A stretch of DNA of 61,988 nt, the filler included, from Dugesia japonica (Eukaryota): NCBI GenBank assembly GCA_001938525.1. It is 6 parts of 6 records of this genome, joined end to end, with 100 filler letters (N's around TTAATTAATTAA, not from the genome) between each part and the next. Parts side by side here need not be neighbours in the genome. Positions count along the whole stretch, not along the records: positions 53,685 to 61,988 come from MQRL01608691.1; 5 more parts are not named here. One strand, written 5' to 3'. Under the pieces are notes generated by a model, which was not told the DNA's origin, ran no database searches, and worked only from the letters and a program-made list of their open reading frames with translations. The position numbers and the translations under genes were made by a program. Below, in pieces: positions 1 to 61,988 of this stretch (positions are counted from its first letter, which is position 1; the number at the start of each line of letters is the position of its first letter).

Positions 1-267
1 AGAGCAGTCATCAAAACGGAGTGTGAAATAAATTGAAAGTGAAAATAATTGAAAAAATCGGATATTAACACAGTATTGCAAAAAAATGCAATCGAAGAAC
101 AATTTCAATAACATCAATAGATAACTAAAAGAGCTTGAAGAAATGCTTAAATATTAAAAATAGAATAATTAAGAACAATAATTAAAAAAGAATAAAAAAC
201 AATTAATAAACAAAACTATATAAGGTATCCGGAAAGAGAAGTTACAATTACGATTGAATATTGGATT

Positions 268-280
268 ATTATTAAGTTAA

Positions 281-347
<67 letters not shown>

Positions 348-397
348 NNNNNNNNNNNNNNNNNNNNNNNNNNNNNNNNNNNNNNNNNNNNNNNNNN

Positions 398-458
<61 letters not shown>
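268..458. repeat. (TTA)n microsatellite spanning an N-gap; similar arrays at ~5256-5452, 17305-17371, 19096-19246 and 20512-20577
   Basis: Directly visible trinucleotide arrays. They account for the poly-N/I/L/Y ORFs in the ORF track. Confidence 0.95.
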
Positions 459-459
<1 letters not shown>

Positions 460-674
460 CATCATAATAATTAGGTGTTATCACTACATGTACCAACTTT
501 ATGTTTATGAATATTATATCAATTATTTTATCTTTTACAATTTTCTGCTGTTTAGGTACTTGTATAAAATGATAGTTTTAAAGTTTAAAAAAGGCTAATG
601 AGAAAATTGAACCTGAAGAAATCGATTGAGTCAAAGTTGAATTAACCTGAAAAAAGTGATAAAAATGAATGTGA

Positions 675-1500
675 GTAAGTGGATAGTAGCGCACTAGATC
701 TTATTTCCCTTACCAATGAAATGATCTAAAAATTTTACATTTTTTATTACATATTTATAAAATTTTTAAAATATTAAATCTTTAATAACTTTTTACCATA
801 GTCCGACTAAAATTTCAAAAATACCAGTATGTTTGTCATCTCCTTACGCATTCAGCAATATCAAGATTCTTTATATAACTTTTTTCTTATAACATATTGA
901 CCTATTTAACTGTTATGTACCTTTGATAAAGTTCACGAAACAGTTTTATTTTACTTTTTAATTATCTATCTATATGTAAAGACCAAATTTCTATATAACT
1001 TCATCGGCTGGAGAAAGGTACTATATGAAGAAAACATATTTTCGTTTAAACAATGTATATACAGTTTTTAAGACTAATTATCAATGGTACTAAAAGGTTT
1101 GAAGATTTTTAAAATTTTTTTACTATTTAGTTATAATTAAAATTATCATTAATTGGTTCAGTGCACTACACTCCTTCCAGCGAGACCAAATAATTTTACG
1201 ACAAGTGTTTTAGTAATGTATAGACAGCGTTTAATTCCGTTACTCTTGACTGAATACATAACTGCACCATAAGGTTTACCAAGTCATTCTCAGTCGAATC
1301 GTATCATTACCAAAGCTGTACAATAAAGTCCGACCAAGAAAAATCTATATCAAAATTTGAATCTTTGAAGAGAGTTTATCACCGATCGAATTTCAAACCG
1401 AAAAAAAATTTTGCGTATGTGTCAAACGAACAAAATGCAAATTTTCTAGATCGCTTCATCGGTGAAAGGGGAGCTGATCCAGTGCTCTACTATCACCTCC
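675..1500. mobile_element. Degenerate TIR element of the GTAGGTAGATAGTAGCGCACT-terminus family
   Basis: Left end gtaagtggatagtagcgcactagatc resembles the reverse complement of the right end, ggaggtgatagtagagcactggatc. The same terminus occurs at 6353 and ~31596. Confidence 0.45.
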
Positions 1501-1874
1501 ATATTAACGAGATTGAAAATGGTAGATAACGACGAACCTATGCGAGTATCGTAAAAGTTTTAAGTACTAGTAACAACACTTAACTGTCTCAAAGTAGCAC
1601 TGTTTAAAGCTAACAAAAAGCAAACCTCAGTCAAATGAAACGGACAAGCAAACAACCTGCTTTAAAAGCAAACTTACAAAGCAAATAACTAATTATTAAT
1701 TTCAATTATTAATAATTGTTACTTGTCAAACAACCACCTGAAATATATTTTTATTTTTAAACCATTTTACAGCTTCTTACGTAACGTCTCCATAGATTAG
1801 ATAACAGACAAAATACTTTCAAAGATTAAAAGTAGAAACCTAGGAAAATGAATTTTTAAGAAGTAAAATGCTGT

Positions 1875-2900
1875 TTAATATTTAAAATGTGTGAAATAAA
1901 CAACCGCCAAAAGTTCTTTCCTGGTAATGCAATAGCTCAATTCGTGTTTACTCATGGTTTTATATCCGTAACTTTTTTTGCCACCTATTCTATTAAAACT
2001 GGCTTCAGTATCAAATATAAATTCTTCAGAAAAATTTAGAAATTCTAAAACTGGAGCTTTCATAAGGTTAGTTTTCAAATTTCTAAAGGAATTTTCGCAT
2101 AAAATTTTTGGCTACTGTTGGATTTTCTAAATATTTGAATAATTTGTAGTCCTTTAAAAATTTCCTTTGAAAATTATAATAATTAGCGAGGCCTAAAAAA
2201 TTCTCAACTTTTTAACCCATTTTGGGGTTTCAAAATGAAATATTACTTCAATTTTTTCGTTATCAGTATGAATTCCTTTGGAATTATTAATATGATCCAG
2301 AAAGTTGATCTCGTTTTTCATGAAATGCCTTACTTTTAAACCAGCTTTTTTGTATGATATCAATTTTATGACAATGGTCTTTATTAGTTTCTGAAAAAAT
2401 TAAAATATCATCGAGGTAAACTATCGCTTCCATCAAATTTAGGGAAACTAAAACCTTATTCATTAATTTCTGAAAAGTAACAAGAACATTTTATTAAAAT
2501 TATATTTTGCTTTTAATATGTTGAAAAAGAAGTTTAACACTTGGAATCAACTTTAATTCTACTTGATAGTAAACATTACCTAAATCTATACTAGTAAAAT
2601 ATTTAGCTCAAAATAAAATGTCCCTCGTTTCTTCTGTTTTGGAATAGAAAAACTTGATTTTTCTGTAATTTCATGTAACTTATGAATAGTCTTATTTCCC
2701 GATTGCCTCGCTTATTTACGCAAACCAGAAGAGCATTTCAAAAGGAGTCACATTCACTTATAATTCCATTTCTTTAATATTTTGCTGAATCTTATCTATT
2801 AAATGATAAGGCAGGCGCCCAGAATTAATTGAAATTGGTTTTTTATTTGGGATTAAGCCTTGACAAATGTTCTTTGAACAGAACCTTGAATTATTATTAG
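1875..2900 (-). mobile_element. Ty3/gypsy pol relic (RT-RNase H)
   Basis: Minus strand gives AIVYLDDI (~2404-2428) and KAPVLEFLNFSEEFIFDTEASFNRIG...YCITRKELLAVVYF, with many stops and frameshifts. Confidence 0.9.
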
Positions 2901-5254
2901 TTCATTGAATCTTGTCATTTCCGCTAACAATCCTTTTACAACGTTTCTAATATTGAATGTTTTCGAAGTGCGAACAAGCAAATTAAGTATATGTCCTAGG
3001 GTAGCTGTTATGTTATGTTTAACAACCTTAATATCTATTAACGAAAGTCTAGAAAAGGAGGAATAAATATATATATAATTATGATTTGAGCAATCAACAT
3101 TTCTAGAATTAGCAAACGAAAACCAACTGAGTATATAACATACTAAACATTTGAACTCGCAGTCAAATATTAATTATGCAACAAACAATTATAATAATTA
3201 TAATAATATTAGAAACAATTAATTCAATCGAATTTTAAAAAATACGTTGTTTAAATATTCGGTTTAATTTTTCAGTTTTTAAATTTTGGTTGACATTGTG
3301 TCGTAAATCAAAATTTTATTTAAATTAAAGAGAACATTTATTCGTCATTAGATTATCATTCAATTCATTCTTAAATTTAGAATGTCAGTTTTAGGAACGA
3401 TTTAGTGTTACACAATTATCGTGAATATCAATACATTTTTTCTATCTGAAGATATATGCTCAACATCTTACATAGATGTTTCTAAAACTGAATACTCTTT
3501 GAATAAAAAGAAAATTAAGTGACTTAATTATTAAATATAATTCAATAAGCAACAGTTGGTTATTGAAAAGACTTTTGTTCAAATATTTAACAAATCAATC
3601 GTGCTAATAAAAAATATACCAATTTATAAATAAATTAGAAAAGTAAAATATTTGCAGAAAATAATAATTAAATATGAGCACGATAATAAAAAGAAAAGTT
3701 CTAGAGATTTCGACTTTTCTAAATATTCCAATTAAAGTAAATAAATATTCTGTCATTGTAAAAAATAAGTAACAAAATTATGAAGTTACATAATCTTTAT
3801 TTTTAAATAGAATATTTTTGGAAAATAACAAGTGCACATCTTGAACAGTATATTTAGACAATATATATGTGTGTATATTTATACTATATATGTTTAGACA
3901 AGTTATTTGATCCTGAACGTTTATAACGTAAATATGAATTTTAAAAATGACATGAAATTTTTTTTAAAGAAAATATATTTTGAAATCAATATTGCAATAC
4001 ATCAAATTTTTGAAAAGTTATCAATAATTAATGAGTTTAATAAAAATTCTGAAACTCCATTTCAATATATATTTTTTTACTATATGTTTCGAATATGACA
4101 GAATATCTGTAATCTTCAGATACAATATTTAATCCTTTCTGAAAAGTGCTTATATATTAAAAGTGTTGATTATGGAATCGGAAGCCTTGTCTAGTTGGTA
4201 GTGGAAGTAATATTGCTGAACATAATATTAATTGTAAATCAGTTATCAGTATAAATAATTTTAAATTTTTTTGCAAAAACTTTAAAGATTATTGGGCGAG
4301 AGTTCTGTGCAAATCATTGATAATTAGATCAATTGATCCAAAAATTTATGTTTAAACTGATCTTTCTAAATGTTTATTGAATGTTTTTAATTAGTTTGAT
4401 TCATTGGTGAGATTGCACAATTGATTAAATGTTGTATCTGTAAATGATAGATATTCTGTTAAAACATATGTTTCAGAGATTTTATTAAAAAATTACCATT
4501 TTTCTTTAATTATTCTAATAAGTTTATTGATTGTTTCTTTGAAACTACATTTTCTAAGCTTATAGCATAAATAAATTAGAATCCACGTAATTTTTTCATA
4601 TATTTTTTAAAAATTAAATTGATATACAATTTTAGACTTTCAAATTATATTTATATAACTGCAAAACTGTTTTACACGAGTAACTAATGTTTTTTGGAGT
4701 TTAATAAAATTTTAAAAATGTAAAAATACCTCCAGGGTCATCTCACAAGAAAAATAGAAATACTTTTTTAAAAAAAGAATTTGTTTTTTGTTTATATTTT
4801 GTACGAATCGCGTAATAAATCAAAACCCAAAAAAATACAAATATTGTTAGGAAATAAATAAAATAAATAAATGGAAGCAAAATTTTCATGCATACTAGCT
4901 ATCATAACTGCTATTTGATTTTTGAAAATTTCAGTAGCAAATGAAATAAACCAAATGAAAAATAAAACCTTCTTAATTTATATAAATATTGAAAAATTAA
5001 ATTAAATATCTGTTACAACGTTATTTTCTTTGTATAATATATTCAATTATGAAGTTAGTTAATCAATAATACGAATTGAATTGATTTTTTAAATAATAAA
5101 TTTTATTTCCAAAAATAATCAATAACGTTTCTGCGTAAAGTTTAAACAGAGAACAGAAAGTGTTGATATTTTATCCATAGTTTTAACATTCAAATAATCA
5201 TAGTTCATCAATCAGTAAGTATCATTCAATTATCAATTTATTTGAAATAGTTTC

Positions 5255-5323
<69 letters not shown>

Positions 5324-5532
5324 NNNNNNNNNNNNNNNNNNNNNNNNNNNNNNNNNNNNNNNNNNNNNNNNNNNNNNNNNNNNNNNNNNNNNNNNNNNNN
5401 NNNNNNNNNNNNNNNNNNNNNNNNNNNNAATAATAATAATAATAATAATAATATCAGAATAATATTTTCATGCTTCTTATATCCGATCCATCAGTAAACA
5501 TGCATCTAGAGGATAAATAGAGAAAAGCCTAC

Positions 5533-5636
5533 CAAAAATGAACATATCATATAGAATGAAATGAAATAAGGGTATGCAACCCATGATCCGCAAAGTCCAT
5601 GCTCATTTGTGCCTGGTTCGCAATGTGACTTTTCAT
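5533..5636 (-). CDS. Cav1: L-type voltage-gated calcium channel alpha-1 (Cav1), exon covering the repeat IV pore-S6 linker and start of IVS6
   Basis: AG/GT-bounded 104-nt exon, (D)EKSHCEPGTNEHGLCGSWVAYPYFISFYMICSFL. Its phase matches the preceding exon 7247-7299. Downstream exons were not found in the window. Confidence 0.92.
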
Positions 5637-6351
5637 CTATAGGAAGTAATAATAATTAAAACAAATATTTTGATAATTTATCTTTGGAGAAAATATTTTC
5701 ATAAATATTTACACTACATTTCAAGCTTTTGAATTTTCGATCACTTTCAAAACAATTCATCATTTCGATGTTTATTAATTAGAAAAAGATATTAAATTAA
5801 AAATATATCTAATGTGCATAAATTCAGCGGATTTATCAAAAATAAATTTGAAAATCTGATCTATTAAATTATTAGAAAATCATAGAAATTATAAATAATT
5901 CAATATTTAATTAATTAATAGTTTGAACCTATTTTCTAGGGAAAAATTTTATTATAAAACTGCGGCAGCAAGAAATTCAAAATCTTAATCATTTTATAGA
6001 AAATATGAATGAAAAAAACATTTTAAAATTATTTTCTTATCCGAAATTCTAATTTATTATCGTAAATTACTTAATTCCTTAACCGTTTAATTTTTTTTGA
6101 AAAAAAATACTTTTGCCAACTAATTCCAGTTCACTATTAGTATACCATTTATCCTAATTTAAGGGTAATTTCTCAGCATACAAATGCGAATGCAATTGTA
6201 TTCCTTGTTATAACTATACTCTACATTATTTGAGGAATAACTGTTTCATTATGACAACTATAATCGGCATAAACATTATTATTACAAAAGTGCATCAAAT
6301 ACACATTTTAATCAAACAATATTTTCAAAATTAAAAATGAAAACTATTTTT

Positions 6352-7203
6352 AGTAGGTAGATAGTACCACATCGAGCCCACTCCAGACAGGGAAAATCTT
6401 TATCCGGCCGATTTTTGGTTGCATCCTTCTCATTATTTGATTGATAGATACTGAACCATTTGCGTTTTTTCATGTAATTTGATTGGTTGATACTGAACTA
6501 GTTTTCAAAATATTTTCACCTACTCGGGGAGGTGATTCAGCGCTGAGGTATCTACATACTAAATTGAACTTATCTTAATAGAAAGAAGGATGCGTTTTTT
6601 CGATAGTAGTCATTTAGTAGACAGTTTTTAATTCTTATTACAATGGTTCCAAAACTTTCTAAGTATCATTATTATTTCTATAATTACGACTATAAATATT
6701 ATTTCATTAAATTAAAAGCTTCCATCAAAATGTAGTTTTTTTAGATTTTATTTCTTGATTGTATGTCGAAATTTCGACTTTGTTCTCATCATCTTCAAAA
6801 TACTATAAAGAAATAAAAAAAATANAATAGAAAAAAGAAAAACAATATTTTGATCGTAACTTTTAATTTAATGAAATCTCAAATACGATCGATAGTTAAG
6901 TCTAAGAATTATTCTCGCAATACTTGTAATTGAAAAACTATAACTGTTATCGTTATAAATGTTCCGATGAGTACGTATTTTTATATAGAGAACGAAGCAT
7001 TTGTCGATAATAGTCCTTTAGACAATATATAGACAGTTTTTAATTCTTAGTTCAATTTTACCAAAAAATCCAATAATTCAAAAATTCGAAAATTCAAAAA
7101 ATTTTAAAAAAATACAAAACTTTTCAAAAAAAAAGTTGGCCATTAAAATTTTTTCCCTATTGTTGAGGGGGGAGATAGCTCGATGCGGTACTATCTACCT
7201 ACT
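6352..7203. mobile_element. Non-autonomous DNA transposon (~850 bp) with 26-bp TIRs, in a Cav1 intron
   Basis: agtaggtagatagtaccacatcgagc versus the reverse complement of the right end, agtaggtagatagtaccgcatcgagc (25/26). There is also an internal ~70-bp degenerate direct repeat. Confidence 0.8.
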
Positions 7204-7246
7204 TTTTATATTTAAATATAGTTTAAAAAACAAATGAAAATCTCAC

Positions 7247-8202
7247 CTGTTCCTGTACAACTGAGCATTATTTCTTGCCACGATTCACCGGTGGCAGATC
7301 TAATAAATATTTATTAATTTATCAAATATTTTGTTGAATTTAAACCTGAAAAGTACAAGAACCGCAGCGGGAAAGGTTTGAAAATTGTTATTACGGCTTA
7401 TTGCACTATCTGAGTTATTTAGAGCAATTTTACCAAACATTTGCATTCCTATTACAGCATAGATGAAGAACAGCATCACAATCAATAATGCAACATATGG
7501 CAGAGCCTAAATTACGAAATTAATTTTCAGAATAATATGCCAAAAAAATTAAAAGTGTACTTGAAAGGATTTGATAAATGTCCATAATAATTTCCGAATC
7601 GAATCCTCTTTGCTTAGAAGTTTCACTAATCGCATCACACGGAACAGTCGGAAGAAGTTGATGCTGATGAACTTTGTTTTACCTACCTGAGGAGAAGAGT
7701 TTGTCTGAATTTAATAATACAAGTAAAAAAAATCTTTTGTTTTTACATTAGCCTTTGAAATGATTATGTCAACATAGCTGCCCAGAACTACTATGAAGTC
7801 AAATATATTCCATGCATCACTAAAATAATTCTGTAAAAAACAGAGATTTTTATATAATTAAATAAAAAATTAAATGATAACCTTAAAACTGAAAGCTGAT
7901 AATTTAAGAATAAATTCCAAAGTAAATACAACAGTAAAAATAATATTTAATATATCCAATGTTTCTGTGTAAGGCTTTGGTTGTTGATCAAACTGGAAAA
8001 ATGGCATTATTATTATTATGACATCAGTTAATAAAATACTAACTCTAGCAGCCAGACAAATGGTATTGGCGAGAATTAGTGACAAAATAACATATTCGAA
8101 TTTTTTTGAGCACACCATTGACCAGATTTTATATCTCAAATGACCTTGAGGAGTATAGCGCTTTCTAGGGCGGGCTTTCAGTGCAAATTCTATACATTTT
8201 CT
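7247..8202 (-). CDS. Cav1: Cav1 alpha-1, six exons (III-IV linker to the repeat IV pore)
   Basis: Exons 8202-8044, 7992-7882, 7830-7747, 7704(or 7686)-7561, 7506-7346 and 7299-7247 are all GT-AG and in frame. They read [12 protein letters not shown]..., [19 protein letters not shown]4 [43 protein letters not shown] and the pore motif [11 protein letters not shown]. Confidence 0.97.
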
Positions 8203-8420
8203 CTGTAATACAAAAAGTTGTAAACACTATCAAAATTTTAAATATGCATTAATAATCTGAATGTTTTTATTATTTATATTATTGGTTTTCTTTCAAATAA
8301 AATTGCTACATCACATAAAATAACCGGGAAGGATAGAAGGTTTCGGAACTTTTTCCTATAAAACACTTATAAATTCATTCAAATAATAGACTTTCCACAA
8401 AGTAATTTTGCTAATCTGAC

Positions 8421-8521
8421 AAAAATGAGCATGGACTTTGCGGATCATGGGTTGCATGCCAGTATTTCATTTCATTTTATATGATATGTTCATTTTTGCA
8501 GAATTTTCTCTATTTATCCTC
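8421..8521 (+). repeat. Inverted duplicate of the Cav1 IVS6 exon plus start of the next intron (reverse complement of ~5509-5610)
   Basis: About 90% identical over ~101 nt by manual alignment. The GT donor is mutated and the copy runs into an N-gap. Confidence 0.9.
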
Positions 8522-9709
8522 NNNNNNNNNNNNNNNNNNNNNNNNNNNNNNNNNNNNNNNNNNNNNNNNNNNNNNNNNNNNNNNNNNNNNNNNNNNNNNN
8601 NNNNNNNNNNNNNNNNNNNNNNNNNNNNNNNNNNNNNNNNNNNNNNNNNNNNNNNNNNNATTATTATTGTGGTATTTGTGAAGATTTCTGTAATATTTAT
8701 GTATGTTATGGAACTTTGATTTTATTTAAAACGATTTGTTAATTAGTTAACTAAAAAAAACGATTTTGTTTGAATATGGTTTGGTAGTGGTTGTGTTTTA
8801 TTTGTAGTAGTGTTTTTAAAAGTAAATCAATTAAATTGTAAATTTAAACTGACTAATTGGTGATGTACATAAGCAACGTCACGCAAATGTTGGCAGATTC
8901 TAGTTTCTCTACCCGATCGCTCACTCGTCACATAATATCTGCAAATATGACGTCACAAAAATTCTTCATATAACATCTTAGTTATATTTCCTTATTAAAA
9001 TCATTTAGCAATTGATTTTTATCTGAGTCCAACATATCTAACATTATATCGATTTCTGCTTTAACAGAATTAGAATTTTCAATTTTAATCGAATTCTTCA
9101 ATTTCAAGTTTTTTTCCAAATAGTCTTGAATTTTTCGATTCATCGTTAATGAAGTTCTACATAATTTTTTCCTTATTCTAGATCTAAAACAATTTCATTA
9201 ATTTTTGTCAAATAATCATTCCCATAAGAATACGAATTAATATCAGGAGTTAACATTAAAATTCNGATAAAGTTTTTTTTAGCATAAATACTATAAATAA
9301 CATTTAGTTTGCTGATAATTGTCAGTATTAAATATCAGCGTTTTAGAGTGAGTCAGTGAGTAAATTAGGTGTTTAATAATATAATATATATAAAACCAGT
9401 ATAAATAAATAGCATTCTNNNNNNNNNNNNNNNNNNNNNNNNNNNNNNNNNNNNNNNNNNNNNNNNNNNNNNNNNNNNNNNNNNNNNNNNNNNNNCATTA
9501 AAAGAAAAATGAACAGTGTGTGAAAACAATTATTTATTATATAAGTGCAAAATCTACTAGATGTACATTATCTAAAAATTTACATATTATTAGGCGTATT
9601 CATTATAAAACACGAAATCGGCGATATACATGAGATGTTCGTTATCAGTGGCAAAATACAGCATATAAAATTACACCTCTTACTATTAATACGAAGAGAA
9701 TTAATTTAA

Positions 9710-11270
9710 CGCTAGTAGTGGATGGTTTTAGGGCTTTAAATTTCAAGCTAATTTGCACAACATGAAGCACAGGTGAAGCTGCTAGGGCAGATTTTACGGC
9801 AGCAAATGGGTTTAAGAAAATATTATATGCGGTTATACGGGAAGGTGGTTATGGAAGTTGGAAAATGGTTACCTTTTTAAACATGTGTTTAATGTTAATG
9901 AAACAGGTTTGTTTTGGAAACATTTTCCAACAACAACCTATATTTCAAAAACAGAATCTGTTGCATCTGGATTTAAAGTAAGCAAAGACAGTCTAACCTT
10001 ACTACTCGTTGGTAATGACAATGGTGACATCAAACTAAAGCCATAGTTAATTTATCACTCCTAGAATCCAAGAGCTCTGGAAGATGTTGACAAAAATAAC
10101 TTCCTGTGTATTGGAGATCTAAAACCTTGGGTTACTAGTTCTTTATTTGTGGATTGGATGAAAAAATGCGCCATTCCTGAGTTCAAAAACTATTGCGAAC
10201 AGAAAAATTTGACTTTTAAAATATCAATAGTGATGGATAATGCACTAGGATACCCATCATATATAGATGAGCTATTAGATAATATCAAAGTTTTATTTAT
10301 GCCTCCAAACACAACTTAATTAATTCAACCAATGGATCAAGGAGTAATCTTAAACTTTAAATCTTATTATATACGACGGACTTTTAAACAGCTATTACAA
10401 AGCTACCGATGTGGATAAAGAAACAACTATGGCACAATTTTGAAAAAAACTACAATGCATTGAAAGCAGCTACTAATATTAGTGATTCTTGGGCAGAAGT
10501 AAAATTCTCATGTATGAATGGTGTGTGTAAGAAAATATGGCCAGAATGTACAACTTTTACGTAGATTGACGATGTGCCATTATTTTGGGTATAAATAGTT
10601 CATTTAGCTCATGAAGCTCATTTCGAAGGATTCGACTTCAACGAGATTTTAAATGTACAAGAAGATATTGATGTCAGCACCGCAGATTTAATTGAAATGT
10701 CTCAAAATATTTACGTCTATGATGACACAACTCTAGAAGTACCAGAAGTGAAAAAATTAATAATAAAGCGTATAGGTAAAGCAATTAATTTAATATCTGA
10801 AGCATAAGAAATATTTCATGCTGAAGATCCAGATTCTAATCAAAGTACAAAAGTTGCACAAACTGTAGAGACCTCTATAAGCTGTTACAAAATTTTATTT
10901 GGCTAAAGAACAGAAAGCTATTCAAATGAAACTTCATAATTTTATTGAAAAGCAGCCCAAAGAGAAGCAAAACCTAAATCCGATTGAAACGTACAAATTA
11001 GACTCTGAATAAATTCTATAAATTTATGTTGTTCATTATAAATTATATTTTATGAAATATTATTTATTTATTATAAAATTTTATTCAAGGTAAAGTTGGT
11101 TTAAAAAAACTTATTAAATAATGACAATATATTTGTGCTTATTTTTCATTTAAACATAATCGCTAGATTTTATCGGAACCAATTATATAAAAATAGATAC
11201 AAATGTATATAAAATTACAGCGTCGTGTTTCTTGGGAACCTATTAGCGACTCAACTCTAAGCTCTGGTGT
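9710..11270 (+). mobile_element. Tigger/pogo DDE_1 transposase relic in a Cav1 intron
   Basis: VFNVNETGLFWK...SGFKVSKDSLTLLLVGN.NGDIKLKP, MDNALGYP, FMPPNTT*LIQPMDQGVILNFKSYY, with stops and frameshifts. Ends are approximate. Confidence 0.9.
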
Positions 11271-11535
11271 ATTTATGTTCCAATACTATCGGTATTGATC
11301 TTTTCTACTAATTATATTCAGAGACGATGTGTATTTATTATGAGAGAGGATAAATATTAGAAATTATATCAAGAGTCAAGTTTTGTCCAATTGAAATATT
11401 ATTTTATTCAATAATTACCTTCACTGATTGGATTTCTATTTGTGCTGTTATCATTGGTCTGTAGCGTGGGTATAAATTGGCAGTTAAAAACAAAAAAAGG
11501 AAGTTTTACAAAACACTTCTATTCAACTTGATCTA

Positions 11536-12290
11536 CAGTAGCGCCAATAATAGATCTGTGAATGAGATTTTTTGTGATATTTTATCATAGAAATGAGATT
11601 TCTTCTTGAAATTTTTCATATTTATATATTTTTCAACAGATTTATCCTTCAGTAGAATAGAAAAACAATTAAAAATACATCAATAAATTCAATATAATTA
11701 ATTTTGAAAATAAAACATTTCAATTGCATTTCTAACCAAACAACTTCAAATATATTTGTAATAAAGTATAGTCAAATATATTCAAGCTTACGACGTCCAT
11801 ACTTGATTCCAAAGCCTTTCGATTTAATTATTGGTATGCACCAGTAATTTGATAAGTCATTCTATTGGAATATATTTGCATTCGACGCTGTTTTGGTCTG
11901 AGCTTTGATTTGGGCAATTTTTTTAGTCTTTCTTGAGAAAAAAGATCTTATTATGAATGAATATATGTATTGGATAGAAATCCAATTGGAAAAATCAACT
12001 TTTCCGCATTTTTAACTTCAAATGAGGAAAAATTTGTTCATTTAAAATATTTCCATTTTAAAATAATTTATTGTTTTATAACAAATATATTTGAGGTTGT
12101 TTGGTTTAAAATTTAATTTAAAGATTTTCTTATAATTGACTATATTGAATTTTGTATTATTTAGTTTCAACTGAGTTTATATTCCATTAAAAAGTAGATA
12201 TGCTGAAATTAAATAGTCAAAATTTCCAAATTATCTTATTTCTATAGATATCATAAAATATCATCTGCCTATTTATTATGAGTGCTACTG
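11536..12290. mobile_element. Tc1/mariner-type non-autonomous element with long degenerate TIRs and TA TSD
   Basis: TA|CAGTAGC...GCTACTG|TA termini. 11536-11765 is a diverged inverted copy of ~12070-12290 (for example aaccaaacaacttcaaatatatttg). Confidence 0.75.
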
Positions 12291-12412
12291 TAAATTAGAA
12301 AATATGCGTGTATATATACATTAATTAAACTGATTTGTTTTCTTTAGGTAGTGCATTGTATTATGGTTAACTTGATAAATCGCTGAACAAATCAAAATAA
12401 ATCCCTACATAC

Positions 12413-12814
12413 CTGATTTTTACTCAGCTCACAGTTCTTGTATTCTGATTCTCCTTCCTTTTGAAAAGTAACGATGACAAAACCAACGAAGATATTAATC
12501 ATGAAGAAAGCTATAATGATGATATAGGTAACATAGAAAATAGCAACGCCTTGATTGTAATTATAAACTGGTCCAAAATCTTCTTTGTACGCATCGATTG
12601 ATTTATAGAGTAACCTAAAAATCAATTATCCATTATTTATAGCAAAATAAAATGTCAATTCAATTACCCAGGCCAACCTTCAAATGTTGCCACAACAAAT
12701 AATGTTAACATACCACTTAATACATTATCATAGTTTAGGGCATTATTTTCCCATGTTCGATTCTCAACTGTCGGAATATTTCCTCTTAGACCTTTATAAT
12801 TGATAAATTGCCCC
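12413..12814 (-). CDS. Cav1: Cav1 alpha-1, two exons (repeat III pore loop and IIIS6)
   Basis: Exon 12814-12668 reads GQFINY...[23 protein letters not shown]. Exon 12614-12413 reads LLYKSIDA...[50 protein letters not shown] is the Cav1-type rather than Cav2-type IIIS6. Confidence 0.97.
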
Positions 12815-13406
12815 CTGAAATATCTCAGAATTAATGAAATTAATTCAATANNNNNNNNNNNNNNNNNNNNNNNNNNNNNNNNNNNNNNNNNNNNNNNNNN
12901 NNNNNNNNNNNNNNNNNNNNNNNNNNNNNNNNNNNNNNNAATTTGTAATAAGTATTAATCAATAATAATTCAAATAAAAAATGTCTATATGAATTACGTG
13001 GATGAATCAGAGATGTGATAACTGAAGAAATCGATGGTTGAAAATATGGAAATAATATTAATAAAATATTATTTTATTTCACGCTTTTGATTTTTAATTT
13101 ACTTTGAAATTGAATACAATAATATTTATTTACTAATTATTAGTTATATTTTATTTTCACTTACCTCCTCTTGTTTCTTTTGAGATGAAATAAAATTTGT
13201 TTTCGAGAATGTTGTATTGGAAAGGTCTGACTGTATTCGAAACGAAAATAAATCAGTACAGTCGAAAAATTGTTTATCATATTAAATACTAATGACATGG
13301 TAAATAGAAAACTTAAATGCAATTTCTTTTTGACAACACAGTAAACGTGACTCTTTAAGTAGTATTTATTCATGAACAAATATTTAGAATAATATATATA
13401 TATATA

Positions 13407-26257: not shown

Positions 26258-27593
26258 TAAAATGACAATTTCACAAAATTTATAAATCGAAATTTTATTT
26301 ATTTGTCAAAAAAAATTCAAATTCAAGTGTAAAAAACTACTTTACACAGTTACAATTATATAAACAAAAATGTAAATTATTTATTTCTAATTCTTTTAAA
26401 TAATTCATACTAATAAATAGCGTAATATGTGAAAAAAATTATTTATATATTTTTTAAAATTTTAGATAGTATTAAAATGTACAAAATATTACAATAAGTT
26501 TAATTTATGAAAAGGTAAGCTACTTTAAGAAATTAATTCATTCTAAAATATTTAAATTATAAGTAAAAGATACAATTCATTTCTAAAATTAAAATAAACT
26601 GCAATTTTAATAATTTCCAATGCAAATGAATAAATAATGTATATATAAAAATATCCATTTTACAATTACAGTTATTGCGAGACTAATTATTGGATGTAAC
26701 CATTGATCATTTTTCAGATTTCATTAAAATCAAAGATACGAGCAATTTTTTTTGTTTTCGATAATATTTCAAATATTAAAACATCATATAAAAATCAAGA
26801 TATATCCCATAAATTATCTTTAAAAAACTCTTTTATATCTCTTAAAATTCAAATTTCCTCAAATATCCTTGAAGAATTCCTGAAATATTCAATAAAGAAC
26901 TTAAAACCAGTTTAAGGGAACTATAAAACAATGTAAAAACCGGTTATAACATCATATAAAACTCATACAAAATACCATTAAAAACCCTTAAAAAACCACA
27001 CAATAAATACTATAAATTTCATGAAAACTCGTAAATTATTAAAATCTCATACAAGTTCCATAACATCCCAATAAGTCCCTTCAAATTCACGAAAACTTAA
27101 ATATTTCCTTAAAAACTGATGAAAAACTTCACAATTACATTAAAATTTATGAAAAATCCCATACTTTTATTAAAATTTATGAAAACCCAAATATTTACTT
27201 CAATTTCTTGAAACACTCATATATCCTTAAAAAAATTCACACAATCCCCATTGTGAGTGTGTTTTGAAAAGCGAGTTGAAATTTTGTGTAATTGGTGATC
27301 ATTTTTATTAAAATCTTTTATTTAAAAAGATTGAAATTATAGATGATAAATTTAAATGACGAATATTTGATTTTAAATTTTGAATGAACGAATAGTTGGT
27401 TTTAAATTTTAAATAACGATTTAATAATACATCAAAATTTTTCAATAACTTTAATAAAATTTTAAATAATTTGAAAAATGATCACCAATTAAAACACGGG
27501 ATTTTAATTTGTTTGAATAAACAAATAGTGTTAGTTATAGTTTTGTTTTGCGAATAAATTTTATATGGAATTGAGTTTTGATATTAATGATCC

Positions 27594-30131
27594 TGTTGGG
27601 GTGAAACACCCAGTTAGAGACGAAAAGTAGATCCAAAGTTCAAATCAGTAAAGGAGGACAGTAATGTGATTATCAAAAGTATTCGAAAGGTAAAGCAATC
27701 AAAATCAGGTTTGGGACATAATGCACATAACCATTAAAAAGAGTAACATAAAAGTAAAAATGGATCCAAAAGACAGGGGTGAATAAAGTGAAACCACATC
27801 ATCAATATTAATCAAAAGAAATAAAGAGGCTCATAATAAAAATCAATGAAATTATATTTATATAACAATTAATTATCAAAGAAAAGTTAATTAATTATGA
27901 AATAAAATAAATTAAAATTAGTCGAAAATTGGTTTTATACTAATAACTTCGCTCAAAAAAACCGGAGAGAGTTCAGGTAAAAATATCTGAAAAGAAAATA
28001 ATGAGAAGCATTGGAATTTCGTAAGAAGAAAATTTTGCCACCATCAGAGGAGCTACCACAAGGGTTGGAAGAATGGGCCAATAACAACCCAAGAAATAAA
28101 AATAAAACAAAGACCTGATCATCACATGATGATTTAAAAATAGAGGCCAATAAAAGTTCAAGAAATCCATGAAAAATCTGGAAAATCAACACCAAAACCA
28201 ATGAAAAACAAGAAATTTGAACTAAAAATAACCGACCAATGTAGAGTGAATTGGGGTCTTACCAAAAATTGTATTAAACCCCCCTGAATTTTAATCAAAT
28301 ATTTACACTTTTTCTCATATTTCACTTACGGAAAGTTATAATAAATCTATTCAGGAAAGCAACATTTGGAAACCGATTAGTTATTATAGCAATTAATTTA
28401 ACGAAGGCATGGTATTAATTTCCACTGCAATAATTCCAAGCATCTTCTTTAATTAATAAATTAGAATTACAAGGAACGGTCGAAGAAACGGAATTAAAGC
28501 AAAACCAATCTAACGAGAATCAACCCATTATCGGAACCCGTTGCAGTTAATTCTATCTCCGCAGTAAGTAAAAGTTCATGGTTAATTGTTTATGTTATAT
28601 GATTTATGTAGTAAACTGTTAATAAAATTATTTAATTTAAAGTTGATTGATTTTGTATAGATATTTTAGAGCTAAACCTGAATAGAAGTTCCATTTTTCT
28701 TTTCCATTTAAAGTATTAGAAAATCATGATCTGGTCAGAAAAACGATCTCCCACAAAATTAGATGTTGATTGCAGGCAGAGAATACATAACCCGTGTCCT
28801 GATAGTAATTATCAACTCGCGTATTGTCACCACTAAAGTCCACTATACACTCATACATCGGCCATCGTAATGAAAACTTTTGCCTAGAGAAACATGATTA
28901 ATCAGAGAGACTTAGGAAATGGGTTGGCACATACTAACTGCCATCTATGGCTAAACCTGATTGAAAAAGCACACTTTTATTCTCTATCGTTTTCCCTGCT
29001 AATCTTTCCCAGTAACTAATTCAAGCAAATCAGTTCACCATAAGAGCAAAAATAAGTTAATATTCACCTTCTCACCAGTAGGTGTGTCAGAAGTTTACAA
29101 GCGCAAAACAAAAATTCATTTTTTACTACTGTCTCACCGTAATGGGACACAAAACCACCGAGTAGAGATGTAGTAAATGGACTCACAAGCACAGTCAATA
29201 ATTGATGAAATTATTAGGTAATTTTTGTATCTGAAGCATTATTGATCACATTCATATATTAGTGGCATTCGTCTCTTTGAGCGCATGGCTAATTAAGGTC
29301 GTTACTAAAAACACACATATTATGAATTTTGTCCGTGAGCATTCTGCGTTACATTCCCGTTAAAGTAGTGGATAACTATAACTATCAATTATTTCATTCA
29401 TGTGCGCATGAATTACTATCCTATTTACACTATTATGATTCTTAAAATGATATTATTATGCATTCCATTATTATTAACATTAACAATATTATTATAATTA
29501 TTAATATTTGTATATCAATTTTTCTATTTAATACCCGTGTTATTGCCAATATTAAAATTAGTAAAACGAATAGCATCTTGATTATTAGTATCACCGTCAC
29601 CATTATTGTCAGGCCGAGATCAGTATTTTCCACAATTAGTAACCGTATTGTGGCCACTTATTTAATGGTAGCTCAAGAGAATTTTAAATTGGTAATTGTA
29701 ATTAAGATCAGCGAAAAATAAATTTCCTCAAACAATATATCTCTGACCTATCATTTCAACTGGGGAATCCAACGTGGATCCAATGAGACGATAGTTATGA
29801 CCAAGTGTCTTTTGATTTTTTGGTTACCGATCCGGCCCAGTGGTTAGACTCTGGCACTCTGTAGGAGTTGTAATTATTAGAAATAAAATATAATGTAATA
29901 TTAATGTTTGATTGACGTCTTGGTGAGTATAATAAGGGAAATAATGAACCCGAAACAAAGATGTACGAGTGATAACCTCCCATAAAGGTTGAAGGTCAAA
30001 CTTAGGGGCATTAGATTAAATTCTTGAAAGGGATCCCCTGAGAGCCGTTTTTTCTTGGCCAGTTTTTCCGTTTTATCATCAACTCAGGTGAAGCCACAGC
30101 AATCCGACGAGTACTACAAACTCATGTAACA
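27594..30131 (+). mobile_element. Long LTR-like element (TGTTGGGGTGAAAC family), ~2.5 kb, with decayed internal ORFs
   Basis: Starts TGTTGGGG and is collinear with 58245-59400 (acaagggttggaagaatg, CCAAT boxes, ccgttgcag, AATAAA). It has the 3' motifs gaaccc and agattaaattctt and ends ...tgtaaca. No matching TSD, so the 3' end is tentative. Confidence 0.7.
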
Positions 30132-30837
30132 CCCTTAATTCCCTGAAAATTCACAAAATTTGCATAAATCCGTTATATTTCAAATAAACCAAATATTTAA
30201 CCATTAAAAATTCATAAATTAAATTAATTATTTTCCTCCCCGAGAAATCTCAACAATACAAATCAGCATATGTTATATAAAGTTAATTACTATTTTGAAT
30301 TTCCTACCATTCAATTCAAAACTTAAATTTACATATAAATTGTCTAAGTACTTATCTTTAAAAATTTATCTTTTAAAATGTTGGGGGAAAATAAACCTTG
30401 AAAACCAACCTTAAAATACACATACACACACCTGTAGTATATAAAACAGACACAATCAATATACATCATATCTACAATTCAAATCAAATCCATCAAATGA
30501 TTCCAACCAAGTCAACCAAATCAGTGATCAACATTGTAATATTTATGTGAAAATATCTGATTGTTAGAAATTATAATATTTATATTATTTGTTGACTTTT
30601 TATATATTGATGTATCTTATTTTATTTTATTTGTAAATATTGTTTCTACAAGAAATATAAATGAATTTTTTGATCCGATCGATTATGAAACGCATGTTTA
30701 TTTTGTAAAAAATTAAAAGCAAATAATTCAATCGATCACAAAACCAACAAGAAAACTATACTTTTATTTTTCTTTCAAAAAAAATAATGGAAATGAATTT
30801 TTATTTATTAATATTAATGAAAGTGAATTTTTATGTT

Positions 30838-31086
30838 TGTTGGGGTGAAACACCAGATTAAGGCAAATAAAATGGCGTAAGTAAACACGAAATTCGAAAA
30901 TTCTACCTAAGAAAAAAAATGAAGAAATCGGACCCACGAAGGGCATAATCTAGTTGGAAAGAAGAATTACGAAAGCCAAAATGGGATAAGAATGCCAAAA
31001 TTCGTGCGAAGGACGAAAGAACTAGAAGATAACGAGGGAATAAAAAACCCAACAAAGTCAAAAATCGGTAATCCGAACAACGAAAA
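30838..31086 (+). mobile_element. 5' end of the same LTR family, truncated at a scaffold end; near-identical to 53518-53584
   Basis: tgttggggtgaaacaccagattaagg...atggcgtaagta.acacg.aattcgaaa is shared with 53518. Confidence 0.8.
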
Positions 31087-31186
31087 NNNNNNNNNNNNNN
31101 NNNNNNNNNNNNNNNNNNNNNNNNNNNNNNTTAATTAATTAANNNNNNNNNNNNNNNNNNNNNNNNNNNNNNNNNNNNNNNNNNNN

Positions 31187-31594
31187 TTAATATTCTCGAG
31201 TGTTTTGCATAGTTTTTAATAAATTTTCTGTAATAATTTGTAAGTCCTAAATATTCACGAAGTTTTTTAAGCATTTAAAGTTGTTCAAATTCTTTAATTG
31301 CTTTTATTTTAAACCATCTTTTGAAATGATATGACCAAGGAAATTTTCACATATACGCATTTATTAGCACTTAATTTCGAACCTGAATTTTTGATTGGAT
31401 TATAAACATTTTCCAGTCTTTTTGTGAATTCCTTCTCAGTTTTAGAAAATATTAGTATAAAATCAAGATAAACAATTGCTTCCTTCCAATTTAAGAGTCC
31501 AAACACTTTTGTCATTAATTTTTGAAATTTTGCTGGTACTGCAGCAATTTCAAATGGCATTCGATTGAAGCAAAATTGACGAAACTTTGTAGAA
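31187..31594 (-). mobile_element. Ty3/gypsy RT relic
   Basis: QFCFNRMPFEIAAVPAKFQKLMTKVFGLLNWKEAIVYLD. Cut at ~31596 by a GTAGGTAGATAGTAGCGCACT terminus. Confidence 0.88.
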
Positions 31595-31887
31595 TGTAGG
31601 TAGATAGTAGCGCACTGAAGCACCCCCTTATCGAAAAATAATAATACTGTTTCAGAATTTAGGTATTGGTGTGTGTGTATACGTAAAAGTGAACTCGAAT
31701 GGGTTGTGGAGTTATTGATTTTAAATTTTGGGGGGGGGTTTATGACATGGGCGTGTCATGATTGTCTTTATATTGTCTAAAAAACTTATAGAGTAGGGTG
31801 CATGGTTCTCTCTATAAGAGGTGGTATCGCACTGAAATAGCTGTTGACTTATTGCGCGCTTTTTTTTAATCTTAATAGTTTTGTGAG

Positions 31888-32835
31888 TAGTTGTTGGATT
31901 TTGGTGGGTAATGGCTTGTTAAAGATGTAATGTGATGAGGAATTTGTTGGTGGTAACGATGAATAAATGACGTGGGAGCTTTATCTCCTGGCAAAATGAA
32001 ATTTGGAAGCGTGTGTGGCTGCATAAAAAGCAAAAAATAAGTCTTATAAGAAGCGCTGTCGTGAGTATCAGGAGGAAGTGAAACTTTCTCACTCCCAGGA
32101 TTTTATATGGAAGGCTCAACTCGAATCTTTCGCNGAGTTTATTCGGTTCTCACAAGAAAAAGAGAATCAATTAGTGAACGATATTTTAAAATTGCGGTAG
32201 CCTGTGCCTTTTGACCCAATCTTAATTTACAGACGCGAAACTGAGTTTGCCTATTCAGTGTATTTTTTTTTGTTTATCAATAAATATTTCAAGTTTCTTT
32301 TGTTCATGCAATTTTTTTGTGATCTGGTTATCTCCATGTGTTAATTACCTTTAATTTAGTGTCCTTAAATCAATTAAATAAGTGTCATCAATTGTTACGT
32401 GGACTGTTGTTAGAGCGAAATGAGCCAAGTGGTGTAAACAGATGTTGTTATGACACATCAAACAAAAAATCAAACCATAAGGAAGCTCGAGATGGTGTAT
32501 AAAAAGCAGCTGGAGATCGCAAATAATACTGCGAATAGGCTGTTCCGAAAGGTAAACTTTCTAACACAATATATATCTGACCTGACCGCCAGGCAAAGTC
32601 TTTGAGCTATTAATCAGTAGAATAGCATCGATGATGANGCAGCCTTTAATTTTTTGGATGAACCTCCAGTTCAACCCTGACAATACACACATTTCTTTTT
32701 GAACGAATAAATGTTGCACATTATTACTCTTGATCTGGTTTTATATACATAGTTTAATTAAGGGGAATTTTGAACCCGGACCAAATGGATGTGAGCTAGC
32801 ACTCAAACTACGGGTTACGAGTCACCGGCTCCATC
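31888..32835 (+). pseudogene. Decayed LTR cargo cassette: ORF B (31888-32260), ORF C (32450-32680) and the LTR 3' motif (32772-32835)
   Basis: MTWELYLLAK*NLEA...YKKRC...WKAQLESFAEFIR...ENQLVNDILKLR aligns with 61508-61894. RKVNFLTQYISDL aligns with 29712-29750. Confidence 0.8.
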
Positions 32836-33399
32836 TAATCATCTAATAGTAATCATCACCGGAATCATCTAATAGTATGAGTTTGTGAGCATCCATTGTC
32901 TAAGCAACTAATAGTATGATCCAATGGACATCTATTACTATGAAACCTGAGCAACTAATGTTAATACTACCCGAAAAACATTATTATTAATATTTCCCGG
33001 GGTAGCATCAAATATTAATGTTAATATTCTCCGGCGCTGCTAATTTTAATATTGCTCTGGAAAAAATATACTTTAAAAATCGTTAATTTTACTTAATTTA
33101 AACAAATAATAAGTAATTTGACCTCATTTAAACAAAAAATCATAAAAATACATTAATTAAAACAAAATATGTATTATGTAATTATTATGTAACCATTACG
33201 TTGTCATTACGCAACTATGATATCCTCATACCGTAACCACTGAATCATTAGGTAATCAACACACACAAAAATTTGTACCAATCAATTCGCTAAACACATG
33301 TGGGCGACCACTAAAATTTCTGCCTCAAAAAATTTTATACTCGCATAGGGGTAATGAGGCAGTGGGTTACTATCCTTATATTATCACTTTCAAGGAATC

Positions 33400-34070
33400 T
33401 TCTTTGTCGTAAAAAAAAATTATAATTTATTAAATTCAACTACGTCAAATTTTGAAATTTGTGAATAGATTTTAAGAAGACTAGCATGAATTCTCGTTTG
33501 CCTTTCCACAAGCTAAAATAAAAGGATATTATTTTAATCTGTATCAAAATCCAATCACAAAAGTAAGCAACGTTGGATTAAAATCAGATTTTGAAATTAA
33601 TATTAATATAAAACTTAGGTTAAAGTTTCTTGTTGCATTGACTTTTGTCGCAATACATGATGTCAAAAAAATATTTGTGATGAGCTTATTGCCACATTTA
33701 TACATAAAATTCGCTATAATGCAGTGCTCACTTATTATTTTTCAAAATATATTGAAGACGCAGCACGTAAAATTTTCAGTAAAAATATGGAATCATTACT
33801 ATGCAGTGTTTCGAAATTTGTCTACAACTACAAATTACTGCGTAGAATTTCGCAATGCACTAAATTCTTTATTTCACTTCAACTACTCAAATGTTTTGAT
33901 TGTATTCGATGGACTTAAGAGAGATCTGGTGTCCACACTTTAGAATGAGAAGTGGGTTGTCCAGAGGTGAAAAAGAAAATCTTTGATGAATTAAAAAATT
34001 TAATTGCAATCACGATGCATGAAGATGCACAAGTAGAAGACAAATTGAAATACCTGGAGACTGACAAATT
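33400..34070 (+). mobile_element. MULE/MuDR transposase relic
   Basis: AFPQAKIKGYYFNLYQ..KV..GLKSDFE...LKFLVALTFVAIHDV and FSVKIWNHY...TTTNYCVEFRNALNS, which are decayed FP.a.IKGC.FH and WN..RTNN..E.FHN motifs. Confidence 0.8.
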
Positions 34071-35556
34071 TGTATTAATAAATATTTTTACGAATTATTT
34101 ATAATTAATAGTATTATTTTAAGATNTTTTATNCTGTATCAAGTATGTATTACTTGTTATTATTATTTTTCACATATTTTACTTATGATCTTTGAAAAAC
34201 GCACTTGTTAAATATTATTTTTTTTACTTTTAAAAACATAGTTATTATTACTTTAAATGTTTTCGTACTTTATTTGCATTTAATTTTGATTTAATTCTAA
34301 ATAAAATTTTATTATATATAAATGTTGTGATTTAACTTGCGAATGTGTCAATACAAATATTATACAACGATATAATTAAAAACTTTACTTTATAGATAAC
34401 TGATATATGTATTCGACCTTATATAAATAAGTATCAAATAGCTTTTAACAAACGTTTATTTAGGGTATATAAAGATACAAACAAACAAAACCAGTTATAC
34501 GCAATTTCAATTTTAAAATATTTTCCAGATTCGGAAAGACCTCAGTGGAAAACTGTTTTTCGAATAAAATCTCAGATTATGAAGCTATTTATACTAATTT
34601 ATATGAGACTACTATACACTAATTATAAATATTTACATAAAAATTCTTTAATTGTTATAAATTTTCTAGTTTTTTTATAAAATTTTTTAATAATTTATTA
34701 ATTACAGTAAAATTCTGCAATTAGTTTTTATTTACACAACTGACTTATTCACCATCAATTATAATAATTACACATAAACCATTATTAATTTTCCAATTAA
34801 AAATTTTAAACATTACCTGATAAAAATTATTAAATAACAAATTAATATTGTACAATAAAAATAATCAAATAAAATTAATGTTCGAAAATAATCACTATTT
34901 TTTTAGTTTAAAAGTCTTATAAGGAATTATTAATGTTTATTCAGTATATTGAATCTTGATTGTTGAATTATCGATTGTTGGATTGATGGATTATTATTGA
35001 AATGGATTGATATTGGATTATTGATTGCATGAAGACATTTGTATTTCTGTGTGATTGTATGTTTGTGTATGTTTGCATATTTCATGGAGGGCTAGATCCC
35101 AACAATCGTACTATTTTTAAATACCAATGTAACCACTTAAATTGATCATTTATATTATTACATGGGTTTTATGGCTGGCATTGAGTTGATTATCCCGATT
35201 TACACTAATTAAAAGTTAAACGCACATACATATTTGTAGTGACTTCATTTTGTACTAGATGTGCCGTCATTTCTTCATTTTAGTAAGTTTTCATTCATTC
35301 AACCAAAAGGTCACATGTGGCACTAGAAATTTTCTGTCCAATTTACCAATTAATGTATACTTTTAAAATGATCCTAATATAAGAGTGCGAAGTTGCCCAA
35401 AACAGTTTTCCATAAATCATTAACATCCGAGATTTTTATTCTTTAAATATTCACAAACACTTAACATTTCCACGTATTTATGCAGAATAATATAATTTGA
35501 AAACTCTAAATTTTTTATTATATATAAAAGCGAAAATATATTTTATTTTAAGAATT

Positions 35557-36600
35557 TTATTGAATGAATATAAAATCCTCATCTGAATTATCATTTAAAT
35601 CGGATACTATATTTTTCATCACTTTTTCTTCTTCGTCATATTGTCTTGAAAGCTTTTCATTCAAATCATTTTTGTTTAAACATACTTTAAACAGACTTTT
35701 TTGACATATTTCTTGGCTAATTGTTTTAATGCTGGACGATATTGACTGGAAAATAAATTTCCGTGAAGGTTTTTTCCTATATCTAGATTTCGTCAATTCC
35801 TTTGGTTCATTTATAAACCAATTACTCCATGAAATCTTCATTGGTGCTTTAAATGTGGTATGTACTAGAAAATCTAAAGGTTGTTAATATGATGTAGTAC
35901 GAGCAGGAATAAAATGTAGTTTGTATTTTTGCCTTTAATTCGTCTAGAACTGAAGATTCTTTGTGAGAAGTAAATTTAGTCAAGTAGTAACAATCTTTTA
36001 GCTATGCTTTTAAATGGTCCTGTAGTATTCAGGCATAATTTAATCCATATTTCCATGGTTACTGATTTGTTTGTAATTTCATTAAATAAATCTTTTAGTA
36101 TTGTGCTTTTAAAATAATCTTTTTAGTATAATCTTTTAAAATATTCGATAATTGTAATTTTTATTTCATTAAATGGATGAAAGTCTTCGTGTCCCACACT
36201 GGTTATTTTTCTGCGTGATAAAACATTTTATTCCATGAACATATTTACTCAGTTATTACTTGCTTTAAAATCTTATATATTCAAATCATCTGCTATTTTT
36301 AATGCATGCTGTCTAACTAATTTATAATGTATTATTATGTTATGTGTACATCTTTCATTATAAACCTAAATATACAGCTTATTCTCAAGCTCTGTATAAA
36401 AAGCTTTCTTTCCCGATCCAACATGCTTTGTATTATCTTTACTAGAAATTAATAGAAATTTTTCTTCTAATTTTATTCATTTACTAAGCATTTTATTTGT
36501 AACCTTCCATTCATGGGCTACCTTTAATATTTTATTACTTTCTTGGTTTAATTTTTTAATTTCATTCAATTTTTCTTTGATTGTATAAGATTTTCTACTC
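35557..36600 (-). mobile_element. pogo/Tc2-type DDE_1 transposase relic
   Basis: RLLLLD*.TSHK...LHFIPARTTSY*QPLDFLVHTTFKAPMKISWSNWF...LTKSRYRKKPS. Confidence 0.8.
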
Positions 36601-37544
36601 ATTAATGAGTTTAAAAGATTATGTCAATTGATTATTTTAACGATTACGCACAAATCATTTATAATTATTTTTGCAAAGTTAATAATGGAATATATACTGT
36701 AAGAATGATTTATAGATGATCCATATCTGGGAATTATTTTTAATTTAAATAATTTGTTATATATTATATTAAAATGATTTCTCCCGAAAATAAAACNNNN
36801 NNNNNNNNNNNNNNNNNNNNNNNNNNNNNNNNNNNNNNNNNNNNNNNNNNNNNNTATGGCAGCAATTTGAACTGATTTCTTAATCAAAAAAGTAAACTAT
36901 TAATGACGAACCAAATAATACTATTAAAGTTACAACAAATACATCTACCATGAAGAATTCTAATGAAGTAAAATGTAAAGTAAAGAAAATTAATTAACAA
37001 TATACAGACGCATTTTACAATTGTAAGTATTACGAGAATAATTGTTGGACTTAAACATTGATCAGAATTGAGATTTGATTAAATTAGTTAGATTGATATT
37101 AATTATTGTAAAACTTTAGTAATTGTGTTATTTTTCATATTTTTATATAATTTGAAAGCATAAAAATAATCCTTCTTTTAAAAAGTGATTATTCTTTTAG
37201 TAAGTTAATCGATTTTTTATTTAATATTTGAATTATTTTGGTTTTTGGAATAGTTTCAATTAGGCTAGTTCAGGTTTATTTTTATTAATTAATCATTTAA
37301 TAGCTGTTACTGCTCGATTTTTGCAAAGGTTCAACTTTATCATACTTTTCAATAAAAATTAGAGAAATCCAAAACTCAAATTATTGTTTTTGCGCTTAAA
37401 AGTTTTAACATTTAAAATTAATAAATTAATTTGAAGTAATAAAATGAATTTTGAAATAAAATTTTTAAAGTTTCTTCTATAGATTAAAGTTTAATCTCAG
37501 ATTTTTAACTTAGTTATTTTTCAAAATCAAATTGAAATGTTTAG

Positions 37545-37665
37545 AAGTTGTCTATTAGTTATGTCAACCAAATCGTGGAGGTTTTAAGAAGTTTGACAGT
37601 TTTTGAAAAAGTGGGAGGGGTTTAAAATTTACTGAAAATTGTTGACATAATTAATGGGCAGCCAT
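37545..37665. mobile_element. Small degenerate MITE (~120 bp)
   Basis: Inverted termini attagttatgtcaac ... gttgacataattaat. Confidence 0.5.
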
Positions 37666-38067
37666 TATCTTTTATTTTTAATAAATATTTCATGGATTCA
37701 AATACTCTAACAATTATTATTCTGAATTTATACCAGCTTATGTTTGTGGAGTTGATGTTAATTAAAGAAATAAAATATCTAAAATTTAAAAGCACACATA
37801 TTTTATGACAATTTGAATTTCTTAAAAATTAATATTAAAATCAAATGACCGAATTTAATAAAGCTAGTTAATTTAATTTAATAGTTATTAATATTAAATT
37901 TAGGGTTTTACTAAACTTTTTAATTTAGTAACCTTTAATAATAATTTCTTATTATACAAAAAGAAAATCCATATATTAATATTTTTCACTGTTTTTATTT
38001 AAAGGAATTTGTTTAATTAATTCAATGAAATGAACACAGTGAAATATATATTTTAAATATTTTGAAA

Positions 38068-38809
38068 ATGGGTTGTGGGTCGAGGGTTTTGGAACAAGAT
38101 ATTATAATGAAATTATTGGGCGTAATTGATGAAGATTCATTTAATTAGATAAAAATAAATATTTTCAGAATGAAAATGCAGAGTTTTCTTGTTCAAAGGA
38201 AAATGAAATTAGTTCATGGAATTCCAACGTTACTAACTTTAACAATAATGCTCCTGTTCAAACTAAAATTTTTAACAAAAAATCCAAAGCAAAGTTTAAT
38301 AACGGATCTCGAATGATGTATGGATATAAATCAAATAATAAAGTCAATAATTTCAATTTTAAATATCATGATTCAATAGATGATTATCTAATTCAATATC
38401 GCAATGAGAATAAAGCAATCAGGTGCCTTTCTGAGAACGGTGATCTCGCTAATAATCGGGAAATTTTTAATAAACCTCATAAAGACATAATAGACTCAAT
38501 AGTGACAGATTTCTATCCTTTGAAACCTGATCCTCCTGAAAAGTCATTGATTCATCAGGTGAAATTTTGGCAAAATCAAAATTCAGAATTTGATAAATAT
38601 CGCCAAGTGTCGATCTCAAATGATAATAATGATATTCAACGTTCTTTAATTGGTCCGCAAGTTGTTGGATCATTACCCTCTTCTTCAATTCCAACTAGTT
38701 TTGGACAAAGGTAAGTTTTATCTAATAATTCTTAATAAAAAAAATAATAACCAATTCAAATTACTGATTAATATAAAACATATTCTAGATGTCGGTATCG
38801 AATTACGAG
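38068..38809 (+). CDS. Unidentified gene, 5' exons, with MGCGS N-terminus (putative myristoylation/palmitoylation)
   Basis: Exons 38068-38121, 38169-38710 and a possible micro-exon 38789-38809. GT-AG sites join in frame to about 205 stop-free codons in very AT-rich DNA. No family recognised. Confidence 0.65.
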
Positions 38810-39309
38810 GTTTGTAATTATTAATTTACCCACTAAGCTTGCACTTGATATCACAAAATATCGATAAAATGCACAGATTTTTAAAAATTACTTATAAATA
38901 ATTCTATTTCAATTAAAAATTTCACGAAAATCAGTTTCAAAAGTTATTGATTGAATGAAATACGTCATTTTGGAGATTTCTTAGAGTGCTCTATTTTCAG
39001 TGATAAATTTTTTCTGTTGGAAATTTGAAATGACGCCTCAATTCGGCAGAGACCAAACGAAATTAGAAACTTTTTATTCCTTGTCGCCGCCTAATATTAC
39101 CATTGTAATATATTCTCCGGTGAGGAGTGCCTCCCCAAGGAGGAGTACAAAATATTAATTCCTCAAATTGTAATTTGAGAAATTTTCATTTTTTTATTAT
39201 TGGATATCATAAAACAAACATGTAAATTTGATTTTTTTTTAATATTTTGTGTATAAATGTGAGGAGAGGAATAAAGCATAAAAGTATAGAATCCCTGCTC
39301 TAGAGGGTT

Positions 39310-41260
39310 TTGACAAATAAAAAATTATTTTACCGAACAAAAATTATTTTATCAAAAAGAAAAATTATTTTATCAAAAAGAAAAATTATTTTATCAAAAA
39401 GAAAAAATATTTTATCAAAAAGAAAAATTATTTTATCAAATAAAATTATTTTATCAAATATAAAAAATATTTTGTCAAATAAAAAATTGTTTTATCAAAC
39501 AAAAATTTTTTATCAAATAGAAAATTTTGTTTATCATATAAAAAAATTATTTTATCAAATAAAAAAATTATTTTGACAAAAAAAATTATTTTATCAAATA
39601 GAAAAAATATTTTATGTAAAAAAATATTTTATGTAAAAAAAATATTTTATGTAAAAAATTATTTTGTCAAATAAAAAAATTATTTTATCAAAAAAATTAT
39701 TTTATCAAATATAAAAAATATTTTATCAAATAGAAAAAATATTTTATCAAAAAGAAAATTATTTTATCAAATAAAATTATTTTATCAAATATAAAAAATA
39801 TTTTGTCAAATAAAAAATTGTTTTATCAAATAAAAATTTTTTATCAAATAGAAAAAATATGTTTTTAAAATGAAAAAATTAATTTGTCAAAAAAAATTAT
39901 TTTGTCATAAAAAAATTATTCTATCAAAAAGAAAAATTATTTTATCAAACAAAAAGTATTTTATCAAATAGAAAAAATTTGTTTATCATATAAAAAAATT
40001 ATTTTGACAAATAAAAAATTGTTTTATCAAATAAAATTATTACTTTACAATTGCAATTATTACGAGAATAATTGTTGGACATAACCATTGATAGTTTTTT
40101 AGAATTCATTTAATATAAAAGCTTTGATCAAAATTTNNNNNNNNNNNNNNNNNNNNNNNNNNNNNNNNNNNNNNNNNNNNNNNNNNNNNNNNNNNNNNNN
40201 NNNNNNNNNNNNNNNNNNNNNNNNNNNNNNNNNNNNNNNNNNNNNNNNNNNNNNNNNNNNNNNNNNNNNNNNNNNNNNNNNNNNNNNNNNNNNCAATAAA
40301 AAAATTATTTTGACAAATAAAAAATTGTTTTATCAAATATAAAAAATATGTTTTTAAAATAAAAAATTAATTTGTCAAATAAAAAATTATTTTATCAAAT
40401 AAAATTATTTTTTTACAATTGCAATTATTGCGACAATAATTGCTGGATATAACCATTGAAAAAAGTCAATTCCTGGCGAAGAAAAGGTCGAAAAATCGAA
40501 TTGTTATCCATTATCAATAAAAAAAACCAGAATTTTTATCAAAGCTTTTATATTAAATGAATTCTAAAATTATTTTATCAAAAATAAAAAATATTTTATC
40601 ATATAAAAAAATATTTTGTCAAATAAAATTTTGTTTTATCAAATAAAAAAAATATTTTTTAAGATGAAAAAATTATTTTGTCAAAAAAAAATTATTTTGT
40701 CAAATACAAAATAATTTATCCATAAAAAAATATTTCATCAAACAAAAAGTATATTATCAAATAAAAAATTAATTTATCCAAATAAAAAATTTTTTTATCA
40801 AATAAAATTCATTTATGAAATATAAAAAATATTTTTTTTAATGAAAACTTTATTTCATCAAATAAAAAATATTTTATCAAATAAAAAATATTTATCAAAT
40901 TTAAAATATATTTTGTCAAATAAAACATAATTTATCCAATAAAAAAATATTTTATCAAATAGAAAGTATTTTTAAAATAAAAGCTTCGATCAAAATTTGT
41001 TTTTTTTTGTTTGTGATAATAGTTCTAATTTTTGACTTTGTCTTCGTCAGAAAAATGTCAATTCCTGACGAAGACAAAGTCAAACATTAGAATTATTATC
41101 ACAAACAAAAAAACAAATTTTCATCGAAACTTTTATTTTAATTCATTCTGTAAAACGATCAATGGTTACGTCCAACAATTATTCTTGCAATAATTGCAAT
41201 TGTAAAACAAAAAATATTTTATCAAATAAAAAAGTATTTTGGCAAATAAAACAAACTTAA
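39310..41260. repeat. Degenerate ~21-bp AT-rich minisatellite (aaaaattattttatcaaata-like) with embedded MITEs
   Basis: Directly visible. It explains the KIILSKR-repeat ORF. Confidence 0.9.
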
Positions 41261-41804
41261 AATAAAATGCTTTTCCTTATTAAAATAATAATCATAATCT
41301 TGAATCAATTTTAAATTTAAATTGCGGACTGCACGGTAAGATTCAACATAGGAAACAACTATCTAATGAAACAAGGAATAAAATTATATCAAAATGCAAA
41401 TCAGGAAAATCACATATAGATATTAGCATGGACCTTGAAGTAAAATATAAAACTATTAGGTATGTAATAAACATGTTTAAGAAGTTTGAAGATTATCGTT
41501 ATTGCTATTATTTCTCATTAGGTTTTTTCAAAATTTTGTAAAGAAAACAAATACATTATTCAATGTTCAATAGACAGTTAAAAGTCAATGTTAGTTATCG
41601 CTAAATTATTTGGTTCGTTTTCAATATCCTTAAAATAATTGCAAAAACTTCAAGATTTATTTAACAATAAAATTAATATTCTAATTTAAAATATAATAAC
41701 AAAATTTTTCAAGGCTAAATTATTTTAATGTTGACAAATTTATTGCCTATAACAATCAATATAAAATTTAATAAAATTATTTAAAAATGATGATTTTTTG
41801 AATA

Positions 41805-43720
41805 TTACAAATAGGAGTTTATTTTTAAAAATATCAACATTTTAAAATCTTTAATCTTCTCCATATTTCTAATCACTGTTTTTCCTGTAACATCTCTTAG
41901 TAAATAAATTTTTTTTATTTTATTTATTTTCTCGATTTCAGTATATGGTCCTACATATCTACCTTGATCTTTATTACATATTTCTTGTTTAATTAGCACA
42001 TTGTCTCGTATATTTAAATTCTGTTCTGATCTTATGTTATTTTCCTTCTTTTGTGTTTCAATTTTCATCATCATTCTCTGCTGTTACTAAATCATTTTGA
42101 TCTATTTACTTTTCTTCCAAATACAACATCTGCGGACTTACACCGTTGGTTTTCTGAGTTGTAGAATTCAAAGTGTACTCAATGTCTGGTAATATAACCA
42201 ATTCGTATTGTGTCAATTTTTTAATGATGCGTTTTTGTATTCTCTATGGGTTCGAAACTGTCTTTCCACCATGTCATTGTGATGGTATGGACTAGAGAAT
42301 ATTAACTCAATTTCTGCTGCACTTGTCATTTCATTTACACCCTTTGCTTTAAAGCTTTTCCCACAATCTACGTGTAATTCCTTCGGTGCCCCAAGTTTTA
42401 GTATCCAATTATTCAGTAAAACTTGGACTATTGTCTTTTCATCTTGTTTATTTATAGCAGTCAATACTATAGATTTACTGTAGTGGTCGATAATTACACA
42501 AATATATCTCTCTCGTTTCAGTGTTTCTTTCCACGGTCAACATATATCCATATATATTTTCTCGAACAGTTCATTTGCCACTACTACTTTAGTGTCTTCT
42601 TTTACCTTCGTCATCACTATCTTTATCTTTTGACATTCATCACATTCTGATATAATTATTTTTACTTCAGCAAACAAATCCTTCATATCGAAATTATTTT
42701 TAATATATTTCAATAGTTTGTATGCTCTTGCATGACACAGTAAGATATGAGTCTTCTTAATCATTTCTTTTATATTAAACGATGGGACCCATATCTTATG
42801 TTTTGTGTAAACAATACCATTTTCAACAATAAATTTAGCAGTCTCCGGTCTATTAAGCTATCTTATCTATTAAGCCCCTCAATTATTTTCTGTATTTCTT
42901 CGGAATTATTTTGCCAATTTTCATTATTATCTTCCGCTATGATGTTTAATAGTCTCGTTTTTAATCGCCCTACTTTTGGTTAATAATGATCCATCAGACA
43001 TTGTACGCAAGTTCCGCATGTATTTCTTGAAAGCATATCGGCATTACCATGTGATGTTCCTTTTCTAAATTCTATNTTAAAATCCAGACTACTAAAATAA
43101 TGTATCCATGTTTGGAATTGTGCCGTTATTAGTTTTTTAGTAGTTAGCATGAATGTAATAGCTTTATGATCTGTGTGTAGTGTAAATCGTTTACGCCGAC
43201 AGAAATAGTAGATCGCTAACAATACTTTTCTAGTAATACAGTAACCCCGTTCATGATCATTCATGGAATGATATCAATATGCTATTACTTGCTCATGTCC
43301 GTATTCATGCTTTTGAGATAATACCGCTTCAATGATATCAAAACTTCCATCGGTGTCGAGTATAATTTTTTTTCAGAAATCTGGGAATATAAATATTGGA
43401 GAGCCTATTAATGACAATTTCATTTCTTCGAAGGCTTTTTCATACAAATCAGACCATATCAATTTTTTATTAGTTTTCCCACACATAGCTTCTAACGCTT
43501 TTGATTTCTTTGCATTATATCTGATAAACTTCCTATACTAATTGCATATTCCCAAGAAACTCCTCAGGTTTTTTACACATTTTTGTCTTTGAAATGACTG
43601 GATAATTTCTATTTTACTCGGATCGGTTTGAATACCTTCGTCGTTTATAATATGACCTAAAAACGTAACTCCTTTTTTTAACAGTTAGCATTTTTCTGGA
43701 TTATTTTTAAACTCCTAACA
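41805..43720 (-). mobile_element. Ty3/gypsy pol relic (RT C-terminus, RNase H, integrase, GPY/F)
   Basis: YCITRKVLLAIYYF..FTLHTDHKAI, LLCHARAYK..CDECQ, WILKLGAPKELHVDCGKSF, FSSPYHHN, RYVGPY. Confidence 0.92.
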
Positions 43721-44102
43721 GTCCACAAACATTTGCATACTCTTAAACATCTATTCTTTTCAATGTATCCTTTAATTTTAAAAACAATCAATTAAAATAA
43801 TTTATCAATCTCAATCGTTTTTTTCTCATCTTTAATTTAAATAATATTTACATATCTTCGATGTAAAAATCATAAGAAAAATTTTTATTTACTAGTTTAA
43901 GATTTGGCATATATTTCATTATTGCAAGTTTTCAGGTTTTATTTTTTATTTGACAAATACTGCTTTTCAAATTTCAACTGTAAATTAAATTTATTTTTTA
44001 TTTATTTGCTCTCAAAATGGAATGAAAGTACAGTAATTTCAGATAATACAAATTTAGATTTTTGTCATAAATTAATCATATTTCTAATCTAATCATTTTC
44101 AA

Positions 44103-44697
44103 CTAGGTATTTTATGAGCAGCAAGCTGTCCCGTGATCAACAAATACGCGTAGAAAAAAATCGTTTGCAGAATTATTTTTGAATTAAATTTTATTTATGT
44201 ATCATTATATTTTTACAAAAGAAGATACATACTTACCGTTGATGTGGCATGAAAATTACGTCTGCTAAAAGGGTTCAAATCACCACCAACCTTTTGGCAT
44301 CTTATTTTTGTCTTATTCGTTCATTTGCCCAGAACTTGCTGAAGAGATCTTTTTTGCTCGACATCGGTGCCTTCGACCTACTCTCTTTCTTCCTATTGTC
44401 TAACGGACCTCTTGTCCGCTTGGATTTTCCCACTAACTACCCGTCTTGTTTGGCAGATCAACTACTTCAAGAAATTTCCTGGTCATGTTCTTTCTAAATG
44501 TTTTTTGTCTTTTAGCTTTAGTTTAAAATTTTGAGAATTACGCACAAACAAACAAATAAATCTTACTGGATTTTTAATATATTAATTGAAAATTTTAAAG
44601 CCTATAATAAAAATATACAAGTTTTGAAATTTGTTGAATAATATTGAGCATCGCGCACAAACAAACATACACCACTGAGTTTTTAATATATTAATGA
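44103..44697 (-). mobile_element. Putative non-autonomous Helitron (595 bp)
   Basis: Minus strand reads A|TC...CTAG|T. It has a duplicated 5' module (ttaatatattaaaaa...gtttgtttgtgcg) and a degraded GC-rich hairpin near the CTAG end. Confidence 0.5.
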
Positions 44698-44959
44698 TTT
44701 ATATGTGGTTTTTTATTTTTGAAATAAGAACAATTTTTTGTTTGCGAATGTCTTGTGAATTCACATATTATAAATCAATAAACCATAATAATTTAATTAG
44801 CTTTGTATAGGATATACCGGAAAAAGCGGCGTCTTTTTAATTTTGGACATTATATTATTAGCAAGCAGAATTACAAGATGAATGTTAACAAGGTCAAAGG
44901 AAATCATAATATTACAAATAATTTCCACCACTGTTAACAATATGAGTTATATCGACTTT

Positions 44960-45243
44960 CATTTTGTCTAAAGTAACACTCATTCTTTTTACAGTAAACA
45001 AAGCTAACTGATGATCCAAAAAAGTTTCAATTTCTCCTGTTCTCAAAGTCTTTTTTTCTTATTGGGTCTATCCGTGGAAAAGTGTATCTGTACCACAGAT
45101 TACAGCCTGGGGAATAAGGCAGATGTTTCAACATCCGAACATTTTTACTCTCTAAATACGTCGCTTTATATCTGCATCTACGTAAAATTTCAGTAAGAAA
45201 AGATTACCGATATTTTGTGACTTCCATGAATATCCATCTGAAA
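44960..45243 (-). mobile_element. mariner transposase C-terminal relic
   Basis: YLESKNVRMLKHLPYSPG, a decayed L.HPPYSPD motif. Confidence 0.6.
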
Positions 45244-45343
45244 NNNNNNNNNNNNNNNNNNNNNNNNNNNNNNNNNNNNNNNNNNNNTTAATTAATTAAN
45301 NNNNNNNNNNNNNNNNNNNNNNNNNNNNNNNNNNNNNNNNNNN

Positions 45344-45870
45344 AATCCTGCTTCCTACTTTTGTTATTGAAGGCACTATTATTGTTCCGGTAGATCAAAA
45401 TCTCGTCGCACGTCACATATTGAGGGAAAAAATCATTAGTTGGATACATTTTCAATAATTTTTGCATATTTACTAGAAGTTTAATTTAATGACTTCACTA
45501 AATCTATGCGGCATCAAGCCATGTTTCAGATATCGTTTTCCCTAGCTGAGCAAGTGTCCCAGATAGTGTCATGTAGCCCCCTAATTGGTTTGATAATTCT
45601 TCCGCTTGTTACACAGCTGTCCGTATTCAAGCACGGTTTTATTTGTTAGTGAATTTCAAAGGGGGCATTCCAGAACGTTTAACACCGATTGAATCGAAGT
45701 TGCGATTACTGATATTGGAAACCAATCGTCGGCATGTTCTATGTATATAGGTACCTTTCCAAGATTTTTGTTTACTTTATTACTCATTTCTGATGTTAAC
45801 CATTTTCTCTTCCAACAGTAATAAATTAAATTCCGCGTTTCACTGCCAATGAACTCTATCATAACTCACA
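45344..45870 (-). mobile_element. Non-LTR retrotransposon RT relic
   Basis: KVPIYIEHADDWFPISVIATSIQSVLNVL resembles the vPIyK...nwRPIS RT motifs. Confidence 0.55.
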
Positions 45871-46629
45871 TTCTTGAATACATTAAGATAATGTATATTT
45901 GAAATTAGTACATATAAACAAATATATTTTGTAAAAGATTTCAAATATTGTTCGTAAAACACTTAAAAATATTACACCATGTATATTCAAAAAAATATAT
46001 ACTCAAACTTCATAGTCATAAATCAAAGTAGCAACAAAACTTATGGAACAACCCTTTATTAGATTAAAAAGAATCAATGCGTTTGACACTATAAATAAAA
46101 AACGGATAAAGAAACATTATTCTTCATTTATTCTTCACTACTTTTGATAACCACAAAATGACAATGAATGTGCAAGAAAGAGTGAAAGAAAATGATAAAC
46201 ATAAACAAATTTAAGAGAAAATTAATTAAAGCAATAAAAATGATACAACCATTACGTTTTAAAACAGTGAGGCAATACCATTATAACAAGTTCTCTAAAT
46301 GAAACACCATATTTTAATGAAAATAGTAGAAAATAAATGCAAATGCAAATATGAAAGAGTGTGTAGCAAAAATGATTATGTTATGCAGAAACACTAATAA
46401 ATCGATTTTCGATACGATAAAAACAAAATTTGGACAAAAAAATTAAAGAAATTTACAAAAATATTTTAAAATTATCATGAAATAGAGTTGTTAAGTAAAT
46501 TTTCAAATGATAATATATTTGTGAAAACAACGATTATTTGAGACATATTTATTTTACAATAAACACAAATGGCTGATTATAATTATTAAAGGTAAATATA
46601 ACTAATTAATATTAATAATCATTTAAAAC

Positions 46630-48640
46630 GCTTTCTATTGGTTGAAATTATAAATAATTTCCTAATATCTACATTTTTACGTTCTACATTTGTTTTTAAT
46701 TGCTGTTCATTTCTTCTTGTTCCACATACCTTCTTTAGTGAGCTTTCTTTCAAATGTGTCTTGATTTTGATTTTGTGTCAATTACTAATCACTTCTGAAA
46801 TTCTTTCTTTAGTTTTTCCTAAAAGTTTTGAAGTTTACCACTGGTTGCTGCTAATTTCCTTTCTTAATAAGATCCCAGTCGAGCTCACTCCAATCGTCTT
46901 CTGTTTTGTTGCATTCATCGTAAATTCTATAATATTTCGGGTAAAAGATCTGTCCAAGTTATTGTGCTTCTCTCCGGAAATATCGTTTTAATTAAATCTC
47001 GAATTGTGCTGAAGTGTCTCAAAAAGCAAAGGTTAATGTTTTGCTTATGTACAAACTTTCTCAAAACTCTAGATTCAAAGGGTTTGTAACAATCTAGTCT
47101 TATTTCTAGAGTGTTTTAAGAATCACTTATTTACTAAACTGGTATATTATTCTAAAAATGTATATTTCTGTATTATTGTTTTCTGTATTGATCCACATAT
47201 ATCTGTGAATATGACTTCAAACAAATTTGTAGTTCTAATTTCTTTACTTTCTTTTTAGTTACTGCTGTTACTACTTTGGTCTTCTAAAGAATTTTAGAAC
47301 TACGAACTATCTTCTGTATTAGGCTCAAGAAATTCTTCGACTTACTCTTGTTTTGATATTCTCTTGGCATTTTAAAATGCACCAATAAGTCGCATCTTGC
47401 TCTAAATAATATATCTACATTACCATGTTGAATTCATTTTATATATTGAAATACCATGTCTAAACTACTGAGATAATTAATCCATGTCTGGAATTGTGAC
47501 GTAATTGGTTTCTTCATTCTCATCATGAAAGTTAGCTTCATAATCTGTCCTTAAAGAATTTTTCTACCGTACAAGTATTGTTTGAAATTTATGCAGAAAT
47601 GATAAACCGCTAGTAACTTTTTTGTGTGAACCAGTACCTCTTTTCATGACCCGTAATTGAATGTGATCCATAGGCCATAACTTTTTCTTCTTTATCACTT
47701 TGTGATAATACTGCTCCAATTATATTGAAACTAAAATCTGTCTCTAATATAAATTGTCTGTTTTTGTCTAGAAAACACAATATTAGCCAGACATTAGAGC
47801 TTTCATCTACCCATTCTAACTTCTTTTTGCTTGGTCCGCTACACAACTGTTCTAGCATCTTTGATTTTTTTGAGTAATTTTCTATGATCATCCTTTAATA
47901 ATTACAAATTCCTTAGAAACTTCGCAACTTCTTCACACAGTTAGGTTTGCGAAATGTTCTTATTGCTTCTAGTTTAGATGGATCAGTTCTTATACCAACT
48001 TTGCTAATTATGTGTCTTAGAAATTTGAGTTCGCTTTGTGTAAACTGACAATTTTCTTAATTCTTAAACCAGCTTTTATTATTTCCGTCAATACTCTGCC
48101 AATGACTTCATAGTGTTAATCTTTTTTGTTCGCATTTATCAGAATATCATCAAGATAAACCATGGCTCCATTGATTCCACCTACCACTTTTGTCATCATC
48201 TTTTGAAATGTATCCGTTGCCGCTGTTATGCCAAATGATATTATATTAAAACAACCTTGTCCATACTTTGTTGCAAATGCTGTTTTTCCTGAAATTCTTC
48301 TACGAGCTCTATCTTATAGTACACATTTCCTAAATCTATTGAACTTAATTATTTTGCTCCATCCAACTTGTCCAGAATTTCATTGACGTTGGGTATGAGA
48401 AAGACTAGTCTTTTCGTTAATATATTCAATTGCCTGAAATCCATACATATTCTTATTTCTTTCTTTTCCTTTTACCAAACACAAATCAGTTGAGTATTTT
48501 ATTGAGAGTTACATTCCTATATAATTTTATTCTCAAAAAGAGTTTCGACAGCTTTTTCAATTTTAGCAACGAAGTTCATTAGTTGAATGTACGGTTAAAC
48601 AATCACCATTTATGATGATTTTGTGTTTTATCAAATGAAT
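46630..48640 (-). mobile_element. Ty3/gypsy pol relic (RT-RH-INT, internally deleted)
   Basis: IRICMDFRQLN, MVYLDDIL, QFILETDFSFNIIGAVLSQ, IEFTMNATKQKTIG. Confidence 0.9.
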
Positions 48641-50182
48641 GAGTTCTACACGCAATTTTTTCTGCTATAAAAACCTTTTTTTTATATCCAATTATGTTCA
48701 ATAATACCTAATAAAGTATTTTCGTTATATGGCGTTAAAAGCAAGATTTAGTAAACTTTTAGCAAATATTTTCAATATAGTTTACAAACTACCTAATTTT
48801 CAGATCAGCTATAATGTATCAGAACATGTACATATAGAATTATGGTAAATATAGAATTATATCCTAAATTTAAAAATCTAGGATAGTACAGAAAATATCA
48901 GATATTTCATCAATTCCTTAGAACATGATGGCAAATATGAATTGTTTTTAGTCAAATTACTAGACTGTTCAGGANAATTTTGCTTTGTTAAGCAGAACAT
49001 TTGTCATTTGAACAAAGTAAAAGATTCGAGNATTTTTCATATTACTAAACTTCTACAATTAAAAGAAAATGAAATTTCTTTAAGAAAATGTATTAAAAAA
49101 TTGAAAGTGGGTCTATTTAAAAGGTAACTAGTATTAAACAGTGTGGAAAGAAAATTTCTGATTGGTTTAAAATTGAACCCCTCTTGAAAAGATTGGCATT
49201 TTGATTGGTTGAAAGCTAACCAAGTACAGAAATATAATCAACAGGGAATATCTTTTCATCCAATCAAATGCAAGAAACCGAACCAAGAGATGGTGCTGGC
49301 TGAGGTAACTACAACTATCATTATTTCTATTAAGCTTATGATGTCTATCAACATTTCTATTAGTTCTATGATCCCTATCAACATTTCTATCTGATATTTG
49401 ATGTTTATCAACAACTTTTATCAGATCTCTGATATAGCAAAACGGTTCAATTTCTAAACTTAATATCATTAAAAGAAGCCTATAACATTTACGGATAGAA
49501 TTAAAATAATTATTTTTAAAATTATTCTGGATAAATAAGTAATAGCAATTAAATAAAATAAAACAATAATTCAAATAACAGGCAAAATTGTTTTCATAGA
49601 TTTTCAACAAATAAATATTTGCTCGCTAAAACATTTCAATTTAAATTGCCTGCAAAGAGATTAAAACAAATTTTTATATTAAACGAGCAGAATTTTACGA
49701 TCAATTTAATACAGCACTAAATATGCTCTTCAACATAAGTTTGCAGACAATAAAATTTCAAATCAAACTATTTTCCCTATTAGTGGCGTAATGGTGGGAT
49801 TTGTAAGGAATATAGTTCTATAAGATAATTTAAGTCTCTAAAAACTATGTAAAATTTTAGGTTTGTAAATTTTATTAATTATATTTATAACTAGTTCCAT
49901 ATTGCTTCCACAAAGAACAAAACATTTTTAGTTAATAGTTCTTTAAACAATGTGTAGTAAGTTTTTTATAATAAGTCGAATGACACCAAATTTTAAATCA
50001 TACGACAATTTTTGATTGGTCCGAAACTCAATTTCTAATTCCCATATTAGGAAAATTGGTTTTTTCATATAAATAATACATAACTTATAAATTTTATATG
50101 AAAAGTTGGATTAAAAATATGTATGTACAACGTATATGAATAATATAAATTTAAATATATTCTCCAAGCGGATTCAACAATT

Positions 50183-51707
50183 TTTTGGGGTTTTATCTAA
50201 GTGGGCAGATTTTTTAAGCTTAAGTCTAGGATGGTCGACCTAATAAAACCCTACGAAGAATTTAATCTGGTGTCCACAAAAATCCAGATCTTCAGAATGG
50301 AGCCGTTGACTCGCAGCCCGTAGTTCGAGTGCGTGCTCGCATTCCTTTAGTTTGGGTTCATATTTAACGATTCTGGCTCAGTTTTAGAGACACTTATTAC
50401 TATCAATCATTAACGTATTAAATTTCAGATTATGAATCATTTATTAAATTTTATTTTATCCGTTAGTTGAATCCTAATTAACTATAATTTTTTCTAATTC
50501 ATGGTTATGCATATCTAACTTAGTTCGTTTAATTACTACTTTTATATTAAAAATCAATAACCTATATTTTTACAGTTATAAAGAACAAAAGAATTTAAGA
50601 AGTCAAAAATATATTCAATTACCAAAACTCTCACTTGTTATACATTAATCTAATAATTTAATAATCATTAAAACTAACGTGGTCTGGATCCCGATCCGAA
50701 GCAAGCCCAATATTTGAATTGTCATTTCCTCGGTGGATATTAACGAATCAAGTGGTCCGCCATAATTTTCCATATTCGGTTCAAGTCGGAAATATGGATA
50801 AAAAATTACCGTTAAGATTCTCAATTTCTGTAAATTTCCAATAATGAAGATTGATTAAGATTGCTTTATAGTTGTTAAATTTGATGAAAATTTCATCGGT
50901 ATTTATACTGGTTTTCAGATACATTCTCGTTCTTTCTATTGATCAACGGGGTCGTACGATTTTTCTAACGTTCTTATTGGCTTGATATTCACATGAGTAC
51001 TTTTTATTGGTGGTTATGTTGGAATTCCACAATTATTGGTCAATCTTCAAACCATTGTATCTTCTTTTCTAGTCATGCAATGACTTTTTAACTTAGATTT
51101 TCGTAATCTCCGATTTTTTCTCGCCCCGAATCTTCTTAATTGCTAATTTTTTTCACCATGGGAAGACGTTGGTTTTGGCATATTTTCATAAAATATTTAA
51201 TTTTCTTTTAAAAATATATCATTTTAAATCGTATGATTTTTTTTATTTAAATAAATAAATTTTTTATTTTATTTTTATCTTAAATTTTAATTATATGTGC
51301 ATTTCTGGGTTTATCTAATTTACATTAATTTAATTTCGTCGTTTTTTCTTTCATTAATTAATTTAATTAATTTCTTCATTTATTTTCTCTTTCACCAATT
51401 ATTAGTTCAATATGATTTCCTTAGTTTTGTCTAATGAACTAATTGTTATTCGTTATTTTCTTTAGCTGGCTGATAAATTTTATTGCTTCTTTTCTTCCTT
51501 ATTTCTTGCTGTAACTTTAGATTTTGCTGGTTATTACGTACGTTTTAACTACTAACCTTGATTTTTCTTTTAATTATTTCTTTACCTCAATGAATTCTGA
51601 CTTTCCTTTGTCTGGATTCTTTGTTTCTCCATTTAGCGACTATCTTTTCATTTTCGGCTTTATCTACCGCCATTTTTATTTTCCATATCAGGGGTTTCAC
51701 CCCAACA
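50183..51707 (-). mobile_element. Solo LTR (1525 bp) of the TGTTGGGGTGAAAC family with 4-bp TSD AATT
   Basis: Ends are t(t)ttgggg...ccccaaca, with AATT at 50179-50182 and 51708-51711. CCAAT boxes and TATAAA lie on the minus strand. 50183-50800 is homologous to 55707-56190. Confidence 0.8.
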
Positions 51708-52489
51708 AATTTAATTTAATATTCAAAATGTACCGAGGTCTAAAGAGATTAATCATTACAAATATCTATGTATATTGATCAATTTCATAATTTATTGCTC
51801 AAAATTCATCTTGATAGTTTATTGTGGCCAATAAATGTTTTCGCAAACAAACTAATATAATTAAGCAATATTTGTGACAAAAATCTTCAACAGTTAAAAT
51901 GTCAAAAGAACAATAAATAAAAAATAAATAACGCTGTTAAAAATAAAACTTTATTGTTATATATTTCAAAGGATCAACCGTCATCATCAAACTAAAATGA
52001 AAAAAATGAGTTTATTCAGTCTGTATTATTCAAACAAAGATCAATGCTATTATACTGAATATAAGAAGGCTATAATTCTTAATTTTTAATTCTTAAACTT
52101 TTTAACAATTTTTTTCAAAAATATTAATTTATCTAATAATATTTTATTAAAATTACTATTACCTATAAAATCAAAGATGCTTTTTCAAAAATATTTAAAA
52201 TTTTTAATTTTAGATAATATGAAAAAATAAAAATTGATTTTATTTTTAAATGATAAAATACAAAACCTATAAAAAACATGAAAATAAGATTTCAAAATTT
52301 GAAAAATTATTTTAAATCTTAAAAATTTAAATTAATTTAGTCGACAGAGCTGTCTGTACATTAATCCGTGGTTTATGAAATCTAATCATTAACGCTTCGT
52401 ATTATGTAGTTACATCAATTATCGCTGTTAATAATAAGAAGAAATGTAAATAAAAACTCCAAATACATTTATTTTTACATAATATCTCA

Positions 52490-52843
52490 TTCAAAGTAGC
52501 GTCCATCATTGCTAACAACATTTCCCCACCTTTCTAGTAACAAATGAATTCGACGATAAAAAAATTTTTCTTTCTTGGAATTTACTCAATATTCAAGCCA
52601 TTTTTGGATATCATAATGATTGTTGAATAGTTGTTAAGAAAAGCCATGTTGCATTGTGCGAAAAAGGTGGTAATCACTTGGTGCGACGTCTGTTGAGTAT
52701 AGCGGGTGAGGTAAAACTTCTCATTTGAATTCTGTTATGGTATTCCTAACGAAAATCGAAGTTTAGAGTCGAGCATTATCATGCTGTAACAACACTGTCT
52801 CGTGTCAATTGGAATAGTCTGACCATTTTTTGTGAAATGCTTG
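52490..52843 (-). mobile_element. mariner transposase C-terminal relic
   Basis: VLLQHDNAR, EVLPHPLYSTDVAPSDYHLFRTMQHG, ERWGNVVSNDGRYFE. Confidence 0.9.
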
Positions 52844-52844
52844 A

Positions 52845-53322
52845 CTCGGCTTCTTTCTTGAGAGCGATACATTTTTTTTATATCTAGTCACCTTACTATG
52901 GGCCGTGGCTATCTCGGCCTCCCATCGACGTTTGGCTAACTTATACAGATCCCAGGTGAGATCAAGGTCTTCACTAGTTTCCCGCAGCTTTTTATTTGGA
53001 GCCTGCGATTTATTTTATTAATCATGTAAATAACAAAATCCAGTAATATATTTTTAGTAGAGCCGAAGTTTACCTTAATCAATGTACGAAGGCATAATAT
53101 AAATAAACAATGAATAAAACACCTATTTATTCACAATTTAAAAAAATATCATTGGGGATCATTATTATTGTCGACATTGGGTGCCGTGTTTTCCATATCA
53201 GTCACTCCAGTTGGTTCTCTAACACCCCAGAGGAGATTAGATATAAAGGCCTGTACCGTGGGCGCTGGAGTGGGAGCGGGAGGCCGATATTGGAAGGATG
53301 TTGCAAGAGTTCGATCATGAGG
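52845..53322 (-). pseudogene. Decayed LTR cargo cassette: ORF A C-terminus (53322-53149) and ORF B N-terminal half (~53096-52845)
   Basis: APNKKLRETSEDLDLTWDLYKLAKRRWEAE matches ORF B at 61562. ISNLLWGVREPTGVTDMENTAPN matches the end of ORF 60885-61304. Confidence 0.8.
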
Positions 53323-53866
53323 ACTTCATTAAGAAAATAATAACAGTTTTATCACTATCCATAGTAATAATAACAAGCGCCACCATAGGAATAAACAGCG
53401 GGAGAAAAATTAATTTGACAACAATACTAATAATAGTATTCACTCCTAATTCTTTATTATAGAGTTAATCGTAATCGTGATCAATCGAAGTATATTTAAT
53501 TTTAGAGTTTATAGAATTGTTGGGGTGAAACACCAGATTAAGGAAAAAATAATGGCGTAAGTAGACACGGAATTCGAAAGATCTNNNNNNNNNNNNNNNN
53601 NNNNNNNNNNNNNNNNNNNNNNNNNNNNTTAATTAATTAANNNNNNNNNNNNNNNNNNNNNNNNNNNNNNNNNNNNNNNNNNNNTGAACTGTTCTAGAAC
53701 ATAAATTAATGGATTTTCATTCGACTATTCGATTTGCTATTTTAGGAAAATTTTCCCGGCTCCTACTTTGAGAACTACAACAAGATTCCAAATTAGTAAT
53801 TCAAAAATTTTAATTTAATTAATAATAGTTACAATAGAAAACGATAATAATAATAAGAAGAAACAT

Positions 53867-54669
53867 TTATTCACTATTTGCGTTAAGGTTACGACGCTTA
53901 CCCCTGTAAATGGCCTCTTGGAACAGACTCAACCAAAGTCTGATTGAACAAATACTATCATCATTTCCTGGGATCGGATATGTAATAAGACGTGGATCAC
54001 AATTAGAATCGACAATCCCAACTGTCGGAATTAGTAAATTTGCAGAATCTCTGATTGCCACGTGCGGTAGGAAAACCGAATTAAGACTGTGAACAAAGAT
54101 AACACAATCTGGTAAACGAGTTACAACTCCGTAAACACTTTCTGGTTCCGTAAAATGACTCCCTAACCATGGTCTGCAATGAGAATATTGTTCACATTGT
54201 TTGGCTACGTTTTCTACTAACGGTATAGTCTACACAAATATTATAAATAACGATAAATTGAATTACCTGAAGATGTCTGGAAATAAACAAAATTATGCCC
54301 CCTTGAGAAGAAATGTGAGCAATAAAATTCAAGGCTTCCCCTAGAAGTTTGATTGTTTTATTCAAGTCAAATATATCAATTCCTTGTCTGTTTCCAAACA
54401 AATATGGAGTCATGTAAGGATTTCTAACTGTATTCTTATGGCCCAAATGAATTCGAAATTTAAATAAATCTTCAACGGTACACAAATTCCTAACTCCAAA
54501 ATAATCATAAGTGGATAAGGGGTCTACTGAAACTTTAAAATCTTCATTAAATTTTAGACTGAAAATATTATATACTATTAGATTCTTGAATACTTGTTTG
54601 ATTAAATTTGTTAAAATATTTTAAAATATTCCATTTGATTAAAAGGTTAGATGCTTTTTGAAGAATCAT
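53867..54669 (-). CDS. MRPS2: Mitochondrial ribosomal protein S2 (uS2m)
   Basis: Exons 54669-54576 (or 54594; first exon tentative), 54526-54267 and 54229-53867. They read DPLSTYDYFGVRNLCTVEDLFKFRIHLGHK...DIFDL...RLPDCVIF...IPTVGIVDSNCDPRLITYPIPGNDDS. Confidence 0.95.
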
Positions 54670-55089
54670 TAAATTTTCTAAATAAATATGAACTAAGTAA
54701 ATATTGATGAAATTTTAATTTACAGGAATTTTGAATTTTATTTTTGAAATGATAATTTTTCGATATAACTAATACCAAATTAACACCAAATTAATTATAT
54801 AATATAATATTATATTATATTATATAATTAATAATAATTAAATGAACTAATAATTAACTTTATCAAAAGGCCCAAACTATTTTGAAAATCACTGAACATA
54901 TAGATATTTAAACAAGACAAAGAAAATACTATTTTTTAAGAATAGAATTAATTGCAATAAAACTATTTTTCATTATCTTTTATTTTATAAAACAAATATA
55001 ATAAATAATTTTTAGCTTATAACATTTTAAATAATACTATCTAAAATTAAAAATATTCTAACCCCAGAATATTAAACAAAGACATTGGT

Positions 55090-55435
55090 TAAAAATATTT
55101 TTCAATCTTTTTGCATTTTTTTCCAGTTTTAGAAAATATAACTATGTCATCAAGATTAGCAATTGTTTCCTTCCAATTGAAAGATCCTAAAACTTTTGTC
55201 ATTAAATTTTAAAATGTTACCAGTGGTATATGCTTAATAATTGGAATTCAATTGATGCAAAAGTGATCAATTTTTAAAAGAAAATATCTGGTATTTTCGA
55301 TTTTCTTCTAATTTTATCTGGTAGTGTTATTAAGATCTACCACTATAAAATATTATGATTCATTCAAAATATCAAGCAACCCTTCAGTCATAATTATTGG
55401 AAACAACTGTCTCTCAGTCATTCAATTCAATAATC
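55090..55435 (-). mobile_element. Ty3/gypsy RT relic
   Basis: MTKVLGSFNWKETIANLDDI and TERQLFPI. Confidence 0.75.
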
Positions 55436-55706
55436 TGTTGGGCCCGAACAGCCATTAAATTAAAGATTAGATTAGAGATCAGGACCGAATAAGGACAGAT
55501 AAGAAGATGCATTAAGCTTGGTTAACTAAAAGAATTAGATAAAGTGAAGAGATGGCGGAAAATAAAAGATATGAACTAATTTTGGATAGAAGAAACGAAT
55601 CTATAAAGGAAATCTAATAACAATTAAAAGAATTAATTAAATTATTAAAGATAAAAGTGGATTTCGAAGTTAACTTAATAATTATAATTATATAATTATT
55701 AAATAT

Positions 55707-56190
55707 GTTGGGGTCTTACCCTTGGTAGGTTGATTTATTACATGATTCCATCTAAGGGGGGTCGCACTTTATATGGAATTTTGTCTAGGGTGATTTACCC
55801 GGTCAAACCCCGTGATGAAATTGAATATGGTGTCCCCAAAAATCCAGATCTTCGGAATGTAGCCGTTGACTCGGTATTCGAGTGCAGACTCGCATTCCTT
55901 TCGTTTGGGTTCCTTTTCTATAGTACTCACTAAAGTATGATAATTATTCCGTCGATTTTGGTCAATGGTGTCAGTTTAGTAAAAGAATAAAATAAAACCA
56001 TATNNNNNNNNNNNNNNNNNNNNNNNNNNNNNNNNNNNNNNNNNNNNNNNNNNNNNNNNNNNNNNNNNNNNNNNCAAACTCGATCCGGAGCAAGCACTAG
56101 AGAATAGCATCCATCCCATTCATGTCCAATAGAGACTACAGCGGTCTTTCATAATGATCATTCATAACAATCCAGTCGGACATCGTTGCA
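55707..56190 (-). mobile_element. 3' part of a long LTR, homologous to 50183-50800
   Basis: tgttggggtcttacc terminus, plus shared ggtgtcc.caaaaatccagatcttc.gaatg.agccgttgactcg and cgatccg.agcaagc. Confidence 0.7.
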
Positions 56191-57076
56191 TCATTGTTCC
56201 ATTTGCATAAATACTCACTCGTTGTGTTAGTTTCGTTTTAATTTCCGTATTAAAATTGTGTATATTTTTTGTGAAAATTACATCAGTATTTATATCAGTT
56301 TTTTTAAGTAAAATAGCTGGAGATGTACCGTTAAAATATTATAATTGGAATAAGCATATTGACAGAATTATACTATAAAGTAAAACAAGGGTGAATTAGT
56401 TTTTATTTAATGAATTAAAACGAAAATAATAAAAATAGCAGCAAAATTATTTATAAAATAAAAGCTTCGATCAATTTTTTTTGGTTTTTGATGATATTTT
56501 AAATTTTCGAAAATTCGAAATATCATCTAAAACAAAAAAATTTGATCGACACTTTTATTATATGAAATCTGAAAAACGATCAATGGTCACATCCAACAAT
56601 TATTCTTGCAATAATTGTAATTGTAAAGAATAATTTAAATCATAATAAAAGGTTTATGAGTATTATTTGGTGAGTTTTATAAGTTCGAAAGCGATTATAA
56701 TAACGAGATTGTAGAATTATGCTTACTATATTATCGTTATTATTATTATTATTTAAAAACTACTTAGTTATGAATTTTATCACTATCATGGTGTTTTTAT
56801 TGGATATCGTAATGATCCAACACCCTATGATACTTTACAAAAATTGAAAACTGATGCCAACAAACTGACATTGTTTGGTTGACAAAAATTGAAAGTTTAC
56901 AAACTGTTTTAGCCTTCTCGTCCTGTTTTTCCTTTTAAAAAACGTGAAATCAAAACGAGTGCATTATCCATTCTTTTCAAGTTTTAATTCTACTAGTAAA
57001 ACGCGAATACAACTTCGAAAAATGATAAATCTATCTGATCATTCTGATATTGAATATTTTTATTCAGTAACAGAAA

Positions 57077-58162
57077 TGAGGGGGGTGAATTGATATTCTT
57101 GATGATTATTATTGTCAAAATATTGTAAAATTCTTGGCTATACTAAGAAAATTAATCATGAATCTCTTATAATTGTTGTTTCATCAATATTAGCAAGAAA
57201 AACACTATATTCATCCAACATTTATTCATGACAAAGTTTCTATGAATTGAAAAAACTGAATTAGAATAATTTTAATATTCCAACAAATATACTCAATAAT
57301 TATTTTAATAATTTTCTTGAAATATTATAAATTTCAAAAACTTTAATTAAAATATTTTAATTGCGCATATAAATTTGAAATAGAACAATTCAAATATCAT
57401 TCTCACATCCCCCTTCTTTAAGAAATCTTCTGATATTTTCAACAGTTCTTTCCATTGTCCGAACCAGATCATCTCGAATCAGATATCTTCGGCCATGTAT
57501 CTTTTTTACAACTAAGAATGGACCTACAAAACGATCCTGATCGTTATTTCTTGTTTCCTCGTTGATAAGCACTGCATCTCCAATATCGAATGTTCTCCTG
57601 GTTTGGTACGTAACCTTCAGTATATCGTTTACATTCTCGAACTCTAGTTGTCTAGATGGAAACCATCTTTCTCAGCTGATGTTTCTACGGTTTCTACCGG
57701 GCTTTTACCTGTTCTTTTCTGAACTATCGCATTCATCACAAATCCTATCTCTGGTAGAATTTCTGCCCAATTCTTAGCGTTTCTGTCTGCAATTGATGCT
57801 CCAATCCAGTCTCTGATAGTCCGAAATTGCCTTTCTACCTGTCCATTCGTATTATTGTGATAAGGACTTGAGAAACAATATTCAGTTTATTTAATTAGTT
57901 AGTTTATTTTTATATTTAGTTTAATATTCATCTCATCTGCAATTTTTTTCATTCTTGGTGATTCAAATANNNNACCACAATCTGTATGAATATACCTCGG
58001 AGCTCCTACCTTTAATATCCAGTTATCTTTTAATACACGAGTTATTGACTCTTCATCTTGTTTTCCTGTTGCTTTCAATGATATATATTTACTATTCTTA
58101 TCAATAATAGCCACGATATATTTCTTTTTTGAAATGTTTCTGACCATGGTTCTGCAATATCA

Positions 58163-58201
<39 letters not shown>

Positions 58202-58244
58202 TTCGCTCAAACGGTCTCGCAGACTCGGATTTTATAGTTTCTTC
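57077..58244 (-). mobile_element. Ty3/gypsy 3' end: integrase relic, PPT and short 3' LTR (57407-57077, 331 bp)
   Basis: WILKVGAPRYIHTDCG, SSPYHNN, RFVGPF. PPT aaagaaggggga (57408-57419) is followed by TGTGAG...CCCCTCA. Confidence 0.85.
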
Positions 58245-60885
58245 TGTTAGGGTGAAACACTCGTTAAAGAAAAAAGGAAAATAAGGCCAAAAGCTCAAAT
58301 TAGTAAAGAAGAACGGCAGGGATATTATAATCATCAATAATGGAATTTGAAAGGAGAAAAAATTAAGAACCCGGATAGGTAATAATGAAAATAACCATAA
58401 AAAAGAATAAAATAAAAGTGAAGATGGATACGAAGAACCAAGGTGAATAAAGCTAACACGCATCAATGTTAAGAATTAAAAGAAATTATTAAATTAATAA
58501 TAAAAGCCAAGAAAATTATTAAAGGAAATAATTAATTACCAGAAAAATATCAATTAATTTTGCAATAAAATAAAACAAAATTAATCAAAAAATTCGTTTT
58601 ATACGAATAACTTTGCTCAAGAAAGCCACATGAGCTTGGTACAAGAAAATTCGAGAAGAATTTTGTCAAAGTATTAGGATTTGGTCAATGGAAAATCTTA
58701 ACACTATCAAGAAGGTTTTTACAAGGGTTGGAAGAATGAACCAATAAGGGGCGAAAAATAAAAATAGAACAAAGAAATAACAATCACATGTCACTCCAAA
58801 ATATAAGCCAATTGAAGCACAAAAAACTCTACAAAAAATCTAAAAATTGGTAACACCTCCAATGAGAAACGCAAATTTCAAACTAAAAATAAGTAACCAA
58901 TGGCAATGATGTTGAAATGCATTAGAAAATCCTATAAAAGGACCCAGAATTTAAGATGAAAAGAAACAACTTTTACTACAATTTCCCTGAGTGACTTACG
59001 TATAAACTTGTTCACGAAAAAACGAGATTTTTCAAGTAGCACTACGTCCTCAATTGGATTACCAAAGAAATTGTAAGATCGCCGTTACTGATAAATTAAT
59101 TAACCGAGAACTTTATTAGATTTGTAGAAGAAAGTAGTCTAACCGAGTCAGAAGATAATTCATAGTGGAAATAATTAATTAGCTAACCAAAACCTGAACC
59201 TTAATCAAAGGCCACCGTTGCAGAATACTTTACCAAACAAATTACTTAGTAAGTAACACATCTATGTATTTTAATGTATTTTATTACATATATTTTATGT
59301 GAATGGAAATCAATGTTAATAAAATATAATATTTATCGAATAATTTAATCATTCAGTATTTGTGATAATAAATTATGAAATGATTACCTGATATTATAAG
59401 ATATATTTTTAGACAACCGCATTGAGTAATAATGTCTTCTTGTGTTACTAATTTTAGATACATGCGATCATACATAGATACATTCATAAACTGTATATTA
59501 CTTTAAGAAAATCTAGTCATTATCTGTTGCACCACTGTAACAATAGTTTACACAGTAGTTATATCGGGGAAAAGAAATAAAATCGACACTGATGCACATA
59601 CTGATATTTTATCTAATACAACCATGCACCGATATGAACATAATTTTTTGAGTGAGTATGCGCGAGGCACTAATAATTCATNNGTCTACCACTTGTTGTT
59701 GAAGTTTAAGTGACAAATGAATTACCTATGATCATCGATTAAATCATCGGAAAAAGGGATTCTTGTATAATAGAAAATATAATTAATTAATGGAAATATT
59801 TCGCCAGAAGACAACGAAATGCTCATTCTTGAGAAAAAACTCTCCCGAATCAGTGCGAGACAACCGTTCAGCCGTATCCATCCTATAAGACTAAGCACTG
59901 ATTTCTTTTCTCTTACTTGGCGTAAAAGATGTTCGGCAAACCTTAGCGATGTGAGCAAGTTTCGACAATAAAACGACGATAGGAAATTTCCCGGAAAATG
60001 TAATGATCCAAATTGCACTCATAAGAACAATCAATCTGGGTTGTAAGTAGTTATCACTGGAAGTGTCCTGAGTATACATAATGTGTTAACCTGTTCAAAC
60101 TAGAGTTCTGTTATCATCCAGAAATCATGATTTTAAGATCAGAAAGCTTATTTAGTTATCGTATGTGTTATTTATTATATGATTCGACTTTATTTGTTTT
60201 TGTTTGCTTAAATGTCGTTTGTATCCGATTCTCCAGCTACACGCCACCGACAGTTCCCGAGTTAGTAATTCATTTAATTTTTGAAAATCCCTCTAATAGT
60301 TCTAATATACTAGCAGGTAAAAAGTTGATTAAAAAACTTATTATGTATGGTTTTATGCGATTTTGAGTATTATGATCATGAATGAGGTTTTTGACACCTT
60401 TGTTATCTGCGTTATTGCATTTTGATCGTCCCTCAATTTTAATTGAATTTTTTGTTTTTGATGCAAGCACCGGTACTTGCCGTTTACGTTATTTCCTTTT
60501 GGTATTGCACTCAGAGATCATCGTATTTCTATCCCTTAATCTTAGTCTAAATCGTTCATTATACTTAGAGAATGCCTGTGCAACTAAAACATGCACTCAG
60601 GAAGATTAAGCTACAACGTAAGGCGGCCAGGTTAAGACAATTACTCGCTCATATATTGTCAAAGGGGAAAATCAAACATCCCGACGAAACCGACTTATGT
60701 TGTTTTGTTGAGAGGTTTCCACTGAATTTTCATGTGAACATCGACGCAGAATAAGAAAGGAATATGGTTAATGTTTTTTTGGATAATAAATTTGTTAAAT
60801 CTTTGTTTGAATTTTTTTATAAATCTAATTAATGAATTTAACGAAATTCGTCTATAAACACAAAACCAATTTTTATTTTTTCTAG

Positions 60886-61304
60886 TGAATCACAAATGGG
60901 AAGTTTTGTTGGACCGACGCACTGGTCGCACCATATTTAGGAAGTATACGAATCCCTATAATCTGAATGCGGGTGTTCTTATAAATTATTCAAATTTGTC
61001 CGAGGAGGATGCTGCGAACGAGCGTGAATGGGCCAAAGCCAAACGTCAGACTTTTTATGCTTGGAATGGCCCCAATCAAAGCCAAGAAGTATTTCATTCT
61101 ACCACCGCATTTCCACCTCTAAATACTGAGGAGATTGCGACTACCAGCGAATGGCGTGCAGGTCCGTCAGTGACCCCCATCTTGGTCGAGCATTTATCTC
61201 CCAACACAAGATTATACAGTGATATAGGTAACACTTTATGTGACCTGCGAAATATCGCTGACGGAGTTGAATCCGAAAATAATGCTCCTAATAATGAGAC
61301 GTGA
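60886..61304 (+). CDS. Cargo ORF A, open terminal exon of unknown function
   Basis: Polypyrimidine-TAG acceptor at 60885, then 139 open codons. A possible upstream exon ends at 60766 (phase-compatible 119-nt intron). C-terminal homolog at 53322-53149. Confidence 0.6.
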
Positions 61305-61507
61305 CATTGATAACACTAGTAGTTGTTTTTATTAAGTGCTGTATTAATAATAATAATTTTTGTAATTTCACCACCAGTCTTATGTCTTCTCGTTTGATTA
61401 GGATTATTATTCTTTATAAATAGGAACAATTCGTAAGTAACATCTAGCTTATTTTAAGGCTATGATTTGTGAAGGTGTGTTCTTTTGTCTACACTAATTA
61501 ATTGTAG

Positions 61508-61894
61508 ACTCCACTAATGATTCTTTTTGATTTAGTGCATTCCTTGTTAACTCGTACCATAGCACCCACCAAAAAGTTACGTGAAGTCGACGAGGACCAA
61601 GAGATGAGTTGGGACCTCTATCGTCTAGCCAAGAGAGGCTGAGAAGCGGATGTCATGAATTCCACCAGCAAAGTGAAAAGATATAAGACAAGATGTCTTG
61701 CTTTTAAAAAGGAAGCCGAAGCCTCGCACACACAGGAACGTGTGTAAAAGGGGCAGGTAGAGTCTTTTGCAGAAATAATCCGGTCCTACCAATACCGAGA
61801 GAATAAATTGGTTAATGGCATCTTGGAATTACGGAAAAGGATACCCCTTAAACCACTGTTGATAGATAAAAGCACACAAACCTCTCGGCCATAA
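61508..61894 (+). pseudogene. Cargo ORF B, helical/coiled-coil-like protein ending LIDKSTQTSRP, with two premature stops
   Basis: TPLMILFDLVHSLLTRTIAPTKKLREVDEDQEMSWDLYRLAKRG*EAD...RV*KGQVESFAEIIR...ENKLVNGILELRKRIPLKPLLIDKSTQTSRP*. Both stops align to Trp in other copies. Confidence 0.8.
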
Positions 61895-61988
61895 CTAATT
61901 ATGCCTATAAATAAATGTCTCCTTGCTTTATAATGACTTATTTTGTTGTCTATCTTTAAAAAACAGGATTTTCTTCCTGATTACATAT

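What the first reader, a model, noticed from the sequence alone, without database searches (positions are those of the whole stretch)
58245..61988. Giant LTR-like element that appears to carry a multi-gene cargo cassette inside the LTR
Seen: overlapping pieces from four scaffold segments tile one architecture. It runs TGTTGGGGTGAAAC, CCAAT/TATA promoter, AATAAA, antisense ORF D, ORF A, ORF B, ORF C, a conserved gaaccc/agattaaattctt 3' motif, then ...CA. The 58245 copy gives 5'-D-A-B, the 53322-52845 copy gives A-B, the 31888-32835 copy gives B-C-3' motif, and the 27594-30131 copy gives 5'-D-C-3' end. None of these ORFs resembles gag, pol or env, and most are missing from the ORF track because of stops. 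Known: Schmidtea mediterranea has giant Ty3/gypsy 'Burro' elements with multi-kb LTRs (recalled, not checked). Inference: a ~4.5-5 kb LTR carrying its own small, possibly spliced genes, which would persist even in solo LTRs. I know of no description of these proteins.
Basis: partly seen in the sequence, partly recalled or inferred. Interest (0 to 1): 0.85.

Follow-up and report, generated by a model that had tools for sequence, protein, structure and literature searches.

The report
Orphan genes inside retroelement terminal repeats
A family of jumping-gene end repeats in this AT-rich animal genome carries decayed protein-coding segments with no known relatives between its two ends, which likely makes each repeat a small self-contained gene cassette, a layout known from mouse mammary tumour virus and HIV but not found in the papers searched for invertebrate retrotransposons.

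Summary
Partly confirmed. Pieces on four scaffolds share a 5' block (TGTTRGGG start, CCAAT boxes, TATA) and a 3' block about 180-200 nt long. ORF B is a real decayed coding segment in three copies (third-codon-position excess, p 0.0002-0.004). C is shared by two copies, one of them bounded by both termini. A is marginal as a homologue. The shared antisense ORF D is not supported. Diverged DNA contigs from two runs of different studies cover the promoter edge, the middle and the A-B junction, so the layout is not one-off nesting. Lengths are 1.5 kb, 2.5 kb and about 4.35 kb (projected; never seen whole). No homologue or fold match was found for A, B or a further ORF, E; C was checked only against Pfam and PHROGs. 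No PBS, PPT or linked gag-pol was seen, so Ty3/gypsy or Burro membership is untested, and so is the host species. RNA support is nearly nil: 40 partial reads, none 99% alike, no splice joints. Best reading: modular accessory genes in an expanded U3 with their own promoter, analogous to MMTV sag. The key Burro paper could not be read. The scan had not noted this cassette before.

The parts
58245..58965 (+). c1 5' block: TGTTAGGG start, CCAAT at 58741/58808/58859/58897, TATA at 58933
   Evidence: 552/744 nt identical to c4; summed DNA contig depth 700-3800 here, dropping to about 60-85 at 58967
59249..59254 (+). GTAAGT splice-donor-like site, same position in c4 (28564); AT-rich intron-like stretch follows
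   Evidence: alignment, 0 of 50 shuffles; splicing itself not shown
59789..60040 (+). candidate exon F (one stop), followed by GTAAGT at 60043; a 98-aa minus-strand ORF at 59722-60018 is its opposite frame
   Evidence: no homologue in the window or Pfam; candidate only
60572..60754 (+).
   Evidence: local peak of DNA contig depth 720-770 at 60618-60744; no Pfam, PHROG or Atlas match
60858..61304 (+). ORF A, open for 148 codons, no ATG start, acceptor-like site near 60886
   Evidence: weak match to c3 (codon bias p 0.03); diverged contigs cover it
61565..61891 (+). ORF B (c1), two stops; predicted three long helices; AATAAA at 61910
31952..32245 (+). ORF B (c2), four stops and one N; AATAAA at 32279
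32450..32674 (+). ORF C (c2), stops, heptad-like N half (read by eye); AATAAA at 32706
32772..32953 (+). c2 3' block and probable degraded end
   Evidence: 100/139 nt identical to the c5 3' block
53140..53340 (-). A-like segment (c3)
   Evidence: marginal: 1 of 200 shuffles
52821..53005 (-). ORF B (c3), frameshifted, then cut by a mariner transposase fragment (52804-52484)
   Evidence: Mos1 match E 1e-27
27594..30138 (+). c4, 2.5-kb solo-LTR-like unit: 5' block, unrelated middle, 3' half of C (29712-29840), 3' block; end degraded, flanks match 3 of 4 nt
50183..51707 (-). c5, 1.5-kb solo-LTR-like unit with both blocks, 4-nt target duplication, no A, B or C
55706..56003 (-). c6, 3' block with an intact end that is a 9-nt inverse of the family start
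   Evidence: 131/163 nt identical to c5
30838..31086 (+). further 5' start of the family, cut by scaffold end (another at 53518-53584)

Best explanation
These are likely the long terminal repeats of one retroelement family, in which a variable middle holding decayed protein-coding segments lies between a conserved 5' promoter-like block and a conserved 3' block, and the middle is probably an expanded U3 that works as a self-contained accessory-gene cassette. Shown: shared termini, units of 1.5 and 2.5 kb, B under coding constraint, C inside both termini, the order A-B and B-C, and breakage of B in all three copies. Inferred: the CCAAT/TATA block at the 5' edge drives spliced mRNAs for E/A, B and C, with B and C each ending at their own AATAAA. 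The last 180-200 nt would be R-U5, carrying the start and poly(A) site of the genomic RNA. Reverse transcription would then copy the cassette into both LTRs, and LTR-LTR recombination would leave it in solo LTRs, where it decays. Subfamilies gain, lose or swap modules. Most speculative (about 0.3): B, a basic helical protein, is a trans-acting regulator of the element's own RNA, such as export or read-through past the internal splice and poly(A) sites, in the manner of Cer1 CERV or MMTV Rem.
For: B differences fall mostly at third codon positions: 56 of 112, 29 of 51 and 27 of 52 (p 0.0002, 0.0005, 0.004), while the 5' block control is flat at 67/64/61. GAACCC lies 190, 181, 176 and 205 nt from the end in four copies, and the AATAAA after C is 64 and 66 nt upstream of it in c4 and c2. 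B-C runs into the 3' block with no new TG start between, so it is not an internal region followed by a 3' LTR. ATTAAA followed by T-rich sequence lies inside the 3' block of c4 and c5. c5 has a 4-nt target duplication. Contigs about 85-90% alike from two DNA runs of different studies cover 58772-59116 (X4 only), 60171-60661, 60898-61321 and 61279-61607 (table 8). MMTV holds the whole sag ORF in U3 and has extra upstream U3 promoters (PMC12789967, passages).
Against: No copy shows 5' block, A, B, C and 3' block together, and c1, c2 and c3 are diverged subfamilies with saturated synonymous sites, so the tile may be a composite. No PBS follows any of 4 ends and no PPT precedes any of 5 starts. 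RNA: 32 of 13.6 million and 8 of 11.6 million records laid, none 99% alike, no joints listed (about a quarter of each run read, no control gene in the stretch). The 3'-block poly(A) hexamer is absent at that place in c2 and c6, and a TATA-like word upstream of GAACCC is variable. Summed depth over the second half of B (about 9000) exceeds that of the 5' block, so B may also occur in other settings. A genomic RNA crossing several AATAAA sites needs a read-through mechanism that is not shown.
Confidence: 0.55

Rival explanations
1. Same gene-bearing LTR, but the CCAAT/TATA block is the only promoter, so the cassette lies in a multi-kb R/U5 downstream of the start (closest to the first reader's picture).
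For: The 5' block is the only clear promoter-like region (four CCAAT boxes, TATA). Contig depth falls right after the TATA. A conserved donor follows about 290 nt later.
Against: The first DNA product of reverse transcription would have to be 1-4 kb long, and the 5' LTR would hold poly(A) signals after B and C (established retroviral mechanism; inference). The fixed 180-200 nt 3' block looks like an ordinary R-U5.
Confidence: 0.17
2. The 4.35-kb tile is a composite. The units are non-autonomous or rearranged derivatives of different subfamilies, and A and B are accessory ORFs of an internal region or of another repeat that got between the termini in some copies.
For: No whole copy is seen. c4 has only part of C and c5 none of the ORFs. 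c3 has no terminus. Depth over B exceeds that of the 5' block. Extra ORFs of LTR retrotransposons usually sit in the internal region (PMC7264820, first third read).
Against: A-B order recurs in c1 and c3, and diverged contigs cover that junction in both DNA runs. B-C abuts the 3' block directly in c2.
Confidence: 0.18
3. Not an LTR: a gene-carrying DNA transposon with TGT ends and a 4-nt target duplication (Ginger-like; features recalled), or a Polinton piece.
For: Ends are short inverted repeats, the duplication is 4 nt, and no PBS, PPT or gag-pol is attached.
Against: No long terminal inverted repeat in c4 or c5 (25 longest pairs each). No transposase, integrase or polymerase match in the cargo. 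The 5' and 3' blocks are asymmetric, promoter-like and terminator-like.
Confidence: 0.07
4. Chance nesting or misassembly at these loci.
For: The draft is fragmented and dense in nested repeats; a mariner cuts c3.
Against: All 30 bins of c1 are covered in both DNA runs, with diverged pieces across module borders. Spacing between C and the 3' block is conserved in two scaffolds.
Confidence: 0.03

Closest known systems
MMTV sag and rem exon 2, and HIV-1 nef, in the U3 of the LTR (PMC12789967, passages)
   Same: Protein-coding sequence inside an LTR, copied into both LTRs; MMTV also has extra promoters upstream in U3.
   Different: Vertebrate retroviruses with one or two LTR ORFs and LTR-external promoters also used. 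Here there are several orphan ORFs, each likely with its own processing signals, varying between subfamilies. No sequence relation was found.
Burro / GYPSM1 giant gypsy-like elements of planarians (PMC6431247, passages; Grohme 2018 not held)
   Same: Multi-kb LTRs (implied by over 30 kb total against up to 25 kb internal), accessory coding capacity, AT-rich host; decayed Burro fragments are reported in one Dugesia genome.
   Different: Burro's described extra domains are in the polyprotein or an upstream accessory ORF; the passages read mention no genes in the LTR. No sequence comparison was possible, and the host of this window was not identified.
Additional ORFs of plant LTR retrotransposons (Grande, RIRE2, Retand; PMC7264820, part 1 of 3)
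   Same: Family-wide orphan ORFs under conservation, origin and function mostly unknown.
   Different: Those are described in the internal region, mostly between pol and the 3' LTR, often antisense.
CERV of C. elegans Cer1 (PMC10309623, abstract)
   Same: A novel accessory protein from a spliced mRNA of an invertebrate LTR retrotransposon; a functional model for B.
   Different: No homology tested or found; the abstract does not place it in the LTR; its function is shown, B's is a guess.

Membership tests
LTR retroelement (LTR proper) | TG...CA termini with a short inverted repeat | tested here: met
   Five starts (0.0003 expected by chance); c6 end is an exact 9-nt inverse, c5 8 of 9, c2 and c4 degraded
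LTR retroelement (LTR proper) | 4-6 nt target-site duplication | tested here: inconclusive
   4 of 4 nt at c5 in AT-rich flanks; 3 of 4 at c4; other copies lack one end
LTR retroelement (LTR proper) | PBS after the 5' LTR and PPT before the 3' LTR | tested here: inconclusive
   0 of 4 ends and 0 of 5 starts; absence is expected at solo LTRs
LTR retroelement (LTR proper) | Two direct copies flanking gag-pol | not testable with these tools
Ty3/gypsy (Metaviridae) | pol order PR-RT-RH-IN linked to these LTRs | not testable with these tools
   Neighbouring pol fragments are on the opposite strand; the one beside c1 has its own PPT and a different LTR start at 57407
Burro / GYPSM1 | Over 30 kb element with a ~4,900-aa polyprotein, and LTR sequence identity to Burro | not testable with these tools
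   No Burro sequence available; paper and supplements not held
Burro / GYPSM1 | Planarian host | not tested
   Only an AT-rich eukaryote with an intron-split ribosomal S2 gene, mariner and gypsy fragments is shown
Polinton/Maverick or Ginger DNA transposon | Long terminal inverted repeats (recalled feature) | tested here: not met
   None joining the ends of c4 or c5 among the 25 longest pairs or in the self-BLAST
U3-encoded accessory gene (sag/nef type) | ORF lies upstream of the genomic RNA start, within U3 | tested here: inconclusive
   Motif spacing fits; RNA too sparse to map starts (table 6 empty)
U3-encoded accessory gene (sag/nef type) | Expressed from a spliced mRNA | tested here: inconclusive
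   Conserved donor; no joints in 40 laid reads from two RNA runs

The most novel reading that the evidence does not exclude
An invertebrate LTR retroelement family whose LTR is a modular, spliced, multi-gene accessory unit of up to about 4.4 kb with its own promoter, encoding orphan proteins (A, B, C, E) without database relatives. Each insertion delivers two copies, each solo LTR leaves a free-standing gene cassette in the host genome, and subfamilies swap modules.
Probability: 0.4. Interest if true: 0.75.

Novelty: new variant of a known kind. Interest (0 to 1): 0.55.

Why it matters
Extra genes of LTR retrotransposons are normally described between the LTRs, and LTRs are masked as non-coding. 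If several selected genes sit inside the LTR, the thousands of solo LTRs such families can leave become gene cassettes with a promoter. That is a route to lineage-specific orphan genes and a source of mis-annotated transcripts. It would also raise a testable question: how does the genomic RNA cross internal splice and poly(A) sites, and does a cassette protein do that job?

Tried and rejected
Homologue searches, all blank. B: no candidate at 59-191 aa. The HMMER profile of three B copies over 1.84 billion representatives gave 1 hit, a 930-aa repeat protein with DUF6570 whose score sums five repeats; rejected as spurious. B in JGI and IMG/VR: 0 of 245 and 0 of 162 pattern matches confirmed. B in PDB sequences: best E 0.069. 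A: 0 of 7 candidates. C was not searched against the large protein sets. Pfam and PHROGs: nothing at cut-off. Atlas: A and E scored below 0.9, leads only; B was not searched there. Terminus patterns gave 3 and 14 loci, 0 of 17 similar to the element. Folds: B (pLDDT 77.5, pTM 0.33) had no match at E 0.001 in BFVD or PDB. A (pLDDT 55) had best Z 4.4, not meaningful. Rfam: 0 matches. No RNA holder was listed for the stretch, which is no evidence either way. D rejected as a shared ORF. Pfam missed the mariner piece in two frames; the PDB search found it. Literature: searches listed nothing on genes inside planarian or invertebrate LTRs (listings only, except papers named as read). Passages of PMC8532177, PMC13238120, PMC11410931, PMC6884822, PMC13524379 and bioRxiv 10.64898/2025.12.11.693146 added nothing on LTR content. 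Grohme 2018, its supplements, Repbase and Dfam could not be seen and may already describe this; I recall, unchecked, that the paper shows predicted splicing and LTR-derived transcripts.

Full report
Setting. The window is about 25% GC and consists of six draft scaffolds joined by an artificial spacer. No whole genome is held. An intron-split ribosomal protein S2 gene, gypsy pol fragments and a Mos1-like mariner piece point to an AT-rich animal.

Termini. Five starts match TGTTRGGGTGAAAC (58245, 27594, 30838, 53518, and 51707 on the minus strand); 0.0003 are expected by chance. c1 (58245) and c4 (27594) share 552 of 744 aligned nt, with four CCAAT boxes at matching offsets and a TATA-like word, and both have a GTAAGT about 1 kb from the start. 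A second conserved block beginning GAACCC occurs in c2, c4, c5 and c6 and lies 181, 190, 176 and 205 nt from the end. The c2/c5 and c5/c6 blocks align far above shuffles; c4's is weakly similar (1 of 50 shuffles reach the score) and is tied in through C. c6 ends in an exact 9-nt inverse of the start. c5 is a 1,525-nt unit with a 4-nt duplication. c4 is about 2,545 nt, with a degraded end and 3 of 4 flanking nt matching. No PPT precedes any of the 5 starts and no PBS follows any of the 4 ends. There are no long terminal inverted repeats. These look like solo or 5' LTRs, but the element they belong to is not in the window. The integrase beside c1 is on the other strand and has its own PPT and a different LTR start.

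Cargo. B is solid: three copies, 45% and 53% identical to c1, far above 200 shuffles, with differences concentrated at third codon positions (p 0.0002, 0.0005, 0.004) against a flat control. The alignments were chosen on protein score, which favours such bias somewhat. All three B copies are broken: two stops, four stops, and a frameshift followed by a mariner insertion. C is shared by c2 and c4 over 43 codons (0 of 200 shuffles; codon bias p 0.045). A is open for 148 codons in c1, but its match in c3 is marginal (1 of 200 as protein, 15 of 50 as DNA, p 0.03). D failed every test between c1 and c4. Two further sense-strand candidates appeared in c1: F (59789-60040, ending at a donor-like site) and E (60572-60754). 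B and C are each followed by AATAAA, though that word is common in this sequence (12 in c1). Anchoring c1 to c2 on B projects about 4.35 kb; no copy shows this whole.

Independent DNA and RNA. Four of 24 listed runs were laid on 58205-61988 at 80% likeness. In two contig sets from different studies all 30 bins are covered. Summed depth is 700-3800 over the 5' block, 40-200 over most of the middle, 720-770 over E, 120-510 over A and 1200-9600 over B, against about 5-13 for single listed pieces. The tool warns that this is no copy number; I use it only as relative abundance. Pieces with 10-15% differences cover the promoter edge (one run), the middle, A, and the A-B junction (both runs), so related copies share the layout (16 of over 4,000 pieces were shown). 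RNA is nearly absent: 32 of 13.6 million and 8 of 11.6 million records, all partial, none 99% alike, mostly on the 5' block and B, with no splice joints. This copy shows no sign of expression, and relatives at most a trace. Both libraries were oligo-dT, which under-samples such elements (PMC6884822, passage), and no control gene was in the stretch.

Relatives. None was found for B, A or E by sequence, profile or fold; C was checked only against Pfam and PHROGs. These collections are mainly microbial, so the blank says little about related animals. B is predicted as three long helices.

Mechanism. Shown: selected coding sequence lies between LTR-type termini, in modules that differ among units of 1.5, 2.5 and over 3.7 kb. 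Inferred: the fixed-length 3' block, with ATTAAA and a T-rich tract in c4 and c5, is R-U5, so the cassette lies in U3 and the CCAAT/TATA block at the far 5' edge is the cassette's own promoter (0.55). The alternative is a single promoter and a multi-kb R/U5 (0.17). A composite of subfamilies or internal ORFs gets 0.18, a DNA transposon 0.07 and chance nesting 0.03. A role for B in handling the element's RNA is a guess by analogy with CERV (PMC10309623, abstract).

Comparison and novelty. It works like MMTV sag or HIV nef in U3 (PMC12789967, passages). Membership in Ty3/gypsy or Burro is untested. The Burro review describes extra domains in the polyprotein and an upstream ORF, not in the LTR (PMC6431247, passages). 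Eight searches listed no description of such a cassette, but the primary Burro paper, its supplements and the repeat libraries were out of reach and may cover it. Five look-ups in this scan's earlier notes found one note on a Burro polyprotein in another genome and nothing on this cassette. Verdict: a real feature, a new variant of a known kind, interest 0.55. It is held down by the missing full-length element, the lack of expression evidence and possible prior description.

Noticed in passing
window 13407, 22197, 31087, 45244, 53585: Artificial N-TTAATTAATTAA-N spacers join six unrelated scaffolds; neighbours across them are not genomic neighbours.
   Followed up: yes
window 53867-54620 (-): Host gene for a ribosomal protein S2 family member (likely mitochondrial), in two exons (Pfam).
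   Followed up: partly
window 41805-43720, 46850-48450, 31188-31620, 57390-58160 (all -): Decayed compact gypsy pol fragments. The integrase at 42213-42533 has a 78% relative in a Logan assembly and 47-66% relatives, mostly in metagenome collections (31 hits).
   Followed up: partly
window 52484-52830 (-): Mos1-like mariner transposase C-terminal fragment that interrupts ORF B of c3.
   Followed up: yes
window 30379-30560 (+): Another TGTTGGGG start with different following sequence and a TATA-like word; possibly a separate small LTR family.
   Followed up: no
window 50680-50920 (-): Middle of the 1.5-kb unit has a stop-poor frame followed by donor-like sites; may be a different decayed module, unrelated to the c1 middle.
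   Followed up: partly
window 60891-61301: Several top fold rows for the low-confidence A model are small endonuclease folds (tRNA splicing endonuclease, Hjc, VRR-NUC) at Z 2.9-4.4; below the meaningful range, a lead only.
   Followed up: partly
window 61812: Four RNA reads from related copies run on into an A-rich loose end behind this place; poly(A) tail or genomic A-run cannot be told.
   Followed up: no
window 38145-38714 (+): 189-aa open frame with no Pfam match.
   Followed up: partly
window 25079-25777 and 39300-41300: Large degenerate AT-rich tandem arrays.
   Followed up: no

What the first reader, a model, noticed from the sequence alone, without database searches (positions are those of the whole stretch)
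61508..61894. ORF B: three diverged copies under past codon-level constraint, one ending in an LC8-type KSTQT motif
Seen: the copy here and the 52845-53000 (minus) copy share 32 of 53 aligned residues by manual count, allowing one frameshift. Many differences are synonymous (tgg gac ctc tat vs tgg gat ctg tat; cta gcc aag aga vs tta gcc aaa cgt). A third copy lies at 31888-32260. Known: (K/R)xTQT is the canonical dynein light chain LC8/DYNLL-binding motif, used by viral proteins such as rabies P. Inference: a mobile-element accessory protein that may recruit LC8 for dimerisation or transport. Caveat: the third copy reads LIYRRETE here, so the motif may be decayed or subfamily-specific.
Basis: partly seen in the sequence, partly recalled or inferred. 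Interest (0 to 1): 0.7.

Follow-up and report, generated by a model that had tools for sequence, protein, structure and literature searches.

The report
Decayed extra gene of a retrotransposon
Three broken copies of a small coiled-coil gene, most likely an extra gene of an abundant jumping element in an animal genome, are real and were once under selection, but the proposed dynein-light-chain binding motif is seen in only one copy and remains unproven.

Summary
Past purifying selection is clear: synonymous sites are saturated and omega = 1 is rejected (p 9e-10 and 5e-13). All three copies are broken. The family is highly repeated in this species. Copy 1 is the last of a row of small same-strand ORFs, 2.5 kb behind a ~775-bp LTR, in an AT-rich, probably flatworm genome full of dead gypsy elements. 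The protein is two heptad-patterned helices plus a low-confidence tail, with no relative in the protein, family or fold libraries searched. Best reading: a coiled-coil accessory ORF of an LTR retrotransposon (0.6). The DKSTQT in copy 1 is a near-ideal LC8 motif in the expected setting (0.03-0.4% by chance). But copy 3 lacks the anchor, copy 2 is cut before it, and family-wide conservation could not be read. LC8 binding in this subfamily: about 0.3. No link to gag or pol is shown.

The parts
61508..61894 (+). ORF B copy 1: 128 codons, stops at 61640 and 61745, first in-frame ATG at 61517; helices at residues 35-43, 47-72 and 82-110, low-confidence tail
61865..61882 (+). DKSTQT, LC8-type motif, four codons before the stop
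   Evidence: motif definition from PMC3078936 abstract and PMC6607443 passages
52821..53038 (-). ORF B copy 2: N-terminal part only, one frameshift near 52870, cut off at about 52815
31889..32260 (+). ORF B copy 3: 5 stops, no TQT in the tail
58245..59022 (+). LTR (end approximate), 69% identical over 790 columns to the LTR at 27594-28364; high repeat depth drops at its end
27594..28364 (+). best-preserved LTR of the family: 771 bp, TGTTG...CAACA ends, AATAAA shortly before the end, followed after two bases by TGG (primer-site-like)
60569..60754 (+). small stop-free frame upstream ('ORF Z', 61 aa) with a local peak of repeat depth
60858..61304 (+). ORF A, 148-codon stop-free frame upstream of ORF B; weak likeness to 53307-53176 (-), upstream of copy 2
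   Evidence: 3 of 300 shuffles reach the score
32444..32680 (+). 'ORF C', broken frame downstream of copy 3; second copy at 29712-29822 (+), 1.35 kb behind the 27594 LTR
   Evidence: (tblastn 43% over 37 aa, E 1.7e-4)
52400..52815 (-). mariner-like transposase remnant that cuts copy 2 (recognised by eye from recalled motifs; no Pfam hit)

Best explanation
ORF B is a dead copy of a small (about 120-130 aa) accessory gene of an abundant LTR retrotransposon family, most likely gypsy-type, in a probably flatworm genome. It is one of several short same-strand ORFs (Z, A, B, C) in the internal region behind a ~775-bp LTR. The protein is a two-helix coiled coil with an unstructured tail. It most likely works as a non-enzymatic oligomerising adaptor for the element's own replication (binding the element's particle or a host protein), was kept by purifying selection while the subfamilies diverged to synonymous saturation, and decays once a copy is inserted. 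Shown: coding history, repeat nature, helical pattern, position behind an LTR. Inferred: membership of the same element as the LTR, gypsy type, adaptor role. The LC8 step is an optional add-on for the copy-1 subfamily, about 0.3.
For: Selection: (codon model, 83 and 60 codons; omega = 1 rejected, 2dlnL 37.6 and 52.3; upper limit of omega about 0.2 for copy 1 vs 3). Repeat: in two contig runs the summed depth over the three ORF B bins is 871/1519/9297 and 1041/1520/9879 against 5-13 for the single pieces listed; 948 of 1955 and 959 of 2019 laid contigs are under 90% alike. All 30 bins from the LTR to the window end are covered at 41 or more; diverged pieces cross the LTR end (58772-59116, 35 differences) and link ORF A, the spacer and ORF B (61101-61399, 61279-61563, 61317-61607). 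LTR: five sharp-edged copies of one terminus; likeness between the 58245 and 27594 copies ends where the 27594 copy has AATAAA, CAACA and then TGG (that end pattern occurs 7 times in both strands of the window). ORF C lies behind copy 3 and also behind the 27594 LTR in the same sense. Window context: RVT_1, RNase H and rve remnants. Structure: (a/d positions 0.71-0.88 hydrophobic against 0.06-0.20 elsewhere, both helices, copies 1 and 3; best of 7 registers). Precedent: extra ORFs in planarian Burro, plant Ogre (PMC6431247 section 7) and rotifer LTR elements (PMC5408684 passages).
Against: No gag or pol is shown to be contiguous with ORF B: the window ends 94 bases after the stop; no pol likeness was found in 59023-61988; no gag or protease was found between the shared segment at 50.3 kb and the RT at 48.5 kb. 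The 58245 LTR lacks a clean end and primer site and sits directly beside an older integrase on the other strand, so it could be a separate insertion. Copy 2 lies upstream of an LTR start (51707) rather than behind one, and copy 3 is separated from its LTR start by an assembly gap and an inverted RT piece. ORF B is absent behind the 27594 and 51707 LTRs. The model has mean pLDDT 64, pTM 0.45, from 3 sequences.
Confidence: 0.6

Rival explanations
1. First reader's mechanism, as an addition to the best explanation: the tail is a working LC8 (DYNLL) site. LC8 zips two tails together next to the coiled coil and so stabilises the dimer, or links the element's particle to dynein-based transport.
For: DKSTQT fits 6 of the 7 positions of the published pattern [D/S]-K-X-[T/V/I]-Q-[T/V]-[D/E] and lies in a low-confidence tail next to a coiled coil, the setting the paper names (PMC3078936 abstract). 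It has D at -4, K at -3 and no proline inside, as favoured (PMC6607443 passages). Chance: 0.42% of 200,000 shuffles of ORF B hold [KR]xTQT, 0.13% the published pattern, 0.03% [DS]KxTQT. In the protein alignment copy 3 keeps a basic residue and a T in register. A retroviral precedent exists: foamy virus Gag binds LC8 through a coiled coil (PMC3705263 passages).
Against: Copy 3 has E at the invariant Q position and F at +1; anchor deviations abolish binding, and many TQT peptides do not bind. The core of copies 1 and 3 is 49% identical and the likeness stops just before the motif. [KR]xTQT occurs 3 times in the window's six frames, 2 of them outside this family. One contig of X1 fits on both sides of 61860-61898 but not across it (one contig, 35 letters on the shorter side). 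The motif was picked out after looking at many frames.
Confidence: 0.3
2. ORF B belongs to another kind of mobile DNA (an endogenous DNA virus, a Polinton-like element, or a DNA transposon with passenger ORFs) and only happens to lie among LTR debris; rows of short ORFs with AT-rich spacers look virus-like.
For: Several short same-strand frames with ~200-bp spacers; no pol link; ORF B depth exceeds LTR depth in one bin; a DDE_1 remnant lies 3.5 kb from copy 3.
Against: No match in IMG/VR for ORF B (0 of 162 pattern hits) or ORF A (0 of 18); no viral fold at E <= 0.001; no polymerase B, capsid or helicase family in the 21 kb scanned around the copies; diverged contigs cross the LTR end.
Confidence: 0.2
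3. ORF B is not a separate gene but a piece of a larger polyprotein (gag N-terminus or an Smc-like coiled-coil part of a Burro-type polyprotein), broken up by decay.
For: Position behind an LTR is where gag lies; Burro polyproteins carry Smc-like parts and accessory ORFs can occur as subdomains (PMC6431247 section 7); foamy Gag has N-terminal coiled coils.
Against: Copies 1 and 3 both run into AT-rich sequence that stays alike only at DNA level after the frame ends; no retrotrans_gag or zinc-knuckle hit; no Burro domain (MATH, BIR, BCL2, ankyrin, dUTPase, Env) was hit in the regions scanned.
Confidence: 0.12
4. ORF B is a host gene family (processed or duplicated pseudogenes) unrelated to mobile elements.
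For: Strong purifying selection; a few RNA reads of relatives exist.
Against: Depth 100-1000 times that of single pieces; all three copies broken; 0 of 37 laid RNA reads are 99% alike to this locus; no relative among 1.84 billion representatives.
Confidence: 0.05

Closest known systems
Accessory ORFs of Burro (GYPSM1) giant gypsy elements of planarians (PMC6431247, section 7 read whole)
   Same: Very abundant LTR element of an AT-rich, probably planarian genome; extra ORFs upstream in the internal region; decayed copies with stops and frameshifts.
   Different: Burro exceeds 30 kb with a 4,873-aa polyprotein and named domains; none was found here. The LTR here is about 775 bp; Burro LTRs are recalled as about 5 kb (not from a call). 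No Burro sequence was available to compare.
Extra ORFs of plant Ogre and bdelloid rotifer LTR retrotransposons (PMC6431247 section 7; PMC5408684 passages)
   Same: Short extra ORFs of unknown function, some defined only by coiled-coil prediction.
   Different: No sequence likeness tested or found; rotifer extra ORFs lie downstream of pol and several are enzymes or env-like, whereas ORF B has no transmembrane or enzyme signature in Pfam.
LC8/DYNLL clients with a KxTQT motif beside a coiled coil (PMC3078936 abstract; PMC6607443 passages; rabies P and Bim as DKSTQT bearers are recalled, not from a call)
   Same: Motif sequence, disordered C-terminal position and neighbouring coiled coil in copy 1.
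   Different: Conservation, the usual filter for true sites, is not met in copy 3 and is untested elsewhere; no binding data.
Foamy virus Gag CC3 - LC8 interaction (PMC3705263 passages)
   Same: A retroelement protein with coiled coils linked to LC8 and transport.
   Different: There the link runs through a coiled coil of Gag itself; here it would be a linear motif on a separate small ORF.

Membership tests
Once-functional protein-coding sequence | dN/dS well below 1 between diverged copies, in one frame | tested here: met
   synonymous sites saturated, so only an upper limit (about 0.2) is meaningful
LTR retrotransposon (Ty3/gypsy) | LTR with TG...CA ends, poly(A) signal and primer site behind it | tested here: met
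   27594-28364; the 58245 copy is 69% alike but its end is decayed
LTR retrotransposon (Ty3/gypsy) | ORF B inside the same element as the LTR | tested here: inconclusive
   continuous multi-copy cover and bridging pieces, but no single piece spans LTR to ORF B; copies 2 and 3 are in disturbed settings
LTR retrotransposon (Ty3/gypsy) | gag and pol (PR-RT-RH-IN order) in the same element | tested here: inconclusive
   RT, RNase H and integrase remnants abound but none is contiguous with ORF B; window ends 94 bases after copy 1
LTR retrotransposon (Ty3/gypsy) | second LTR and target-site duplication | not testable with these tools
   no genome held
Burro / GYPSM1 | giant polyprotein with MATH, BIR, BCL2, ankyrin, dUTPase, Env parts | tested here: inconclusive
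   no such Pfam hit in 27-36 kb and 50-62 kb, but the sequence is decayed and cut by the window end
Burro / GYPSM1 | sequence identity to the published elements | not testable with these tools
   Grohme 2018 not held; no repeat library available
LC8 client | [D/S]K-X-[T/V/I]-Q-[T/V] motif | tested here: met
   copy 1 only
LC8 client | motif in a disordered segment next to a coiled coil | tested here: met
   pLDDT under 50 at residues 114-121 and 123-128 (shallow alignment); heptads
LC8 client | anchor conserved in homologues | tested here: not met
   0 of 1 informative homologue (copy 3, itself decayed with 5 stops); copy 2 cut; other genomic copies not readable
LC8 client | direct binding | not testable with these tools

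The most novel reading that the evidence does not exclude
A very abundant flatworm LTR retrotransposon encodes a dedicated small coiled-coil protein, unlike any protein in the libraries searched, whose subfamily gained or kept a canonical LC8 site. It uses the host's LC8 hub to dimerise or to reach the nucleus, or soaks up LC8 and so weakens piRNA-guided silencing (LC8/Cut-up is needed for such silencing in Drosophila, PMC7861614 abstract; whether flatworms use LC8 that way is not known to me). It would be a transposon-encoded linear-motif mimic of a host hub.
Probability: 0.2. Interest if true: 0.7.

Novelty: new member of a known kind. Interest (0 to 1): 0.32.

Why it matters
Extra ORFs of LTR retrotransposons are known but almost none has a function. 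This one is abundant, was strongly conserved and has no relative in the libraries searched, so it is an uncharacterised family in what is probably a laboratory flatworm. If the LC8 site holds across a subfamily, it gives a cheap, direct test of how a retrotransposon taps a host hub protein; a search for LC8 + TQT + retrotransposon listed 3 papers, by title and abstract start about host silencing or engineered vectors. Without that, it is one more decayed accessory ORF. It may already be in repeat libraries that I could not consult.

Tried and rejected
Homologue searches: Pfam gave no family for copy 1 and only sub-threshold hits for the other 3 of 4 proteins; word search found no candidate for copy 1 and 0 of 8 for ORF A, near lengths only; HMMER over 1,835,955,588 representatives gave 1 hit, P0005 (E 2.9e-9), rejected because it is five repeats of 9-13 bits each in a DUF6570 protein. 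IMG/VR 0 of 162 and 0 of 18; JGI metagenomes 0 of 245 and 0 for the LTR start. Atlas: ORF A best score 0.82 to RAMP clusters with low recognition, rejected; ORF Z no usable hit; ORF B itself was not searched there. Foldseek: 0 matches at E <= 0.001 in the viral and PDB libraries; the wide VIA-align search was not run, as a two-helix model gives generic matches. My by-eye reading of 59.3-59.9 kb (-) as an integrase zinc finger and RNase H end was not supported and is dropped. The chain 'shared segment at 32.8/50.3/55.9 kb, then gag-pol' is weak: no gag found. No tRNA gene in the window, so the primer site could not be matched. No complex was predicted. Earlier findings: nothing by place, by sequence (twice) or by the first word set. 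Papers: no text holds the LTR start; some searches gave context only. Supplements were not opened; repeat libraries in supplements of PMC11410931 may bear on the element's name.

Full report
Setting. The window is 17-32% G+C, with microsatellites and assembly gaps. No whole genome is held. It carries exons of mitochondrial ribosomal protein S2 at about 53.9-54.5 kb, whose best named relative among 21 hits is from the fluke Fasciola (68%); all runs that hold the DNA bear one species label. A free-living flatworm such as a planarian is my inference, not a result. The rest is largely decayed mobile DNA: RT, RNase H, integrase and DDE remnants.

Copy 1 (61508-61894, +) has two internal stops. tblastx finds copy 3 (49% over 90 aa, E 7e-22) and copy 2 (44% over 63 aa, E 2e-15, plus a second frame), while plain blastn finds neither. 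Copy 2 is cut at about 52815 by a mariner-like remnant (motifs recalled; Pfam gave no hit) and never reaches the tail. Copy 3 has five stops. There is no fourth copy in the window.

Past selection is shown. Mismatches pile up at third positions in all three pairs; pS is 0.78-0.99 and pN 0.30-0.41. A codon model rejects omega = 1 for copy 1 vs 3 (83 codons, p 9e-10) and copy 1 vs 2 (60 codons, p 5e-13). Distances run to saturation, one to the bound of the fit, so the point estimates mean little; the upper limit is about 0.2. Because the blocks were chosen by protein likeness, I shuffled alignment columns and let any codon position count: 0 of 20,000 shuffles reached the observed excess in either pair. 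The three copies therefore come from separate, long-diverged subfamilies that each kept the protein before these copies died.

It is a highly repeated family. Laid at 80% likeness on 58210-61988, two contig runs give summed depths of 871-9297 and 1041-9879 over ORF B, 586-3322 and 788-3844 over 58210-58965, and 41-129 and 60-201 in between, against 5-13 for the single pieces listed; about half of the laid contigs are under 90% alike. The tool warns that this is no copy number; it does show many related places. Loose ends of related contigs, and 5 RNA reads of run X22, run without a stop across the place of copy 1's second stop, so relatives open there exist. RNA: 5 of 10.5 million and 32 of 13.6 million reads were laid, all only in part and none 99% alike. 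This locus was not seen expressed in these two runs; relatives appear at a trace level, which DNA carry-over could also give.

What carries it. One terminus with a sharp left edge occurs five times (27594, 30838, 53518, 58245 on +, 51707 on -). The copies at 58245 and 27594 are 69% alike over 790 columns, and the likeness ends where the 27594 copy shows AATAAA, CAACA (the inverse of its first five bases) and, two bases on, TGG. That end pattern occurs 7 times in both strands of the window, so finding it within some tens of bases of the likeness end is unlikely by chance (about 0.3%, my estimate). This is a 771-bp LTR with a primer-site-like start. Behind the 58245 LTR follow 1.5 kb without a recognised gene and then short + strand frames: ORF Z (60569-60754), ORF A (60858-61304) and ORF B. 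Diverged contigs cross the LTR end and link A, spacer and B, and no bin falls to single-piece depth. ORF A weakly resembles the DNA upstream of copy 2 (3 of 300 shuffles). A further frame, ORF C, follows copy 3 and recurs behind the 27594 LTR (E 1.7e-4). Against this: no piece spans LTR to ORF B; the 58245 LTR has a decayed end and abuts an older integrase; copy 2 lies before an LTR, not behind one; ORF B is missing behind two LTR copies; and neither gag nor pol is contiguous with any copy. The LTR link is thus likely, not shown.

The protein. AlphaFold2 on the three copies, with X at the breaks, gives helices at 35-43, 47-72 and 82-110 and a tail below pLDDT 50 (mean 64). Both long helices show a heptad pattern in copies 1 and 3. 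No family, sequence relative or fold was found; the single HMMER hit is a repeat artefact. A basic, coiled-coil, non-enzymatic adaptor is the most likely role; that step is inference.

The LC8 motif. DKSTQT matches six of seven positions of the published pattern and sits where such motifs usually sit (PMC3078936, abstract and outline; PMC6607443, 12 passages). By chance 0.03-0.42% of shuffled ORF B sequences hold such a motif, depending on the pattern, so it deserves a test. But the same paper shows many TQT peptides do not bind and anchor changes abolish binding; copy 3 has E and F at the Q and following T positions, though a basic residue and the first T stay in register. Copy 3 is badly decayed, so loss after death is possible, as is a subfamily-specific motif, as is chance. 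One contig fails to align across the motif while fitting on both sides. The 40 variant rows shown omit the motif, but they omit the two stops as well, so this says nothing. I put a working site in copy 1's subfamily at about 0.3.

Comparison with what is known. Extra ORFs of unknown function are known from Ogre, Burro (PMC6431247, five passages and section 7) and rotifer LTR elements (PMC5408684, 11 passages). ORF B works like these; membership of Burro could not be tested. Foamy virus Gag binds LC8 through a coiled coil (PMC3705263, three passages), and LC8 serves piRNA silencing in flies (PMC7861614, abstract). PMC8532177 and PMC11410931 were seen as passages only and gave context. The searches listed no description of this ORF or of a transposon-encoded TQT motif; repeat libraries and most subscription journals are outside them.

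Verdict. Real, once-selected, abundant, uncharacterised accessory ORF, most likely of an LTR retrotransposon; new member of a known kind; interest 0.32. The LC8 idea is a fair lead resting on one copy.

Noticed in passing
window:27594-28364 (+); starts also at 30838, 53518, 58245 (+) and 51707 (-): A 771-bp LTR family with TGTTG...CAACA ends and a primer-site-like TGG; five starts in 62 kb. The 58245 copy abuts an older gypsy integrase on the other strand.
   Followed up: partly
window:32766-32844 (+), 50365-50195 (-), 55917-55750 (-): A GC-richer segment conserved at 75-78% DNA identity in three places, apparently non-coding; in two places it lies 5' of an RT remnant in the same sense, and it ends in a stretch like the LTR start. 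Possibly a packaging or priming signal.
   Followed up: partly
window:32444-32680 (+) and 29712-29822 (+): 'ORF C', a second broken, helical-looking frame in two copies, no Pfam hit.
   Followed up: partly
window:60569-60754 (+): 'ORF Z', a 61-aa basic frame with its own peak of repeat depth (719 and 770 against about 50-90 on either side); no Atlas hit, Pfam sub-threshold only.
   Followed up: partly
window:59790-60100 (+): A further near-open + strand frame with a Cys/His cluster, upstream of ORF Z; not compared with anything beyond Pfam.
   Followed up: no
window:61738-61863: Summed contig depth peaks at about 31,000-33,000 near 61793, twenty times the rest of ORF B: one very abundant subfamily, or another repeat, matches this short stretch.
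   Followed up: no
window:53860-54545 (-): Two exons of mitochondrial ribosomal protein S2, a host gene among the element debris.
   Followed up: partly
window:7870-8226 (-): By eye, exon-like frames resembling a voltage-gated calcium channel repeat (recalled, not tested).
   Followed up: no
window:6692-6938, 14210-14393, 26623-26777, 37013-37086, 39932-41251, 56507-56650: A short AT-rich repeat in many copies and both orientations, partly in tandem arrays at 39.3-41.0 kb; possibly a MITE or satellite.
   Followed up: no
window:13451-13462 and five other gaps: Runs of 44 N around a fixed 12-base spacer with stops in all frames are assembly linkers, not biology.
   Followed up: no
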